A DNA stretch of 64,000 bases, taken from assembly GCA_024875585.1 (NCBI GenBank), contig GCA_024875585.1_4107.1. One strand, 5' to 3'. The stretch is from a phage. The notes beneath the pieces were generated by a model that was given only the letters and a program-made list of their open reading frames with translations, was not told the origin of the DNA and made no database searches. The translations under genes were made by a program, and so were the position numbers. Shown here piece after piece: positions 1 through 64,000 of this stretch. How positions within the stretch are numbered: the first letter of the stretch is position 1; the number at the start of each line of letters is the position of its first letter.

Positions 1-92
1 AATTGAATCATATAATGTACAAGAACTTGATGTGAACAGTATTAAGTAGTATAATAAATAATAATATATTATATGTTAAAGGAGGGCACACG

Positions 93-1334
93 ATGCCTAG
101 TGATTATAATAATGGTGATATGAAGCACAGAAATGGTGCAATTGTTCAACATTCAAAACGCAAGTCGGAGTACCGCCCTGCTGGAAACTATCATAGTGGT
201 AGAAAAATGAGTCGTAACCAAAGCACTGGTGCACAAGGTGTAGAAAATGCAAAGCCAGGTGAAGTAACAGATACTTCCAAAATGAATCAACATGAAAAAT
301 TAAAATACATGAATGCTTTGGGATTACTTAATGCTCATCAAAAAGAGCAACTAGCTGCAATGGATAAAGCACAAGAACGACCAGAAGCAGCAGAAGCCCC
401 CGCACAATCAAAAGCGACTAACCCTGTCAAAGAACTGTCTGATAAGTTAGGTAAGATCTTTGCAAATAAACCCCAACTTATTCAAGGTATTGTCAAAGAA
501 TTGCAATCTGTACCTAAAGAAGAATTAAAAGTCAAAGCACAAGCTGTTCTGGATGCAATGAAAGGAAACACCAGTACTGAACCAACCGAAGTATTCAGTA
601 CTATTATGCGTGCACTGGAAGGTAAACAACAAGGTGAAGAACGTGGTGATGAAGTAAGTCTTGAACGTGTTCTTAAAACATTTGATAGTATTGGGAAAGA
701 AGACCGTGTTAATGCACAACAGGTTAAAAATGTACTAGCAAAATTGGAAAACCGTCTAGAAGGTAAAGATGATAAGATTAAATTGGTATCCGATGCAGTT
801 GAAAATGCACTTAAATCTTATGTACAAGGTGAAAAGAGTCGTTTTGTAACTGCTATGGATGCTGCATTCAATACTATGAAAAAGTACGAAGCGGATCATG
901 GAGAGAAGGTAACACGAGATGGTTATTTGATGCGTGATGATGAAGAAGGTGCAGTGGAACAGAATGATGTTCATTCTGACGAAGATATTGATGACATGGA
1001 AGCAGAACTGTCACAGGACCGCCAAATGACTGAAAAATCTCACAATGAACTAAAGAAATTAATGCAGTGGGTTGCAGACGTAGGTGAAAAGGCGGGTGCT
1101 GACAAGAAGAGTATCAACCGAAACCTAAGTTGGATTAAAGATAAGGTTGGTAATAACGCTCGTAAACTACAAAAAGCATGGACTGATGTAGTGAATGGTG
1201 CAGTAGATATTGACGTTGAATCTGGTGAAGCATATGATTATGCATTGATTACACTTGATGATTCTTTTCGTGACTACGAAAAAGGAAACGTGACTCCTTG
1301 GGAAAAAGACATAATGAGCAAATACGGTAAATGA
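93..1334 (+). CDS. hypothetical highly charged protein (413 aa)
   Basis: long ORF; SD AAGGAGGG 7 nt before ATG; terminator hairpin follows stop. Confidence 0.7.
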   Translation: MPSDYNNGDMKHRNGAIVQHSKRKSEYRPAGNYHSGRKMSRNQSTGAQGVENAKPGEVTDTSKMNQHEKLKYMNALGLLNAHQKEQLAAMDKAQERPEAAEAPAQSKATNPVKELSDKLGKIFANKPQLIQGIVKELQSVPKEELKVKAQAVLDAMKGNTSTEPTEVFSTIMRALEGKQQGEERGDEVSLERVLKTFDSIGKEDRVNAQQVKNVLAKLENRLEGKDDKIKLVSDAVENALKSYVQGEKSRFVTAMDAAFNTMKKYEADHGEKVTRDGYLMRDDEEGAVEQNDVHSDEDIDDMEAELSQDRQMTEKSHNELKKLMQWVADVGEKAGADKKSINRNLSWIKDKVGNNARKLQKAWTDVVNGAVDIDVESGEAYDYALITLDDSFRDYEKGNVTPWEKDIMSKYGK

Positions 1335-1343
1335 TAACAAAAA

Positions 1344-1367
1344 GGTTGACTTCGGTCAGCCTTTTTT
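1344..1367 (+). terminator. rho-independent terminator (GGTTGAC-UUCG-GTCAGCC hairpin + T6)
   Basis: stem with UUCG tetraloop then TTTTTT just after stop of 93..1334; stem contains TTGACT. Confidence 0.65.
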
Positions 1368-1375
1368 GTTATCAT
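1346..1375 (+). promoter_or_regulatory. candidate promoter with -35 TTGACT inside terminator stem, -10 TATCAT
   Basis: TTGACT-N18-TATCAT; same architecture repeated at other terminators. Confidence 0.35.
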
Positions 1376-1400
1376 AGCTTTCCTAACTACAAAGGATGAC

Positions 1401-2045
1401 GTGATGACTAAGCAAGAAATATTCAAAACATTAATTGACATTTTACGTTCATCTAAAACTCGTTGTGCAATGGAGTTTGATATTCCTTACGCTGAACGAG
1501 TCATCTTTCCACAAGTAAAAGAGGCAGGGCTTACTTTACTTGGTATGGGGATGTACTCTGTAGTAGTTGAACATAAAAACTATCCAGGTCGTGCATTTAA
1601 AGTAACCACGTCACGATGGGATGGTTTTCGTGCTTATGCAAAGTACTGTATTGATAACACAGGAACTAAGTTTCTTCCTGTAATATACAGTGCAAATGAA
1701 CAAGGAAACTTTGGATGGTATGAAATGGATAAGTACTACCCTATCATTAAACAAAAAAATAATTATGATGACTTTGTTAGTACTAAAATTGGAGATTTGT
1801 ATTCGTATGCACATGCTGGTCAGCACGTAACTTCAGTGAATGAACTGCGTGGAAATTCAGAAGAGATTGCAATTGCAACTGTTGTAGCTAACATAATGAA
1901 AGAGTTTCATGGTCGTTTTGTACCAGACATTCATTCCAGTAATGTAATGATGGATAAAGATGGAAATTTATTCATCACTGACCCTATTTCGTGTGATGTA
2001 CGTCGAGAAATACCAATCACTGAAGAAGACCCAATTTTTTATTGA
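1401..2045 (+). CDS. atypical protein kinase-like protein (214 aa)
   Basis: Gly-rich loop LGMGMYSVV, Lys in RAFKV, catalytic-loop-like DIHSSN, ITD (DFG-like); SD AAGGATGA. Confidence 0.45.
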   Translation: MMTKQEIFKTLIDILRSSKTRCAMEFDIPYAERVIFPQVKEAGLTLLGMGMYSVVVEHKNYPGRAFKVTTSRWDGFRAYAKYCIDNTGTKFLPVIYSANEQGNFGWYEMDKYYPIIKQKNNYDDFVSTKIGDLYSYAHAGQHVTSVNELRGNSEEIAIATVVANIMKEFHGRFVPDIHSSNVMMDKDGNLFITDPISCDVRREIPITEEDPIFY

Positions 2046-2108
2046 CAGAACTTGTGTTCTGGTGTATATTAAGTGAATTATAAACAAATTGTGACACAGG
2101 ATTAAATC

Positions 2109-2390
2109 ATGCGTTCATTTGAAAACTTAATAGGTAAACTTCTTTTATCTGAAATTAGTGAAGACGTTAAGGAATTATGCAAATCAAAAAGTTACATTCA
2201 TTTGGATGAACTGTTTGTTAAGTACGGAGAGATTAGTTTTAAATCATTATTTGTTTTTACTATGAAAGTACATAGTTTAAAGTACTTCGATTTAAGTTAT
2301 AAAAATGGTCAACCAAATCTATATCATATGTATTATCTCAAGAATATAGAAGAAGCTCATATCTTATTTTCTGAATATCTGAAGGTATAA
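2109..2390 (+). CDS. hypothetical protein (93 aa)
   Basis: ORF with ATG start, abuts next gene. Confidence 0.5.
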   Translation: MRSFENLIGKLLLSEISEDVKELCKSKSYIHLDELFVKYGEISFKSLFVFTMKVHSLKYFDLSYKNGQPNLYHMYYLKNIEEAHILFSEYLKV

Positions 2391-2391
2391 A

Positions 2392-2730
2392 ATGGAACAA
2401 TATTTTGAATTAGTTAATAAAGTGTCATTCTATGTAGTGTCATTGGTTTGGGTTTATTTCATGTTTTGCTACATTATTGCATTCTTCCGATATACTACTT
2501 TATATGAACGTATCTATTATGATGCACCAATATCATTCTTGGTGTTCTGTGCATGTACCTGGGGAATATTAGAAGTACTGATATGTGGATATAGTACTGA
2601 TGAATTAAATCTGGTATCGGTATTGACTGGGTTATCACTTGGTGTTATGATATCTTTCTTTCCAGTATGGTTGTTCTTTGAACTGATCCATCGCATTGAT
2701 GTATGGCGTTCTAATATCCCTGAAAAATAA
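2392..2730 (+). CDS. small multi-pass membrane protein, family M paralogue
   Basis: hydrophobic helices; C-terminal RSNIPEK tail shared with family M; SD GAAGG. Confidence 0.6.
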   Translation: MEQYFELVNKVSFYVVSLVWVYFMFCYIIAFFRYTTLYERIYYDAPISFLVFCACTWGILEVLICGYSTDELNLVSVLTGLSLGVMISFFPVWLFFELIHRIDVWRSNIPEK

Positions 2731-2739
2731 GGATTGATA

Positions 2740-3081
2740 ATGATTTATTACACTAACGTGTTTGCCTATGCTGTTGCTTGCATTTACATTGTTTACTTCT
2801 TATTTGGTGGAGTGCTTTGCTTCTTTAAGTACAAAACACTGTTTAATAGGATGTATCCAAATCATCCTATTGTAGTTGTACTTTTGATTCTTTCTCTTTC
2901 CCAAATAATCGTTGAAACTACATTGGGTATCAGTAGTGTACATTATAGTTTTGGCACTATAGTAATTATTACTATGCTTATTGCATACATTTTAGTACTT
3001 GGATATGGTATATTTGGTAATGTTGGAATGAAAATGTATCATCGAATTAAAACCTTACGTGATAATCTACCGGAGCGTTAA
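2740..3081 (+). CDS. small membrane protein, family M paralogue
   Basis: first ATG after SD AAGGATTGA (track start 2734 is TTG); C-terminal RDNLPER. Confidence 0.6.
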   Translation: MIYYTNVFAYAVACIYIVYFLFGGVLCFFKYKTLFNRMYPNHPIVVVLLILSLSQIIVETTLGISSVHYSFGTIVIITMLIAYILVLGYGIFGNVGMKMYHRIKTLRDNLPER

Positions 3082-3082
3082 G

Positions 3083-3427
3083 ATGTATAATTTAAACCTA
3101 ATCTCATATATTATAACAACCCTGTTTACATTTTATGTCTATGTTGGTATAATCCTACTGTACTTTAAATTTTATAAAGTGTTTAACCGTTTCTATCCTT
3201 CAATGGAGAATGAGTTCTTCTTTGTGTTGTACGTCTGCTACACGCTAATGGCTACTTGTTTCACTGTAGTTGATGGTATCATTGGTATTAAAGCAGATGG
3301 ACCAAATGGTAGTACGCTGGTTGCATTTATTCTTACCGGATTCTTGGCAACTTATATTACCTTCATTTCAACATGGTCAGTGGTTGAATTTCTCTTACGA
3401 CTACGAAAGAATATGCCGAATCGATAG
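3083..3427 (+). CDS. small membrane protein, family M paralogue
   Basis: ATG after SD GGAG, just past upstream stop (track start 3059 is GTG); C-terminal RKNMPNR. Confidence 0.6.
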   Translation: MYNLNLISYIITTLFTFYVYVGIILLYFKFYKVFNRFYPSMENEFFFVLYVCYTLMATCFTVVDGIIGIKADGPNGSTLVAFILTGFLATYITFISTWSVVEFLLRLRKNMPNR

Positions 3428-3436
3428 GAGACATAT

Positions 3437-3694
3437 ATGTTTGCATTGCGTAACAAAAACACTAAAGAATTATTATGTATTGATACAGTATGGGATTGTG
3501 CGGGTTCAACTACTGTTCTTGAAGAAGGTACTGGATATTGCGTGTTTGTTGTTCATGATAGGAATGAACTCGAATCATTGCTTGCTGAGTTTAATGCTGG
3601 TGGTAATCCTAACAGTACTAAATTCCCTGTGATTGTTAATCCAGCACCACCTGGTTCTTATGAAATTCTAACACTATGTGAGATGGATAAGTAA
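3437..3694 (+). CDS. hypothetical protein (85 aa)
   Basis: SD GGAGAC before ATG; TAATG junction with next gene. Confidence 0.55.
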   Translation: MFALRNKNTKELLCIDTVWDCAGSTTVLEEGTGYCVFVVHDRNELESLLAEFNAGGNPNSTKFPVIVNPAPPGSYEILTLCEMDK

Positions 3695-4074
3695 TGCGTC
3701 AAATGTACAAAGTGACCGAGCTAAACAAGCGTCTAGTTAAACAATCAATGTTCGAGGATAAAGAGTCTTATTATAACTTTAAACGTGCTGTAGAGGCTGC
3801 TATCCACATTCAGAAGCTTAAAGAACGTGGTTGTATTATTTTGGAAAATGGATCGGAAGTTGTATCGGATGACTTTAGTGTAGCGTTTGATGTTTCACCT
3901 GATGGGACGCTATCAATGCCCCGCTTAGGAACTGGAAACATGACTGTTTGGGTTGGCTTCACTATGGGTAATGTACCAGGCACAGTGTATGTAGATGATA
4001 TGGAGTTGAAAGAAAGCTTCAAAAACTTATCTTATCTTGAACCACAATACGCACATGAAATGAATTTATTTTGA
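3694..4074 (+). CDS. hypothetical protein (126 aa)
   Basis: ORF start overlaps upstream stop (TAATG). Confidence 0.55.
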   Translation: MRQMYKVTELNKRLVKQSMFEDKESYYNFKRAVEAAIHIQKLKERGCIILENGSEVVSDDFSVAFDVSPDGTLSMPRLGTGNMTVWVGFTMGNVPGTVYVDDMELKESFKNLSYLEPQYAHEMNLF

Positions 4075-4075
4075 G

Positions 4076-4103
4076 TTGACAAACACATTCAGTACTGTAT
4101 AAT
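4076..4103 (+). promoter_or_regulatory. sigma70-like promoter TTGACA-N16-TATAAT
   Basis: consensus -35/-10 hexamers; leader hairpin GGGATGA/TCATCCC at 4114..4132. Confidence 0.55.
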
Positions 4104-4150
4104 GCTTATCAAGGGGATGAACTTCTCATCCCTACAATCGAGGAACGACC

Positions 4151-4705
4151 ATGATTACTTTTAAGAAAACTGCTAACCACATCCATGAAATCTACATTAA
4201 CGGTCACAAAGCTGGCCTTCTTCGTTTACTCAGCCATCATCCTGATGTTATTGTATCTGATAATGAACCCAAAGATTGGCGTGTCTTTTTCTTTGGGAAG
4301 TACAGTGATTTTCAAGTATCAAATCTGAAGAACATTCGTTCAGTATGCACGTTAACTGAAATTAAAGAAAAGTTAGTAAAAGCATTGAAAACTAATCCAG
4401 ATGCAGTTCTTCCACCAGATAACTTTGTAGAGAAAGGTTATGCCTTAGCTCATTTCAAAGATGGCACTATTCAATCTATCAGCACTGCATATGAATATCA
4501 ATGGACTGAGTACTTCACTTATGGCTCCCGTGAAACTTTGATGGCTTCACGTAGTGAATTGGAAGAAGTAATAACTATTATAAATGAACGTGAACGTCAT
4601 TTATATGATAAACCTGAAATGTGGAGTTCAAATTACATTGACCGTATTGACTATGTTATTATGACTCCAATCTTTGACACTGCTTACTATGATTCTTTGA
4701 AATAA
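4151..4705 (+). CDS. hypothetical protein (184 aa)
   Basis: ORF downstream of promoter 4076..4103; SD GAGGAA. Confidence 0.65.
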   Translation: MITFKKTANHIHEIYINGHKAGLLRLLSHHPDVIVSDNEPKDWRVFFFGKYSDFQVSNLKNIRSVCTLTEIKEKLVKALKTNPDAVLPPDNFVEKGYALAHFKDGTIQSISTAYEYQWTEYFTYGSRETLMASRSELEEVITIINERERHLYDKPEMWSSNYIDRIDYVIMTPIFDTAYYDSLK

Positions 4706-4716
4706 GGATAACTTAT

Positions 4717-4893
4717 ATGAAACTACGTACTCGTAATCGTTTGATGGATGCACTGTACCACGAACAATGTACAATGAATGATGTAAAGCGTCAGTTAATG
4801 TATACATATCAGTTACCAGCCCGTGCTGCGAAACAACGTTCCAAAGAATTACTGAAAGAAGCTATCGAGTACTGGGAATCTGATTCGTACTAA
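4717..4893 (+). CDS. small hypothetical protein (58 aa)
   Basis: ORF below track cutoff; SD AAGGATA 7 nt upstream. Confidence 0.4.
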   Translation: MKLRTRNRLMDALYHEQCTMNDVKRQLMYTYQLPARAAKQRSKELLKEAIEYWESDSY

Positions 4894-4932
4894 TATTACG
4901 TGATATGTCACGTTAATTAAGTGAGACTATAA

Positions 4933-5193
4933 ATGAAAATTTTATTAGTTCTAATACTACTAATACTACTAATTGTTTTACCATTTACTTTAGTATCTCC
5001 TGAACTTGCATGGAATGTGTTTGTGTACTTAGTATGTACTATTGCGGTAAATGGTATCTTGTTCTTAGTTCTATTCATAAATGGAATAGGACACGGGGGT
5101 GGGTGGACCAGTACTGCTGATATTGTACATAAAACCACTATGTCTTTATTTGTAGTGTGGAATTTATTCTGGACTTGGTTTGTGTTCTTCTAA
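4933..5193 (+). CDS. small hydrophobic membrane protein (86 aa)
   Basis: two long hydrophobic segments; SD GAGACT. Confidence 0.55.
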   Translation: MKILLVLILLILLIVLPFTLVSPELAWNVFVYLVCTIAVNGILFLVLFINGIGHGGGWTSTADIVHKTTMSLFVVWNLFWTWFVFF

Positions 5194-5577
5194 ATGAAAA
5201 AAAATATGAATATAGATTTGAAAGGTGCAACCAGAACTGTTATCCTCATTGGTGAATACGCTATCAAGATTCCAACCTTCAAAAGCTGGAAGTTATTCTT
5301 AACGGGAATGATAGCTAACCTAAATGAACGTTCGTGGATGCAGTACTCCAATCGTAGTGACAGTAGTATCTGTCCTACGTTGTGGTCATCATGTACTGGA
5401 CTAATAACTGTACAGAAACGTTGTAAGCCAGTACAACATAGGGGTTTATTTTGGGTGGAGTTGTGTGCTTTAGCATTGAATTCTGAGTTAAGTATTGACT
5501 TCTTCTATTCAGATGCGAAGCCAGAAAACTTTGGGTATCTGGGTGGTAAGTTAGTTAAACTTGATTATGGAGATTAA
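5194..5577 (+). CDS. minimal protein kinase-like protein (127 aa)
   Basis: Lys in EYAIKIP, catalytic-loop-like DAKPEN, KLDYG (DFG-like); ends right after DYGD. Confidence 0.4.
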   Translation: MKKNMNIDLKGATRTVILIGEYAIKIPTFKSWKLFLTGMIANLNERSWMQYSNRSDSSICPTLWSSCTGLITVQKRCKPVQHRGLFWVELCALALNSELSIDFFYSDAKPENFGYLGGKLVKLDYGD

Positions 5578-5578
5578 T

Positions 5579-5848
5579 ATGTACGCATTGTATAATAAAG
5601 AAAAGAAACAATTTGCTAAGGTTGAAATTTCGATTGATACATTTGATATGTTGGAGTACTGTATTGTAACGGACCCATGTGCTAACTTGTATTACGTTCA
5701 TGATGACGTATCAGTACTGCAACGATTGCTTGAGAGTTCAAAAAGTCAATGTCAGGGAATCCATGATGGTTCATCCTATGAAACTCCTGAGTGTTCATAT
5801 GGCTGTCTGGATGGATATGAGATTGTTAAGTTAGGGATCGTTGAATAA
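5579..5848 (+). CDS. hypothetical protein (89 aa)
   Basis: ATG after SD GGAG (track start 5561 is TTG); followed by terminator. Confidence 0.5.
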   Translation: MYALYNKEKKQFAKVEISIDTFDMLEYCIVTDPCANLYYVHDDVSVLQRLLESSKSQCQGIHDGSSYETPECSYGCLDGYEIVKLGIVE

Positions 5849-5854
5849 AGAAAA

Positions 5855-5880
5855 GGGTTGACTTTAGTCAGCCCTTTTTT
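5855..5880 (+). terminator. rho-independent terminator (GGGTTGAC-UUUA-GTCAGCCC + T6)
   Basis: 8 bp stem, T-tract; contains TTGACT. Confidence 0.65.
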
Positions 5881-5887
5881 CTATAAT
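5858..5887 (+). promoter_or_regulatory. candidate promoter TTGACT-N18-TATAAT embedded in terminator
   Basis: -35 inside hairpin, perfect TATAAT at 5882..5887. Confidence 0.45.
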
Positions 5888-5915
5888 CATTTCATCGGAA
5901 CGGAAGGATGTTGAA

Positions 5916-6398
5916 ATGAACTATTTAGATTTAATTAATACGTATGTCATCAGCCCATATCTTAACGATGAAAGTATCAAATGTGTAGTATCTGTTGATA
6001 ATCATCCAAATGGTGCATTAGAACTATTCGGTGCAGGACAGATTAACAATCGTTGTGGGTATACTTTTGAGTACTTACCAGAAAGAGATGTATTTGGTTG
6101 TTATGACCACAAAATCAAAAAAGGTGCTATATGGGGTAATCACAAAGATATTGCACAATCTTCACTTTTCGAAGATCATAATGGATATATGTGGCGTTCT
6201 CTTGGTGCAGTCCTACTTGATATCGCCCGTAGATATAAAAAGCGTATAACTCTTACTTATACACATACAGTTGAATATAAAAATGAAGTACAAGTAGAAG
6301 ATGAAGAATTTTTTAAAAGTATCCCGTACATTGAATTCAACTTCCAAAACGGGTATGCTATATATCCTGATGATTTTATTGGTGAAAAATATTTTTAA
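5916..6398 (+). CDS. hypothetical protein (160 aa)
   Basis: SD GGAAGGATG; ORF after terminator/promoter cassette. Confidence 0.65.
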   Translation: MNYLDLINTYVISPYLNDESIKCVVSVDNHPNGALELFGAGQINNRCGYTFEYLPERDVFGCYDHKIKKGAIWGNHKDIAQSSLFEDHNGYMWRSLGAVLLDIARRYKKRITLTYTHTVEYKNEVQVEDEEFFKSIPYIEFNFQNGYAIYPDDFIGEKYF

Positions 6399-6405
6399 AA
6401 AATAT

Positions 6406-6433
6406 TTGAAAAGAAAAGAATAAGTGCTATAAT
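6406..6433 (+). promoter_or_regulatory. candidate promoter TTGAAA-N16-TATAAT
   Basis: hexamers upstream of 6490 gene. Confidence 0.4.
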
Positions 6434-6489
6434 TATTACATCAAGACAACAAACACTAACATGTAAACGCTACTAATTAGGAGACACAC

Positions 6490-6900
6490 ATGATTAACAA
6501 ACATTTCGCAGTTTCTAAAACAGTAACCATCGATAACGAATGGGAAATTACTATTCTTAATGATCCTGCTCGTGGGTTGCTTGCAGAGAATCTTGTACAG
6601 AAATACATCGACTGTAAGTCTGAATTGATTATTCACGACCGTACCAAATTTCTTCTCATCAATGGCAAGAAGTGTAAAGTATTAGTATTCACGGATAAAA
6701 TGAGCCGTGCAGACATTATCACCAAATTGGTAAGTTCTTCACGTCACCGCCCAGGAGTTAACAAATCTATCGAAGAAGTTAAAGATATGAAGCCTGGTGA
6801 TTTATTCATTATTGCGGGTTTTGATTCTAAAACAAGAGAAATGTACATTTCAGAAATGTACACTAATGCTGAAATGCGTAACAAATTCTTCTCTAACTAA
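6490..6900 (+). CDS. hypothetical protein (136 aa)
   Basis: SD AGGAGA before ATG. Confidence 0.65.
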   Translation: MINKHFAVSKTVTIDNEWEITILNDPARGLLAENLVQKYIDCKSELIIHDRTKFLLINGKKCKVLVFTDKMSRADIITKLVSSSRHRPGVNKSIEEVKDMKPGDLFIIAGFDSKTREMYISEMYTNAEMRNKFFSN

Positions 6901-6931
6901 TCAACCTAATTATGTATTATACAAATCTATA

Positions 6932-8149
6932 ATGGATAAAAATATGATCTTCGAAACAGAAAAAACTTTACTTGAAACTTATACTTTAGAAAATCTTGTA
7001 CAACTTAATCTGGCCCGTCCTGATATTCAACGAAACTGGCAATGGAAAAGTAATAATCAAAATAATCTTATAATTTCTATTCTAAAGAATTCACCAATTG
7101 GACAATTTTTGGTATGGAATGAAACTTCTTCAAATACAATGTACATTACTGATGGACGCCATCGTTATACTGTAATTTCAAACTTCATTAATAATAAGTT
7201 CCCAGTAACAGTTAAAACCGAAAGTGGAACCAAAGATTATTATTATGGTTCTGACGATCCAATCGAAGAAGAAAACATTTCACTAAAACTTGGTGGTAAA
7301 AGTAAGACTTGGAATTTCTTATCAAAAGAAGAGCGTAATGCTTTTCGCAATAAAGAAGTATCAGTAACATTTGTTCATACAGATGATGCTGAGAAGATTT
7401 CTGAAATGTTTATGGCTATCAACACTGCTTCATCTAATTTGTGTAAAGTAGACTTGCTGGTATGCAAGCACCACAAAAATGCATACATGAAACGTATTGA
7501 TAAACTATTTTCAATTGAGATTGAAAAAGATGACCAAATGGCAGTTCTAGTTAGCGATTTCTATCGTGCAATCGGACACTGTAATGTCAACGGTAATTAC
7601 GAGAAACATTTAGCTAAACTTAAAGCTAACCCAAAAGTTCAGAAGCGTGAATTTTTTGAGATGTATTTTATGGTACGAGCCTTCACCAAATTGTGTCGTG
7701 ATGCTTTAAACGATACATTGAATTCATATCGTATGCCTAAGATGAATAAACAAATTGAAGATGCTATTATTAGTACTGAATCACTGAGTGAACAGCAAGC
7801 TAACGCCGATTTTGTTCAGTTCGTGAATGCAGTTCGTGAGATGAACCTTGTATCTCCAATAAAAGATTTACAAAAGTTTCAATTCATCCACGAAGATATG
7901 AAGAATACCTTTAACAAGCGTCTTTTTTGTATCTTAATGGGATTATATTATGCTTACGGTACACGTTTACCATTGCATTTTCGTGATGTTTGGTGTGCCA
8001 TTTATAATGAAATGTCAGAAAAAAGTACTGAACTACCAACAAACGGGACTGATAGTTCTTCTGCTATTGTAGCTGGTATCCAATTGATTGAACCGTACTT
8101 TAGTTCAGCCTTTAATAATATTTCATTGAGTGCTCGCGTGGGAAAGTGA
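6932..8149 (+). CDS. DUF262 / ParB-like nuclease-domain protein (GmrSD N-terminal-like)
   Basis: motifs RPDIQRNWQW, SPIGQFLVW, ITDGRHRY (DGQQR-type); start uncertain (first ATG after upstream stop; track start 6797 overlaps previous gene). Confidence 0.6.
   Translation: MDKNMIFETEKTLLETYTLENLVQLNLARPDIQRNWQWKSNNQNNLIISILKNSPIGQFLVWNETSSNTMYITDGRHRYTVISNFINNKFPVTVKTESGTKDYYYGSDDPIEEENISLKLGGKSKTWNFLSKEERNAFRNKEVSVTFVHTDDAEKISEMFMAINTASSNLCKVDLLVCKHHKNAYMKRIDKLFSIEIEKDDQMAVLVSDFYRAIGHCNVNGNYEKHLAKLKANPKVQKREFFEMYFMVRAFTKLCRDALNDTLNSYRMPKMNKQIEDAIISTESLSEQQANADFVQFVNAVREMNLVSPIKDLQKFQFIHEDMKNTFNKRLFCILMGLYYAYGTRLPLHFRDVWCAIYNEMSEKSTELPTNGTDSSSAIVAGIQLIEPYFSSAFNNISLSARVGK
8140..8146 (+). other. 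candidate -1 ribosomal frameshift heptamer G_GGA_AAG
   Basis: X_XXY_YYZ pattern one codon before DUF262 stop; -1 slip enters HNH frame. Confidence 0.3.
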
Positions 8150-8358
8150 AAAATCGTGGAATACTAAATATTTCACAAAAACAATATATTTTGAAAAAAT
8201 ATCCCGTTTGTTATCTTTGTAAACAATTTATATTAGATACAGATAAACCACACTTTGATCATGTACAGTCATTGAAAAATGGTGGTAGTAATGACCTAGA
8301 AAATATTAGACCAACGCACCCCATTTGTAATTTACGCAAAGGTGCTAAAAGTATGTAG
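8146..8358 (+). CDS. HNH endonuclease motif ORF (70 aa, no ATG start)
   Basis: CYLC...HFDHV...GGSNDLEN...HPICN; GTG at 8146 overlaps upstream TGA. Confidence 0.5.
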   Translation: MKNRGILNISQKQYILKKYPVCYLCKQFILDTDKPHFDHVQSLKNGGSNDLENIRPTHPICNLRKGAKSM

Positions 8359-8407
8359 AATAAAGACTCCCATTGACTGGGAGTCTTGTTATATTAAAAG
8401 GATTTAT

Positions 8408-9244
8408 ATGAGTATTAAAAATAAATTAGATCAGTATTATACAAAACCAGAGTATGCTGTAGATTGTTATACTAAATCATTAGAATTAATTTCTGAACGT
8501 ATGGATATTAGTTCATCGTATTTTATGGAACCATGTGTCGGTACTGGTTCATTTTATCTACAATTTCCTGAAGAACGTCGTTTTGGTTGTGATATCGAAC
8601 CAGTACATCTTGATGAAAATGTTATACATTCTGATTTTTTGCTTGAGTTCGGGATTAATGCAAGAAGTAAAGGTGAGCCAATAATTGTTATAAGTAATCC
8701 ACCATTTGGTAAGATTTCTTCTTTGGCTATCAAATTCTTTAATAAATGTGCATCTATGCCTGAAGTGAAATATATTTGTTTTATTGTACCTAAGACATTC
8801 CGTAAAGTTGCAACACAGAATAAACTAAACGAGATGTTCCATCTTGTTCTTGATGAAGATTCACCACATGATGCTTTTATTCTGCATGGCGAACCGCATC
8901 ATGTACCATGTGTATTTCAGATATGGGAGCGTAGAGATGAAGTTCGTGAACAACACGAAATTAAAAATAAATCAAACTACTTCCAGTTTTGTACTAAGGA
9001 TGAAGCGGATATTTACATTAAGCGTGTAGGAACTAAAGCTGGTGAGTATGCTGCACCTGGTAAAGAACACAAAGATGCAAGTATGTACTACATTAAAACT
9101 GATTATGTTGATGAAATTATTAGAATTTTGCAAAGTGAAGACTACATTGACGAGATTAAACGTATACGCAAAACCACCGCTGGTGTATTCTGTGTATCTA
9201 AATCTGAACTTGTACTGAACATTGAAAAACGTTTGAATTTTTAA
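8408..9244 (+). CDS. N6-adenine DNA methyltransferase (gamma-type motif order)
   Basis: DQYYTKPEYA (motif X), EPCVGTGSF (motif I), ISNPPFG (motif IV); SD AAAGGATT; track start 8342 is GTG. Confidence 0.65.
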   Translation: MSIKNKLDQYYTKPEYAVDCYTKSLELISERMDISSSYFMEPCVGTGSFYLQFPEERRFGCDIEPVHLDENVIHSDFLLEFGINARSKGEPIIVISNPPFGKISSLAIKFFNKCASMPEVKYICFIVPKTFRKVATQNKLNEMFHLVLDEDSPHDAFILHGEPHHVPCVFQIWERRDEVREQHEIKNKSNYFQFCTKDEADIYIKRVGTKAGEYAAPGKEHKDASMYYIKTDYVDEIIRILQSEDYIDEIKRIRKTTAGVFCVSKSELVLNIEKRLNF

Positions 9245-9250
9245 AATACA

Positions 9251-9275
9251 GGGTTGACTTAGGTCAGCCCTTTTT
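9251..9275 (+). terminator. rho-independent terminator (GGGTTGAC-UUAG-GTCAGCCC + T5)
   Basis: hairpin + T-tract after MTase stop. Confidence 0.65.
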
Positions 9276-9283
9276 GCTAAAAT
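9254..9283 (+). promoter_or_regulatory. candidate promoter TTGACT-N18-TAAAAT embedded in terminator
   Basis: same cassette architecture as 5858..5887. Confidence 0.4.
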
Positions 9284-9311
9284 TCTTTCATCGAAACGTG
9301 AGGATGAATAC

Positions 9312-9827
9312 ATGACACGCATTAACTTAGTACACGTTAAAGAACTTGCAGACCAACATCTGATGGCTGAATATCGTGAACTACCACGTGTATTTGGTGC
9401 TGTACAAAAACACGTTCAAGCATGTAAGCGTGTACGTGATTTCAAAATTAACAGTACTTATCTGTTAGGTTCAGGTCATGTGACATTCTTTTACGACAAG
9501 TTGCTGTACTTACAGAAGCGTCATATCGATATTGTCAACGAATGTTTGCGTCGTGGTATGAAGATTCAAAATACTGAAGTAAACGACATTAGCAGCTTCC
9601 CTGCTGAGTTTTGTAATGACTATGTACCATCGGAGTCAGAGATTGAAATGTCTCGTAAGCGTTTGATTGAGAAGCTTCAGATGAAGCCTACGTGGTATAA
9701 GTTTACTGATGTTGAATGTCCACAGTACGTTACAGATATGCTGAACGTAAGTAGTAAGTTCGAATATAGTACGGCTATGTTAGACGAAATTGAAGAACAA
9801 ATCAAAGATGAAATGAATAATTATTAA
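9312..9827 (+). CDS. denV: pyrimidine-dimer DNA glycosylase / endonuclease V (T4 DenV homologue)
   Basis: N-terminus [31 protein letters not shown] nearly matches T4 DenV as I recall it; [14 protein letters not shown]. Confidence 0.85.
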
Positions 9828-9865
9828 AGGAAAGGATTGACTTCGGTCACATAAAGGAACATAAC

Positions 9866-10060
9866 ATGTTATTAGTATATTCAAAGCGTTTCTGGATTTC
9901 TTTTATTGTACTATCGCTAATCGGCTTCGGTGTGAGTATACTCTTTTCGTGGGATGAATTGGGCACATGGTATTATGAAGTCCCGTGGTACATGAAGATA
10001 GCTCCTTGTTACGCGGCATTGTTCGTATCATTCCTTATTGTTGTCTTCAGCGAGGATTAG
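9866..10060 (+). CDS. small membrane protein (64 aa)
   Basis: two hydrophobic segments; SD AAGGAA. Confidence 0.5.
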   Translation: MLLVYSKRFWISFIVLSLIGFGVSILFSWDELGTWYYEVPWYMKIAPCYAALFVSFLIVVFSED

Positions 10061-10112
10061 TTGATGTAGTATGTTCTACATCAAAAGTATTTGGATATTT
10101 GAGATATAAACA

Positions 10113-10141
10113 TTGACACATGTTCTATCTTTCTGTATTAT
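10113..10141 (+). promoter_or_regulatory. sigma70-like promoter TTGACA-N17-TATTAT
   Basis: hexamers upstream of 10168 gene. Confidence 0.5.
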
Positions 10142-10167
10142 GTACATCACCAAATGAGGAATACAAC

Positions 10168-10527
10168 ATGGCATCTTTAAGTGAAATCGCGGAATACAAT
10201 CCACTAACAATCTCAACAATTCAACGTACAAAAACTTTTTATTTCCGTCCTGTTGATGGATGGAAACGTGGAATGAATAGTGACTATCGAGTACTGGAAG
10301 ATTCACTCATCGAGCGTATCAACTCTGAACTACAGAAGTATGAAGGTGTTAAAGTTGTACGTTCAACTTCTCGTTATTTTGAGTACTATATTGAGTCTTT
10401 AACAGTAAATGAAAACTCATCATCATCTGTGGATAACACTGATATTCTTCGTAATGCAGTTGGTCTGTTATGCAACATTGCAGAAGAAATGGGATTAACT
10501 ATCACAACAATGAGTGAAATAGAATAA
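10168..10527 (+). CDS. hypothetical protein (119 aa)
   Basis: ATG 7 nt after SD GAGGA; track start 10120 lies in promoter. Confidence 0.6.
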   Translation: MASLSEIAEYNPLTISTIQRTKTFYFRPVDGWKRGMNSDYRVLEDSLIERINSELQKYEGVKVVRSTSRYFEYYIESLTVNENSSSSVDNTDILRNAVGLLCNIAEEMGLTITTMSEIE

Positions 10528-10534
10528 CAAAAAA

Positions 10535-10559
10535 GGGTTGACTTTAGTCAGCCCTTTTT
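10535..10559 (+). terminator. rho-independent terminator (GGGTTGAC-UUUA-GTCAGCCC + T5)
   Basis: hairpin + T-tract. Confidence 0.65.
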
Positions 10560-10567
10560 GCTATAAT
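10538..10567 (+). promoter_or_regulatory. candidate promoter TTGACT-N18-TATAAT embedded in terminator
   Basis: perfect TATAAT at 10562..10567. Confidence 0.45.
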
Positions 10568-10595
10568 CATTTCATCAACTGATGAGGATAACGAA

Positions 10596-11369
10596 ATGAA
10601 CCGTACAGAGAAAGCACTCCAAATTGAAAAGAACTTCAACTCCATGATGGCAGCACTGGAATGTCTTCTTGATACACAAACTAACTCGATCAACTCGCTG
10701 ATCGTTTCTGGTAAAGGTGGTGTTGGTAAAACTTACAATGTTGACCAACGGTTACAGAAAGCTGATGACAACTTTGAAATCGACTACAAGAAAATCAGTG
10801 GTAAAGTAACTACTGTAGGTCTGTACGAAGCACTGTATCGTTCACGTCATGCTGCTTCAGTACTGTTACTTGACGACGTTGATATCTTCTCTGATGAAAC
10901 GAATATTGATTTGCTTAAAGCTGTATTGGATACTTCTGAGAAGCGTGTAGTGTCTTATGCTACATCTGCGAAGTACCTGGAACAGCAGGGTATCCCTAAA
11001 CAGTTTGAATTCCGTGGTAAAGTAATCTTTCTGACTAACAAAAATCTGTCACAGATTGCTAAAGGTAAAAGCAGTTTAGCACCACACATTGATGCACTGA
11101 TTACTCGTAGTATCTTTGTTGACCTGCAACTGTTCACCAACGAAGAAGTTATGATTCACATTGAGAATATCATGAACAAAACTAACATCCTTGAGAACAA
11201 TGGTGTTAACAAAAATGGTTGTAAAGCAATTTTGAACTGGATGTTGAGTAATGAAGATCGTCTGCGTTCACCTTCACTGCGTATGCCAGTACTGATCGCT
11301 GGACTGTATAATAAATTCCCATATGATTGGGAGTCAATGGCAGAGAATATGTTCCTTGAGAAAAATTGA
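10596..11369 (+). CDS. P-loop NTPase, AAA+-like (257 aa)
   Basis: Walker A GKGGVGKT, Walker B LLLDDVD about 50 aa later, sensor-1-like FLTNKN. Confidence 0.55.
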   Translation: MNRTEKALQIEKNFNSMMAALECLLDTQTNSINSLIVSGKGGVGKTYNVDQRLQKADDNFEIDYKKISGKVTTVGLYEALYRSRHAASVLLLDDVDIFSDETNIDLLKAVLDTSEKRVVSYATSAKYLEQQGIPKQFEFRGKVIFLTNKNLSQIAKGKSSLAPHIDALITRSIFVDLQLFTNEEVMIHIENIMNKTNILENNGVNKNGCKAILNWMLSNEDRLRSPSLRMPVLIAGLYNKFPYDWESMAENMFLEKN

Positions 11370-11425
11370 TCACGAGCATTAACCGAACTAACAATGTGTA
11401 GTATTTAATTTACTGGAGACACCCA

Positions 11426-11767
11426 ATGTGTGAGTTTTTTGAATCTAATATAATGCTTGGTATTACATTGATATACATGTATGTATTCTTGTTTTATCAT
11501 TCAATTGTAATTAGTCTTTGGTATTTTAAAAGGAAAATGGTTTTTAAATTATATTCATATGATAATGTATTCTTAGTTATATATAGTATCATACAAGGTG
11601 GGTTTGTTCTATTTGGTATTATGACGTATGTGATTTATAGATTACAAATTGATAACACACCATACATTACACAATATGTTGTGTTTTCAGGACTAATCGT
11701 ATGGTTATTGGTGTGTATAATTTATTTTATAATTAAAGCTCGTGATAAAATTAAAGGGGATTTCTAA
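11426..11767 (+). CDS. small membrane protein, family M paralogue
   Basis: LWYFKRKMVFKLY core; C-terminal ARDKIKGDF. Confidence 0.6.
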   Translation: MCEFFESNIMLGITLIYMYVFLFYHSIVISLWYFKRKMVFKLYSYDNVFLVIYSIIQGGFVLFGIMTYVIYRLQIDNTPYITQYVVFSGLIVWLLVCIIYFIIKARDKIKGDF

Positions 11768-12105
11768 TGTTAGAATTTTTTAAATCAGATGTGATGCTTA
11801 GTATTACATTGATTTATATGTTTGGTTTTTTATTTTATCATCTACTAGTTGTAGTTCTATGGTATTTTAAAAAGAAAATAGTTTTCAAACTGTATCCACC
11901 TAGTAACATTTTATTGTTTCTTTACACACTTATTCAAGGTATGTTTGTTATTATTGGTGTTATCACACACTTAATCTATTGTTATAATCCACATTTAAAA
12001 TCAATAACACAATATATTGTTTTCTTTGGGTTGTTCATTTGGTTAATTATATACTTAATTGAACTCATTATTCATAGTAGAGAAAAAATTCGTGGAGACT
12101 TCTAA
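11767..12105 (+). CDS. small membrane protein, family M paralogue
   Basis: near-duplicate of 11426 gene; TAATG coupling; C-terminal REKIRGDF. Confidence 0.65.
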   Translation: MLEFFKSDVMLSITLIYMFGFLFYHLLVVVLWYFKKKIVFKLYPPSNILLFLYTLIQGMFVIIGVITHLIYCYNPHLKSITQYIVFFGLFIWLIIYLIELIIHSREKIRGDF

Positions 12106-12452
12106 TGTTTGAAGCTTATCTTGATTTTTTAAGAAATAGTCCAGTTGCACATTCACTTGCAGGAATTATACTAACAACTTATATCACATTTTGGGGAGTT
12201 ATGTTTCTAGGATGGTATTTTAAACGACAATTCTATAAACGTAATGGCGAACATTTTATGAATTCTGTCATTAATCAATCGTTGTTTGCATCAACATTTA
12301 TAGCATCTATTTTAGCCATACTCACAGGAAAGGTTCTGCCAGCGTATTCAGTAACTTACGGAACACTTTGGATGATATGTTTAACTTTTATATTGACCAT
12401 TAAAATTTGTTGTGTTATGATTGAACTTCGAAATAAGATACCGGAGGAATGA
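12105..12452 (+). CDS. small membrane protein, family M paralogue
   Basis: TAATG coupling; C-terminal RNKIPEE. Confidence 0.6.
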   Translation: MFEAYLDFLRNSPVAHSLAGIILTTYITFWGVMFLGWYFKRQFYKRNGEHFMNSVINQSLFASTFIASILAILTGKVLPAYSVTYGTLWMICLTFILTIKICCVMIELRNKIPEE

Positions 12453-12787
12453 TGGAGTATTTTATTGATTTACTGCCGTGGTATATGAAAGTGAGTATTT
12501 TATACTATATTATTAGTACTGGATTCTACTTCCTGATGTGGTTTTTTAAACGACCAATTTCAGTGTACATTGCTAATAACATGCTGCAATTAAAATTACA
12601 CGCATGGTTTTTTATGGCGATGTTTATGCCTATTATTCACTACTCAATGATTAGTATAGGTTTACGTTCTAATGGTGAACCAATTGTATTAGTATTCTAT
12701 TGGGGTTCAACTATAGTATATTTCGGTTTGCTATTGTTCCCCATCATTCATAAATTACGTGCTAAAGTTCCTGATGCGAGGTATTAA
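12449..12787 (+). CDS. small membrane protein, family M paralogue
   Basis: ATGA coupling; C-terminal LRAKVPDARY. Confidence 0.6.
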   Translation: MMEYFIDLLPWYMKVSILYYIISTGFYFLMWFFKRPISVYIANNMLQLKLHAWFFMAMFMPIIHYSMISIGLRSNGEPIVLVFYWGSTIVYFGLLLFPIIHKLRAKVPDARY

Positions 12788-13101
12788 TGGATATCGTAAC
12801 ATTGATCTACACGTTGTATTCATTCTATTTCATTATGTGTTGGGTTGGATTTTTATTTGTACTCAAGATGTTTGATTATGTTGAAAAACAGATAAAAGAT
12901 TTTTGTATTCCTTTTATCGGTTCAACCATTATTAGTGTTTCTTGTGTTTATTTTTTAGTGTTTGATCCACCAGATAACACTGCGATGATTGACTTCATGT
13001 TACTACCAACCACTGTAATTTTTTTATGTAGTCTGATGCCACCTATTAGTCGTGGATTAACTGAATTTAGACGCAAACAAAAGCGTAAAAGAGGGATGTA
13101 A
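12787..13101 (+). CDS. small membrane protein, family M paralogue
   Basis: TAATG coupling; basic C-terminal tail. Confidence 0.55.
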   Translation: MDIVTLIYTLYSFYFIMCWVGFLFVLKMFDYVEKQIKDFCIPFIGSTIISVSCVYFLVFDPPDNTAMIDFMLLPTTVIFLCSLMPPISRGLTEFRRKQKRKRGM

Positions 13102-13469
13102 TGGAAATTGCTCTTATTATCTTAACTGCTATGCTGTTTATTAGTACATTGGTTATAATTGGCAAATTCTTTTGTGTATCATTTTTAGAAACGGTATACG
13201 ATGAAATTGCTGATGATTATGAATTACACGCCGGATTTTTCATTACGTATTGGCTTAGTTTATTTTGTCTAGTCATTGTTTGGATTTTACATATCTTTAA
13301 ATGGGGTATGGTGGACGGTGATCCTATCATGGCAATTATTGTTCTAGTGTTTGGTATCCTAGGTGGTGCAGTACATAATATGATGGTTATTTGGCAAACT
13401 GTTCAATGTGTATTGGTTCCTTATTTCGAAAAAATGCACAGTACAATTAAAAAACGTAAACGAGGTTAG
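13101..13469 (+). CDS. small membrane protein, family M paralogue
   Basis: TAATG coupling; basic C-terminal tail KKRKRG. Confidence 0.55.
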   Translation: MEIALIILTAMLFISTLVIIGKFFCVSFLETVYDEIADDYELHAGFFITYWLSLFCLVIVWILHIFKWGMVDGDPIMAIIVLVFGILGGAVHNMMVIWQTVQCVLVPYFEKMHSTIKKRKRG

Positions 13470-13470
13470 T

Positions 13471-13833
13471 ATGAACGGGATTGAATTATCTTTCATTGGT
13501 CAAATACTAGTAATGGTGAATACTTTCTTTTTCTCACTTATTGCATTAATGTGCATTGGAAAGTATTTTCATAAACAACCATTCTCAAATTTATATGATG
13601 TAATAAAAAAGAAATATAGTCCTGCACATAGTGTACTTATTTGCAGTTTCAATTTTGGTTTTGTTGTATTAATAATTGGATTGTTAACATCAACGTCAAA
13701 TGTAATGATCTTCGGTCTTATGATCTGTTCATTGGTATTAGCAGTAATTGTATGTTGTTTAGTACTGCACCTTGTAGTACTATTATATATAAAGCTCGTT
13801 GAAATCCATCAACGTTTAGGTATGAGGAAATAA
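13471..13833 (+). CDS. small membrane protein, family M-like
   Basis: ATG after SD GAGGT (track start 13408 is internal to previous gene); hydrophobic. Confidence 0.5.
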   Translation: MNGIELSFIGQILVMVNTFFFSLIALMCIGKYFHKQPFSNLYDVIKKKYSPAHSVLICSFNFGFVVLIIGLLTSTSNVMIFGLMICSLVLAVIVCCLVLHLVVLLYIKLVEIHQRLGMRK

Positions 13834-13834
13834 T

Positions 13835-14206
13835 ATGAGTTACCGTGAGATATTTTCCATTATTTCAATTATTATGTTCAGTGCTGGGACATTGGTGTGG
13901 GTATTATATTTTTTCTGTGTATCACCAGTGTATAATATGTTATGTAATATTAAATCAAGTTCTGGATATATGACTTTTATGATCTTTATGGGATATTATT
14001 GTCTAAGCATTTTAGGTGTTGTTTTGGTTGTTATATTTGATGTAGGGCCAAATAAGGATGGTCTGAAAATGTATGAGTTAATAACTATGTTTGGGTGTAT
14101 GATACCAACTGCACTAATGTTTGTAGCTATTGGTGCTGGATGTATAAAGTTATACAATTATTTAAAATCCATTCATCATTCCATTCATAATAAACGTATG
14201 TCATAA
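13835..14206 (+). CDS. small membrane protein, family M-like
   Basis: SD GAGGAAA; hydrophobic; basic C-terminus. Confidence 0.5.
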   Translation: MSYREIFSIISIIMFSAGTLVWVLYFFCVSPVYNMLCNIKSSSGYMTFMIFMGYYCLSILGVVLVVIFDVGPNKDGLKMYELITMFGCMIPTALMFVAIGAGCIKLYNYLKSIHHSIHNKRMS

Positions 14207-14247
14207 TAAAAATCCAGTACTGAATAGTACTGGACTAATAAGGAGTT

Positions 14248-14898
14248 ATGATGAAATCAAAATTAGGTTTGTTTTATGGAAACTACTTCATTAAACAGCG
14301 TAAATTCATAAAAAAATACTTCTCCACAGAGAAATCTAGTCCTATAATTTTTAAAAGACCAAAATATAATTTTTACTTAGCAGGTGCTAAACAGTCTAAG
14401 AAATTCATTACATTTTTAAATAAAAACAAAATTAAAGCTTCTTATGTTGAAACTAGAAAGAACTCATCGATAATTCCTGGTGATTTCATTGAATACGGAT
14501 GTTTCAATATTAAGTACAATGATAGCACATACTGTATGGATATTGATTGCAATACATCAAATCTTTTTAACATTGTAATAAATCCATCGAAACAATATAA
14601 TGTTTATGGTGATTCAATTATCAAATTAATAAAAAACAAAGATTGGTTTGATTTTGAAATAAATGTTTTAGATGAAAATTATGATGAAGTTCCAGTTAAC
14701 CCTGAAATATGTGATATATTAAACAGTTTAAAAGGTAGTAGCTACAATATACCATCTGATTTAATGTTTCAGTACTCTTTAATACATAAAGATATTGAAC
14801 ATTATATTGTGTGTGCTAAAATCTTGAATTATCTGTATGATGAATTTAAAATGAGTTCTAAAATAACAGCATATACTCTTTATAATATTTCTATATAA
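14248..14898 (+). CDS. hypothetical protein (216 aa)
   Basis: SD AAGGAG; basic N-terminus. Confidence 0.6.
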   Translation: MMKSKLGLFYGNYFIKQRKFIKKYFSTEKSSPIIFKRPKYNFYLAGAKQSKKFITFLNKNKIKASYVETRKNSSIIPGDFIEYGCFNIKYNDSTYCMDIDCNTSNLFNIVINPSKQYNVYGDSIIKLIKNKDWFDFEINVLDENYDEVPVNPEICDILNSLKGSSYNIPSDLMFQYSLIHKDIEHYIVCAKILNYLYDEFKMSSKITAYTLYNISI

Positions 14899-14911
14899 TT
14901 TAAAATATTAA

Positions 14912-14938
14912 AGCCAGTACGAGAGCACTGGCTTTAAT
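14912..14938. terminator. bidirectional terminator hairpin between convergent genes
   Basis: AAAGCCAGT-ACGAGAGC-ACTGGCTTT flanked by A/T runs. Confidence 0.5.
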
Positions 14939-14939
14939 A

Positions 14940-16085
14940 TTATTTTTTCCAAGGAAGTAACGAAGTTGGAATCTTGATAGGTATATTTGATGCAACAACA
15001 TCAGGAAAATTTGCATCTCCACAAACATACAAATTATCGATTTCGTCTATCAATAATGTATAGTTGTAACTTCTACAAAAACCACTTAAGACTCTTCCCT
15101 CTAATGCAGATAAATTCATTTCAGTGAATTGAGTGATATATGTTTCATTTGAACCAACACCACATTGACCATTAGCATTTATACCACAAGTAAGCAATTT
15201 ATTATTGTTTTGAATTACACATGATGGTCCAGCAAGGTTCGTACCTAGTTCACCTACAACATTAACTTCACCTTTTAATGATAAATTTGGGATCACTGTA
15301 CTCATTGGGACTCGAGATGTATTTCCGACACCTGCTTGCCCTGAGCCATTAGTGGATGCTACTTTAACAGTACCGTCATTAAGAAAAATATAAGATGTTT
15401 CGATTGTATTAACTGCTTGAGTAGCTGATGTTATTGACGTATCCTGTTTGAATTTAAGTACATTTGTCGTTGTTGAACCAGAGATAAATGTAGCACCTGC
15501 GTACCAATATGTTCCATCCTGGAGTACTAAACCAGTACTTCTAATTGAACACCCAGCACTTCGAACATTTTCTATATGACTATATGTAAAGGTTGATACG
15601 ATTGAAGATTCACCATTACCGAACACCCCACCAGTACCTGCACCACAGAAAAACCATTTACCGTTTTTCAAAAATACACGCATACAAGCAGAAATAACCA
15701 CACTATCAATATCACTTGCAGTTACACCAAAATCGGTAAAGAAATGAGTTATATCAATCCAATTACCACCAGTATTTGATGGGAGATGTGGAATTACAAC
15801 TCTAGTCCCTGTGTACCAGATTGTATCATCATCTTTAATAACAAGCGTACCTTGAACACCACCCCAATACCTGGTTACATTAGTATTAACAAGTGTCCAC
15901 TCATTAGATGATTCCGTTGAGCCATTACCACCTTGACCATATGATGATGAACCGCACCAGTATAAATTGCCATTTTTATTTAAATAAAATTTTGCATCAG
16001 CCGAACATTGTAATCTGTATTTGAATACAGTTTTTGGTGCTGGTGCAATATTTGCATACTTAATCATTCTTCCAAAAGGTAACAT
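14940..16085 (-). CDS. RCC1-like 7-bladed beta-propeller protein, paralogue 1 (381 aa)
   Basis: N-terminus MLPFGRMIKYAN; repeats YGQGGNG, FGNGES, GQAGVGN, GQCGVGS. Confidence 0.7.
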   Translation of the reverse strand: MLPFGRMIKYANIAPAPKTVFKYRLQCSADAKFYLNKNGNLYWCGSSSYGQGGNGSTESSNEWTLVNTNVTRYWGGVQGTLVIKDDDTIWYTGTRVVIPHLPSNTGGNWIDITHFFTDFGVTASDIDSVVISACMRVFLKNGKWFFCGAGTGGVFGNGESSIVSTFTYSHIENVRSAGCSIRSTGLVLQDGTYWYAGATFISGSTTTNVLKFKQDTSITSATQAVNTIETSYIFLNDGTVKVASTNGSGQAGVGNTSRVPMSTVIPNLSLKGEVNVVGELGTNLAGPSCVIQNNNKLLTCGINANGQCGVGSNETYITQFTEMNLSALEGRVLSGFCRSYNYTLLIDEIDNLYVCGDANFPDVVASNIPIKIPTSLLPWKK

Positions 16086-16110
16086 ATTTTCCTCCTTTAT
16101 TCATTATACT
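16086..16110 (-). promoter_or_regulatory. conserved RBS/-10 cassette (AGTATAATGAATAAAGGAGG)
   Basis: near-identical upstream block shared by all five paralogues; no clear -35. Confidence 0.45.
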
Positions 16111-16133
16111 GTATTTAACCCAATTAAGAAAAG

Positions 16134-16150
16134 CCAGTATCAAGTACTGG
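16134..16150 (-). terminator. intergenic hairpin CCAGTA-loop-TACTGG with flanking T-tract
   Basis: follows stop of 16158..17507. Confidence 0.45.
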
Positions 16151-16157
16151 TATTTTA

Positions 16158-17507
16158 TTATTGTAATGGAATTTCAGTGAGTGTTTTATATGTACTTCCG
16201 TTATACACCCCTCTCCAATATACTTTACCATCAGTACTAACCACTAATAATCCATATGTTGTAAACCCAAGAGTACCACCAACATACATAGCATCTTTGA
16301 TTCTAATACCAATGTCTTCATATGTAAATGACGCGACTGCACCCGCTTGCCATGACGGACTAGCGTAGTAATCACTATAAACACCATGTGCTTTATATAT
16401 TGATGTTGTTCCTGGTTCAAAAATTACAGTTCCACAGTAGTTCATTCGTATTTTAGTACTGGATGAAGTTGGTACATTTATACCCACGTCATCTTTTATC
16501 CCTGTGGTTAGAACGTTAAAACCCCCCGCCACACGGTTGACATCATTCTCACCGATTGAATACATACCAACGTTGTAGCCCATATAATACACACTAGAAC
16601 TTCCATTCCAGAAAGAAAAACCACCACCATTACCACAGCGATATAGTTGTGAATTTGAGCAGTACATCATACCTTCGTTTGTTGCATCAAATTCATCTGC
16701 TGTTCCGATCACAGCCACTGTAGTCCATGTTTTAATCACTTGGTTTGCACTAGCGGGTTTTTGAATACCATATCGTATATTATATCCTTTACCGACTATT
16801 GTACCATCTTCTAATTTGGCATAAAGTACAGGTCTATTACCAACAAAATACATATTATTGTGTGACATGTCTATTGTACGTCTTAATGAAACTACTTTTT
16901 TTGTCAATTGATTATCTTTAGTAAAAGACGTAAAGTAGTAATCCGATGTTGAATTGTTTATTAAACCTTGTATTGACAACCCCATATACCAGATTTCTCC
17001 CTTACTATTCAAAGATGCCAAAATACAACTATATTTTGAAGTGTATGTTGGGTTTACTGAAGTTGCTGGTCCTTTGTCATATCCACCACAGAATACCATC
17101 TCCACAACTTCACCTACGTTAGCAAAATAAGAAGATACATTGATAAAACCATTTGTTATAAAAGGTGCTGTATTTATACTTGAATGTGTGAATATCCCAT
17201 TTGCATATACACCACAAAAATGATATGAACCATCATTATCTTGGACTATTATTCCATTTGATAGTAACCAAAAATTGTTTACATTTTTTCTTACTAATTC
17301 GATTCCTGCCCCATTAGTTGGCGTTATACCAAAAGAAACATATTTTGTTTGACCAATTCCATATAAATTTCCATTTGATGCTAATATTGCACCAAACCAA
17401 TTACCACCACCATTCTTGTTATGACCCATACCTATAGAATCAAATTTCTTAACAGTAGGAGCTTGTACTTTGTTCCCATAATTCACCATTCTTCCAAAAG
17501 GTAACAT
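16158..17507 (-). CDS. RCC1-like beta-propeller protein, paralogue 2 (449 aa)
   Basis: N-terminus MLPFGRMVNYGN; Gly-rich repeats. Confidence 0.7.
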   Translation of the reverse strand: MLPFGRMVNYGNKVQAPTVKKFDSIGMGHNKNGGGNWFGAILASNGNLYGIGQTKYVSFGITPTNGAGIELVRKNVNNFWLLSNGIIVQDNDGSYHFCGVYANGIFTHSSINTAPFITNGFINVSSYFANVGEVVEMVFCGGYDKGPATSVNPTYTSKYSCILASLNSKGEIWYMGLSIQGLINNSTSDYYFTSFTKDNQLTKKVVSLRRTIDMSHNNMYFVGNRPVLYAKLEDGTIVGKGYNIRYGIQKPASANQVIKTWTTVAVIGTADEFDATNEGMMYCSNSQLYRCGNGGGFSFWNGSSSVYYMGYNVGMYSIGENDVNRVAGGFNVLTTGIKDDVGINVPTSSSTKIRMNYCGTVIFEPGTTSIYKAHGVYSDYYASPSWQAGAVASFTYEDIGIRIKDAMYVGGTLGFTTYGLLVVSTDGKVYWRGVYNGSTYKTLTEIPLQ

Positions 17508-17532
17508 ATTTCCCTCCTTTATTCATTATACT
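17508..17532 (-). promoter_or_regulatory. conserved RBS/-10 cassette
   Basis: TATAAT about 18 nt upstream of ATG, SD GGAGGGA. Confidence 0.45.
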
Positions 17533-17554
17533 ATATTTAATACTAAAAGAAAAA

Positions 17555-17573
17555 GCCAGTATCAAGTACTGGC
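17555..17573 (-). terminator. intergenic hairpin GCCAGTA-UCAAG-TACTGGC + T-tract
   Basis: follows stop of 17580..18689. Confidence 0.5.
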
Positions 17574-17579
17574 ATTATG

Positions 17580-18689
17580 TCATTTTGGTAAATTAATTTT
17601 AGTAAAGACTGCAACATCCTCGATTGCACCAGGAATTGCGTAATACGATCCAGTACTATATACATCTCCGTCTTTGGTTAATATTGATGTTAAACCATCA
17701 CTAAAAAGAACATCCCTAATCTCACTAACTTCAACGGGTAATTGTAAATTAGTAGCACTATATATTGCACCAGTTTGAGAATTGTTTAATCCCAAACCAC
17801 GGTTCGCCCCAACACCCTTCTGATATGTACTAGTAATTACCATTTGTGTAGCAGTATTTAAGGCAGGTGAATTCGTCATAAACAACGGTGAACTATTAGG
17901 CAAAGTACTTGCAGGAACTGCACGAAATGTAGTTGTATCTGAACTAAGAAAGTTTGGCGTTTGACCACATACGAAATATGATGTACCATTATAGTAATTA
18001 AATGCATTACCACCAATGACTGCATCGATTACACCAGAGCTACGTAATCCCCACGTGTTAATTTGTGTTCGGTTCCCCGTGCCATGCTGACCCCTGTCAT
18101 TCCACCCAGAACTATATAACTTATTATCTAATGTAATATACATACTGTCATTTGCATTCGTCATTACTTTACGCACATTAGTAGCACATTGAGTTAATGT
18201 GTAAATTGATGATGAACCAATACCTAAAGCACCACGATATCCATTAGCTCCTGCACCATAGAGTACTGAACTAGTGCTAAGTACAAATATTAAACCATAC
18301 GAACATACAATATTAGCAATTTCACTCACTGGTATAGCACTGGTAAACCAATTAGTTCTTTCAACTAATACTGTGCTGTAAGAAGTAGTTGTAGACGATG
18401 TGAACCAATATGTTTCCCCTGATGTCCATATAGTATTATCATTTTTAATAATAACAAGTGCACGATCACCTACGAAAAAATTAGAAACATCTGCACTTAC
18501 TAATATCCATGAAGATACCGTGTTTTTATTACCATTTCCAGATTCACCACCTTGATTTCTACCTATGTAATATAAATCATGTGAATCAGTTAATAAGAAT
18601 TGACCCTGTGTAGATGCACCAACTTTAATTATATTTTTAGGACCAGGTACAATATTCCCATAATCAAACATTCTTACAAAAGGTAACAT
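17580..18689 (-). CDS. RCC1-like beta-propeller protein, paralogue 3
   Basis: start set at conserved MLPFVRM (SD GGAG upstream); repeats GESGNGN, GALGIGS, GQHGTGN. Confidence 0.7.
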   Translation of the reverse strand: MLPFVRMFDYGNIVPGPKNIIKVGASTQGQFLLTDSHDLYYIGRNQGGESGNGNKNTVSSWILVSADVSNFFVGDRALVIIKNDNTIWTSGETYWFTSSTTTSYSTVLVERTNWFTSAIPVSEIANIVCSYGLIFVLSTSSVLYGAGANGYRGALGIGSSSIYTLTQCATNVRKVMTNANDSMYITLDNKLYSSGWNDRGQHGTGNRTQINTWGLRSSGVIDAVIGGNAFNYYNGTSYFVCGQTPNFLSSDTTTFRAVPASTLPNSSPLFMTNSPALNTATQMVITSTYQKGVGANRGLGLNNSQTGAIYSATNLQLPVEVSEIRDVLFSDGLTSILTKDGDVYSTGSYYAIPGAIEDVAVFTKINLPK

Positions 18690-18718
18690 AACTAAAATCT
18701 CCATATAATAATTATAAT
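18690..18718 (-). promoter_or_regulatory. RBS/-10 cassette variant
   Basis: TATAAT on minus strand about 22 nt upstream of ATG. Confidence 0.4.
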
Positions 18719-18732
18719 GTATTTACAAAAAA

Positions 18733-18760
18733 ATACCAGTACGTATTTCAGTACTGGTAT
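18733..18760 (-). terminator. intergenic hairpin ATACCAGTAC-loop-GTACTGGTAT + T-tract
   Basis: 10 bp stem after stop of 18764..19945. Confidence 0.55.
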
Positions 18761-18763
18761 CAT

Positions 18764-19945
18764 TTATGGTAAAATGATAGATTGTAACGAACTCATACCC
18801 AATGCTGGAACACTAGCCTGTGGTGCTGGAGAATTCAATTTTGGTGATGAAACCGCATATGACATTCCTGAACCCAAATCTGGATCAAAAACTACAGCAC
18901 AATAATTCCCACTATATATAAGTCCATTCTTGTATCCTTGTGCACTTTGAATGCATTTCGTGAACGTACCAATATCTGTCGTGGCATTTATTAAGTTCCT
19001 CCCACGATAACCGCAGGTGTATATGAAATTATCATCGCCTATGTACATACTAGAATCCCCAGAAGAACTACATAGATACGACATATAAGCACGCATGTTT
19101 TTAGGAGCAACTGACAATGTACCTGCATAGAATTTATTATTCGAACCCGTAATATCACCATCACCCAATGCACCAAAACTTCCCCAGCCAGTACCGTAAT
19201 ATCTCTTATCACTCAAAAATATAATACAGTTGTTATTACACATCTTGATTTGATATATCAATGAAGGATCAACCCCAGGGAATGATTCAGTGAATGTTAG
19301 AACAGCCGGATCAGTACTAGCATTACATTGATGATATGTATTAGTACCAGCGGACAAGATTGTTCCATTAGCTAACAGAATTCTCGCAGTACCAGTACCA
19401 GCAGTACAAGCAACTGCACTTCCTGCACTTCCGGTGTATATTTGTCTGAAAGTAAAGAAACCAACAGTTTTACTTCCCTGCCCACTCCAACCAGTATTAT
19501 CAACTCCACACGCCCATACTGAACCATCTTGCATGATCATCATTACACCAAAGCGTTCTATTGAAATATAAACAATCTTCGTTGTATCAACTGCACTAAA
19601 TCTAGAAGTTATATCAGTCCATACCTTAACACTTACCGCCGTCGCACTGGAAGTAGGATCTTCACCAGCTATCATTATCCTCCCATTGTTAGTAAGATAC
19701 ATTGTCTGACTATAACCAGTACTACAAAACTTAACACTATCAGTCTCTGGAACTTTTAACCACTCGTTGTAACGTGTTACGTTAGTGTTATTACCTAACT
19801 GATAATAGTTATTCATCCCAGATACATATAACACACCATCCTTTATTAAACTATAAGTCGCACTATAGTCACTACAGGTATAACGTGTACCCACAGGTCG
19901 CTCAACGACGTTCCCGTACTTAACCATTCTCCCAAAAGGTAACAT
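18764..19945 (-). CDS. RCC1-like beta-propeller protein, paralogue 4 (393 aa)
   Basis: N-terminus MLPFGRMVKYGN; repeats YQLGNNT, GSFGALGDGD. Confidence 0.7.
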   Translation of the reverse strand: MLPFGRMVKYGNVVERPVGTRYTCSDYSATYSLIKDGVLYVSGMNNYYQLGNNTNVTRYNEWLKVPETDSVKFCSTGYSQTMYLTNNGRIMIAGEDPTSSATAVSVKVWTDITSRFSAVDTTKIVYISIERFGVMMIMQDGSVWACGVDNTGWSGQGSKTVGFFTFRQIYTGSAGSAVACTAGTGTARILLANGTILSAGTNTYHQCNASTDPAVLTFTESFPGVDPSLIYQIKMCNNNCIIFLSDKRYYGTGWGSFGALGDGDITGSNNKFYAGTLSVAPKNMRAYMSYLCSSSGDSSMYIGDDNFIYTCGYRGRNLINATTDIGTFTKCIQSAQGYKNGLIYSGNYCAVVFDPDLGSGMSYAVSSPKLNSPAPQASVPALGMSSLQSIILP

Positions 19946-19970
19946 ATTTTCCTCCTTTATTCATTATACT
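19946..19970 (-). promoter_or_regulatory. conserved RBS/-10 cassette
   Basis: same block as 16086..16110. Confidence 0.45.
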
Positions 19971-19990
19971 ATATTTAATACAAAAAGAAA

Positions 19991-20011
19991 TGCCAGTATC
20001 AAGTACTGGCA
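19991..20011 (-). terminator. intergenic hairpin TGCCAGTA-UCAAG-TACTGGCA + T-tract
   Basis: follows stop of 20019..21167. Confidence 0.5.
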
Positions 20012-20018
20012 TATTAAT

Positions 20019-21167
20019 TCATTGTATAAATGACATATCTACTTCTGTATAATTAAGAACGTTCTGTCCAGAAATACCACCCATTACTACTATTGCAAGG
20101 CCACAATAATATAATTTTCCAGTATCCGTAAGTATAAGTGATCCAGATGGACTGCGTACCAAATCACACGAACTATTAAAAGAAGTATAAGAAGGAGTAT
20201 AGGAGTACTGATTATTATTATTACCAACACCTAATTGCCCAAACCCATTCGATCCAGAAGCATATAGAACTTCATCTGCTTTGACAATATGTGATGCCAT
20301 GTTACCAACACAAGTATATAGAGTATAAACTCCTGAACTCAATAATGTCGGAGTTTTATATTGTATATCTGTAGATGTAGAAGTACCACCTGTACCAAAT
20401 TCGTTCCCATATTGTGCACCGAACTGTTTACCACAAGCGTACAAATTATTATCCGATTTGATAAAAAATGTACTCTGATAACTTACATTAAAATCTATAA
20501 CATCCGAAGAAATCATCGTCACCCCAGTAATAGAAGTTTGATTACCCGTGCCCAACTGGTAGTAATAGTTAAAACCACAACCCCATAAAGTATTATCTTC
20601 TCGCAAATAAATGTTACCAACTGCCTTTTTAACCGAAGTTATAGTATCTACTCTTTTGAATGTGTTAAAAGAATTAATGTTTGTACCATCACCAAATGAT
20701 GATATGTTCGATATATTGTTAACTCCACAACAATACAATGTACCATCTTTTGTTATCAAATTCACCTTCATATCATAAAAACTACTCATGTATTTTATAT
20801 CAGAAACATTAACACCACTTGATGTTATCCACGTAGTACAGTCCGTCCACAAAGTTTTTCTATCAGTTACACCAGTGAATGCCTTCGTGTTACCAGTGAT
20901 AAAAACTTTTCCAGTACCTTTCTCTTCATACAATTGACAATCACTACTGTTATCTTCCAATAGAACTCGTTTAACATTCTCCGCACAAAGAATAAATTTA
21001 CTCGATGCTACACCTGTACCAGTACCCCAATTCGTCGCAGAAGATGCATACAACTTATCAGTATAAGTATCATGAAGATACATAGAATCACTGGAATATA
21101 TTTTAAAACGCCCTTCTTTCTCAGGTATAATATTCCCGTACTTAACCATTCTCCCAAAAGGTAACAT
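20019..21167 (-). CDS. RCC1-like beta-propeller protein, paralogue 5 (382 aa)
   Basis: N-terminus MLPFGRMVKYGN; repeats YYQLGTGNQ, GFGQLGVGNN. Confidence 0.7.
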   Translation of the reverse strand: MLPFGRMVKYGNIIPEKEGRFKIYSSDSMYLHDTYTDKLYASSATNWGTGTGVASSKFILCAENVKRVLLEDNSSDCQLYEEKGTGKVFITGNTKAFTGVTDRKTLWTDCTTWITSSGVNVSDIKYMSSFYDMKVNLITKDGTLYCCGVNNISNISSFGDGTNINSFNTFKRVDTITSVKKAVGNIYLREDNTLWGCGFNYYYQLGTGNQTSITGVTMISSDVIDFNVSYQSTFFIKSDNNLYACGKQFGAQYGNEFGTGGTSTSTDIQYKTPTLLSSGVYTLYTCVGNMASHIVKADEVLYASGSNGFGQLGVGNNNNQYSYTPSYTSFNSSCDLVRSPSGSLILTDTGKLYYCGLAIVVMGGISGQNVLNYTEVDMSFIQ

Positions 21168-21190
21168 ATCCCCTCCTTATTCATTATATC
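21168..21190 (-). promoter_or_regulatory. conserved RBS/-10 cassette (TGATATAATG)
   Basis: same block; extended -10-like TG. Confidence 0.45.
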
Positions 21191-21209
21191 ATATTTACCC
21201 AAAAAACAC

Positions 21210-21238
21210 TTGACACCCTTTCAGTACTGTTGTACGAT
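21210..21238 (+). promoter_or_regulatory. sigma70-like promoter TTGACA-N17-TACGAT
   Basis: divergent from minus-strand cluster; precedes family Y array. Confidence 0.45.
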
Positions 21239-21263
21239 AGAAGGAATATTAGGAGAACTACAC

Positions 21264-21491
21264 ATGACAAATACCCTTAAGTACTACCTCAATACTCTGC
21301 CCGACCTAGAGTACGGGAAGTTTCTCGCAGATAGTTCGTGGCTGATTGAGCTAAAAACACATAACAGCCCTGGATGCACCCTTATGATGAACAATGCAAT
21401 TGATACCCTTATAGTGAGTATTTTACATAGCAATATCTACGAGGATAACAATAAACAATTAACAAAAATCTTAGTACTGCTATCTCTATGA
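21264..21491 (+). CDS. family Y small protein (75 aa)
   Basis: ATG after SD AGGAGA; MTNTLKYYLNTL start; track start 21210 is TTG in promoter. Confidence 0.5.
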   Translation: MTNTLKYYLNTLPDLEYGKFLADSSWLIELKTHNSPGCTLMMNNAIDTLIVSILHSNIYEDNNKQLTKILVLLSL

Positions 21492-21700
21492 ACACTATGA
21501 GCACTGAACAGTTCTACATCAATGCACTACCAACTAAAAGTCTTCAAGAAAGCTTACTGTATACACAAAAGAATTTTAAAAACTTCAAACGTTGCCCTAA
21601 ACTACTGAACTCGTACAGGAATAATATTATAAGAAATGTTTTACAAGGAGAAGAAAGTATGCAATACTATCACATCCTTATCCTTATATTGGAGTACTAA
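21488..21700 (+). CDS. family Y small protein
   Basis: ATGA coupling; TEQFYINAL...ILILEY. Confidence 0.5.
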   Translation: MNTMSTEQFYINALPTKSLQESLLYTQKNFKNFKRCPKLLNSYRNNIIRNVLQGEESMQYYHILILILEY

Positions 21701-21701
21701 T

Positions 21702-21911
21702 ATGAATACTGAACATAAAGAATTCTACACCAAATACCTCAGTAACGAAGAACAATTGTTTCTAAGAAGTGTATCACCTGTAAGTACCAATACTCAATTC
21801 GGTAGAGATTGCTTTAATAATTGTATACGTAGTACCCTAGAAGCTATCGAATACAATAACAAAAATATTATGTACTCAGGTTTAATAGGACTAATATTCT
21901 TCTATGAATAA
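21702..21911 (+). CDS. family Y small protein
   Basis: MNTEHKEFYTKYL...LIFFYE; TAATATG junction. Confidence 0.55.
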   Translation: MNTEHKEFYTKYLSNEEQLFLRSVSPVSTNTQFGRDCFNNCIRSTLEAIEYNNKNIMYSGLIGLIFFYE

Positions 21912-22098
21912 TCATAAAGATTTCTATGGTAGTAAACTACACAAACATGAACAGCTATCATTCTCTTTAGCACCACCTATGAGAAAGGATAATCTATATT
22001 ATAATTACGATTTCAGGATGGCGACACGTTATGCAATAGAACATCAGTTCCCTGAAACTAAGTACCGCTCTATCCTGAACCTCATCTTTAAGTTCTAA
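21904..22098 (+). CDS. family Y small protein
   Basis: MNNHKDFYGSKL...LIFKF. Confidence 0.55.
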   Translation: MNNHKDFYGSKLHKHEQLSFSLAPPMRKDNLYYNYDFRMATRYAIEHQFPETKYRSILNLIFKF

Positions 22099-22145
22099 AA
22101 ACCGCACCAGGGTCCGAGTACTTTAACATAGTAAGGCTAATTACA

Positions 22146-22331
22146 ATGAATCACATAAGCTACTACTACCAACAACTATCCGACAGAGACAAGTACAGCC
22201 ACAATTCCCATGTATGGTACTACAAACGCGGCAGTATAAGAGACAAACAACATTACTTCTGTATTTCTATTAAAGAAGCACTAACAACTAAGTACACGTA
22301 CAGAGCAGTACTTAAACTAATCTCTATCTAA
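22146..22331 (+). CDS. family Y small protein
   Basis: MNHISYYYQQL...LKLISI. Confidence 0.5.
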   Translation: MNHISYYYQQLSDRDKYSHNSHVWYYKRGSIRDKQHYFCISIKEALTTKYTYRAVLKLISI

Positions 22332-22339
22332 GGAATACT

Positions 22340-22519
22340 ATGCAAGAATTCTATATAGAACATATAACCATAAAAGACCGTTTCATGTACGACACCTTCG
22401 TGAAATACTACAAACTGGGAACAAAAAGTACTAAAAATATAAATCTCAATAGCTGCATTCATTCTGCACTAACAAAAGAAAATCCCTTCAGGGAAATCCT
22501 TGCACTTGCATCTGTATAA
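22340..22519 (+). CDS. family Y small protein (59 aa)
   Basis: MQEFYIEHI...; below track cutoff; SD AAGGAAT. Confidence 0.45.
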   Translation: MQEFYIEHITIKDRFMYDTFVKYYKLGTKSTKNINLNSCIHSALTKENPFREILALASV

Positions 22520-22529
22520 AGGAATTCAA

Positions 22530-23189
22530 ATGAAACTTAATCCACACAGTAAACAATACCTTAAGCACTTTAAATACCTCAACAGTATTCAAGCAGAATC
22601 AGTTACATCATCTTATACGTATCACCCGAATATACTAAAGAAACGAAATAAAAAGAAAAAATCCAGACCTGTTCTCGTATCTAAGAACCTCAAATCGTAC
22701 TTGAAGAAAAATAATATAGCTCTTGCTTTTATTAGTATCTATAATACTGATTTAAAAGTATTGAGTACTAATACCAGCACAAAAGCACTAAAGAATGCAT
22801 CTATCTATATACACATGGATAATATCCCGTGCACTATAATTCTATCTTTCGGGAATGTATACTTCTTCGGGAATTGTAATAGCACCCATGATATCAGTAC
22901 TGCACAATTCCAAATCGGAGATATGTACTGCATGGGTTCAGAAAAAATACACGATAACATGCACTTCTTCCAAAAGCAACGTACTAACGAAACTGATACA
23001 GTACTGCAATTCCTCAAAGAATTACAAAACAAAGAATTATCCGAGGAAGAAGAATTCATGTACAGTACTGTAATCGATAATCCAGGACTCTATAAAAACG
23101 CGTACAAACTAACAAAACATGTACAGGAACTTATCAGTACTGATAAGAAATTCCATCACCTCATTACGTATATTTCAAACTATGTATAA
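22530..23189 (+). CDS. hypothetical protein (219 aa) inside family Y array
   Basis: ATG after SD AAAGGAATT; track start 22500 overlaps previous ORF. Confidence 0.55.
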   Translation: MKLNPHSKQYLKHFKYLNSIQAESVTSSYTYHPNILKKRNKKKKSRPVLVSKNLKSYLKKNNIALAFISIYNTDLKVLSTNTSTKALKNASIYIHMDNIPCTIILSFGNVYFFGNCNSTHDISTAQFQIGDMYCMGSEKIHDNMHFFQKQRTNETDTVLQFLKELQNKELSEEEEFMYSTVIDNPGLYKNAYKLTKHVQELISTDKKFHHLITYISNYV

Positions 23190-23364
23190 AGAATTCTACA
23201 AAGATAAAATCCCAATGCATCTACAACACCATATACCAAACGTTGCATTGGGCATAAAAGATCACGCAAAGATAATGTTCCAACAATGTACTAAGTACAC
23301 GCTCATATACGATGATAATCCATATATGCTGTACTACGTAGTAATGCTAACATTCAGGTACTAA
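23182..23364 (+). CDS. family Y small protein (60 aa)
   Basis: MYKEFYKDKI...MLTFRY; overlaps upstream stop. Confidence 0.55.
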   Translation: MYKEFYKDKIPMHLQHHIPNVALGIKDHAKIMFQQCTKYTLIYDDNPYMLYYVVMLTFRY

Positions 23365-23365
23365 T

Positions 23366-23545
23366 ATGCACAAATATAAAGAATTCTACCTCTCGTACCT
23401 TAATTCCGATATAGTAACATCCAATACCTTCAGTACTAAAATTATCTATAATGAAGTAATGAAAGAATGTATTAAAGGTGCTATTAACCCTAAAGATACG
23501 TATGACTTGTACTATGCAGTACTAACCCTTGTTTTCACGAAATAA
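23366..23545 (+). CDS. family Y small protein (59 aa)
   Basis: MHKYKEFYLSYL...TLVFTK; below track cutoff. Confidence 0.5.
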   Translation: MHKYKEFYLSYLNSDIVTSNTFSTKIIYNEVMKECIKGAINPKDTYDLYYAVLTLVFTK

Positions 23546-23553
23546 CACATAAT

Positions 23554-23742
23554 ATGAATAACCACAAAGAATACTACATACAATTTCTCCCCAGTATTTT
23601 TGAACACTACGCCAGATATAAAGTCCCCCTGGATAACGATTTGGCAGTACTGGGATTCAATCACTGCATAGAACGAAGTATAGAAAATAGTAATAGCTAT
23701 GAACAATTATATAACACTATCCTACTTATATTCAGGTACTAA
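23554..23742 (+). CDS. family Y small protein
   Basis: MNNHKEYYIQFL...LLIFRY. Confidence 0.6.
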   Translation: MNNHKEYYIQFLPSIFEHYARYKVPLDNDLAVLGFNHCIERSIENSNSYEQLYNTILLIFRY

Positions 23743-23743
23743 T

Positions 23744-23932
23744 ATGCACAAAGAATACTACGCAAAATATTTCCCAATGTATCTCAGAACTAATCTATTA
23801 GATAAACCTCGCGATATCAATGCACAAAACGATAAAGTGTACTTTATTATGTGCACTAAAGCATGTATACTAGATCATGACAGCTACCATCGAGTACTGT
23901 ATCATACACTGTACCTAGCTTTCGTATTCTAA
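23744..23932 (+). CDS. family Y small protein
   Basis: MHKEYYAKYF...YLAFVF; TAATATG junction. Confidence 0.6.
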   Translation: MHKEYYAKYFPMYLRTNLLDKPRDINAQNDKVYFIMCTKACILDHDSYHRVLYHTLYLAFVF

Positions 23933-23941
23933 GAGAACAAT

Positions 23942-24127
23942 ATGCATAAAGAATTCTACTTAAGCCATCTGGATCTAAACTCCCAAATGCTTATACCACT
24001 AATCCCAATAGATATCAAGGATAAGAAAAATACCGAACAATTCATTTACCATACACAGTGTGCGATCACCCCAAATTACATTCCATATGAATTGTACTAC
24101 ATTCTCGCCCTAATATATAGGTACTAA
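23942..24127 (+). CDS. family Y small protein
   Basis: MHKEFYLSHL...LALIYRY. Confidence 0.6.
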   Translation: MHKEFYLSHLDLNSQMLIPLIPIDIKDKKNTEQFIYHTQCAITPNYIPYELYYILALIYRY

Positions 24128-24128
24128 T

Positions 24129-24314
24129 ATGCATAGAGAATACTACACACAATTTGTTAAAGGGAACTACAAACATGCCGTACCCAGAACCCCTTTAAAT
24201 TCTCATGACCCAAGTACTATATTCCTGTTTAATGACGCAATACGTACAGTACTCAATACTAAAGATGAACAAGTGCAGTACGTATTCTTACTTTTACTTA
24301 TATACAGACACTAA
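24129..24314 (+). CDS. family Y small protein
   Basis: MHREYYTQFV...LLLIYRH. Confidence 0.6.
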   Translation: MHREYYTQFVKGNYKHAVPRTPLNSHDPSTIFLFNDAIRTVLNTKDEQVQYVFLLLLIYRH

Positions 24315-24336
24315 CTAATATACAGACACTAACTAA
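24301..24336 (+). repeat. 18 bp perfect tandem duplication (TATACAGACACTAACTAA x2)
   Basis: spans stop codon of 24129..24314 and reaches the next start codon. Confidence 0.8.
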
Positions 24337-24337
24337 T

Positions 24338-24520
24338 ATGAATAAAGAACATAAAGACTTCTACATAAGAAAACTAACATTCGTCCCCGTAAGAATATAC
24401 AAAGAATGCGACCCAAGATTATACCTATGGCACTTCAATGAGTGCATAAAAGATTCTATATACCCTAAGAACTATAAAGAACAATTGTGCTCAGTACTAA
24501 CACTAGTACTATCATATTAA
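24338..24520 (+). CDS. family Y small protein
   Basis: MNKEHKDFYIRKL...LTLVLSY. Confidence 0.6.
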   Translation: MNKEHKDFYIRKLTFVPVRIYKECDPRLYLWHFNECIKDSIYPKNYKEQLCSVLTLVLSY

Positions 24521-24533
24521 TAGAGATAATACT

Positions 24534-24725
24534 ATGTATAAAGAGTACTATATAAGTAAACTCAAAGAGAATGAACAAGCATGGATTAAATCTATAATAG
24601 CACTTGCATTTAATAGATATGCATTTAACAGATGCACAGAGATTGCTATAGAACCTTGTCCTATTAAAGAGAAGGCACAGTACAATCAGTACTACTATAT
24701 GTTAATGCTTATATATAGAAAGTAA
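24534..24725 (+). CDS. family Y small protein
   Basis: MYKEYYISKL...MLIYRK. Confidence 0.6.
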   Translation: MYKEYYISKLKENEQAWIKSIIALAFNRYAFNRCTEIAIEPCPIKEKAQYNQYYYMLMLIYRK

Positions 24726-24847
24726 TTCAACATAGAGACAGGGGAAGCTCCGCAGGGTAAGCATTGGACAGGCTTTAACATATGTTATATATGTTAAAAT
24801 TCAGCCTGGACAAATGCGATCACTAGGATTCTCCCCAGGCTAAACCC

Positions 24848-25088
24848 CGTAATCATATATAAACATTTAAGTAATCATTTATAATCATTGTGGTGATCAG
24901 TAGTGATTAGTATTGAGTACTAGAGTGTAATAGAGTACAGGAATGTGCACGTTTAATCAAGAACGTAGCAGTACTGATATGCCACTAAGTAGGCAGAGGA
25001 AGTCTGCCGTACTTTGTAGTTTCCAAGCTCCTTTTCCATTTTGCAAATTACATCAAATGTAATCAAAAGTAATCACGTAATGATTAGT
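24848..25088. repeat. cluster of at least 9 short (G)TAATCA / TGATTA(G) motifs
   Basis: motif recurs in both orientations in non-coding DNA; candidate protein-binding array. Confidence 0.4.
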
Positions 25089-25135
25089 ACTGAAATATTA
25101 GTTTCATCTTTTTTCAAATACCTTTTTACCCTTCG

Positions 25136-25158
25136 GGATAAATGTATTTTTATCCATT
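25136..25158. promoter_or_regulatory. inverted repeat GGATAAA-N6-TTTATCC with DnaA-box-like TTATCCATT
   Basis: 7 bp perfect inverted repeat; loose match to TTATCCACA consensus. Confidence 0.25.
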
Positions 25159-25198
25159 TACCTTTGGGGTAAAATCCCATTACCCCTTGAGGCTCCAG

Positions 25199-25300
25199 CA
25201 AAAAGTTGGAAAGTACTCCATCGTAAATATGGATCGTAAAAATTTTGGAGTACCTATGAAATAAAAGTTGGATCTTCGAAAGTTGAAATTTACGTTGGGA
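25199..25300. repeat. AT-rich repeat block (AAAGTTGGA direct repeats; GTACTCCA/TGGAGTAC inverted repeat flanking ATCGTAAA x2)
   Basis: nested direct and inverted repeats in non-coding DNA. Confidence 0.4.
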
Positions 25301-25381
25301 CATTGATGTTTTTTGGGATATAATGAGTTTTGTAGTGATGAAGTTTGTACGATTACAGTACTGAATAATGAAAGAAAGCTA

Positions 25382-25409
25382 TTGACATTATGATTCAGTA
25401 CTGTATAAT
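25382..25409 (+). promoter_or_regulatory. sigma70-like promoter TTGACA-N16-TATAAT with no obvious ORF downstream
   Basis: consensus hexamers; may drive a non-coding transcript. Confidence 0.45.
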
Positions 25410-25789
25410 GTTCTACATAGAGAGATGAGTTGCCGCAAACAATTCATTCACTCTACCTCCTGTCGTGAGACAGTACAGAAAAGATAGTTCCTCCTATGCG
25501 TGGTACATCTTTTTATAACCTCTTTTTTAGTAATATAAACAGTACTGGTATTAACAGAATGGTATCAGTACTGACTTTAATCTAATACATTATACCACCA
25601 GCACAAGCTGGTGGATTCCCTCTAACAGTATTCAGTACTACATGATAGTCTTCATCCTCCTAGGGTAACATAGTGAGGGCTATTGTGGGAGTACTGAATA
25701 CTCCTTTCAAAAGATAGAATAATGGTATAGTACCGACGGATTTTGGGCGTAGTTACCCTGGGTGGATTTTGGACGTAGATATGTCTAGC

Positions 25790-25926
25790 CCTCCAGAAGT
25801 CTGGAAGTAAAGATGGCTATCCATCTAGACGGCTAAACGGATAGATTTCTAGATGGCTGTATGGCTAGACGTTTGGATGGCTAAACGGCTAGATGGTTAC
25901 ACGTCTGGAAGTATAGACGGCTAAAT
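25790..25926. repeat. iteron-like repeat cluster (GGCTAAAC / CTAGAYGG / TCTGGAAGT units)
   Basis: at least 5 GGCTA-containing units and 2 TCTGGAAGT units in about 140 bp. Confidence 0.5.
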
Positions 25927-26104
25927 CAAAATTTTTATTTTGTTTTTCCAATAGTTCCCCTACCGCGTGAGGATATTTTTCCCCGCAGTATCTGGAGTTA
26001 GATTTTTCTGAATCTGGAATCATTATCTAATAAACTGGGGGCAATGTCAACCGCCTGGATGAATATTTTTAAAAATAATCTAGTACTGAATTTTGGGCGT
26101 AACT

Positions 26105-26126
26105 ATGCACCCGGTGGGCTTGAGTC
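26105..26126. repeat. dispersed intergenic repeat, orientation B (GCACCCGGTGGG core)
   Basis: preceded by AATTTTGGGCG box; copies at 28244, 30397. Confidence 0.45.
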
Positions 26127-26265
26127 TTTCTCGACTTGATGAAACTATTATACAGTACTAGAAAAATAAAGCAATACCCTAAACGCAAAAAAATTTAATT
26201 AATTTGCTTGCTATCCTGGGCCGTAATATGGTACTATTAGTTCAGTACTGAGAAAGTGCTTTAAC

Positions 26266-26289
26266 CTGCTAGGGTGCGGGAGTGTATCC
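26266..26289. repeat. dispersed intergenic repeat, orientation A (GGGTGCGGGAGTGTATC)
   Basis: copies at 28188, 34916, 38327, 41334, 43624. Confidence 0.45.
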
Positions 26290-26320
26290 TTTTTAAATTA
26301 TATGAATTTTGGGCGGATCT

Positions 26321-26342
26321 CGGCACCCTGTGGGTCAGTGCC
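26321..26342. repeat. dispersed repeat variant (GCACCCTGTGGGTCAGTG)
   Basis: preceded by AATTTTGGGCG box. Confidence 0.4.
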
Positions 26343-26628
26343 TTGTGTCCGGCTTATGTAGTAATTATACGCTTTTTCAGTACTGAGTCAATAGCTAAAA
26401 ACAAAAATAATTGAAAATAATTTAACGCGTTTAAACGGCCCGTAAAGCCCTGGAGTGATTGGAATGGTACAAATGTATAGCTTAGGTGTATTAATGCGTT
26501 AGAATGCGATTGAGGCCGTTTTATGGGGTGTAGTGGTGATTTGATTGATTCAGTACTGAATAATAGTACTGAAAGATAGTTCCCCTATATAGAAAGAAAA
26601 CTATTTTAAAAGTACATGTAGAAAGTAC

Positions 26629-26656
26629 TTGCAAACTATCTCAATTGGCGTATAAT
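26629..26656 (+). promoter_or_regulatory. early promoter AAAGTACTTGCAA-N16-TATAAT
   Basis: A-rich upstream, TTGCAA -35, TATAAT -10; leader hairpin at 26670..26688. Confidence 0.6.
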
Positions 26657-26669
26657 GTTTTACATCGAG

Positions 26670-26688
26670 AGCGGGAACACTTCCCGCT
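26670..26688 (+). promoter_or_regulatory. 5' leader hairpin AGCGGGAA-CAC-TTCCCGCT
   Basis: perfect stem a few nt after predicted TSS. Confidence 0.5.
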
Positions 26689-26711
26689 GCACATAAAGAG
26701 AGATTAAAACG

Positions 26712-27074
26712 ATGGCTACTCAAATCAATAAAATTATTGCTAACCTGGTTAACTTCCGCGACGAGATGAAAGGTCTTCCGGCTGAAACGGTAAAAATTCA
26801 CATTTCAGCTTATCGGGAACTTATTGCAATGTTACCGCTTAAGCGTGAACAATACGCCGCTACCGTGATGCTTGATGCGATGATCCATAAGATGATCGCC
26901 AGTGATTTAACGATGGTTTATCAGTACATGGGCGAAAATTTCGCGGTGTCTGGTAAGCCAGTACCAGGGATGGCAACTACTGAGGAATTGCACGGTTTAA
27001 ATTTAAAACAAGATGCATGGGATAATATGCCTCGTTTCCTGGTATGGGCTGACAGTGGCAAAATTTACAAATAA
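26712..27074 (+). CDS. hypothetical early protein (120 aa)
   Basis: promoter + hairpin + SD AGAGAG upstream. Confidence 0.65.
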   Translation: MATQINKIIANLVNFRDEMKGLPAETVKIHISAYRELIAMLPLKREQYAATVMLDAMIHKMIASDLTMVYQYMGENFAVSGKPVPGMATTEELHGLNLKQDAWDNMPRFLVWADSGKIYK

Positions 27075-27088
27075 GTTTAATAAAGTAC

Positions 27089-27116
27089 TTGCATACTAAG
27101 TTAAAACAAGTATAAT
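27089..27116 (+). promoter_or_regulatory. early promoter TTGCAT-N16-TATAAT
   Basis: AAAGTACTTGCAT...TATAAT. Confidence 0.55.
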
Positions 27117-27135
27117 ACTTTCTATCAGGTGCAAC

Positions 27136-27174
27136 GGGAAGTTTTTAAACTTCCCTATAGGGGAATAGTTCCCC
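27136..27174 (+). promoter_or_regulatory. conserved double leader hairpin (GGGAAGTTT-loop-AAACTTCCC + GGGGAATAGTTCCCC)
   Basis: near-identical element also at 35486, 37580, 41762. Confidence 0.55.
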
Positions 27175-27195
27175 ACTATATAAGAGGATTAAAAA

Positions 27196-27435
27196 ATGGC
27201 TAAATCAAAAATGTTCTTAGGTCACAAAAACAAAACTCATTGGAATGTAAGCCTTTGGATTAATAACGATGAGTCATTGTACCGGTTGGCCCAGGACTTT
27301 ATTGCCGCCAACACTAATCGCAATGATGCGGCCCGTCATATGATGTTATTTTTAGAACAGACTGGACAAGATAAAACACCGGACGGATTCAAATATAGCA
27401 CTACTGCGATCCGTGCGGCGATGGTTGGAATGTAA
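27196..27435 (+). CDS. hypothetical early protein (79 aa); paralogue of 29228..29467
   Basis: shared GHKNKTHWNVSLWINNDESLYR...STTAIRAAMVGM. Confidence 0.65.
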   Translation: MAKSKMFLGHKNKTHWNVSLWINNDESLYRLAQDFIAANTNRNDAARHMMLFLEQTGQDKTPDGFKYSTTAIRAAMVGM

Positions 27436-27520
27436 TAGAATTTATTTAAAGTACTATCGCAAAAAATGATAGTACTTTATAATAGTGTTTTATTCATACA
27501 CCAACGATAAGGGCAACAGC

Positions 27521-27787
27521 ATGAATATTAAGTATTTTGCGACGCGTGAACAAGCTCGGAAGGCGGCGAAAGTGGAAGGTGCAACGTTTAAAGATATGGG
27601 CATACAATCGGAACGTGGTAAACGTTGGGCCATTGTAAAGCGTAGTACAGCCAGATCATTACAGTACTGGCTATCAGCTTTAAAAAGTCCTGATAGTGTA
27701 TCGCGTCGAGTGGTAGAAATAAAGCTCGACCGTAAGGGGAATCGTGTTACCGTGTACCGTACTAAAAAGATTGCAGTGCTTGAATAA
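27521..27787 (+). CDS. hypothetical early protein; paralogue of 39641..40036
   Basis: ATG after SD AAGGG; shared KYFATREQAR...RKGNRVTVY. Confidence 0.6.
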   Translation: MNIKYFATREQARKAAKVEGATFKDMGIQSERGKRWAIVKRSTARSLQYWLSALKSPDSVSRRVVEIKLDRKGNRVTVYRTKKIAVLE

Positions 27788-27794
27788 AAAGTAC

Positions 27795-27822
27795 TTGCAA
27801 ACTATGTTTAATGGCGTATAAT
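27795..27822 (+). promoter_or_regulatory. early promoter TTGCAA-N16-TATAAT
   Basis: same consensus as 26629..26656, with GCGGGAA hairpin after it. Confidence 0.6.
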
Positions 27823-27873
27823 GTTTTACATCGAGAGCGGGAACACTTCCCGCCTATAACCTGGAGTAATAAA

Positions 27874-28104
27874 ATGACTAATATGTATATGACTGAAGTT
27901 AAAACCGTAAAAGATACTACCACTAATAAAACTACTTACTTACAGCGGATCTGTGGTGTATGGCAACGTATCAGCAAATCAAAGTACTTTAAATTAACAT
28001 CATATGCCAATCGTTCGGATTCATTCAGTACTGAAATAAAAGGTAATAAAGTACACCAATACGGCACTTATTATTATTATAGCCTGGCCGCGATTGCAGT
28101 ATAA
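27874..28104 (+). CDS. hypothetical early protein (76 aa)
   Basis: ATG after SD GGAGTAA; track start 27811 lies inside the promoter. Confidence 0.55.
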   Translation: MTNMYMTEVKTVKDTTTNKTTYLQRICGVWQRISKSKYFKLTSYANRSDSFSTEIKGNKVHQYGTYYYYSLAAIAV

Positions 28105-28187
28105 GTAGTTTACAAATCTTTACAATTGCCGGTATTGACTTAAAATGTCAGTACTGGCATAATGTATCTATTGAAACGAACAATTTG

Positions 28188-28214
28188 GCCCACGGGGTGC
28201 GGGAGTGTATCTAT
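28188..28214. repeat. dispersed intergenic repeat, orientation A
   Basis: GGCCCACGGGGTGCGGGAGTGTATCTAT. Confidence 0.45.
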
Positions 28215-28243
28215 AGAAAAAGTAGTTTAGTACAGTTACAATT

Positions 28244-28269
28244 GTGCACCCGGTGGGTTAGCTGTTGTC
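28244..28269. repeat. dispersed intergenic repeat, orientation B
   Basis: GTGCACCCGGTGGGTTAGCTGTTGTC. Confidence 0.45.
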
Positions 28270-28352
28270 ATGGGATATATTATACCAGTACTGGATAGTG
28301 CTGTCAATACCTTTTTACTATTCAGTACTGAAAACTATTTGATAAAAAGTAC

Positions 28353-28380
28353 TTGCAAACTATGTTTAAAGGCGTATAAT
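28353..28380 (+). promoter_or_regulatory. early promoter TTGCAA-N16-TATAAT
   Basis: consensus; followed by conserved 83 nt leader element. Confidence 0.6.
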
Positions 28381-28386
28381 GTTTTA

Positions 28387-28469
28387 CATCAGGACGGGGA
28401 ATGAAATAAGTAACTTCCCGTTAAGTAGCCCAGGAGTAAGGCATACGAAAAACTCCCCTGATAAAATAG
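28387..28469 (+). ncRNA. conserved leader element / candidate small RNA (about 83 nt)
   Basis: near-identical copy at 38447..38529; sits between two promoters; no ORF. Confidence 0.25.
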
Positions 28470-28470
28470 T

Positions 28471-28498
28471 TTGACAATTGTTTTTAAAAGCGTATAAT
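28471..28498 (+). promoter_or_regulatory. early promoter TTGACA-N16-TATAAT
   Basis: consensus hexamers before 28531 gene. Confidence 0.6.
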
Positions 28499-28530
28499 AC
28501 TTACATCAACTACTGAATGAGGGTTACAAA

Positions 28531-29142
28531 ATGAAAACTATCACTACTACTACTTATGTTATGGATTTTTCTGAATTGAACGCAGAACAAAAAACGTCAG
28601 CTATCGAACTGGTTCGGGAACGTGAAAAAAACTTAAACGACGATTATTTTTCTGAAAGTGAAATTGAATACTATAAAGAAACAGTATTGCCGGAATATGG
28701 CATTAATGAAGCTGAAATACAATTCAGTGGTTTTTGGTCGCAGGGTGACGGTGCATCAATTAGTACTGACCACGTTGACGCAGTGAAGTTTTTACGTAAG
28801 GTAAGAGCATTAACTAAGTATCGCTCAATCCGTCACCTGCTGAATGAAGATGATTTGGCGATGAGTGTAAAGCGTTCTCACTCCCGCTACTCACATGAGA
28901 ACACTGTAAGCGGGTACATTGAATCGGCTTACACTGATTTAACCGCAAAACAAGAAACGTTAGTTAATGAGCTTGAGGAACTACTCACTGATACTATTCG
29001 TGAATTATCCCGCAAGTTGTACCGTGATTTAGAAAATGCATATGAGGATCAATTCACTACTGAAAACATCGTATCACTGATTGAGGGTAACGAATATCAA
29101 TTCAATGTTATTGATGGCGTAGTAGAATCAATTGCATATTAA
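28531..29142 (+). CDS. hypothetical acidic protein (203 aa)
   Basis: ORF after tandem promoters; SD GAGGG. Confidence 0.65.
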   Translation: MKTITTTTYVMDFSELNAEQKTSAIELVREREKNLNDDYFSESEIEYYKETVLPEYGINEAEIQFSGFWSQGDGASISTDHVDAVKFLRKVRALTKYRSIRHLLNEDDLAMSVKRSHSRYSHENTVSGYIESAYTDLTAKQETLVNELEELLTDTIRELSRKLYRDLENAYEDQFTTENIVSLIEGNEYQFNVIDGVVESIAY

Positions 29143-29227
29143 AAAGTACTTGCAAACTAAGTTTAAAAGCGTATAATACTTTATATCGAGGCGGGGAATG
29201 GTTCCCCGCTCAAACGAGGATTTAAAA

Positions 29228-29467
29228 ATGGCTAGTACTAAAACTTACAACGGACACAAAAACAAAACTCATTGGAATGTAAGCCTTTGGATCAATAACG
29301 ATGAATCATTGTACCGGATTGCTCAAAATTGCATCGCTCAAAGTAAAACGAAAGATATTGCAGCGGAATTTATGTACCGCAGATTAAAAGCCAACGGTAT
29401 TACTACAACGCCGGACGGATTCAAGTATAGCACTACGGCGATCCGTGCTGCAATGGTTGGAATGTAA
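29228..29467 (+). CDS. hypothetical early protein (79 aa); paralogue of 27196..27435
   Basis: ATG after SD GAGGA; track start 29198 lies in the leader hairpin. Confidence 0.6.
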   Translation: MASTKTYNGHKNKTHWNVSLWINNDESLYRIAQNCIAQSKTKDIAAEFMYRRLKANGITTTPDGFKYSTTAIRAAMVGM

Positions 29468-29524
29468 TATTCAGTACTATAACAATGGCGGGGAATAGTT
29501 CCCGCCTTTACTAAGGGTTATCTA

Positions 29525-29806
29525 ATGAGTAAAGTAATAAAGTACAATGTGTTAAGCAAATCATTGTCTATCAGTGAATGCACCGATGGTTTTTGGCTGT
29601 ACGATGAAACGCGTGGCATGAATTTAGCTATGCAGGAGAAAACTGCTGATGCGGCATATCTTAAAGCACTGGAATACTACCAGAAGCGTTTAACGGAAGT
29701 AGAAAACGATTATAATAACCTTAAAGCGAAAGTGGATAATTTCGTTGGTCAATTCGTTGACGATGACGAGGGGCACTACTGCGACCGTTGTGGATCTTAC
29801 AGTTAA
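29525..29806 (+). CDS. hypothetical protein (93 aa)
   Basis: leader hairpin GGCGGGGAATAGTTCCCGCC upstream; SD AAGGG. Confidence 0.55.
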   Translation: MSKVIKYNVLSKSLSISECTDGFWLYDETRGMNLAMQEKTADAAYLKALEYYQKRLTEVENDYNNLKAKVDNFVGQFVDDDEGHYCDRCGSYS

Positions 29807-29823
29807 GTACTAAGGATTATATA

Positions 29824-30027
29824 ATGAGTGATTTAATTGAACGTATCAAAGAGCTTGAAGAAAAAGAATTGCAGTTGATCGGTTTACAGAATAAAATCTA
29901 TCATGATTTGGGGAGTTTTATCAATGCGTGGGATAATGGCGATCCTGATGCGTTACCTGCTAACCGCCAGGCAATGATCAATGATGTGCGTGGTGTCTTT
30001 GAGTATGTTTTAAAGCAATTAAATTAA
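29824..30027 (+). CDS. hypothetical protein (67 aa)
   Basis: ATG after SD AAGGATT; track start overlaps previous gene. Confidence 0.5.
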   Translation: MSDLIERIKELEEKELQLIGLQNKIYHDLGSFINAWDNGDPDALPANRQAMINDVRGVFEYVLKQLN

Positions 30028-30036
30028 AAAAAGTAC

Positions 30037-30064
30037 TTGCAATTAGTTTTTAGTACTGTATAAT
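30037..30064 (+). promoter_or_regulatory. early promoter TTGCAA-N16-TATAAT
   Basis: consensus; leader hairpin GGGAGAAATGGTTCTCCC at 30078..30095. Confidence 0.6.
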
Positions 30065-30114
30065 GTTTTACATAGAGGGGAGAAATGGTTCTCCCTGGTA
30101 ATGAGGAAAATACA

Positions 30115-30336
30115 ATGGCTAATATCACTACTCTTTCTCAACTGGAAGCACTGGTTAAATCTATGCGGGAACATGCCGACAAAATCGGCGTAAAAGATCC
30201 AGCCGTTTGCTTCTGCGACGAAATGAATGATGATACATTGGTAATAGCAGAAGTTCAGGACGTTTCTAACTATTCATCGCGTTACACTGGCGGCGTAGCA
30301 AATAAAGGTGACTTCTGTTTATACCTTACAAAATAA
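30115..30336 (+). CDS. hypothetical early protein (73 aa)
   Basis: ATG after SD GAGGAAAA; track start is the ATG inside the hairpin loop. Confidence 0.6.
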   Translation: MANITTLSQLEALVKSMREHADKIGVKDPAVCFCDEMNDDTLVIAEVQDVSNYSSRYTGGVANKGDFCLYLTK

Positions 30337-30342
30337 CAACGA

Positions 30343-30369
30343 GGGGATCAATTGATCCCCTTTCTTTTT
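30343..30369 (+). terminator. rho-independent terminator (GGGGATCAATTGATCCCC + T-tract)
   Basis: palindromic stem followed by TTTCTTTTT. Confidence 0.65.
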
Positions 30370-30396
30370 CAGTACTGAATAATTTAATAGACGGAT

Positions 30397-30429
30397 CTAT
30401 GCACCCGGTGGGTTAGTGACTGTTTCGTC
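30397..30429. repeat. dispersed intergenic repeat, orientation B
   Basis: CTATGCACCCGGTGGGTTAGTGACTGTTTCGTC. Confidence 0.45.
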
Positions 30430-30502
30430 TTTATGTAGTAATTATGCCAGTACTGGATGCACTTGTCAACAACTATTTTTCAAATACTTTTTATTAAAAT
30501 AC

Positions 30503-30530
30503 TTGCAATTAGTTTTTAAACGCGTATAAT
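30503..30530 (+). promoter_or_regulatory. early promoter TTGCAA-N16-TATAAT
   Basis: consensus; hairpin GGGGGAGCGGTTCCCC follows. Confidence 0.6.
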
Positions 30531-30577
30531 GTTTTGCATAGGGGGAGCGGTTCCCCTGGTAACTAAGGAATAAGAAA

Positions 30578-30814
30578 ATGGTCGAACAAATCAAATCAAC
30601 GTCTTCGAATGTAACGGGAACGGTAGCACACTTTACTTGTGATGAATCGCGGGGCGTTCCCTATTGTGCTGTACATGTAAACACTGAGGGTAACTACTGG
30701 TTTACGGTTTACGGATCATATTCATTTGGACGGCCAGGGCATCAAAAAATTCTGGATAAAGTACAACCAACGGGTAAAAATATCACTGCCGAAATGTTTT
30801 ATAAAAACAAATAA
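30578..30814 (+). CDS. hypothetical early protein (78 aa)
   Basis: SD AAGGAATAAG. Confidence 0.6.
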   Translation: MVEQIKSTSSNVTGTVAHFTCDESRGVPYCAVHVNTEGNYWFTVYGSYSFGRPGHQKILDKVQPTGKNITAEMFYKNK

Positions 30815-30908
30815 AAGTACTTGATAATAGTTTGACTATGTATTACAGTACTGTATAATAGATACATAAGGGGCGAATAGTTTGCCCCTAGTACAAAGGG
30901 GAAACATT

Positions 30909-31139
30909 ATGCCAGGCCGAATAGTTTTACTTAACGCTGGAAGTACTACACAACTCCTTAACGCCGTGTATTATGATATTGAAACGAGCGTCAATCTTAT
31001 CAGTACTGTAGTATTGTTGGACACTGGAAAGGTCGCAAATGATAAAGCGATTGCAGGTATACTAACGGATCTTAAACCAGGTTGCAGTACTCCAATAACT
31101 TTAAATGATAAAGTGTTTAATATTTTACTAACTGATTAA
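30909..31139 (+). CDS. hypothetical early protein (76 aa)
   Basis: ATG after SD AAGGGG; promoter TTGACT...TATAAT and hairpin GGGGCGAATAGTTTGCCCC upstream. Confidence 0.55.
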   Translation: MPGRIVLLNAGSTTQLLNAVYYDIETSVNLISTVVLLDTGKVANDKAIAGILTDLKPGCSTPITLNDKVFNILLTD

Positions 31140-31145
31140 GTACAT

Positions 31146-31174
31146 AGCCCACCTGGTGGGCTTTTTTGTTTTTG
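31146..31174 (+). terminator. rho-independent terminator (AGCCCACC-UGG-UGGGCU + T-tract)
   Basis: hairpin + TTTTTTGTTTTT. Confidence 0.65.
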
Positions 31175-31211
31175 TAGTACTGCATACTTTGAAAATAGTT
31201 TTAAAAAAGTA

Positions 31212-31239
31212 GTTGACATTACCGCAAAAAGGCGTAGAA
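31212..31239 (+). promoter_or_regulatory. early promoter TTGACA-N16-TAGAAT
   Basis: followed by a diverged copy of the conserved leader element. Confidence 0.5.
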
Positions 31240-31363
31240 TGTATTACATCAAGACGGGGAGCACTAAGTAGACCGCCAGTAAGTCGAACGAAAAACTGGA
31301 CACGTCGAGAAAACTTTGATACACTAACTAACATAAACTAAACTTTAATTGAGGATTTATAAA

Positions 31364-31846
31364 ATGGCTAATGTAAAATCATTTCTGAAAGCACTGATTT
31401 CTAACGATACTGCTATTGCTGCTGAATTGCTGGCGGATCTGGATAGCGATACCATGAAAGCGGTACGCAACAATTTTAACATTGCGTACAGTGAAGCTAA
31501 AGAACTGCAAGCCAAAAAGATAGCAGAACTGGAAGAACAGAAAAAAGCCCGTGAAGAAGAATTACAAGCAACTATTGAAAGTATTCAGGCGGCGGTTGCA
31601 GGGTTGGATCTGGATGTAGTTGTAGAAATGGCACATAAAGCCCTGGCAGTTAAGTACGGTGAAGATAAGCCAGTATCTAAACCTAAAAAATGGATTCAGG
31701 AACGCGTAACGGTTGTTCTTGATAATGGCGAGGAACATTTAATTCCCGTGCGTGGTAACTGCATTGCGGTAGTTCTGGATGCTATCAAAGAAAGCGGATT
31801 GACTCGCGAGGAATGGATCGAAGCTCACCGCAAGATTGAAGCATAA
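31364..31846 (+). CDS. hypothetical protein (160 aa), predicted helical
   Basis: ATG after SD GAGGATT. Confidence 0.65.
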   Translation: MANVKSFLKALISNDTAIAAELLADLDSDTMKAVRNNFNIAYSEAKELQAKKIAELEEQKKAREEELQATIESIQAAVAGLDLDVVVEMAHKALAVKYGEDKPVSKPKKWIQERVTVVLDNGEEHLIPVRGNCIAVVLDAIKESGLTREEWIEAHRKIEA

Positions 31847-31867
31847 CAATTAAAGTACTGAATCAAT

Positions 31868-31895
31868 AGCCCACTTTTTATAGTGGGCTTTTTTG
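31868..31895 (+). terminator. rho-independent terminator (GCCCAC-loop-GTGGGC + T6)
   Basis: hairpin + TTTTTTGTG. Confidence 0.6.
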
Positions 31896-32122
31896 TGCTT
31901 ATCGTTTACCATGCCACCAGCACCGCCTAGAATCGATTCTAACGCATTAAACTGATTATCTGATGAATCGCCCTAGCTGGTGGCGTTAATGCCGTTAGAA
32001 CGCGATTGAGGATGTTTAAAGTATTTTTGCAAAAAGTAATAAAAAGTACTTGCACGATTAAGAGATTAGAGTATAATTAATTACATCAAGACAAGACACC
32101 TTAACTAACTGAGGATATAAAG

Positions 32123-32275
32123 ATGAATACTTATGAACTGGATTGTTTTACTTTACAAGTAATGTCAGTATGCAGTAAAAAAGATTGGTCATCAAAGGAA
32201 TTTAAAGCAGTTATTGCGTGTGCAAAACACGGCAAGACTATCAATGAAACGGCATCAATCATTGATAAACTTTAA
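32123..32275 (+). CDS. small hypothetical protein (50 aa)
   Basis: promoter TTGCAC...TATAAT upstream; SD GAGGATA; below track cutoff. Confidence 0.4.
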   Translation: MNTYELDCFTLQVMSVCSKKDWSSKEFKAVIACAKHGKTINETASIIDKL

Positions 32276-32345
32276 AAAATAGTTTGACAATAGTTTTAAG
32301 TACTGCGATAATACATACATCAACTACTGAATAGGAATAAAAACA

Positions 32346-32573
32346 ATGGCTATCGTAATCACTCGCGTAACTGGTACTACTGGCACTGCTTCAACTGTTG
32401 CTGTAATTACTAATAAGAAAGGTGCAGAATTACATTTTGCAATGGATAAATGGGCCGTTAATGAGTTTGGTCAGTGGGCAAGTGTAGAATACATTGAAAC
32501 CTATCAAGTGCCATCGATTAGCTTAACTGATTTAGGTGTAGAACGTATCCTTTGTCTGGATGAATTAAATTAA
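32346..32573 (+). CDS. hypothetical early protein (75 aa)
   Basis: promoter TTGACA...CGATAAT upstream; SD AGGAATAA. Confidence 0.6.
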   Translation: MAIVITRVTGTTGTASTVAVITNKKGAELHFAMDKWAVNEFGQWASVEYIETYQVPSISLTDLGVERILCLDELN

Positions 32574-32660
32574 AAAAGTACTTGCAAAGTAAATCGAATA
32601 AAGTATAATACATTACATCAAGGGGAGAAAATGGTTCTCCCCACTAAGAGGAAACTAAAA

Positions 32661-32804
32661 ATGAAAACTTGTCAATGTGGTAAAAAATCTATTACTGGTT
32701 TGAAACGGGGCGTTTCACTTTGCCAGTACCATTATAATTTACAAGTATGGGGTAAAGAATGGGCCGACCAGGTTGAAGCATCAAAGAAAGCAAAAAGTAA
32801 GTAA
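32661..32804 (+). CDS. small Cys-rich protein (47 aa), possible zinc ribbon
   Basis: CQCG...CQYH; promoter + hairpin + SD AAGAGGAAA; below track cutoff. Confidence 0.4.
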   Translation: MKTCQCGKKSITGLKRGVSLCQYHYNLQVWGKEWADQVEASKKAKSK

Positions 32805-32823
32805 AATTATTATCACAGTACTA

Positions 32824-32852
32824 TTGACATAGATTGATAGTACTGGCATAAT
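32824..32852 (+). promoter_or_regulatory. repeated promoter cassette TTGACA-N17-CATAAT (copy 1)
   Basis: about 80 bp block incl. RBS and ATGGCT repeated at 33119, 35781, 42948. Confidence 0.55.
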
Positions 32853-32885
32853 AGATTTTATCAAGACAACTAAGAGGAAATTAAA

Positions 32886-33098
32886 ATGGCTATCATTATT
32901 AAAAACAAAGTTAATAAGACTATCGTTAAACTGGCAGAAGTGAAAGAAGGTTATAAAGTATCTTGGGAGGGTTTTTATCGGACGTTTACTGATATTGACG
33001 ATGCAATCAATTACTACACTGATACGGTTAAAAACTTTGTTCGTGCTGATGTGGTTATGGCAGTGGCAACATATAAAGCATCAAAAGAAAGTAAGTAA
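32886..33098 (+). CDS. hypothetical early protein (70 aa)
   Basis: MAII... start shared with 35841 gene; SD AAGAGGAAA. Confidence 0.6.
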   Translation: MAIIIKNKVNKTIVKLAEVKEGYKVSWEGFYRTFTDIDDAINYYTDTVKNFVRADVVMAVATYKASKESK

Positions 33099-33118
33099 AA
33101 AATATTATCACAGTACTA

Positions 33119-33147
33119 TTGACATAGATTGATAGTACTGGCATAAT
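33119..33147 (+). promoter_or_regulatory. repeated promoter cassette (copy 2)
   Basis: identical to copy 1. Confidence 0.55.
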
Positions 33148-33180
33148 AGATTTTATCAAGACAACTAAGAGGAAATTAAA

Positions 33181-33525
33181 ATGGCTAACATCAATACTAT
33201 AGCAGCACAAAATATCAACCTGTCTTCTGTTGAAGTTGTACACATTGCCGCCCGGCGTTGGTTCCAGGCGTCTTATGGTAATACGTATTTCTCTTTAACG
33301 GTAGATGTTGAAATCAATGGCGAATTTATTGAAGTAGTAAACGTGCCGTTCCAATATGGCTACGGGGATCATTTTGACACTGTAGCAATGGAAGAATTAA
33401 GCAAGGTTATTAATATGGAAGGTAAAGAGTTTTTACGCGGTTCTTATCTTTCCCGTTTTTGCCGTGATAATAATATTACTGTTTATAGTTCTGTTAGTGA
33501 TGTTAAACGCAAAAAAGATCTTTAA
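33181..33525 (+). CDS. hypothetical early protein (114 aa); paralogue of 39222..39545
   Basis: shared FQYGYGDHF / FTYGYGTQG and C-terminal VKRKKD. Confidence 0.65.
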   Translation: MANINTIAAQNINLSSVEVVHIAARRWFQASYGNTYFSLTVDVEINGEFIEVVNVPFQYGYGDHFDTVAMEELSKVINMEGKEFLRGSYLSRFCRDNNITVYSSVSDVKRKKDL

Positions 33526-33538
33526 TTAGCTTTACTTT

Positions 33539-33567
33539 ATGCAGATACTTTGATACAGTGTCTGCAT
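33539..33567. promoter_or_regulatory. inverted repeat ATGCAGA-N15-TCTGCAT
   Basis: 7 bp perfect inverted repeat after 33181 gene; operator or weak terminator. Confidence 0.3.
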
Positions 33568-33605
33568 AGGGGAAAGAAATTAAATCAACTTAAGAGGATA
33601 GTAAA

Positions 33606-33875
33606 ATGAAAAATATCAGTACTTTAATCGATGCAGGTACACATGTTCGTCGGTCTATGGTTGCAACCAGTTCTACAAAACAAGTAGCGAGCGGTTATCT
33701 TGTATTTGTGCACGATGGTAAACTCCTGGAACGTTCAATCAATTTTGATGTTAAAAACAATTGCCGTTTTATTATCTTTAAGCGTGAGCAATATAAAATT
33801 GATTTACCAGCGAAGCCCATTAGTGGGGCGTACAACGTTCAATCATTGTTTGAGCGTCAACCATACACCTATTAA
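33606..33875 (+). CDS. hypothetical protein (89 aa)
   Basis: SD AAGAGGATAG. Confidence 0.6.
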   Translation: MKNISTLIDAGTHVRRSMVATSSTKQVASGYLVFVHDGKLLERSINFDVKNNCRFIIFKREQYKIDLPAKPISGAYNVQSLFERQPYTY

Positions 33876-33926
33876 TCAAAACAACGTTAGCGGTCGATTT
33901 AGGCCGCTTATACTGGGGATTATATA

Positions 33927-34199
33927 ATGAATACTAATCAAGTACTGAATGAGATTGAAAGCATCATTAAACCGATGAAGCGTACTGATGCTATGTTAAC
34001 ACCGGAAGAATGCCGCCTTTATGAGCGTTACAGCGTCGAACAAGTCCAGGCAATGGCTATGGCTACCCCAGCCGTTAAACAGCCTGAGAACGCGTTACAG
34101 GACGTTACAGGGGATTATATCATCAATCCAGTACTAGGGAAGATGGAAGCAATCACCGAAGAACAAAAAGACTACTTAAGCCAGTACTTAAAAGGTTAA
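33927..34199 (+). CDS. hypothetical protein (90 aa)
   Basis: ORF, ATG start. Confidence 0.55.
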   Translation: MNTNQVLNEIESIIKPMKRTDAMLTPEECRLYERYSVEQVQAMAMATPAVKQPENALQDVTGDYIINPVLGKMEAITEEQKDYLSQYLKG

Positions 34200-34204
34200 T
34201 TAAT

Positions 34205-34414
34205 ATGCTTACTGTACAGGATAAGATCGACATCTTAAAGGTTAATATGTATGTGATTGATGCAGATCCTGAAAAAGTATTTGCATACGATGATTCTAAT
34301 CGTAGTCCTTTTTATTGTAGTCATGTAGTTGGATATGTGCCGTTATCGTATGTTATCGAAAGAGTGGTTGATTCAGCATACAAACATTTTTTAGAAAATA
34401 GTACTTGCAATTAG
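34205..34414 (+). CDS. hypothetical protein (69 aa)
   Basis: TAATTAATATG junction. Confidence 0.55.
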   Translation: MLTVQDKIDILKVNMYVIDADPEKVFAYDDSNRSPFYCSHVVGYVPLSYVIERVVDSAYKHFLENSTCN

Positions 34415-34482
34415 TTTTTAGTACTGTATAATGTTTTACATGAAGGGGGGAAATGATTCTCCCCAATAACAGGAGAAACAAA

Positions 34483-34635
34483 ATGAAACAATACAACGCT
34501 CGGTTTGATGTTACTATCGGCAACGGCAAAGGTCAATTCTCTTTCAGTACTCGTAAGAGTTATACAGAAAACTTCTTGCGTAATTGTGCACTGACCGCCG
34601 CACAAATTAAACATTATTTTCAGGCTAAAAAATGA
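34483..34635 (+). CDS. small hypothetical protein (50 aa)
   Basis: ATG after SD AGGAGAAA; track start 34453 lies in the leader hairpin. Confidence 0.45.
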   Translation: MKQYNARFDVTIGNGKGQFSFSTRKSYTENFLRNCALTAAQIKHYFQAKK

Positions 34636-34721
34636 AATCATTAGCTTATTATAGCTCGGCCCTGGTCGGTGCATTGATCGCGGCATTGTTAGTAGCTTAT
34701 CTATTCTTTATGGTGATTTAA
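34632..34721 (+). CDS. tiny hydrophobic peptide (29 aa)
   Basis: ATGA-coupled; single TM-like segment; speculative. Confidence 0.3.
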   Translation: MKSLAYYSSALVGALIAALLVAYLFFMVI

Positions 34722-34859
34722 ATGAATCCTAACGGTATAATTTACAGTACTCCTAAAACGAAAGCAGATAAAGCGGAAGCACGTAAAGCGAAAGTAAAGG
34801 AGTACATCAAGCAAGGTATGACACGAAAGGCGGCGATTCTAAAAGCTAAAAATAAATGA
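34722..34859 (+). CDS. small basic protein (45 aa)
   Basis: TAAATG-coupled; Lys-rich; speculative. Confidence 0.3.
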   Translation: MNPNGIIYSTPKTKADKAEARKAKVKEYIKQGMTRKAAILKAKNK

Positions 34860-34866
34860 AAAAAAG

Positions 34867-34889
34867 TGGTTGACTTCGGTCAGCCATTT
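34867..34889 (+). terminator. terminator hairpin (GGTTGAC-UUCG-GTCAGCC) with weak T-tract
   Basis: start of a 130 bp repeated intergenic module. Confidence 0.5.
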
Positions 34890-34915
34890 TGCTATTATAT
34901 ATTCATTGAGAGATA

Positions 34916-43352: not shown

Positions 43353-43553
43353 ATGTCTATCGCTATCGCCCTGGTCGAAGTACTGAAAGAAGCTAAAGCC
43401 AACCTTATCGATGTACAGATTAAGGAATTGCAAAATGGCTTAATCGGCTGTACTTGTACCGCTGGTGGCCCGTCAGACTATCGGGAATTCGAATCACTTG
43501 AATCGATGGTCCGTTATCTTACAATCATCGTAGAAGATTGGAGAATCATCTAA
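43353..43553 (+). CDS. hypothetical early protein (66 aa)
   Basis: promoter TTGACA...TATAAT + hairpin GCGGGGGAATAGTTCTCCCGC. Confidence 0.6.
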   Translation: MSIAIALVEVLKEAKANLIDVQIKELQNGLIGCTCTAGGPSDYREFESLESMVRYLTIIVEDWRII

Positions 43554-43572
43554 CAAAAAAAAAGAATAAAAA

Positions 43573-43597
43573 GGGATTGACTCCGGTCAGTCCCTTT
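43573..43597 (+). terminator. terminator hairpin (GGGATTGAC-UCCG-GTCAGTCCC + TTT)
   Basis: same cassette as 41282. Confidence 0.5.
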
Positions 43598-43623
43598 GCT
43601 ATTATATACGCATAGACAAAAAC

Positions 43624-43655
43624 TAGCCCACAGGGTGCATAGGTGTATCTAAAAT
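43624..43655. repeat. dispersed intergenic repeat, orientation A (diverged)
   Basis: AGCCCACAGGGTGCATAGGTGTATCTAAAATAT. Confidence 0.4.
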
Positions 43656-43799
43656 ATATAGTTAATAACGGTGAGTAACCATCTGCTGGTGGAGTGAAAA
43701 CTATTAATAAAAAGTATTGACAAAGTATATCAGTACTGCAATAATGTATCTCGTAGGGCGGCAATGGTGCGACGGCCCACAAAGTTAGGAGATACACAA

Positions 43800-44132
43800 A
43801 TGAGTACTTCAATCGCTATCGTTAAAGCTTTCATCCGTACCAACGTTTCATCTGTATTCATTGACGGATTGGATCGGGAAGTAGAATACTCAATCATTAT
43901 CGCACAAACGGCAAACGGTGCTCGGTACATCCTTAATGATAGTGAAGCAAATCACTACTACTTCACTAAAGCCACTGGCTTTAAACGCATCGATGCTGAT
44001 GTAGTATACGCTAAGATGAATAAGCTGGTAGATAAGATTAACACTAAAGGTACTATCGATTTACAGTACTGGACCGAAACCGATCCAGAATATGGATCTC
44101 ACCGCTACCTGAATCCAGGTATTAAAATGTAA
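43800..44132 (+). CDS. hypothetical protein (110 aa)
   Basis: ATG after SD AGGAGATA; promoter TTGACA...TGCAAT upstream. Confidence 0.6.
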   Translation: MSTSIAIVKAFIRTNVSSVFIDGLDREVEYSIIIAQTANGARYILNDSEANHYYFTKATGFKRIDADVVYAKMNKLVDKINTKGTIDLQYWTETDPEYGSHRYLNPGIKM

Positions 44133-44221
44133 AAAGTACTTGTGTAGCACTTAGATTTAAGTATAATGTTTTTCATAGAGAGGGGGAAATGGTTCTCCCT
44201 CATAAATTAAGGAGTTTTATC

Positions 44222-44623
44222 ATGACCTTCTCAATCACTTCCTTCGCTGACGTTTTAGTACTGGCTCGGACTTTTGGCAAAGCTGGCCTTGAGCACGCTG
44301 TAAGTAATGGTTATATGCACCCGGAATATTGCCGCATTATCGGTAGCTGCAAACGTTGGGCCGTGTCCCGTAATATTGAGATTGAAAACTTCAATGATGG
44401 TAACAACGAATATACAGTTGATGCAGTATTCGAATCCGTTGATCTCGGCGGTATCTATAACACTAACCTGAATGATGTGCGTATCGTTCGCACGGGGTTC
44501 GGTGCTTATGATGTATCTATCCGTGAAGCGATGGACAAGGGATACATTAGCAAGGATCAGTTAGCTTACATTATGCAGCAGACTAAAGAGCGTAATGAAG
44601 CACGCACTATCTTAGGTCTGTAA
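44222..44623 (+). CDS. hypothetical protein (133 aa)
   Basis: ATG after SD AAGGAG; track start lies in the hairpin. Confidence 0.6.
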   Translation: MTFSITSFADVLVLARTFGKAGLEHAVSNGYMHPEYCRIIGSCKRWAVSRNIEIENFNDGNNEYTVDAVFESVDLGGIYNTNLNDVRIVRTGFGAYDVSIREAMDKGYISKDQLAYIMQQTKERNEARTILGL

Positions 44624-44647
44624 GCATTACACATCACTAAACATCAT

Positions 44648-44667
44648 AGGCCGCTCTCTAGCGGCCT
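44648..44667 (+). promoter_or_regulatory. perfect hairpin AGGCCGCT-CUCU-AGCGGCCU (no T-tract)
   Basis: 8 bp GC-rich stem after 44222 gene; weak terminator or RNA stabiliser. Confidence 0.35.
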
Positions 44668-44691
44668 TAACTATATCAGGAGTACATACAC

Positions 44692-44901
44692 ATGATCTAT
44701 ACAGTATACAGCGTTCTAGGCACTATTGCAGGTGTACACGATAACGTCGATGATACTATGAGTACAGTACTGCAACAGGTTCCACTAAAGCCTAAGACAG
44801 TTAAGAAGATGACCGCACGACTAACCAGGGCGACGGCTGGCGTGGAAGTATGGCAGGACTACGGGGATACACAGGTAATCGTAAGCGTAACGAGGGATTA
44901 A
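44692..44901 (+). CDS. hypothetical protein (69 aa)
   Basis: SD CAGGAG. Confidence 0.55.
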   Translation: MIYTVYSVLGTIAGVHDNVDDTMSTVLQQVPLKPKTVKKMTARLTRATAGVEVWQDYGDTQVIVSVTRD

Positions 44902-44929
44902 TACGTAAAATGATTTAGTACTGATTCAG

Positions 44930-44995
44930 AAAAAAGTCAAGGCGTTTTTAAAATTATGCGTTAAAAAAATGCATAGGTAATCCCTTGACTTTTTT
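44930..44995. promoter_or_regulatory. 13 bp inverted repeat AAAAAAGTCAAGG / CCTTGACTTTTTT separated by 40 bp
   Basis: perfect inverted repeat in non-coding DNA ahead of family L array. Confidence 0.4.
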
Positions 44996-45093
44996 GAAAT
45001 AAAAGGGATTGGACTATGGCAAAATGCGTAGGGGGGCTAAAGTGCGGGTAACTTAGCGGCTTCGATAAAGGGGTATTACGAATAAAATGTTAT

Positions 45094-45123
45094 TGACTTT
45101 TTATATAAATCGTATAAAATATG
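45094..45123 (+). promoter_or_regulatory. candidate promoter for family L array (TTGACT...TATGAT)
   Basis: hexamers with about 18 bp spacing; weak. Confidence 0.3.
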
Positions 45124-45150
45124 ATTGATAATAATTTTAAGGGAGTCCCT

Positions 45151-45348
45151 GTGCGTATTTTAACTCAAGCAGAACACCACGAAAGACTTATCAATAACAT
45201 GGCTATGATAATGTATAAGTCCCATGACCGTGGTATTGCCTATAAGCGTGAATTAGTACTGGAACTATTCATTGGAACTAACTTTCAGGAAAGGTATGTC
45301 AACGATTGGATTTGGTATTTAATTGAAGATATAACGAGTAAACTATGA
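45151..45348 (+). CDS. family L small protein
   Basis: GTG start 5 nt after SD AAGGGAG gives MRILTQAEH (family-like N-terminus); motif FIGTNFQERYV. Confidence 0.5.
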   Translation: MRILTQAEHHERLINNMAMIMYKSHDRGIAYKRELVLELFIGTNFQERYVNDWIWYLIEDITSKL

Positions 45349-45539
45349 TCATTTTAAATAAAGAAGAATATCAAGAACTGTTACGTAAAAACTTTGTAAA
45401 GATTTATAATACAGACACACACGTAGAACGAATGGAGTTATACCTTTTGATTACATTGGGAACTAACTATCAGGAAAGATGGGTGATTCAATATATGGAT
45501 ACATTGAAAAATAAAATATTGTCCACGAGGAAACAATGA
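45345..45539 (+). CDS. family L small protein
   Basis: motif TLGTNYQERWV; ATGA coupling. Confidence 0.65.
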   Translation: MIILNKEEYQELLRKNFVKIYNTDTHVERMELYLLITLGTNYQERWVIQYMDTLKNKILSTRKQ

Positions 45540-45745
45540 AAACTATAACACGAACCCAATCATACGGACTTATCTTGAAATACATGGACTTAATGGTGGA
45601 TATCAGCAAAGACCTGCCTAAAACTGCAATTGAAGTTGCAAGAGCAGAGATCCGCATGTTGGCTGTACTGAACACAAACCATCAGGAAGAGTATGTTGAC
45701 GATTGGATTCGATTTTTAATAGAAGATATTAAGAGTAAACTATGA
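45536..45745 (+). CDS. family L small protein
   Basis: motif VLNTNHQEEYV; ATGA coupling. Confidence 0.65.
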   Translation: MKTITRTQSYGLILKYMDLMVDISKDLPKTAIEVARAEIRMLAVLNTNHQEEYVDDWIRFLIEDIKSKL

Positions 45746-45954
45746 TTATATTAACACCTGAAGAATATAAGAAACGTTTTAATTCTGTCCAGACTGAAAT
45801 ATTACTTATATACCTTTCAAATGCAGATCTTAACTTATCAAGGGTAATGGAGAAGGATTTACTTATGGGTGCATTTTTGGATACAGACTTTCAGGAGTAT
45901 TATGTAGGGGAATACTTTATTGCACTTCAGAACCACATTAAGAGTAAACTATGA
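45742..45954 (+). CDS. family L small protein
   Basis: motif FLDTDFQEYYV; ATGA coupling. Confidence 0.65.
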   Translation: MIILTPEEYKKRFNSVQTEILLIYLSNADLNLSRVMEKDLLMGAFLDTDFQEYYVGEYFIALQNHIKSKL

Positions 45955-46166
45955 TTATTCTAGAAAAATCATATCAATATACTGAACGCATCGCTGCCAG
46001 ACAACTTGAAATCCTCATAATATACGAAGAGACTTCTGATTTAAACTTAGCCGAGGTATTGGAAAATGAAATACTTTTGGGTGCATTCTTGGGAACAGAC
46101 TATCAGGAGTATTATGAGGAAAAGTATTTGTCATCTCTTGAGAAATACGTCAGGAGCAAACTATGA
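45951..46166 (+). CDS. family L small protein
   Basis: motif FLGTDYQEYY; ATGA coupling. Confidence 0.65.
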   Translation: MIILEKSYQYTERIAARQLEILIIYEETSDLNLAEVLENEILLGAFLGTDYQEYYEEKYLSSLEKYVRSKL

Positions 46167-46390
46167 AACATTTAAGTAATATAGAGAAGAATAAAATTAT
46201 CATTGCTGTAATAAACAAATATTTTACACTTCCACAAAAAGAATGTTTATCTATAAGGGAACACAGGATAAACACCACCGAGATTCGCATGTTGGCTGTA
46301 CTGGGGACTAACTTCCAAGAAGGCTATGTTCATGAGCACATCGTTGCACTCACTAATTACATAATGGACAAATGTAATGAACATCATTAA
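46163..46390 (+). CDS. family L small protein
   Basis: motif VLGTNFQEGYV. Confidence 0.65.
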   Translation: MKHLSNIEKNKIIIAVINKYFTLPQKECLSIREHRINTTEIRMLAVLGTNFQEGYVHEHIVALTNYIMDKCNEHH

Positions 46391-46601
46391 TAACTTTGAA
46401 TACGAGGCCCGTGCTAAGAGTGCCAGAAAAAAAGAGAACACCATTTACTTCACTATGATGTACTTACAATGGACTGAAATTGAAGAAAAGGTTGCTGAAG
46501 TATGGATGTTGGAATTCATGGGGACGCAGTATCAGAATAGGTTTGCGGGTGAGTATATCAATGTTCTTATGAAACAAATAGAAAGGAAGGAAAAGAACTA
46601 A
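46377..46601 (+). CDS. family L small protein
   Basis: motif FMGTQYQNRF. Confidence 0.6.
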   Translation: MNIINNFEYEARAKSARKKENTIYFTMMYLQWTEIEEKVAEVWMLEFMGTQYQNRFAGEYINVLMKQIERKEKN

Positions 46602-46690
46602 TGGAGGGATGCTGTACTTTATTGGAACTTTTATATATTCATGAACACATAGTTGCCCTCACAAATCTAATAAAGGATAAATGTAAATGA
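46601..46690 (+). pseudogene. family L gene remnant (29-codon ORF matching only the C-terminal third)
   Basis: HEHIVALTNLIKDKCK matches C-terminus of 46163 gene; GTNYQE core absent; still start/stop-coupled. Confidence 0.4.
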
Positions 46691-46944
46691 AACACTTGAC
46701 TGATGATGAACATGAAACTATAATTCGTAAACTAACCCCCATCACAAGGATAGTCTACGGTGATCCCAGCCTCACATGGAACCAAATGCGAGCTAAAGTT
46801 AATGAGCTATGGTTGCTGTACTTTATGGGGACTCAATATCAAGATAAGTTTTGCACAGAATATATCGAACAATTAACGAATGTTATACAGGATAAACTAA
46901 ATGAACGAATTGTGGAAAAATATGAAAACTTTATCAAGCATTGA
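46687..46944 (+). CDS. family L small protein
   Basis: motif FMGTQYQDKF. Confidence 0.65.
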   Translation: MKHLTDDEHETIIRKLTPITRIVYGDPSLTWNQMRAKVNELWLLYFMGTQYQDKFCTEYIEQLTNVIQDKLNERIVEKYENFIKH

Positions 46945-47173
46945 GTATCAGACTGCCCTCTTCTCTCTTCTAAACACCCTCCGCACGAACAATAAACTTT
47001 ATAATTCCCGTGAAGCTGATATTGTCAACGCTGATGTATATCTTAATAAATTTATAGGGACTAACTATCAAGAACTGTTTGTTTTACGATATATCTCTGC
47101 ACTAAGAAACGAAATATCAGATAAAACCCGCCAAGCCAGAAGAGAATGGAAGAGACAATGCAACAAAGACTAA
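46901..47173 (+). CDS. family L small protein
   Basis: motif FIGTNYQELFV; start may be internal ATG at 46922. Confidence 0.6.
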   Translation: MNELWKNMKTLSSIEYQTALFSLLNTLRTNNKLYNSREADIVNADVYLNKFIGTNYQELFVLRYISALRNEISDKTRQARREWKRQCNKD

Positions 47174-47409
47174 ATCACAAAATGTATTGTAAACTATTAC
47201 AGAATCTAGGACAAAAACACTATGATACAGTATCTGAAATATTACCCTATGATATCATGCGTTTAATTCATAGTGAGGCAGAGATGCTTGTACTGATGAC
47301 CGGTACTGATAAAACAGCAATCACCAGATCGATAGAGCAATATATTGATGCACACTGTCAATGTATTAGAACTGAGATATGGAGGCGAGTAAATGAAAGT
47401 ACTGAATGA
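47146..47409 (+). CDS. family L small protein (diverged)
   Basis: motif LMTGTDKTAI. Confidence 0.5.
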   Translation: MEETMQQRLNHKMYCKLLQNLGQKHYDTVSEILPYDIMRLIHSEAEMLVLMTGTDKTAITRSIEQYIDAHCQCIRTEIWRRVNESTE

Positions 47410-47608
47410 GTATCAGTATCATTGGAGGTTACAAACTATAAGAGGGAAAGTTGTTAGTATTTCTTTAGATAAGTCTATTGCACAAGAGGACAAATGTGTT
47501 ATAATAGCTGAAATGAAGTTGGGTGTATTTGTAGGAACAAACTATCAAAACATCTACACTGACGTATTATTAAGTGCCTTACGCAACAAGGTGTTATCCA
47601 GAGAATGA
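47393..47608 (+). CDS. family L small protein
   Basis: motif FVGTNYQNIY; SD GGAGG. Confidence 0.65.
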   Translation: MKVLNEYQYHWRLQTIRGKVVSISLDKSIAQEDKCVIIAEMKLGVFVGTNYQNIYTDVLLSALRNKVLSRE

Positions 47609-47823
47609 GAAAATTAATAGGTTACGAATATGTTAAGCTTCTGAAAACCTGTAGTATTAGCAGGGTAAAGATTCAATCTGATAAGAGTATTCCTGTTGAA
47701 CTAAAGTACGCAATGATGGCTGAACTTTATGTAGGTGCACTATTGGGGACAAACTATCAACAAATGTATGTAGACCTATGGGTTGACGCACTACTGAAAG
47801 AGGTCCAAAGTAAATGCAAATGA
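47605..47823 (+). CDS. family L small protein
   Basis: motif LLGTNYQQMYV. Confidence 0.65.
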   Translation: MRKLIGYEYVKLLKTCSISRVKIQSDKSIPVELKYAMMAELYVGALLGTNYQQMYVDLWVDALLKEVQSKCK

Positions 47824-48035
47824 TTCATTTATCTTACTATGAATATCAAAAACGTTTAAATGCATCAAGGGATATAAGGATTAAAATCTACAATAACAAA
47901 AGATTGAAATCTGAAGCCAAAAAAATCAAAATGATAGAAGCTGAATTATGCAACTTCCTTGGGACGAACTATCAGGATGATAAGGTAACAAACTATCTTA
48001 GAGAACTAATGATTAGTATCAAGAGTAAATGTTAG
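47814..48035 (+). CDS. family L small protein
   Basis: motif FLGTNYQDDKV. Confidence 0.65.
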   Translation: MQMIHLSYYEYQKRLNASRDIRIKIYNNKRLKSEAKKIKMIEAELCNFLGTNYQDDKVTNYLRELMISIKSKC

Positions 48036-48039
48036 GCAG

Positions 48040-48297
48040 ATGTACATGAAAATGATTAAATTATCTCAAGCAAAATATAAAGAACGCCTGGTGAAAATTG
48101 CACCTAGACTTAATGAAATCCATCACGGAGAAGTCATTAAACACGGAAATAAGATGATTATGAAACTTGAGTTAAAGGTGGGTGCATTCATAGGAACAAA
48201 CTATCAGGAGTATTATGTAGATGAATACATAATCGCACTTAAGAGATACATTGGAAGAAAACTATATCTACAAACTAAAGAATTGTATTGCAAATAA
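48040..48297 (+). CDS. family L small protein
   Basis: motif FIGTNYQEYYV. Confidence 0.65.
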   Translation: MYMKMIKLSQAKYKERLVKIAPRLNEIHHGEVIKHGNKMIMKLELKVGAFIGTNYQEYYVDEYIIALKRYIGRKLYLQTKELYCK

Positions 48298-48314
48298 ATG
48301 CAAGGATAATGAAT

Positions 48315-48578
48315 ATGAAAATGATCAATTTAAGTAAAGATGAATATACCGAGCGTATGACAAAAATTACGCACAAACGTAATACAATCTATCACAACCC
48401 AGAAATTCAACACAGTAAGAAAATGATTATGATGCGTGAGTTAAAGATGGGTGTATTCTTAGGAACAAACTATCAAGATACAGAAGTAAATCGCTTAATC
48501 GCGGAGTTACTACTGGAAATCAGAGGTAAGCTGTACTTTCATCAAATGACCCAACCACTGAGGTGTACTAAGAAATGA
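48315..48578 (+). CDS. family L small protein
   Basis: motif FLGTNYQDTEV; ATG after SD AAGGATA (track start 48288 further upstream). Confidence 0.6.
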   Translation: MKMINLSKDEYTERMTKITHKRNTIYHNPEIQHSKKMIMMRELKMGVFLGTNYQDTEVNRLIAELLLEIRGKLYFHQMTQPLRCTKK

Positions 48579-48790
48579 TCAACATCACATTGCAAGAAAG
48601 ATTCATCCGAATCAACTATGCAATTACCAAATTAGATGCTACTATAGGATTCCAAAGTCTACCGTTCCAAACAAGAATGATATTAGAGTGCGAAGCTAAA
48701 TTGGGTGTACTGTTAGGAACGCAACACCAACAACGATATGTGGAAATCTGGATTGATCTTTTAACCCAAAATGTACATGAGAAAATGTAA
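48575..48790 (+). CDS. family L small protein
   Basis: motif LLGTQHQQRYV. Confidence 0.65.
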   Translation: MINITLQERFIRINYAITKLDATIGFQSLPFQTRMILECEAKLGVLLGTQHQQRYVEIWIDLLTQNVHEKM

Positions 48791-49027
48791 ATGAAAAATG
48801 AAATGATATACTTAACGAATGAAGAGTTTCAAGAGAAGATGTTAAAAATCTATGATAATACTCTTGAGTACGTTCCAAATCAATCAATATATGAAGTGTC
48901 TGCGAATGTATTATTTCAGAAGCTACCATACGTTCTTGGAACGGATAAACAAGAATTTATGGTCAAAAATATGATTGAACATCTTATGATGAGTATTAAG
49001 GAAAAAGTGAATGCAAAAGAAAAATGA
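48791..49027 (+). CDS. family L small protein
   Basis: motif VLGTDKQEFMV. Confidence 0.6.
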   Translation: MKNEMIYLTNEEFQEKMLKIYDNTLEYVPNQSIYEVSANVLFQKLPYVLGTDKQEFMVKNMIEHLMMSIKEKVNAKEK

Positions 49028-49274
49028 AATGATATACTTAACACCTGCTGAGTTAACAGAAAGACTAGTTAAATCCAGAAGATATACAAATCAACTTCCT
49101 CACAACCCAAATCAAACCCCAGCGGAAAGGAGTGCAGAAGTTTTATTCCAATCACTACCATACCTTCTTGGAACTAATAGACAAGAGTATCATATCGAAC
49201 GTATAATTAAATATCTTAAAATTACTATTAAGGAAAAAGTAAATGCTCAAGAATTTAAAAATCCTAACAGTTAA
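49011..49274 (+). CDS. family L small protein
   Basis: motif LLGTNRQEYHI; N-terminus near-duplicate of 48791 gene. Confidence 0.6.
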   Translation: MQKKNEMIYLTPAELTERLVKSRRYTNQLPHNPNQTPAERSAEVLFQSLPYLLGTNRQEYHIERIIKYLKITIKEKVNAQEFKNPNS

Positions 49275-49485
49275 TGAATATCATAAGATTGTAATGAAAA
49301 CTAATAGTGCAATTTCTAAAAAATCAAACCCAAAGTACATACTGGAACACACATTTGAAGAACGTCAATTAGCTTTAGTTGAAGCAAAACTTCTTGCACT
49401 ATTAGGAACAAACTATCAGGAAGAATACATCAGAAAACTAATATACCTTTTAACTAAACACATCAGGAAAAGAAAAAAAGCATGA
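49243..49485 (+). CDS. family L small protein
   Basis: motif LLGTNYQEEYI. Confidence 0.65.
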   Translation: MLKNLKILTVNEYHKIVMKTNSAISKKSNPKYILEHTFEERQLALVEAKLLALLGTNYQEEYIRKLIYLLTKHIRKRKKA

Positions 49486-49712
49486 AGCACTTGACAGATG
49501 ATGAACATGGGCTTATAGTAATGGATGTAATCAACATCGAATACAAAAAGTTGATACGCTATCGTTGTTATGAAGATAAGCAACTAGTTCTAGCAGAACA
49601 GAAGTTGTTTCGACTCTTAAACACAAACTTCCAAGCACAATACGAAGAATCGTATATGTACCTTTTGGCGAGGAAAGCAAAAAGAGATTATGAAAATTTT
49701 AAGCAAAGGTGA
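49482..49712 (+). CDS. family L small protein
   Basis: motif LLNTNFQAQY. Confidence 0.6.
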   Translation: MKHLTDDEHGLIVMDVINIEYKKLIRYRCYEDKQLVLAEQKLFRLLNTNFQAQYEESYMYLLARKAKRDYENFKQR

Positions 49713-49911
49713 TTCAGTAATATTACTTATAGAGAGTTCAAATAAATTCTTAAACATAACACTGTCTGATATAGATGAAGATGATAAAGAAGTACTGAGA
49801 GCAGATTTAAGAGTACTGTTACATCTCGGAACAAACCTACAAGAAGAATATGTAGAGTACTACATTGATGAACTTAAAGAATCAGTACTGAGAAGATGCA
49901 AATGCGAATGA
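49690..49911 (+). CDS. family L small protein
   Basis: motif HLGTNLQEEYV. Confidence 0.6.
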   Translation: MKILSKGDSVILLIESSNKFLNITLSDIDEDDKEVLRADLRVLLHLGTNLQEEYVEYYIDELKESVLRRCKCE

Positions 49912-50123
49912 TTACCGACGAAGAATACCTAACAATTATAAATGGATTGTTTTTGAAGTTGTTTGTTATTAACACATCAGATATACCAGATATGGATAAA
50001 ATTATTAAGAGAAATGAAATCTATGTTCTAGCTACCCTGGGAACTAACTATCAAGAATGCAATATTAATGATTATATTAATACACTTAAAGGAGCGATTG
50101 AACTAAAATGCCAAAACCACTAG
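49896..50123 (+). CDS. family L small protein
   Basis: motif TLGTNYQECNI. Confidence 0.65.
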   Translation: MQMRMITDEEYLTIINGLFLKLFVINTSDIPDMDKIIKRNEIYVLATLGTNYQECNINDYINTLKGAIELKCQNH

Positions 50124-50323
50124 GAACAGCAGAATACATTGAACTCATGGGATTACACTTCTCATCCTTTCAGAAACTTATGCGAGAATCAAAGAATGAT
50201 TTAGAATATACCATCAGAGGTTCAGATTTAAGAATGCTTCTCACCCTAGACACAGATTCCCAAGAGAGATTTGTCAATGAGCATATTAGAGCACTTTTAA
50301 TGGAAATTAAAAGTAAACTATGA
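50108..50323 (+). CDS. family L small protein
   Basis: motif TLDTDSQERFV. Confidence 0.6.
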   Translation: MPKPLGTAEYIELMGLHFSSFQKLMRESKNDLEYTIRGSDLRMLLTLDTDSQERFVNEHIRALLMEIKSKL

Positions 50324-50535
50324 AGGTAATATCAAACCAAGAGTACTTGGCACTATTCAGGAAGAATAATCACAAATATATGGCACTTGATTCAAGAACT
50401 GATATAGGGGAACTTGAAAAAAATCTTTTGCGTTCAGAGATGATAGTACTGACACTCTTAGGAACACAACATCAAGAGAGAACTGTTGATTCATATATTG
50501 AGATTCTTAAGAAGCTTATACAGGAAAAACTATGA
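50320..50535 (+). CDS. family L small protein
   Basis: motif LLGTQHQERTV. Confidence 0.65.
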   Translation: MKVISNQEYLALFRKNNHKYMALDSRTDIGELEKNLLRSEMIVLTLLGTQHQERTVDSYIEILKKLIQEKL

Positions 50536-50762
50536 GAATCATAACACAAACAGACATATTTAAGTTAGCAAGGGAACATACATCTGAAATTGATGCTATA
50601 GTATCAAAAAGTTACAATGACCCTTATACACAAGATGTGCACTACAATGAATTATGGGTGTATATACTTTTAGGTACAAATTATCAAGAGCAAGCAGTAC
50701 AGAAGTATTTGGCAGCTTTAAGTACTGCTACTGCTAATAGTATAGGTATTAAAAAATGCTAG
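50532..50762 (+). CDS. family L small protein
   Basis: motif LLGTNYQEQAV. Confidence 0.65.
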   Translation: MRIITQTDIFKLAREHTSEIDAIVSKSYNDPYTQDVHYNELWVYILLGTNYQEQAVQKYLAALSTATANSIGIKKC

Positions 50763-50992
50763 TACTGACAGAACTAGAAATGTATCATAGATTTAATAAG
50801 TACTATCATTTACTTAAGCCTATACAGAGGATTAAATGTCCATTTGAAGAGAAACAGGTATTAATTTATGAGCATAAGTTATTTGTATCATTAGGTACGA
50901 ATGAACAAGAGTATTATTTGAAGTTGTACTTAATTACTTTAATTGAATTGATTAATCACAAAACACAGAAAGCTAAGAAATCTAAAAAATGA
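50756..50992 (+). CDS. family L small protein
   Basis: motif SLGTNEQEYYL. Confidence 0.6.
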   Translation: MLVLTELEMYHRFNKYYHLLKPIQRIKCPFEEKQVLIYEHKLFVSLGTNEQEYYLKLYLITLIELINHKTQKAKKSKK

Positions 50993-51327
50993 AAACTAAT
51001 ATTCAACTCAAGGTATACATATCTTATGAATCTATATACATCAAATGCAGTCTATGTAAAGATGTAATGGATTATAAAGGTAAGCCATTCACAATTACTT
51101 ACAGTCTAACAGGAGGCTTTTATATATCTTTTGTTGATTACGAAAATAAAATATACAAGCACATTGATATTAAAGATTTAAGTACCTTGTCAGATGAGGA
51201 ATACTTTCAAGAATCATTAGTATGGGATTTAGAGTTTCCTATGACATTAGTACACAAAATGATAGTACTAATGAAAGAAACTAAACCTGAGCCGAGTGGT
51301 TATGAAGAATTCATTATTGAGTATTAA
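50989..51327 (+). CDS. family B protein (112 aa) interleaved in family L array
   Basis: motif DEEYFQESLVWD. Confidence 0.6.
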   Translation: MKTNIQLKVYISYESIYIKCSLCKDVMDYKGKPFTITYSLTGGFYISFVDYENKIYKHIDIKDLSTLSDEEYFQESLVWDLEFPMTLVHKMIVLMKETKPEPSGYEEFIIEY

Positions 51328-51339
51328 GAGTACTGATAT

Positions 51340-51555
51340 ATGAAAAGATTATCATACAAAGATTACAGTAAACTTATCAGTACTTTACAACCAGAAATTA
51401 GAAGAATTAATTATCTTCCTATACCCAACGAAGAACGTGTAGTACTGAAAAATGAGTTAATATTAAAACGCACAGTAGGTACTAACTATCAAGATAATAG
51501 TGTTTGCGATTTAATTAGAGGGTTAATGATCACAATAAAGGCCAAGTGCTATTGA
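51340..51555 (+). CDS. family L small protein
   Basis: motif TVGTNYQDNSV. Confidence 0.65.
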   Translation: MKRLSYKDYSKLISTLQPEIRRINYLPIPNEERVVLKNELILKRTVGTNYQDNSVCDLIRGLMITIKAKCY

Positions 51556-51561
51556 CAGTAC

Positions 51562-51590
51562 TTGACGGAGCTTTTCATTACTGATATAGT
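51562..51590 (+). promoter_or_regulatory. sigma70-like promoter TTGACG-N17-TATAGT
   Basis: internal promoter within the array. Confidence 0.45.
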
Positions 51591-51619
51591 ACACTAACGT
51601 TAATCATAGGGTAGAAATT

Positions 51620-51865
51620 ATGTTAAAATTTTTAAATTTCCTTATCGTCTTGTGTATTGTTCTTGGGATTGCACCGTTTGTACTGGTGTATATGGATTCA
51701 GATGAAATGCAAAAGATGAATTGCACAAAGACGGGACAGAGTAGAGAAGAGACGATTCTTATGCCTGTTACTGTTATTGTTAATAATATGCCCATTACAA
51801 ACATGGTCCCTACCCTAACGACAACGTACCAGTACTCTTGTACAGACGGGGAGAGGTGGAGATGA
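51620..51865 (+). CDS. small protein with N-terminal hydrophobic segment (81 aa)
   Basis: MLKFLNFLIVLCIVLGIAPFVLVYM looks like a signal peptide or TM helix. Confidence 0.5.
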   Translation: MLKFLNFLIVLCIVLGIAPFVLVYMDSDEMQKMNCTKTGQSREETILMPVTVIVNNMPITNMVPTLTTTYQYSCTDGERWR

Positions 51866-52182
51866 AATTTAATATAGCAAAAACATCGAATGTATGTATA
51901 TTTGGTTATGCAGAAGAGTTAGGTGATATTGACATTCTTTTGTACAAAAAGGATGGTGTTATGCATTTCAAGTACCAGGATGAAGAGGCAGACAATTATC
52001 TTTTGCCTAATTTAGTACAAATGCAGGAAGAGGAATTATTCCAGTACAGCTTAGTATATGACATTGATATTTGCACGATGCCAGTACTAATTAATATTCA
52101 AAAAGTGATGCTCGATGTGTTTGATAGGCTAATACAAGGCACACAAGGAAGAACCATATATGTCAATGTACAAGACAATTAA
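51862..52182 (+). CDS. family B protein (106 aa)
   Basis: motif EELFQYSLVYD; ATG after SD GGAGAGGTGGAG (track start 51838). Confidence 0.6.
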   Translation: MKFNIAKTSNVCIFGYAEELGDIDILLYKKDGVMHFKYQDEEADNYLLPNLVQMQEEELFQYSLVYDIDICTMPVLINIQKVMLDVFDRLIQGTQGRTIYVNVQDN

Positions 52183-52375
52183 TCAAGAATGGAAGAATCA
52201 AAAGTACAGAGAATTCAATAGGAATTTTACAAAAGACGAATTGAATATAAAAACAACAGAATTTGATATGTTTATTTTTCTCGGAACACGTTCTCAGGAG
52301 CAATTTGTTCATTATTATATAAATTCGTTGCGAGCGGAGATAGTATGCAAAACAAAGGGTATTATAAAAAGGTAA
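52160..52375 (+). CDS. family L small protein
   Basis: motif FLGTRSQEQFV. Confidence 0.6.
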   Translation: MSMYKTINQEWKNQKYREFNRNFTKDELNIKTTEFDMFIFLGTRSQEQFVHYYINSLRAEIVCKTKGIIKR

Positions 52376-52611
52376 ACCAACATTTGTACGCTACAAAGTA
52401 CAGGGATTTTTGTTTAAAGGGTGGTGATGAAGATTTTTCTTTGCGATTATCAGAATTTAATCTGTTATTTTATCTTGGTACATCGGAACAAGAAGAAATG
52501 GCACAGAAATTTCTCAATCACCTTGTACAAAAAATTAATATGCAAATTTTGATGCTTAAGTTACAGGATGAGATAAATGAATATGAACCCAACAATAGTA
52601 CAGGATCTTAA
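52345..52611 (+). CDS. family L small protein (diverged)
   Basis: motif YLGTSEQEEM. Confidence 0.55.
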   Translation: MQNKGYYKKVNQHLYATKYRDFCLKGGDEDFSLRLSEFNLLFYLGTSEQEEMAQKFLNHLVQKINMQILMLKLQDEINEYEPNNSTGS

Positions 52612-52972
52612 ACAAGTAATATTCCTTTTGAATACAAGAAGTGAATTGTATACAGAGTTTAAAGAGATTAATGCATTTTATCAGAATTTTGTAATTCAAG
52701 AGTTCAGTGATTTAATTACAGATGCATTATTTGAATTATCGGAAAAATACAAAGGAACAGAGTTCAGTGTTAAAAATGTATTACGTTCTTTATCAACGCG
52801 TATAATAAAATTAGATCATTTCAAATTTGAAAATAAAGATTTATTCAGTCACAATCCAAGTACAGCTTTATATTTTATTCCTGATTCAGACAAAAATCAT
52901 CCTATTCATTACGGATGGATTTTGTCGTACATAGTACAAGGAAAGGAGTATCCTATTAAATGGAACGATTAG
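52577..52972 (+). CDS. hypothetical protein (131 aa)
   Basis: ORF, ATG start. Confidence 0.55.
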   Translation: MNMNPTIVQDLKQVIFLLNTRSELYTEFKEINAFYQNFVIQEFSDLITDALFELSEKYKGTEFSVKNVLRSLSTRIIKLDHFKFENKDLFSHNPSTALYFIPDSDKNHPIHYGWILSYIVQGKEYPIKWND

Positions 52973-53120
52973 GGCGATTAGATTATTACACAATTAATAC
53001 AAATTATTTGTTGCGTAATATAAAATCCGATTACAAAATATGGATAAAGAACAGAGATAGCATGTGTTATGAATTTTATTTAGATTATGCTATCAAACGA
53101 TTTTTAAGAGAAGAACATTA

Positions 53121-53324
53121 GTGCAAAATAGTAATACGATAACATTAAATGCATTACAGGATTCATTATTAGATAGTATTAAGATGTATTACAATATACA
53201 TTTGAGGGGTGGCATTGATGATTATAATTATTATTTGAGTTTAATTGTAATTGAGCACCTTTCAGTACAGGACAGGATTTTACATCCTACAAATCCTAGG
53301 TATCCATCGATAGGTAAATTATGA
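53121..53324 (+). CDS. hypothetical small protein (GTG start; uncertain)
   Basis: ORF with GTG start; internal ATG at 53184 possible. Confidence 0.3.
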   Translation: MQNSNTITLNALQDSLLDSIKMYYNIHLRGGIDDYNYYLSLIVIEHLSVQDRILHPTNPRYPSIGKL

Positions 53325-53878
53325 ATGAGATAGAGTTATTAGCACACAAGATAAGTACAATAATGCTTATCCTCAATAACAACCATCCTATATCGCAGAT
53401 AGATGGAATCCTGAGTCAGAGGACAGGTGGTAGTTTATATTTGTCCCTAAACGCAAATATCGCAAGGAAATACATTGACATTGGTGATGTTGATGCTGAA
53501 ATCGAATGTGATACAACTGGAATTGTTGATGTAGGTGCATTAATCAGTTCAAATCCTGTATCAGTATCCCCGTTGACCAAAGGTGTTAGTACAGGATTCG
53601 AAGGATATTTGTGGTATAATGCTAATGATAATTATTTTATATATCAGCATTCTAATACAAATTATGATGAAGATAAATTTGAGTTCATTGACCCTTATGA
53701 TGAAGCTGGAGTATTTCAACAATCATTAATCACAAAACCACATCAAATGATGTATCTAATGTTATTCAGTACAATGAATTTGAATCCATTAATTAATGGT
53801 TTAAAGTTTTATATTCAATTGAATTTGGTTCATGTAGTTTATGATTTATTAATGCAAGGATATAGTTATGAAGTATAA
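53321..53878 (+). CDS. family B protein (185 aa)
   Basis: motif AGVFQQSLITK. Confidence 0.55.
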   Translation: MNEIELLAHKISTIMLILNNNHPISQIDGILSQRTGGSLYLSLNANIARKYIDIGDVDAEIECDTTGIVDVGALISSNPVSVSPLTKGVSTGFEGYLWYNANDNYFIYQHSNTNYDEDKFEFIDPYDEAGVFQQSLITKPHQMMYLMLFSTMNLNPLINGLKFYIQLNLVHVVYDLLMQGYSYEV

Positions 53879-54170
53879 AATGATGTATACTCCAGATATG
53901 ATTTATGTTGAATTAGAAGACGATGACGACGGCTGGAATTTGATTTATTCAATTAGTTCAGGTTGGTACATGGCACATTTAAATGATAACAAAGTTACAG
54001 ATTATTTTGTAGATTTCAACACCTTATCCGATGAAGAATTGTTTCAACAACAATTAGTGATTGATACAGGTGGTTATGATGTGTTATTATTAAAAAAGAT
54101 ACAGAAAGCTGTTATTGATTTTAAGCCCAATATGTTGCAAAGGAAATATTATGACATCGAAGTACAATAA
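53868..54170 (+). CDS. family B protein (100 aa)
   Basis: motif EELFQQQLVID. Confidence 0.6.
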   Translation: MKYKMMYTPDMIYVELEDDDDGWNLIYSISSGWYMAHLNDNKVTDYFVDFNTLSDEELFQQQLVIDTGGYDVLLLKKIQKAVIDFKPNMLQRKYYDIEVQ

Positions 54171-54504
54171 TGTATTTGATATTAAGAAATTAAAAGAATG
54201 GGTTTATAGTATTGAAATTGAAGCAATTCCTTATCATAGATACAAACAATATGATTTATGTAATATAGATATTCGTGAGTTGTACGCATATTATCAGAGT
54301 GCATTAGAGATGCATAAGATATTTTTGAGTTCAAATTACATGACACGTTGTAATGATGCTTTTAAAGAATTTAATAATTATAATTTAGTACAAAAATATG
54401 TCGTATCAAAGTACATGTACAATCAAGGAATTAAAGGTTGTATTGAATTCAATTCGGTCTTTGCTTTAGTTGAGATAATTTTATGCAGTACATGTCTGAT
54501 TTAG
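54151..54504 (+). CDS. hypothetical protein (117 aa)
   Basis: ATG after SD AAGGAAA; no family motif. Confidence 0.45.
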   Translation: MTSKYNNVFDIKKLKEWVYSIEIEAIPYHRYKQYDLCNIDIRELYAYYQSALEMHKIFLSSNYMTRCNDAFKEFNNYNLVQKYVVSKYMYNQGIKGCIEFNSVFALVEIILCSTCLI

Positions 54505-54980
54505 AGTTTAGTTTAGATGCTGCTTTTAAATTTGTACACAAGATAGAAACAATATATCGTACATTATGTGCAATACGATTAGTAACATCTGAACTTGATG
54601 TTGGTAAAAGGTATCAGGTATGGAATAACACATTTCTAGACAAAGAGCGTTGTTCAACTGGGTTTAATATTTTATCATTTAATCCAAGTAATTGTTACCC
54701 AGAGAAGCATGAGCGTTATCCGAATGATGACATGTGGTTTGAGTACAAAGAAGATGGTGATATGTCGTTCATTGAAGTTCCTGATGATTTTAATGCACAA
54801 GATTTAACAGAAGAATGGTGGTTCCAGCAGAATTTAGTCCACGATGATATTGATTTATTTTTTTATGTAGTATTTAAAATGCTTTATCACAACAAGATAG
54901 TACAAGATAGTGTATTTTTTTCATGTCTATATATTGATGATTTGTACAATGAAATTCAAATCAACATGCCTGTATCGTAA
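54483..54980 (+). CDS. family B protein (165 aa)
   Basis: motif EEWWFQQNLVHD. Confidence 0.6.
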   Translation: MQYMSDLEFSLDAAFKFVHKIETIYRTLCAIRLVTSELDVGKRYQVWNNTFLDKERCSTGFNILSFNPSNCYPEKHERYPNDDMWFEYKEDGDMSFIEVPDDFNAQDLTEEWWFQQNLVHDDIDLFFYVVFKMLYHNKIVQDSVFFSCLYIDDLYNEIQINMPVS

Positions 54981-55005
54981 GATATGGGCTTTTTTTGTTT
55001 TGGTA

Positions 55006-55034
55006 TTGACATAGAAGTACAAAACTGTTATCAT
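55006..55034 (+). promoter_or_regulatory. sigma70-like promoter TTGACA-N17-TATCAT
   Basis: precedes 55061 gene, which has strong SD AAAGGAGGA. Confidence 0.45.
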
Positions 55035-55060
55035 GGGTAATCATTTTAAAGGAGGAATTT

Positions 55061-55594
55061 ATGGCGAGTTTTATGGTTCCAAGTACATACGAAGATGCAT
55101 CAAGTGCAGTGCATAAGGTTCATCATATTTTTAATTTAATTATTAATGCATCAAAAAATAAAATGTATGCACCTCTAGTGAAATTTAATAAAAATGAGGA
55201 AATTTTTGTTAGTACAGAACAAACGATTTTTCCATATTTCAATAAAGATAGATTATGGTTCATGCATTCAGTTGCATTACAAAGATATAATATAACAAGA
55301 TCCAACGAAAATCATAATCCAGGATATTTGCATATATCGTTATACCATCCCGATATTGGAGAGGATGTATATTTTCAGTACAGCACAGTACACTGCCATG
55401 AAGATATCTTTGCTGCTATGCTTATTGCTAAACTGAACACCGTTGATTTGGAGTACCACAAATACAATAATAAATCATTTAAGATCATAATCCCTGCATT
55501 CATAGCTCTTTATGATTATGTGGTGCATAACAAAAAAGATGATACATATGCTTTCAATGAAGAGTATTTGGATTTTTTTAAGGAGAACATATGA
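55061..55594 (+). CDS. family B protein (177 aa)
   Basis: motif DVYFQYSTVHC. Confidence 0.6.
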   Translation: MASFMVPSTYEDASSAVHKVHHIFNLIINASKNKMYAPLVKFNKNEEIFVSTEQTIFPYFNKDRLWFMHSVALQRYNITRSNENHNPGYLHISLYHPDIGEDVYFQYSTVHCHEDIFAAMLIAKLNTVDLEYHKYNNKSFKIIIPAFIALYDYVVHNKKDDTYAFNEEYLDFFKENI

Positions 55595-56136
55595 GCAGTA
55601 CAACAGTACAGAAAGCAATGACATTCAATGAAATTGGTGCATTTAAAGATAAGATTATTGATAGTATTGAATATTTGATTTGTTGTAACATCAATAAGAT
55701 AGATGTATATAACAAGGTAAATGGTTCATATCACACAATGTACATGACAAACAACAATGGAACTATTCCATTTATTTCGGATAGTACAATATGGTACGCA
55801 TGTGATACAACAAAATACACAGCAGGTTCGTATGTGTTAGGGACACATAAGGAATTAATTATTCCTGAGCATTGTATACAAGAAGAAGAATATTTTCAAA
55901 TGCAGTTAGTACACGCACCATTAGAGATGGTTGCTTTATATATGATACCTTATATCTCTAAATGTGTTCATGAGAATAAAGCTCCATGGAATCATGAATT
56001 TGGTTCGTTGAAGTTATTGTATAATGTTTTAGCACAATATTATGATTACAGACACGAGGGTACAATCAGCGATGTATGGGATTTTGAATCACTAAGGGTG
56101 AAAACATACACAGGTGAATTATATGTCCAGAATTAA
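55591..56136 (+). CDS. family B protein (181 aa)
   Basis: motif EEYFQMQLVHA; SD AAGGAGAA. Confidence 0.6.
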   Translation: MSSTTVQKAMTFNEIGAFKDKIIDSIEYLICCNINKIDVYNKVNGSYHTMYMTNNNGTIPFISDSTIWYACDTTKYTAGSYVLGTHKELIIPEHCIQEEEYFQMQLVHAPLEMVALYMIPYISKCVHENKAPWNHEFGSLKLLYNVLAQYYDYRHEGTISDVWDFESLRVKTYTGELYVQN

Positions 56137-56737
56137 AATGTGTGATTTGATGCAGTACAGTAAAATTGCAATTCCAGTACTTAATAAAGTTCTTGATGCA
56201 TTCATTGCAAAATACCCTGAGAATTCAGAATTACGTATTCCGTTTCGTGTACCAGACATAGATGATACATTCTATGTAAATGTCAGTACACGTGGTATTA
56301 CATTGCAGCAGAAATACAGGGATACAGAATACTATGGAATAAAGTTGGATTCGGGGCAGGGTTCTAAATCATCCTATGATTTTTTTGTTCCTAATAATAT
56401 AGAGTCATGGGAAACAAACATTTCAAAGAAAGATGAAAATGATGTTCCTATTAGTGGTGAATTAAGCAATAAAGTTTTTTATTATTACGAAACTGATAAA
56501 TTCCCTGAAGAGTTATATTACAATTCAGAAATGAGTGAAGATGTAGATGCATTCATGTTTCAATTATCTTTAGTACAGGATATAATTAATGTTCAAGAGT
56601 TAAGAGCAGAAATCAATTTAGCTAAAGAGTTGTCGGACATGTTGCCACCGTTTAGTATGATTTTTTGTGAAGGAGGTTATTTTACAAAAGAAGTGTTTGA
56701 ACATTTCGTAGATGTTGTAAAAGGGTTGGATATATAG
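56123..56737 (+). CDS. family B protein (204 aa)
   Basis: motif DAFMFQLSLVQD; first ATG (track start 56114 is GTG). Confidence 0.55.
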   Translation: MSRIKMCDLMQYSKIAIPVLNKVLDAFIAKYPENSELRIPFRVPDIDDTFYVNVSTRGITLQQKYRDTEYYGIKLDSGQGSKSSYDFFVPNNIESWETNISKKDENDVPISGELSNKVFYYYETDKFPEELYYNSEMSEDVDAFMFQLSLVQDIINVQELRAEINLAKELSDMLPPFSMIFCEGGYFTKEVFEHFVDVVKGLDI

Positions 56738-56738
56738 T

Positions 56739-56969
56739 ATGCTTACTGATGATATTAAACAAAAATACCGTAAGTTTGATTGGTTCACCGACAGTTTCCA
56801 GCTTGAATTACTGTATTTGAATATAAGTGAGACATTATGTGCAGAAACACAAGATGAATTTGATGACAGAGTTCTTAACATAGTAATGCTTTCTTGCTTT
56901 AAACACTTTGGTTATTTTTCGAACAGGATTAAGGTACAAAATGCATCAACACAAGCATCATTCATATGA
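56739..56969 (+). CDS. hypothetical small protein (76 aa)
   Basis: weak family B-like DSFQLELLY. Confidence 0.4.
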   Translation: MLTDDIKQKYRKFDWFTDSFQLELLYLNISETLCAETQDEFDDRVLNIVMLSCFKHFGYFSNRIKVQNASTQASFI

Positions 56970-57456
56970 TTTTGCAATTAACATTATGAAGTTCATTCGA
57001 GCGTTGGAGGATGGGAAGCTTAGTCATAAGTACAGGAAAGAGGGTAACAATTGGTTCAGAAATGATTCCGAGTTCAGGAGTCATAACATCGTGTATAGCA
57101 ATCAGTACAGTGCTAATTACCTACAAGATGTAGTGATGTGTTTTGAATATGTATTGCAGTTCAGGGGTACAATCCAGAATGAATTAATGGATCACATGTA
57201 CATCCGATACCTTCCAATGCATAAAGATGAAAATGCATTATTAGGTTCAATATACCAACGAGTAAGGGAAATTGAGTGCAGGGATATATTAGATACAGAA
57301 GAATCGTATTTCCAGCAATCTCTTATTACTGCACCTGATTCATTACAGGCACATAATTTGTTTAATACATTACGTCAGAACATCAGTACAGACATATTTT
57401 TGTCATTATTGGATTATGATACATTTGTCAAAGATTTAGAGGAAATAGGTTTATGA
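56941..57456 (+). CDS. family B protein (171 aa)
   Basis: motif ESYFQQSLITA; first ATG (track start 56908 is TTG). Confidence 0.55.
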   Translation: MHQHKHHSYDFAINIMKFIRALEDGKLSHKYRKEGNNWFRNDSEFRSHNIVYSNQYSANYLQDVVMCFEYVLQFRGTIQNELMDHMYIRYLPMHKDENALLGSIYQRVREIECRDILDTEESYFQQSLITAPDSLQAHNLFNTLRQNISTDIFLSLLDYDTFVKDLEEIGL

Positions 57457-57809
57457 GTATATTTTCGGTTTATATAGTAAACGTCCACAACGATGGTAGT
57501 TTAATTGAATTTGATCTAGTTGATAACGATGATAATGCATATGGTATTAAAGTGCAGGGAGATGAAGTGCAGTTCACTACAAGAACAAATTTTGAAAATC
57601 CAGTCCAAGTTCCTAATTTCATAGAAGATGAAGCTGCACGATTCCAATACGAAACGATATACGAGAATGTACATATGCATACTGTTATGCAACAAAGTTT
57701 AGTTCAATTAGTTCCTTTGTTTAAACAAAATATATATGTACATGAATTGTCGATTAATGACGTTCGCAGTTCCGTTTTGTTCGGTTCCAGGGATACCGAT
57801 GATATGTAA
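57453..57809 (+). CDS. family B protein (118 aa)
   Basis: motif ARFQYETIYEN. Confidence 0.55.
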   Translation: MSIFSVYIVNVHNDGSLIEFDLVDNDDNAYGIKVQGDEVQFTTRTNFENPVQVPNFIEDEAARFQYETIYENVHMHTVMQQSLVQLVPLFKQNIYVHELSINDVRSSVLFGSRDTDDM

Positions 57810-57818
57810 GGAAGTGTT

Positions 57819-58367
57819 ATGAGTTTATTAGATACATTAGAAAAAGACCGAAGTGCAATTAAACGATTAAAAAAGCAAATTCAAAAGATTGTATACAACG
57901 TTGATAAGTTTGAGGTTCCTGGGAGAGTAGGTGATATTTCCCATACTGAGATCAAATCCCTTAAGTCAGATTTGTTGGTTAAAAATAAAAATGAGTTGAT
58001 TTTAGTTTTGAGTTCAGATATGATGGGGGTAAGATATGGTTTTAATTCAGTATCAGTGCATCCTAAGAGTGAAGGGATATATCTATCACAGGGTTTCAAT
58101 AGCAACGAGCAGAAGTGTTTTTACGATGCTGTACATGAACCTTTGAAGTTTACGAGAAGTGAAGCTCAAGCGTTATTAGAGCTATCAGACGAGAGTTTGT
58201 TTCAGTACAGTACAATGTACGACAATGACAAGCTTCGTTGTATGTACGCAGTGAAGCATTATGCACATGAGTTCTCTGGATTTGAATACCTTTTAGTTAG
58301 AACCAATACAATGTATCTTGATATGTTAGAAGAATACATCGATAAAGTTGTTAATGAGTATCACTAA
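57819..58367 (+). CDS. family B protein (182 aa)
   Basis: motif SLFQYSTMYDN. Confidence 0.6.
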   Translation: MSLLDTLEKDRSAIKRLKKQIQKIVYNVDKFEVPGRVGDISHTEIKSLKSDLLVKNKNELILVLSSDMMGVRYGFNSVSVHPKSEGIYLSQGFNSNEQKCFYDAVHEPLKFTRSEAQALLELSDESLFQYSTMYDNDKLRCMYAVKHYAHEFSGFEYLLVRTNTMYLDMLEEYIDKVVNEYH

Positions 58368-58528
58368 TGAAAGAGTTATTTGAAGATCAGTTCAATACCT
58401 ATGTGGATAATATTCTTTATTCCAATCGTGCCAGTCAACGAGGAAATCGTGCTTACAATATTGATTACCTATTAGTGGTACTGAGTTCACAGTACACACA
58501 CGCTGTACAGAGGATGTATTATGAATAG
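58367..58528 (+). CDS. small hypothetical protein (53 aa)
   Basis: TAATGA-coupled ORF below track cutoff. Confidence 0.35.
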   Translation: MKELFEDQFNTYVDNILYSNRASQRGNRAYNIDYLLVVLSSQYTHAVQRMYYE

Positions 58529-58724
58529 TTATCACGATATTGCAAAGGAGAAGTTGGAGTGTAGTTTAGATTACGGTTTAAATAATTTTCTTACATGCAC
58601 AATGTACAGGGATGAAGATTATGAACAATCCGTAATTTCGTTGCATAGATATTTCGAAATAATTTACGCAAGATATCTTAGAAGGTTAAACGGGATAGGG
58701 GATTGGAATTATGATTACGTTTGA
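58521..58724 (+). CDS. hypothetical small protein (67 aa)
   Basis: ORF, SD AGAGGATG. Confidence 0.45.
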   Translation: MNSYHDIAKEKLECSLDYGLNNFLTCTMYRDEDYEQSVISLHRYFEIIYARYLRRLNGIGDWNYDYV

Positions 58725-58965
58725 AGAACCAGAAACAATGAGTCCATATACGATGAAAGGTTTTGAATTCATGATGGATTCGATTTTGAAGAATTCGTGT
58801 TTAGTACACAATCCTGGATGTGCTACAGTGAGGGAATATCAGGACAATGCATTGCATCGTGTAATGAATATGTACAGGAATACGAGCCGTAAGCTTTGTG
58901 CGATTAAAAGGATTAAAGAAATCAAGGCTTCTAAGATGAATAAAATCAATCCGTGTGATTTTTGA
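58711..58965 (+). CDS. hypothetical small protein (84 aa)
   Basis: ORF overlapping upstream stop. Confidence 0.45.
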   Translation: MITFEEPETMSPYTMKGFEFMMDSILKNSCLVHNPGCATVREYQDNALHRVMNMYRNTSRKLCAIKRIKEIKASKMNKINPCDF

Positions 58966-59001
58966 AATCTTCGTATTCATATATCATAAGGTTTAATAAA
59001 A

Positions 59002-59730
59002 ATGAAATATAAAGAATTTTGTATAAAAACATGGATGTACACTGGTGAATTGCTTACGTGCTGTAATTTGTACAAGCGTGATGTAAACTTCACAAAGGAC
59101 AAAGTTATCAAGTATGAAAATTCTCAATTTTATTTGATGGATTTTAGTACTGGGTTTCATGGTAAATCAACCGAGATGCTGGATTATACATTAATGGATG
59201 AGGCGGCACTATTTCAAGAATCATTAGTATTTGATAAGAAGTACATCTGTACATTAGAAGAGATGATTGAAATTCAGAATAAAATTAAATGTGTTCACAG
59301 GGAATGTATTGATAAATGGTGTAAAACGGGTGAAACTGATTTTAGTAATCATTTTAATCTAGGAGAAAGAGTGATGGAATTTGATTTTTTAATATCAGTG
59401 CATACATTCAAGAATACACATCAGTACTTTTGTAATTTAAACAAAGGTGATTTAATGCACAGTGCGAATGAGTATATTCATTTTATGGATGGTAAATTCA
59501 CATTCATTGATTACAGTTCATTACAATATCCACATCAAGATATGCCGGACTATACAATAATGAATGAGGCTGAACTATTTCAAGCTTCATTAGTATTTGA
59601 CAAGAAGTACATCTGTACATTTGAAGAAGTAATTACTATACAAAATGAAATGAAGGAGTATGCATCTTTGAATAAACCCAATGAAGGTATTAATCAAGAA
59701 TACAAATTCAATATAGAGATTCCAAAATGA
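59002..59730 (+). CDS. family B protein with internal tandem duplication (242 aa)
   Basis: two copies of ...LFQ(E/A)SLVFDKKYICT(L/F)EE...IQN(K/E)(I/M)K module. Confidence 0.65.
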   Translation: MKYKEFCIKTWMYTGELLTCCNLYKRDVNFTKDKVIKYENSQFYLMDFSTGFHGKSTEMLDYTLMDEAALFQESLVFDKKYICTLEEMIEIQNKIKCVHRECIDKWCKTGETDFSNHFNLGERVMEFDFLISVHTFKNTHQYFCNLNKGDLMHSANEYIHFMDGKFTFIDYSSLQYPHQDMPDYTIMNEAELFQASLVFDKKYICTFEEVITIQNEMKEYASLNKPNEGINQEYKFNIEIPK

Positions 59731-60086
59731 CATATGATTACTCTATGTACTATTATAAGTTACCTAAAGGATGGGACTTGTGCTGTAATCTTATTAAGGG
59801 AGACTCGGAACATGAGTTGAATTTATATATGCACTACAAAGATTCTTGTTTTAAATTTATTCATGTATCACATGATGACTATGACTATGAATCTGAGAGT
59901 CTTATAGATTATACAGTACTGGACGATGGCGAACTATTTCAGGAAGCATTAGTGTTTGATAAGAATAAGTACTCCTGTACATTTGAAGAAATGGTTTCTT
60001 TGCAAACTGAAATGAAGAGATTTGAAAAAGAAAACGTATTTAATCCATCCCCATCAAGAACGAATAATTATTATTTCAATATATGA
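59727..60086 (+). CDS. family B protein (119 aa)
   Basis: motif GELFQEALVFD. Confidence 0.6.
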   Translation: MTYDYSMYYYKLPKGWDLCCNLIKGDSEHELNLYMHYKDSCFKFIHVSHDDYDYESESLIDYTVLDDGELFQEALVFDKNKYSCTFEEMVSLQTEMKRFEKENVFNPSPSRTNNYYFNI

Positions 60087-60095
60087 GATTATAAA

Positions 60096-60578
60096 ATGAC
60101 ATTACAGAGTTCATTGGAAAAAGCAAAGAAGATCCATGAGTACATGAATATGGCAAAAGAAGGTTCAGTTTACGGTGTTTTCAAAGACACAAGTACTCAA
60201 TATTTTGTGCCGGATAACCTCCTTTATAATGACTACTCAGATACAGAAACGTGCGTACTGGATACCGACCCTAAAGATTATGAATGTTTCATTGATATGC
60301 ATTATGAGTACATGGTCTATATTAATGATGCAGATATTACCATCTACAGTACTGACTGCAATTCCGATGATATTATAATTCCTAGTGAAGTTCTGAATGG
60401 CCCGTGGGATAGTGAAGAGTATTACTTCCAACAAAGTACTGTATACAATGAAGAAGTACTTGATGTTATTATAATTATGTGGTACTTTAAAAATATTGGT
60501 TCTGATAACTTCTATTTCGATTACAGATACGTAAAGAAAGCTATAGATAACGATATTAATAAACCACACGGGGGTTGA
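60096..60578 (+). CDS. family B protein, MSLQSAL subfamily (160 aa)
   Basis: N-terminus MTLQSSLEKAKKIHEYM; C-terminal GPWDSEEYYFQQSTVYNEEVLD...MWYFKN. Confidence 0.65.
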   Translation: MTLQSSLEKAKKIHEYMNMAKEGSVYGVFKDTSTQYFVPDNLLYNDYSDTETCVLDTDPKDYECFIDMHYEYMVYINDADITIYSTDCNSDDIIIPSEVLNGPWDSEEYYFQQSTVYNEEVLDVIIIMWYFKNIGSDNFYFDYRYVKKAIDNDINKPHGG

Positions 60579-60579
60579 A

Positions 60580-61050
60580 ATGAGTTTAGAAAGAGCATTA
60601 GAGATTGCGAAGTTAATTGATTTATGCAGCAAAGAAATTGTATCAAATTGTCTCAATGGATATCTATTCAAGGAAGGTAAATCATATTGTCGAATGAGAT
60701 ACGATGACAGTAGTGAGTATATTCACATGTATGAAGAAGACCTTGATGATTCCGAAATAACACTGAATGGGTGTGATGTTAATCTGGAAGATAATTACAT
60801 TTACTTCAGTCGTGGTGCTGATATTTTAATACAAGAAACATCAATTCAACATGTGAATCCAGATGTATATCTTCCATATTCAGTACTGGATAATGACTGG
60901 GGAAGTGAAGAGGTTTACTTTCAGCATAATACTATCTACGATGAAGATGTGCTTGACAAGCTTGTCATTCTGTGGTACTTTAAGAACACTGATACTCCCA
61001 ACTTCTATATGGATTTGGATCTACTACGAGTTATAAAAGAGGATATATGA
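60580..61050 (+). CDS. family B protein, MSLQSAL subfamily (156 aa)
   Basis: motif EEVYFQHNTIYD...LWYFKN. Confidence 0.65.
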   Translation: MSLERALEIAKLIDLCSKEIVSNCLNGYLFKEGKSYCRMRYDDSSEYIHMYEEDLDDSEITLNGCDVNLEDNYIYFSRGADILIQETSIQHVNPDVYLPYSVLDNDWGSEEVYFQHNTIYDEDVLDKLVILWYFKNTDTPNFYMDLDLLRVIKEDI

Positions 61051-61490
61051 GTTTAGCAAGTGCACTTAAACTGGCACACAAAATACATCACTTCCACGAT
61101 AACATAAAAAGTGGGTTCTATGGTGATAAAGTAAGTGCATTGGGTAATGAGTATTATCTATCAGGTATAAAGACATACTCTGATGATATTTTACTTATGG
61201 GACATGATAAAGACAATACTATACAGTACTCTTCATGTAGTCAATATACTAGTTTTATGGTATATATTCCAGGTACTAAGATTACGTTTGACACATCAAA
61301 TTCACCTGTTGACTTCGGGGTACTTGATGGCCCGTGGGGTACTGAAGAGTATTACTTCCAACAGAGTCTTATTTTCAACCAAGAAATTCTTGATTCCTTG
61401 GTTGTTTTGTGGTACTTTAAGGAATTGAATTTTGAACCATTCTTTCTTGACTGGGGAGCATGTGAGTATTTAAGTACAGGGGATTTGTAA
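61047..61490 (+). CDS. family B protein, MSLQSAL subfamily (147 aa)
   Basis: motif EEYYFQQSLIFN...LWYFKE. Confidence 0.65.
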   Translation: MSLASALKLAHKIHHFHDNIKSGFYGDKVSALGNEYYLSGIKTYSDDILLMGHDKDNTIQYSSCSQYTSFMVYIPGTKITFDTSNSPVDFGVLDGPWGTEEYYFQQSLIFNQEILDSLVVLWYFKELNFEPFFLDWGACEYLSTGDL

Positions 61491-61978
61491 TGTCGTTACA
61501 AAGTGCATTAAAAGAAGCAAAGAAAATCCATGAGTACATGATTATGGTACAAGAAGGTTCAGTCCCAGGTGTGTATAAAACATCTGATACTGAATTTTTT
61601 GTAAAAGACCGTGACGATTATGATGAGTCAGAGATATGTGCAGAAACGTTAGTACTGCACACTGATACTGGTGATAGTGATAACTGTGAATATCATATGT
61701 ACAATCAGTACATTAGTTATTGCCGTAATGAAGATATTACCATCTACAACACAGATATTGATGCTGATGACACTATCATTCCGTATTCAGTACTGGAAGG
61801 TCCGTGGGATAGTGAAGGGTATTACTTTCAGAATAGTACTATCTACAATGAAGAAGAACTGGATGTTATTGTGATTATGTGGTACTTTAAAAGTATTGAC
61901 TCCAGTAGTTTCTATTTTGATTATGAATATGTAGAGAATACAGTAGGAGAAGGTAATGTCATTACAAAGTGCTCTTGA
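61490..61978 (+). CDS. family B protein, MSLQSAL subfamily (162 aa)
   Basis: motif EGYYFQNSTIYN...MWYFKS. Confidence 0.65.
   Translation: MSLQSALKEAKKIHEYMIMVQEGSVPGVYKTSDTEFFVKDRDDYDESEICAETLVLHTDTGDSDNCEYHMYNQYISYCRNEDITIYNTDIDADDTIIPYSVLEGPWDSEGYYFQNSTIYNEEELDVIVIMWYFKSIDSSSFYFDYEYVENTVGEGNVITKCS

Positions 61979-64000: not shown

What the first reader, a model, noticed from the sequence alone, without database searches (positions are those of the whole stretch)
28387..28469. Conserved 83 nt leader element sandwiched between tandem promoters (two near-identical copies plus one diverged)
ACATCAGGACGGGGAA(T/C)GAAATAAGTAA...GTTAAGTAGCCCAGGAGTAAGGCATACGAAAAACTCCCCTGATAAAATAG occurs at 28387..28469 and 38447..38529, each time directly after one consensus promoter and directly before a second one that drives the downstream gene. 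A diverged version follows the promoter at 31212. There is no ORF. The element may be a short non-coding RNA, or an occlusion/roadblock element regulating the second promoter.
Basis: seen in the sequence. Interest (0 to 1): 0.5.

Follow-up and report, generated by a model that had tools for sequence, protein, structure and literature searches.

The report
Early-promoter pseudoknot RNA shared with T7
The repeated 83-nt stretch is a real, ORF-less RNA element with a conserved pseudoknot fold, and the same motif lies unannotated between promoters A1 and A2 of phage T7 and in hundreds of other enterobacterial phages; its function is unknown.

Summary
There are two about 95% identical copies (28387-28469, 38447-38529), each between two sigma-70 promoters, and a diverged third copy after the promoter at 31213. 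No reading frame is conserved.

The element is not specific to this Asteriusvirus-type jumbo phage. Its 37-40 nt core, UAA-GUAGNC-N-[S2]-(N)UAA-GN'C-N-UAY-GAAAAA-[S2'], recurs in:
- Vequintavirinae, Justusliebigvirus and 7t3-type jumbo phages;
- 486 T7-like records. In T7 itself it is nt 549-589, in the A1 leader, abutting the A2 -35 hexamer.

Covariation supports an H-type pseudoknot (S1 and S2) preceded by a hairpin (P2). The 3' tail pairs with the transcript's 5' end (P1) in the window type, or with the P2 loop (P4) in the T7 type. G-U pairs make the fold specific to the sense strand, so it is RNA. Rfam, E. coli genomes and the searchable literature hold nothing like it.

Some homologues have no second promoter, so roadblock or occlusion of that promoter is not the core function. 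My best guess, at low confidence, is an early non-coding RNA gene in a promoter-per-gene array whose product binds a conserved host factor. The main rival is a put-like action in cis on host RNA polymerase.

The parts
28353..28380 (+). Upstream sigma-70 promoter of copy 1 (TTGCAA-16-TATAAT). The inferred transcription start is A28386 or A28388.
   Evidence: It belongs to the 23-copy promoter family D1. The start site is inferred from its spacing to the -10, not measured.
28388..28393 (+). P1 5' strand (AUCAGG), which pairs with 28457-28462.
   Evidence: MFE fold and RNAalifold on 11 homologues. P1 is invariant within this subtype. Different complementary P1 pairs occur in other subtypes.
28394..28421 (+). 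P2 hairpin (ACGGGGA / UUCCCGU with a 14-nt loop).
   Evidence: In homologues a hairpin with a different stem sequence ends 0-1 nt before UAAGUAG. P2 covaries in the T7-type alignment.
28422..28456 (+). Pseudoknot core of copy 1. UAA; S1 5' strand GUAGCC 28425-28430; S2 5' strand GGAG 28433-28436; UAA; S1 3' strand GGC-A-UAC 28440-28446; L3 GAAAAA 28447-28452; S2 3' strand CUCC 28453-28456.
   Evidence: Covariance-model hit of 55 bits. S1 and S2 pairing and covariation. The S1 core was predicted independently by RNAalifold.
28457..28462 (+). P1 3' strand (CCUGAU), directly abutting S2.
28471..28498 (+). Downstream consensus promoter (TTGACA-16-TATAAT) driving the gene at 28531-29142 (phrog_5162, function unknown).
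38413..38440 (+). Upstream promoter of copy 2 (TTGCAT...TATAAT), preceded by a terminator-like hairpin at 38270-38299.
   Evidence: (D1).
38448..38522 (+). Copy 2 of the RNA element. P1 38448-38453 / 38517-38522; P2 38454-38481; pseudoknot core 38482-38516.
   Evidence: 55 bits. Coordinates are those of copy 1 plus 10060 (D19).
38531..38559 (+). Downstream promoter of copy 2 (TTGACA-17-TAAAAT, with TG), driving the gene at 38592-38867 (phrog_14947, function unknown).
31213..31240 (+). Promoter of the diverged copy (TTGACA-16-TAGAAT), preceded by a terminator at 31146-31162.
31248..31320 (+). Diverged copy 3, which has no P2 hairpin. Outer P1 AUCAA 31248-31252 / UUGAU 31316-31320; inner P1 GACG 31253-31256 / CGUC 31303-31306. 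Pseudoknot core 31265-31299: S1 GUAGAC 31268-31273 with GUC-G-AAC 31283-31289; S2 CCAG 31276-31279 with CUGG 31296-31299. No second promoter; it continues into the gene at 31364-31846.
   Evidence: Covariance-model hit of 48.6 bits. Its core is 91% identical over 35 nt to phiA1122 nt 553-587. The P1 pairings were read from the sequence and are inferred.

Best explanation
SHOWN. The element is a member of a widespread, previously unannotated family of structured phage RNAs.
- It is transcribed by host sigma-70 RNA polymerase within the first 100 nt or so of very early transcripts.
- It folds into a hairpin (P2) followed directly by a compact H-type pseudoknot: S1 = GUAGNC / GN'C-N-UAY; S2 = 4-5 bp; L1 = 1-2 nt; L2 = (N)UAA; L3 is A-rich, GAAAAA.
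- The 3' tail is locked either to the transcript's 5' end (P1; the window copies and other myovirus versions) or to the P2 loop (P4; T7-like versions).

INFERRED (mechanism).
- I read it as a small non-coding RNA gene sitting in an array where every early gene has its own promoter and most have no terminator. The 'promoter sandwich' is then simply array organisation: promoter + RNA in place of promoter + small ORF.
- The RNA would be made in large amounts in the first seconds of infection. It could be released from the longer transcript by host RNases: RNase III at R0.3 in T7 (established knowledge), or cleavage in the AU-rich promoter DNA downstream in the window (speculative).
- It would act as a folded RNA that binds a conserved enterobacterial core factor, not a phage protein, because the carrier lineages appear to share no early proteins. 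That last point rests on general knowledge of these phages; I did not compare their early proteins.
- The target is not identified. The transcription/translation/RNA-decay machinery is more likely than an accessory defence system, because the motif is near-universal in enterobacterial T7-like phages.

CONFIDENCE. About 0.85 that it is a functional structured RNA family. About 0.35 that it works as an RNA product on a host factor rather than in cis on its own polymerase or mRNA.
For: Structure.
- Alignment A1 (33 distinct cores from at least 5 phage groups): 94.7% of cells paired against 81% in shuffles (0 of 500 shuffles reach it) and 17-40% when the 3' partners are slid. The middle S1 pair is AU 20 / CG 5 / UA 5 / GC 1. 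S2 pairs switch CG/GC/UA/AU.
- Alignment A3 (23 T7-type sequences): all five measures beat all 500 shuffles. 11 pairs carry double-sided changes against 4.8 expected. All five core loop-tail (P4) pairs covary and are at least 96% paired.
- G-U pairs (for example 13 at A1 pair 13-39 and 8 at A3 pair 31-57) fit only the sense strand.

Distribution.
- 45 records of Asteriusvirus, Vequintavirinae and Justusliebigvirus phages carry the full 88-nt element.
- 486 records match the T7 version, one place each: Escherichia, Klebsiella, Salmonella, Yersinia, Enterobacter, Citrobacter, Serratia, Pantoea, Cronobacter and others.
- In two jumbo phages it lies inside the annotated terminal repeats. In T7-like records that start at the genome's left end it lies about 500-900 nt in.
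- It is absent from 5,426 E. coli genomes. The scan of one genome per bacterial species gave only chance hits plus one T7-like contig.

Not protein-coding.

Array context.
- 23 near-identical promoter + 5' hairpin cassettes lie in the window.
- Genes downstream of the three copies are unrelated.
- Only 3 of the 23 or more early promoters here, and only A1 of A1-A3 in T7, carry the motif. That fits a dosage product better than a modification every polymerase needs.

Circumstantial (PMC11863960).
- The 'A1' guide targets T7 nt about 524-543, the P2 5' arm and loop, so dCas9 stops A1 transcripts before the pseudoknot.
- That guide did not reduce downstream reporter expression, yet it gave the strongest delay of lysis and about 3-fold smaller plaques.
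- The cloned A1-A3 fragment was highly toxic to E. coli.
Against: - No terminator or defined 3' end follows any copy. A discrete RNA species is not demonstrated.
- In the metagenomic loci L068 and L085 the motif sits in the 5' UTR of the first gene, about 20 nt before a boxA antitermination signal. That looks more like a cis-acting leader element.
- No binding partner can be named.
- The CRISPRi result has other explanations: dCas9 sitting on the leading DNA end, or A1 simply being the strongest promoter.
- The fragment's toxicity may be due to promoter strength alone.
- Sampling bias. Most metagenomic and IMG/VR instances were found with a pattern that fixed UAAGUAG, AAGNC and GAAA, and I kept only hits with a complementary S2. 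Invariance of those letters, and the percentage paired in S2, are therefore partly by construction. The S1 middle pair, P2 and P4 were not used as filters.
Confidence: 0.35

Rival explanations
1. Cis-acting modifier of the transcribing host RNA polymerase, working like HK022 put. The nascent pseudoknot would fold as it leaves the exit channel, stay bound to the elongation complex, and make it pause-, Rho- or terminator-resistant or faster. That would speed early expression and, in T7-like phages, transcription-driven genome entry.
For: - The motif always lies within about 100 nt of an early host-polymerase start site, as putL does (put properties from PMC9378689).
- It needs no phage protein, because it is shared by unrelated phages.
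- In L068 and L085 it lies about 20 nt upstream of boxA, and all inspected T7-like leaders carry boxA downstream.
- Its hosts are restricted to Enterobacterales and relatives.
- Blocking A1 transcripts before the motif hurt infection without lowering reporter output.
[quoted passage not shown] I could verify only its title and could not read it.
Against: - Only the upstream promoter of each tandem pair, only A1 of T7's three promoters, and only 3 of the 23 or more early promoters in the window would yield modified polymerases. A strong unmodified promoter immediately downstream makes little sense for this model.
- Almost every gene in the window array has its own promoter, so read-through is not needed.
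- The window has no boxA.
- From my own knowledge, not tested here: A1-initiated transcripts terminate efficiently at the T7 early terminator in vitro.
- There is no sequence or fold similarity to put, which has two stem-loops and no pseudoknot reported.
Confidence: 0.22
2. A 5'-terminal stabiliser or insulator of the mRNA. A compact knotted fold that buries the 5' end (P1) would protect transcripts from the upstream promoter against RppH- and RNase E-dependent decay, giving a long-lived mRNA isoform alongside the shorter one from the downstream promoter.
For: - Every other early promoter in the window is followed at +1 by a simple GC hairpin in the same position (families D2-D4), and the element starts with the same ACAUC...GGGG sequence.
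- P1 pairs nucleotides +1/+3 to +6/+8 of the inferred transcript.
Against: - Generic stabilisers do not need about 20 invariant unpaired nucleotides (UAA, UAA, GAAAAA) kept across unrelated phage families.
- In T7 the motif starts about 39 nt into the transcript, behind another 5' hairpin.
- The T7 leader is cut away from the 0.3 mRNA by RNase III (established knowledge), so it cannot stabilise that mRNA.
Confidence: 0.13
3. A DNA-level element of the downstream promoter: an UP element or factor-binding site, or a roadblock/occlusion device.
For: - In most lineages a strong promoter follows.
- In T7 the A-tract GAAAAA lies at about -47 to -42 of A2, where a proximal UP subsite would be, and the RNA tail UUGAC is the A2 -35 hexamer itself.
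Against: - Compensatory changes in four helices, with G-U pairs valid on one strand only.
- Spacing to the next -35 varies from 2 to about 45 nt.
- Homologues exist with no downstream promoter: window copy 3, L068 and L085.
- In LIMElight, K1F, L055, L253 and L255 the tail is not a -35 hexamer, yet it still complements the P2 loop.
Confidence: 0.06
4. A small-ligand aptamer (riboswitch-like sensor) or an antitoxin/decoy RNA aimed at an accessory defence nuclease, for example a mimic of a type III toxin-antitoxin antitoxin.
For: - In size (37-40 nt), H-type pseudoknot fold, A-rich L3 and high conservation of unpaired bases it resembles small pseudoknot aptamers and ToxI-like antitoxin pseudoknots. 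This is a resemblance from memory, not a test.
- It is made first in infection and moves horizontally between phage families at about 90% identity.
Against: - There is no expression platform: no terminator or ribosome-binding site overlaps the fold.
- No Rfam family, including riboswitches and ToxI if present, matches at E up to 10.
- It occurs as a single unit, not as tandem repeats.
- Near-universal retention in enterobacterial T7-like phages (486 records) argues for a core target rather than a sporadic plasmid-borne defence system.
Confidence: 0.08

Closest known systems
The T7 A1-A2 inter-promoter sequence (T7 nt about 536-593; core 549-589)
   Same: It is the same motif. The covariance model scores 61 bits (E 3e-16) on the T7 reference. 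P2, S1, S2 and L3 are the same, and the element again sits behind the first early promoter and abuts the next one.
   Different: - In T7 the 3' tail pairs with the P2 loop (P4, GUCAA/UUGAC) instead of with the 5' end (P1).
- The motif begins about 39 nt into the A1 transcript.
- There is one copy per genome.
- The T7 RefSeq record annotates only the promoters there. A 2025 paper calls the region an 'otherwise non-coding internalisation signal' (PMC11863960).
HK022 putL/putR antiterminator RNA
   Same: It is a promoter-proximal phage RNA of about 70 nt, transcribed by host polymerase, that works without phage proteins. putL lies just downstream of PL (PMC9378689).
   Different: - put is two stem-loops with a triplex in stem I, not a pseudoknot. 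There is no sequence similarity.
- By my reading, each HK022 early promoter has its own put site. Here only a minority of early promoters carry the motif.
- No binding to polymerase is shown here.
PeSL cassettes of T4-type phages (promoter-early + stem-loop mobile regulatory cassettes)
   Same: The window's array of near-identical early promoters, each followed by a stem-loop between small ORFs, resembles PeSLs (PMC2839356, PMC4122927; titles and abstracts only). So does the exchange of the promoter-element-promoter unit between unrelated phages at about 90% identity.
   Different: PeSLs are promoters (and terminators) that flank ORFs. The element here is an ORF-less cassette whose transcribed part has its own deeply conserved tertiary fold and occurs outside such arrays, as in T7.
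Small H-type pseudoknot RNAs (preQ1-I or guanidine-III riboswitch aptamers; ToxI antitoxin)
   Same: The size, two short helices, short L1 and A-rich L3 are similar. This is a comparison from memory.
   Different: There is no Rfam match, no expression platform, no tandem repetition, and the element is found in phages only.

Membership tests
Any described RNA family (Rfam 15) | Covariance-model match at or above the family's gathering score | tested here: not met
   There were 0 hits in the whole window at gathering thresholds. At E up to 10 on 28300-28560 only two chance-level hits appeared: Methylobacterium-1 at 15.3 bits against a gathering score of 40, and RT-6 at 12.5 against 46.7.
H-type pseudoknot (structural class) | Two helices in the order S1a-S2a-S1b-S2b, both supported by compensatory changes | tested here: met
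   The middle S1 pair shows all four Watson-Crick types. S2 has 4 pairs with double-sided changes. Slid-partner controls give only 17-40% paired. RNAalifold independently picks the S1 core.
H-type pseudoknot (structural class) | Loop lengths compatible with the helices they must span | tested here: met
   L1 is 1-2 nt across a 4-5 bp S2. L3 is 6 nt (GAAAAA) across a 6-bp S1. L2 is 3-4 nt, longer than in classical pseudoknots (alignments). The actual geometry was not modelled.
HK022 put-type antiterminator RNA | Two-stem-loop fold and sequence similarity to putL/putR | tested here: not met
   The fold found here is a hairpin plus pseudoknots. The put paper describes two stem-loops and does not mention a pseudoknot. 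No put sequence was aligned directly.
HK022 put-type antiterminator RNA | Binds the RNA polymerase beta' zinc-binding domain and suppresses pausing and termination in cis | not testable with these tools
   This needs in vitro transcription, or genetics with rpoC zinc-binding-domain mutants.
HK022 put-type antiterminator RNA | Located in the nascent transcript downstream of each early promoter | tested here: inconclusive
   The motif is promoter-proximal in every inspected case. But it follows only 3 of the 23 or more early promoters in the window, and only A1 of A1-A3 in T7.
Discrete small RNA gene (promoter + terminator) | Own promoter | tested here: met
   (consensus scan only; the start site was not mapped).
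Discrete small RNA gene (promoter + terminator) | Defined 3' end (intrinsic terminator or mapped processing site) | tested here: not met
   There is no terminator-like site between the element and the next gene in any of the three copies. Processing cannot be tested here.
PeSL-type mobile promoter/stem-loop cassette | Repeated early promoter + stem-loop between small ORFs in a plastic region | tested here: met
   Met for the surrounding array (families D1-D5). The element itself replaces the ORF and is more than a stem-loop.
Riboswitch | Aptamer coupled to an expression platform (terminator or ribosome-binding-site sequestration) | tested here: not met
   No terminator or ribosome-binding site overlaps the fold. 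The next start codon is 68-70 nt beyond the fold, behind a promoter in copies 1 and 2.
Type III antitoxin (ToxI-like) or pseudo-ToxI | Tandem repeats of a unit of about 34-45 nt next to, or mimicking, a toxIN-type locus | tested here: not met
   There is a single unit per site, the copies are 3-10 kb apart, and there is no Rfam hit. Binding to a toxin was not tested.
CRISPR-repeat mimic (RNA anti-CRISPR) | Sequence similarity to a host CRISPR repeat | tested here: not met
   There was no blastn match of the 88-nt element in 5,426 complete E. coli genomes at E up to 1.

The most novel reading that the evidence does not exclude
The pseudoknot would be a new class of host-takeover RNA: the first molecule made by T7-like, rV5-like, phi92-like and Rak2-like coliphages. 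It would either reprogram the host transcription elongation complex without any protein, as a second and structurally unrelated put-type system, or titrate a core host factor. That would mean the T7 A1 leader, used for decades as a neutral in vitro transcription template, carries an active RNA device whose 3' helix is encoded by the A2 -35 hexamer.
Probability: 0.3. Interest if true: 0.9.

Novelty: new variant of a known kind. Interest (0 to 1): 0.72.

Why it matters
- T7's left end is one of the most intensively used pieces of DNA in molecular biology. Even so, the 60 nt between A1 and A2 are treated as spacer in an 'otherwise non-coding internalisation signal'.
- This work finds a four-helix, doubly pseudoknotted RNA there, backed by compensatory changes. 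It is kept in hundreds of enterobacterial podoviruses and exchanged with at least four myovirus and jumbo-phage lineages. That points to a protein-independent function in the first seconds of infection.
- If the target is RNA polymerase, this would be only the second factor-free antiterminator-type RNA known, and it could alter how T7A1-template biochemistry is read.
- If the target is another host factor, this would be a widespread RNA-based takeover or anti-defence device.
- Either way it is directly testable in T7 with a handful of point mutants.
- It also suggests adding an RNA family to Rfam and a feature to phage annotation, where spurious 'hypothetical protein' ORFs are now called across the element in several records.

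Tried and rejected
- Rfam at gathering and permissive thresholds: nothing.
- tRNA/tmRNA scan of the window: none.
- Protein-coding reading: the only ORF starts in the -10 box and its frame is not conserved.
- Host origin or CRISPR-repeat mimicry: no match in E. coli genomes. The scan of one genome per bacterial species gave only chance hits plus one T7-like contig in a MAG.
- boxA next to the window copies: absent. There were 2 loose matches elsewhere, no more than chance.
- Extra degenerate copies at 24984-25032 and 40546-40597 (7 bits): I read them and rejected them as chance; the second lies inside an ORF.
- A second copy between T7 A2 and A3: none.
- A link between the element and a particular downstream gene: the three downstream proteins are unrelated families of unknown function with no Pfam domain.
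- A single-helix test for P1 in all subtypes: not significant per sequence against shuffles. It did, however, reveal the loop-tail pairing P4.
- Considered from memory and dropped because the sequence features are not conserved across the family: CsrA sites (GGA is absent from the T7-type S2), a sigma-dependent pause element (no -10-like A2/T6), hammerhead or pistol ribozymes (no Rfam hit), and similarity to the tmRNA resume region (not conserved).
- Literature: ten full-text searches found no description of this motif. The exact T7 sequence appears only in construct tables. The 1989 Telesnitsky & Chamberlin paper could not be read.
Full report
1. OBSERVATION

- Their 43-nt core is identical and is never seen in shuffles.
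- By my own reading the full 83 nt differ at four positions, all in the first hairpin.
- The repeat is really 169 nt long (28316-28484 and 38376-38544, 88% identical), so the upstream promoter and the -35 of the downstream promoter are part of the duplicated unit.
- The promoter scans confirm TTGCAA-16-TATAAT (28353-28380) and TTGACA-16-TATAAT (28471-28498) around copy 1, TTGACA-17-TAAAAT (38531-38559) after copy 2, and TTGACA-16-TAGAAT (31213-31240) before the diverged copy.
- No terminator follows any copy.
- A 31-codon ORF does cross copy 1. Its ATG is inside the -10 hexamer, and the frame is broken in homologues by hairpin-loop indels.

2. WHAT THE WINDOW IS

The window is an Asteriusvirus-type (PBECO4/121Q/ph0011-like) E. 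coli jumbo phage, 94-99% identical to those genomes. From 25 to 44 kb it carries an array of small + strand ORFs. Each sits behind a near-identical sigma-70 promoter followed at +1 by a GC hairpin and a ribosome-binding site (23 copies). This organisation resembles the PeSL cassettes of T4-type phages (PMC2839356, PMC4122927).

3. HOMOLOGUES

The full promoter-element-promoter unit occurs at about 90% identity in unrelated myoviruses: Vequintavirinae (A73, W70, A7_1) and Justusliebigvirus (EmilieFrey/Bas61, muut, outra).

The diverged copy gave the key lead. Its core is 91% identical over 35 nt to Yersinia phage phiA1122 nt 553-587, and it also matches phage 13a and the jumbo phages 7t3, SE_PL and fENko-Kae01.

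Further evidence on distribution:
- Pattern scans of IMG/VR and of metagenome contigs returned dozens of T7-like contigs of 38-45 kb with the motif a few hundred nt from an end.
- On the T7 reference, the covariance model built from 33 distinct cores scores 61 bits at nt 549-589, between A1 (+1 = 498) and A2 (+1 = 626). The record annotates only the promoters there.
- blastn with the 63-nt T7 version finds 486 phage records, one place each, across Studiervirinae, Slopekvirinae (Drulisvirus), Melnykvirinae and Limelightvirus, plus an Erwinia jumbo phage.
- Nothing matches in 5,426 E. coli genomes. The scan of one genome per bacterial species gave only chance hits and one T7-like contig.
- In vB_Ec-M-J and fENko-Kae01 the element lies inside the annotated direct terminal repeats. 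That is the leading end of the genome, as in T7.

4. STRUCTURE

The shared core is 5'-UAA-GUAGNC-N(1-2)-[S2 5' arm]-(N)UAA-GN'C-N-UAY-GAAAAA-[S2 3' arm].

On alignment A1 (33 distinct sequences) I tested the pseudoknot S1 (GUAGNC with GN'C-N-UAY) plus S2 (4-5 bp).
- 94.7% of cells are paired, against 81% in shuffles (0 of 500 reach it) and 17-40% when the 3' partners are slid.
- The middle S1 pair is A-U 20, C-G 5, U-A 5, G-C 1, with one mismatch.
- S2 pairs switch between C-G, G-C, U-A and A-U.

A hairpin (P2) ends 0-1 nt before UAAGUAG in most instances, with at least nine different stem sequences.

A script written to look for a closing helix instead found that, in T7-type versions, the P2 loop is complementary to the 5-6 nt that start one base after S2. 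The pair covaries:
- GUCAA/UUGAC (T7, T3 and others)
- GUCAAG/CUUGAC (Cronobacter phage EspYZU05)
- GAUUAG/CUAAUC (LIMElight)
- GUCGGU/ACCGAC (L055)
- GUGAA/UUCAC (L253)
- GCUAA/UUAGC (L255)
- UCAUC/GAUGA (K1F, PE3-1)
.

On alignment A3 (23 sequences) the four-helix model P2 + P4 + S1 + S2 beats all 500 shuffles on all five measures. That includes the two conservative ones: 11 pairs with double-sided changes against 4.8 expected, and 23 extra pair types against 15.5.

In the window's type the same 3' tail pairs instead with the first nucleotides of the transcript.
- P1 is AUCAGG/CCUGAU in the window type.
- Other subtypes use different P1 pairs: AUCAGGAC/GUUCUGGU in L069, CAACGAA/UUCGUUG in L068, AUCGAA/UUCGGU in L085, CGGC/GCCG in 7t3, GCGGC/GUCGC in L248, GACGG/CCGUC in UPEC06, and GACG/CGUC plus AUCAA/UUGAU in window copy 3.
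- These P1 pairs were read. They are not tested statistically, and one search shows that single short helices of this kind are not significant one at a time.

Frequent G-U pairs make the fold valid only on the sense strand. It is therefore an RNA structure, not a DNA palindrome or an antisense RNA.

Caveat. Many instances were collected with a pattern that fixed UAAGUAG, AAGNC and GAAA, and I kept only hits with a complementary S2. The invariance of those letters and S2's percentage paired are therefore partly by construction. The S1 middle pair, P2 and P4 were never used as filters, and the BLAST-derived homologues were not filtered by structure.

5. WHAT IT IS NOT

- It matches no Rfam family.
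- It is not a tRNA or tmRNA.
- It is not coding.
- It is not host-derived.
- It is not tied to a gene family: the three downstream proteins are unrelated and of unknown function.
- It is not dependent on a second promoter. Window copy 3, L068 and L085 have none, and the spacing to the next -35 varies from 2 to about 45 nt.
- In LIMElight-, K1F-, L055-, L253- and L255-type phages the tail is not a -35 hexamer but still complements the P2 loop. The coincidence in T7 of the RNA tail UUGAC with the A2 -35 is therefore a case of dual use, not the reason for conservation.

6. MECHANISM (INFERRED)

Three facts constrain it.
(a) The RNA is among the first made, by host polymerase, from the leading end of the genome.
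(b) It is shared by phage lineages that, from general knowledge, have no early proteins in common (I did not compare them). Any partner should therefore be a conserved host component.
(c) Only a minority of early promoters carry it: 3 of the 23 or more here, and A1 but not A2 or A3 in T7.

Fact (c), the ORF-less cassette layout, and horizontal exchange of the whole cassette fit best with a small RNA gene in a promoter-per-gene array. Its product would act through dosage on a host factor. Its 3' end would come from processing: RNase III at R0.3 in T7 (established knowledge), or possibly RNase E in the AU-rich promoter DNA that follows it here (speculation). I give this 0.35.

The main rival is a put-like action in cis on the transcribing polymerase.
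- For: the promoter-proximal position, and the arrangement TSS-pseudoknot-boxA-gene in L068 and L085.
- Against: fact (c), the lack of any need for read-through in this array, and the absence of boxA in the window. I give it 0.22.

A 5' stabiliser role (0.13), a DNA-level promoter element (0.06) and an aptamer or defence decoy (0.08) are less likely, for the reasons given under the rivals.

One published experiment bears on this (PMC11863960).
- Its guide 'A1' (GACCCCGGTGTCGATTGGGA) places dCas9 on T7 nt about 524-543, the 5' arm and loop of P2. A1 transcripts are therefore stopped before the pseudoknot, while A2 and A3 stay free.
- Reporter output was unchanged, yet this guide gave the strongest delay of lysis and about 3-fold smaller plaques.
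- The cloned A1-A3 fragment was highly toxic to E. coli.
This is compatible with an A1-leader RNA function, but other explanations exist.

7. NOVELTY

Within what I could search (Rfam 15, ten full-text searches, and the record annotations) the motif is undescribed. The T7 sequence appears only in construct tables. Its closest functional analogue is HK022 put (PMC9378689), and its closest contextual analogue is the PeSL cassette. It is a member of neither. I rate it a new variant of a known kind: a promoter-proximal structured phage leader RNA with an unrelated fold and a far wider distribution than put.

Noticed in passing
window 25375-44182: There is an array of at least 23 near-identical sigma-70 promoters (AAAAAGTACTTGCA...TATAATGTTTTACAT). 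Each is followed at +1 by a GC hairpin, a ribosome-binding site and a small + strand ORF. The layout resembles the PeSL mobile regulatory cassettes of T4-type phages.
   Followed up: partly
window 1334-1407, 5846-5919, 9242-9315, 10526-10599; also 38270-38299: These are composite terminator/promoter cassettes. A hairpin (GGGTTGAC-TTTA-GTCAGCCC) plus a T-run contains a TTGACT -35 hexamer inside its stem, with TATAAT about 18 nt downstream, then a ribosome-binding site and ATG.
   Followed up: no
window 28307..28279 (minus strand): A perfect consensus promoter (TTGACA-17-TATAAT with an extended -10 TG) points leftward, away from copy 1 and antisense to the upstream genes.
   Followed up: no
window 34860-35004, 38269-38413, 41276-41420: A 145-nt repeat family (65-86% identical) includes a terminator-like hairpin. 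The middle copy lies directly upstream of element copy 2. A related 'GGAGTGTATCTAT' stretch also precedes copy 1 (28200-28215).
   Followed up: no
window 60295-62375; 46057-49634; 16020-21168: Further repeat families occur. One has five copies of about 144 nt spaced about 450 nt apart (60.3-62.4 kb). One has eight 50-nt repeats ending in ACAAACTATCAA, apparently inside ORFs (46-49.6 kb). One is a set of repeats at 16-21 kb that look paralogous.
   Followed up: no
L264 (T7 NC_001604) 210-214 = T7 nt 589-593: The -35 hexamer of T7 promoter A2 (TTGACA) supplies the 3' strand (UUGAC) of RNA helix P4 in the A1 leader. One DNA segment therefore serves both as a promoter element and as part of an RNA tertiary fold.
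   Followed up: yes
L068 about 5430-5450, L085 about 4160-4180; L010 795-806; L264 434-446: T7-like leaders carry a boxA antitermination sequence ((C)GCTCTTTAA(C/A)AA) downstream of the pseudoknot. In single-promoter relatives it lies only about 20 nt after the motif. The jumbo-phage window has none.
   Followed up: partly
window 31325-31364; L011 720-760: An epsilon-like translational enhancer (AAACTTTAA, next to GAGGA) lies upstream of the gene that follows the diverged copy and upstream of its 7t3 counterpart. It resembles the T7 gene 10 leader (from memory).
   Followed up: no
Public records OR699181-3, OR699188, OR699282, PQ330092, PV611058, PV654397, MW250786, PQ824399, PP882707: Several deposited genomes annotate 'hypothetical protein' CDSs across the element, on either strand. 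These calls are probably spurious.
   Followed up: no

What the first reader, a model, noticed from the sequence alone, without database searches (positions are those of the whole stretch)
32806..33185. Duplicated promoter + RBS + ATGGCT start cassette fused to unrelated gene bodies
An 80 bp block (...TATTATCACAGTACTATTGACATAGATTGATAGTACTGGCATAATAGATTTTATCAAGACAACTAAGAGGAAATTAAAATGGCT) is repeated almost exactly before the genes at 32886, 33181 and 35841, with a diverged copy before 43005. The duplication reaches back into the 3' end of the preceding gene (...AAAGTAAGTAA). The downstream proteins share only their first two or three residues. This is the same cassette-swapping pattern as in the RCC1-like cluster and points to illegitimate recombination at conserved expression signals.
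Basis: seen in the sequence. Interest (0 to 1): 0.5.

Follow-up and report, generated by a model that had tools for sequence, protein, structure and literature searches.

The report
Shuffling promoter cassettes in a jumbo phage
A roughly 85-base expression cassette (promoter, hairpin, ribosome-binding site and start codon) sits in front of several unrelated small early genes of an E. coli jumbo phage. Comparison with related phages shows that genes are gained, lost and swapped by recombination within these cassettes, which is the process already described for T4-like phages.

Summary
An 85-nt stretch is identical at 32808-32892 and 33103-33187. A third copy (35773-35840) differs by two substitutions and a 2-nt deletion, and a diverged fourth lies at 42940-43004. 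The window is the early-gene, terminal-repeat region of an Asteriusvirus jumbo coliphage, about 96% identical to ph0011 and UE-S1.

Each cassette holds, in order:
- the upstream stop codon and an AT-rich tract;
- a conserved inverted repeat, CAGTACTAT/ATAGTACTG, around a TTGACA -35;
- a TGn-CATAAT -10;
- a short leader, the Shine-Dalgarno AAGAGGAAA, and ATGGCT.

The genes behind the copies belong to different protein families of unknown function.

Across 15 Asteriusvirus genomes, the slot after one conserved gene carries seven arrangements. The 295-nt unit of cassette plus 70-aa gene equals one repeat period and is absent from the two closest relatives. Leader types move between slots. The same gene bodies and cassettes occur in a different order in a Vequintavirinae phage and a Phapecoctavirus phage.

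This matches the PeSL "mobile regulatory cassettes" of T4-like phages, so it is a new member of a known kind. Promoter and terminator activity are inferred, not measured. In passing, AGTACT is about 11-fold over-represented in the window, and I found no explanation for that.

The parts
32661..32804 (+). 47-aa early gene (g47). Its last codons (about 32780-32804, ...GCATCAAAGAAAGCAAAAAGTAAGTAA) resemble the tail of the 70-aa gene, so the repeat unit reaches into the upstream coding sequence.
   Evidence: Orthologues at 91-96% amino-acid identity in 12 of the 14 related genomes; absent from PBECO4 and E9.1.
32805..32885 (+). Cassette copy A1.
- AT-rich tract: 32805-32815
- Inverted-repeat arms: 32816-32824 and 32837-32845
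- -35 TTGACA: 32824-32829
- TG extension: 32844-32845
- -10 CATAAT: 32847-32852
- Inferred transcription start: about 32859-32860
- Shine-Dalgarno AAGAGGAAA: 32872-32880
   Evidence: (11 of 12 consensus matches plus TG).
32886..33098 (+). 70-aa gene (g70, phrog_35559, unknown function). It is flanked by cassettes A1 and A2. Together with one cassette it forms the 295-nt unit that is absent from ph0011 and UE-S1.
33099..33180 (+). Cassette copy A2.
- Arms: 33111-33119 and 33132-33140
- -35: 33119-33124
- -10: 33142-33147
- Shine-Dalgarno: 33167-33175
As RNA, 33090-33190 folds into a long hairpin that encloses the promoter (-20.5 kcal/mol, z = -4.67).
33181..33525 (+). 114-aa gene (g114, phrog_6246). 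It has a paralogue at 39222-39545. In other Asteriusvirus genomes a divergent 107-aa homologue sits behind the same promoter.
35762..35840 (+). Cassette copy B.
- Arms: 35773-35781 and 35794-35802
- -35: 35781-35786
- -10: 35804-35809
Its leader is a variant of the A-type leader (ACAACTGAGGAAA). The closest relatives carry a different leader at this slot.
35841..36020 (+). 59-aa gene (g59, phrog_9374) behind copy B.
36021..36121 (+). Related cassette in front of the next gene (start 36122).
- 13-bp perfect arms: 36031-36043 and 36057-36069 (CAGTACTATCAAA / TTTGATAGTACTG)
- -35 TTGACA in the loop: 36048-36053
- -10 TATAAT: 36070-36075
   Evidence: (families D12 and D16). The same arm variant occupies slot B in G17 and SP27.
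42930..43004 (+). Diverged cassette copy C.
- Arms: 42940-42948 and 42961-42969
- -35: 42948-42953
- -10 TATGAT: 42971-42976
- Own leader, with start ATGGAA at 43005 (85-aa gene, phrog_34861)

Best explanation
These are composite early-expression cassettes of an Asteriusvirus jumbo phage, equivalent in design to the PeSL (promoter-early stem-loop) elements of T4-like phages.

Each cassette is a near-consensus sigma-70 promoter (TTGACA, 17 nt, TGn-CATAAT) embedded in a conserved hairpin. A short unstructured leader, a strong Shine-Dalgarno and ATGGCT follow.

Inferred function: host RNA polymerase transcribes the small gene behind each cassette early in infection. In transcripts arriving from the upstream gene, the hairpin forms at the 3' end and probably attenuates or stabilises them.

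Shown by comparison: the cassettes are long, nearly identical direct repeats spaced one gene apart, so the phage recombination machinery uses them as crossover sites. The results are deletion or insertion of cassette-plus-gene units, replacement of the gene body behind a cassette, and copying of leader segments from one slot to another.

The three near-identical copies in this window are the current state of that process, not a recent local duplication.
For: Anatomy.
- Promoter match of 11/12 with a TG extension at all three copies.
- Hairpin at -20.5 kcal/mol, z = -4.67; none of 200 shuffles folds as well.
- The leader is unstructured.

Hairpin conservation.
- The nine inverted-repeat pairs are standard pairs in all 23 distinct family members from five phage groups.
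- Four of those pairs change on both sides in phiWec179 or W70.
- Three A-to-G changes give G.U on the sense strand only.
- G17 and SP27 carry a re-registered 12-bp arm variant.

Recombination.
- The 295-nt cassette-plus-g70 unit equals one repeat period and is missing from ph0011 and UE-S1.
- There are seven arrangements at this slot in 15 genomes. All four combinations of g70 present/absent with g114/g107' occur.
- Genomes lacking g70 carry different upstream-flank variants: AAAATTATT, AAAAATATT and TAAAATATT. This is consistent with separate crossover points.
- In E9.1 and PBECO4 the g47 body is deleted. Its hairpin-type promoter is joined to g70 inside the shared ribosome-binding module.
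- In UB the cassette drives the 89-aa gene.
- The slot B leader is type U3 in most genomes and U2 in 121Q. In this window it is a U1 variant also seen at slot A1 of Ecwhy_1.
- Of 108 synteny-break ends across 24-45 kb, 87 lie outside gene interiors, although 58% of bases are gene interior.
- The same modules occur in another order in W70 and phiWec179.

The design and the indel pattern match the published PeSL description (PMC2839356).
Against: - There are no expression data. Promoter, start site and terminator function are inferred from sequence alone.
- The stem is A+U-rich, with only 3 G-C pairs among the nine arm pairs. The U-run is not adjacent to it, and the terminator scan does not call it. 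Termination may therefore be weak or absent.
- The arm sequence is invariant across Asteriusvirus, K64-1 and Hallingskeid. That also fits a protein-binding site.
- Most family members in the pair count were collected with a filter requiring at least 8 of 9 arm pairs. The unbiased support comes from the W70 and phiWec179 copies, which were found by synteny.
- The break-point count uses crude gene calls and events shared between relatives, so it is not a set of independent observations.
- Recurrent deletion alone, without exchange between phages, could explain part of the arrangement table.
Confidence: 0.8

Rival explanations
1. Operator model. The inverted repeat CAGTACTAT-N12-ATAGTACTG is mainly the binding site of a phage-encoded (or host) dimeric regulator that recognises AGTACT. 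The copies are alike because they form one co-regulated set, and recombination at them is incidental.
For: - The arms are sequence-invariant in Asteriusvirus, Klebsiella K64-1 and Erwinia Hallingskeid, while the 12-nt loop varies freely.
- AGTACT occurs 225 times against 19.6 expected in the window. It is 6-fold enriched in PBECO4 core genes and 19- to 42-fold in early regions of Rak2-like phages.
- Many other early promoters carry two AGTACT about 20-22 bp apart, next to the -35 and the -10.
Against: - phiWec179 and W70 keep the pairing with changed arm sequences. phiWec179 has no AGTACT at all in 12 kb.
- One-sided A-to-G changes preserve G.U pairing on the sense strand only.
- This model does not explain identity through the leader, or indels that equal one repeat period.
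- It is compatible with the main explanation as an added layer, not a replacement for it.
Confidence: 0.25
2. Functional convergence only. The copies are similar because selection for a strong promoter and ribosome-binding site constrains every position, and no recombination between copies is involved.
For: The cassette core differs by at most 2 of 37 nt at slots A1 and A2 across the genus, while flanking genes diverge to 71-94%. ATGGCT starts are common in early genes generally.
Against: - There is 85/85 identity through spacer, loop and leader positions that vary freely in other family members.
- Whole leader types switch between slots.
- The indel equals the repeat period.
- All four presence/allele combinations exist.
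Confidence: 0.05
3. Assembly artefact or very recent tandem duplication peculiar to this genome.
For: Two exact 85-nt copies lie 295 nt apart, a pattern that short-read assemblers can create or collapse.
Against: - The cassette-g70-cassette arrangement exists in 121Q, vB_Ec-M-J and Ecwhy_1.
- The two copies have different upstream flanks.
- g70 is a conserved gene found in 24 records.
Confidence: 0.03
4. A selfish mobile element, such as a miniature inverted-repeat element or a homing cassette, that inserts itself upstream of genes.
For: It is a short repeated unit with an inverted repeat, present in several phage genera.
Against: - The inverted repeat is internal (9 bp arms, 12 nt apart), not terminal.
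- No target-site duplications are visible, and no transposase or homing endonuclease is nearby.
- The copies occupy orthologous slots across the genus.
Confidence: 0.03

Closest known systems
PeSL (promoter-early stem-loop) mobile regulatory cassettes of T4-like phages (Arbiol et al. 2010, PMC2839356; Comeau et al. 2014, PMC4122927)
   Same: - About 100 nt running from the upstream stop codon through an AT-rich tract, a sigma-70-like -35/-10, a stem-loop placed at or between the boxes, a Shine-Dalgarno and the start codon.
- Clustered in variable regions in front of small genes of unknown function.
- Close relatives differ by one gene flanked by two cassettes versus a single cassette. This is the RB49/phi1 ORF192 case, and here it is window versus ph0011/UE-S1.
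   Different: - The host phage is a Rak2-like jumbo phage, not a T4-like one.
- The cassettes lie in the roughly 21-kb direct terminal repeat.
- The stem is A+U-rich and built on the palindrome AGTACT rather than polyG/polyC.
- The arm sequence itself is conserved across genera.
- The same cassettes and gene bodies are shared with Vequintavirinae and Phapecoctavirus.
- Promoter activity, terminator activity and mini-circles have not been tested here.
Morons of lambdoid phages: single genes carrying their own promoter and terminator, inserted between conserved genes (from my own knowledge of the literature)
   Same: Autonomous one-gene expression units that come and go between relatives at intergenic positions.
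   Different: Morons are not bounded by a repeated, shared cassette that provides the homology for exchange. They are usually expressed from the prophage.
Intergenic repeats carrying promoters in halovirus HF2 (PMC8707807; abstract seen)
   Same: Short repeated intergenic sequences in a virus genome that contain promoters.
   Different: It is an archaeal virus with archaeal promoter motifs. I did not read the paper beyond the abstract, so I cannot compare any role in recombination.
RpoD-like early promoters with UP elements in the Rak2-like phage CBB (PMC5259590)
   Same: The same phage group. Sigma-70-type promoters are concentrated in front of short hypothetical genes, including in the terminal repeat.
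   Different: In the passages I read, that paper lists promoters found by motif search. They mention no embedded hairpin, no AGTACT palindrome and no role in gene shuffling.

Membership tests
PeSL (T4-type mobile regulatory cassette) | Sigma-70-like early promoter with an AT-rich tract upstream of the -35 | tested here: met
   TTGACA, 17 nt, TGn-CATAAT: 11 of 12 consensus matches at 32824, 33119 and 35781. An A/T-only tract lies between the stop codon and the left arm. Activity was not measured.
PeSL (T4-type mobile regulatory cassette) | Stem-loop within or next to the promoter | tested here: met
   9-bp arms bracket the -35. The extended RNA hairpin folds at -20.5 kcal/mol, z = -4.67. Arm pairing is kept in all 23 family members, with four arm pairs changed on both sides.
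PeSL (T4-type mobile regulatory cassette) | The stem-loop acts as a transcription terminator or attenuator | not testable with these tools
   The stem is A+U-rich and the simple terminator scan does not call it. This needs 3'-end mapping or a reporter assay.
PeSL (T4-type mobile regulatory cassette) | Shine-Dalgarno and start codon of the downstream gene at the 3' end; stop codon of the upstream gene at the 5' end | tested here: met
   The stop codons end at 32804, 33098 and 35761. AAGAGGAAA lies 5 nt before the ATG (core GAGG 8 nt before it).
PeSL (T4-type mobile regulatory cassette) | Located in variable regions in front of small genes without known function | tested here: met
   All the downstream genes fall in PHROGs of unknown function and have no Pfam match. 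The region shows many gene-sized indels between relatives.
PeSL (T4-type mobile regulatory cassette) | Indels or replacements between close relatives are bounded by the cassettes | tested here: met
   The 295-nt unit is absent from ph0011 and UE-S1. There are seven arrangements in 15 genomes.
PeSL (T4-type mobile regulatory cassette) | Formation of excised mini-circles | not testable with these tools
   This requires PCR with outward-facing primers on infected-cell or virion DNA.
PeSL (T4-type mobile regulatory cassette) | Host genome is a T4-like phage, the scope of the published family | tested here: not met
   The window matches Asteriusvirus, a Rak2-like group of jumbo phages. No sequence similarity to published PeSLs was tested or claimed.
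Rho-independent terminator | G+C-rich stem immediately followed by a U-run | tested here: not met
   These cassettes are not among the 17 terminator-like sites in 30-46 kb. Only 3 G-C pairs occur among the nine arm pairs, and UUUU begins 11 nt after the arm.
Transposable or homing element | Terminal inverted repeats, target-site duplication, or an associated transposase or endonuclease | tested here: not met
   The inverted repeat is internal. There is no such gene in the neighbourhood, and the copies sit at orthologous slots.

The most novel reading that the evidence does not exclude
The cassette arms may be one visible part of a lineage-specific AGTACT code in Rak2-like jumbo phages.

The palindrome is about 11-fold over-represented in this window. 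It is 6-fold over-represented in PBECO4 core genes and 19- to 42-fold in early regions of Asteriusvirus, Klebsiella K64-1 and Erwinia Hallingskeid. In many early promoters it occurs as a pair about two helical turns apart, beside the -35 and the -10.

A phage factor that reads or modifies AGTACT could use these sites. Candidates are an early-promoter switch, a self-DNA mark, or a recombination or packaging aid. The cassettes would then be both regulatory targets and recombination substrates.

The homologous cassette in Phapecoctavirus phiWec179 keeps the hairpin but has lost AGTACT, and that phage has none in 12 kb. The two properties therefore appear separable.
Probability: 0.25. Interest if true: 0.65.

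Novelty: new member of a known kind. Interest (0 to 1): 0.4.

Why it matters
It extends promoter/stem-loop cassette shuffling from T4-like phages to the terminal-repeat early region of 350-kb jumbo coliphages. It also indicates that the same small early genes, with their cassettes, circulate among three different groups of large virulent enterobacterial phages.

That gives a concrete account of how these phages turn over their many small host-takeover genes. Practically, the cassettes are compact, probably very strong early expression units. They also mark the points where related therapeutic phages are most likely to differ or to recombine.

The idea itself is not new, so the value is in extension and documentation rather than surprise.

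Tried and rejected
- An exact 30-mer search of IMG/VR viral contigs found nothing, so relatives had to come from GenBank phage records.
- BLASTP between the 70-aa and 59-aa proteins, which share MAII-K, found no alignment. I dropped the idea that they are diverged paralogues, although I did not run a profile comparison.
- Pfam gave no match for any of the eight neighbouring proteins.
- Rfam gave no family and ARAGORN no tRNA in the whole window.
- The terminator scan did not flag the cassette hairpin.
- A search for papers mentioning AGTACT together with phage promoters returned nothing relevant.
- A search for PeSL together with jumbo, Rak2 or rV5 phages found only a reference-list citation.
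- No database phage shares the exact slot B leader of this window; the best match is 95.6% over 201 nt.
- I considered and rejected an assembly artefact, a transposable element and pure functional convergence (see the rival explanations).
- Searches failed on input syntax.
- The synteny chains are imperfect. Repeated promoters caused some skipped segments, for example 32896..34392, so I use only the overall proportion.

Full report
**What the window is**

Megablast of 32000-37000 finds 101 phage records. The best are Escherichia phages ph0011 (96.0%) and UE-S1 (95.6%), followed by other Asteriusvirus jumbo phages of about 350 kb such as PBECO4, 121Q and G17.

In vB_Ec-M-J the homologous stretch is annotated as part of the 21.5-kb direct terminal repeat. 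A 20,993-bp terminal repeat was confirmed by restriction digestion for fEgEco12 (PMC13070987).

The segment is a run of small plus-strand genes, almost each with its own sigma-70-like promoter.

**The observation**

- The 29-mer core occurs exactly three times and once with 3 mismatches, against none expected.
- Copies at 32824 and 33119 are identical over 85 nt (32808-32892 against 33103-33187) and diverge right after ATGGCTA.
- Patchy similarity continues upstream into the last codons of the preceding genes.
- The third copy has the same promoter, but its leader differs by two substitutions and a 2-nt deletion. The fourth keeps only the inverted repeat and the -35.
- The downstream proteins (70, 114 and 59 aa) have no detectable similarity to each other. 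They belong to different PHROGs of unknown function, with no Pfam match.

**Anatomy**

Each cassette runs in this order:
1. the upstream stop codon;
2. an A/T-only tract;
3. CAGTACTAT, whose last T is the first base of the -35 TTGACA;
4. a 12-nt loop;
5. ATAGTACTG;
6. G, then the -10 CATAAT, with the TG of the arm acting as an extended -10;
7. a 33-nt leader containing AAGAGGAAA;
8. ATGGCT.

As RNA, 33090-33190 folds into a long interrupted hairpin in which the A-tract pairs with the U-rich start of the leader. The energy is -20.5 kcal/mol with z = -4.67, and none of 200 shuffles folds as well. The leader itself is unstructured.

**Is the hairpin selected?**

I collected 23 distinct family members:
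- Asteriusvirus;
- Erwinia phage Hallingskeid, which has eight copies in 8 kb, each before a different small gene;
- Klebsiella phage K64-1;
- Vequintavirinae phage W70;
- Phapecoctavirus phiWec179.

The nine arm pairs are standard pairs in all of them. Four of these pairs change on both sides: phiWec179 has TTATACTAT/ATAGTATAA and W70 has TAGCGCTAT/ATAGTGCTG. Three sequences carry an A-to-G change that gives G.U on the sense strand only.

G17 and SP27 carry a re-registered variant with a 12-bp perfect arm at slot B. The window's own cassette at 36031-36069 has 13-bp arms.

A caveat applies. Most members were gathered with a filter requiring at least 8 of 9 pairs. The unbiased evidence comes from the W70 and phiWec179 copies, which were found by synteny. 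I read this as moderate support for a hairpin acting in the sense transcript.

Within Rak2-like phages the arm sequence is itself invariant. That leaves room for a protein-binding role.

**Evidence for recombination**

I compared 14 related Asteriusvirus genomes with the window. For every cassette copy I identified the gene before and after it. C stands for the cassette. At the slot after the conserved 47-aa gene (g47), seven arrangements exist:

| Arrangement | Genomes |
|---|---|
| g47-C-g70-C-g114 | this window only |
| g47-C-g114 | UE-S1, ph0011, SHEFM2K, SP27 |
| g47-C-g70-C-g107' | 121Q, vB_Ec-M-J, Ecwhy_1 |
| g47-C-g107' | G17, JNE01, slurp01 |
| g70-C-g114, with the g47 body missing | E9.1 |
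| g70-C-g107', with the g47 body missing | PBECO4 |
| g47-C-g89, with both middle genes missing | UB |

- All four combinations of g70 present/absent with g114/g107' occur.
- The unit missing from ph0011 is 295 nt, exactly the repeat period.
- Genomes without g70 carry different variants of the upstream flank (AAAATTATT, AAAAATATT, TAAAATATT). This fits different crossover points.
- In E9.1 and PBECO4 the hairpin-type promoter of g47 is joined to the g70 body. The junction lies inside a 20-nt ribosome-binding module (ACTAAGAGGAAAyTAAAATG) that the two promoter families share.
- In UB the cassette promoter is joined to the ribosome-binding site of g89.

Leader segments also move. Slot B has leader type U3 in most genomes and type U2 in 121Q; U2 is otherwise the leader of g107'. 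In this window slot B has a variant of U1 (ACAACTGAGGAAA) that is otherwise seen at slot A1 of Ecwhy_1.

More broadly, 87 of 108 synteny-break ends across 24-45 kb fall outside gene interiors, although 58% of the bases are gene interior. This count is crude and its events are not independent. One clear second example is the acetyltransferase gene at 36891-37247. It is flanked by promoter copies that are 91% identical (family D1) and is absent from PBECO4 and G17.

**Beyond the genus**

W70, a 137-kb Vequintavirinae phage, has g47, g70b, cassette, g70, cassette, then a homologue of the window gene at 27196. It maps to window blocks 32503-32800, 35535-35859, 32821-33198 and 27183-27437, in that order, at 72-87% identity.

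phiWec179 (Phapecoctavirus) has g59, a cassette, then a g114 homologue.

The same gene bodies and cassette types are therefore arranged differently in three phage taxa, with the junctions at the cassettes.

**Comparison with what is known**

The published PeSL elements of T4-like phages are about 100 nt. They hold the upstream stop codon, an AT-rich tract, a sigma-70-like promoter, a stem-loop at various positions relative to the boxes, a Shine-Dalgarno and a start codon. They cluster before genes of unknown function.

They explain differences such as ORF192, which is flanked by two PeSLs in RB49 and replaced by a single PeSL in phi1 (PMC2839356; PMC4122927). The present case has the same design and the same signature.

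It differs in these respects:
- the host phage group (Rak2-like jumbo phages);
- the location in the terminal repeat;
- an A+U-rich stem built on AGTACT;
- sharing across phage taxa.

For the Rak2-like phage CBB, RpoD-like promoters with UP elements were reported in the early region and the terminal repeat. The passages I read mention no hairpin and no shuffling role (PMC5259590). I found no paper linking PeSL-type cassettes to jumbo, Rak2-like or rV5-like phages.

I therefore classify this as a new member of a known kind. It works like a PeSL. Strict family membership fails only on host taxon and on the untested terminator and mini-circle properties.

**What is shown and what is inferred**

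Shown:
- the repeats, their anatomy and the predicted fold;
- conservation of the pairing;
- the variety of arrangements and mosaic leaders;
- the coincidence of indel boundaries with the cassettes.

Inferred:
- that the promoter is active early with host RNA polymerase;
- that the hairpin attenuates or stabilises upstream transcripts;
- that recombination is homologous and ongoing;
- that cassette-plus-gene units can move between phage taxa.

**Side observation: AGTACT**

AGTACT, the core of both arms, occurs 225 times in the window against 19.6 +/- 4.2 expected. CAGTAC/GTACTG is 11.6-fold over the mononucleotide expectation.

In the terminal-repeat part, 97 of 140 sites are intergenic. The 43 sites in called genes are still about ten times the expected density.

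| Region | AGTACT enrichment |
|---|---|
| PBECO4 core-gene stretch, 40 kb | 6.2-fold |
| PBECO4 early region | 19-fold |
| Hallingskeid early region | 25-fold |
| K64-1 early region | 42-fold |
| phiWec179, 12 kb | no sites |

I have no explanation for this. It underlies the novel reading given separately.

Noticed in passing
Whole window, densest 20000-45000; also L020 (PBECO4 230-270 kb), L017, L018: The palindrome AGTACT occurs 225 times against about 20 expected. It is 6-fold enriched even in PBECO4 core genes and 19- to 42-fold in early regions of Rak2-like phages, but absent from 12 kb of Phapecoctavirus phiWec179. Many early promoters carry two copies about 20-22 bp apart, next to the -35 and the -10. 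No explanation was found in the literature searched.
   Followed up: partly
34850-35004, 38259-38413, 41266-41420, 43557-43660; similar hairpin-promoters at about 5858 and 10538; L018:400-545: A second repeated element. A G+C-rich terminator-like hairpin contains a TTGACT -35 in its stem and is followed by a TATTAT -10. About 45 nt downstream lies a conserved box, AGCCCACAGGGTGCGGGAGTGTATCTA, with no convincing open reading frame. The element is also conserved in Klebsiella phage K64-1. It could be a small RNA or a promoter-terminator composite. There is no Rfam match.
   Followed up: partly
36825-37298: The GNAT-type acetyltransferase gene (36891-37247) is flanked by two promoter copies that are 91% identical (36825-36870 and 37253-37298). 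It is absent from PBECO4 and G17, with the break inside those copies. This is a second example of cassette-bounded gene gain or loss.
   Followed up: partly
Examples: 30028-30117, 32573-32660, 34396-34485, 37524-37640, 41399-41490, 44131-44222: This is the main early promoter family (AAAAAGTACTTGCAA ... TATAAT). It is followed by a G/C-clamped hairpin in the leader (GGGGAGAAATGGTTCTCCCC). In 8 of the 9 copies whose loop holds an ATG, that ATG is in frame with the gene start 30 or 33 nt downstream, with no stop between. This may only reflect the fixed module length.
   Followed up: partly
33181-33525 and 39222-39545: These are paralogous genes (30% identity, both phrog_6246). At the first locus other Asteriusvirus genomes carry a 107-aa homologue that is closer to the second paralogue. 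This is a gene-body replacement behind the same promoter.
   Followed up: partly
35549-35761: The 70-aa gene just upstream of cassette B exists as two very different alleles across the genus, 72% versus 93-98% nucleotide identity to the window. The flanking 59-aa gene stays 95-100% identical, so the mosaic boundary lies at the cassette.
   Followed up: no
45100-52600: A long tandem array of about 30 paralogous genes of roughly 70 aa, seen as pairwise BLASTP hits. It starts about where the terminal-repeat early region ends.
   Followed up: no
L015 (W70, Vequintavirinae) and L016/L019 (phiWec179, Phapecoctavirus): Several small early genes of the window (g47, g70b, g70, g59, g114 and the gene at 27196) have 72-87% identical counterparts in phages of other subfamilies. 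They are arranged in a different order and separated by the same cassette types.
   Followed up: partly
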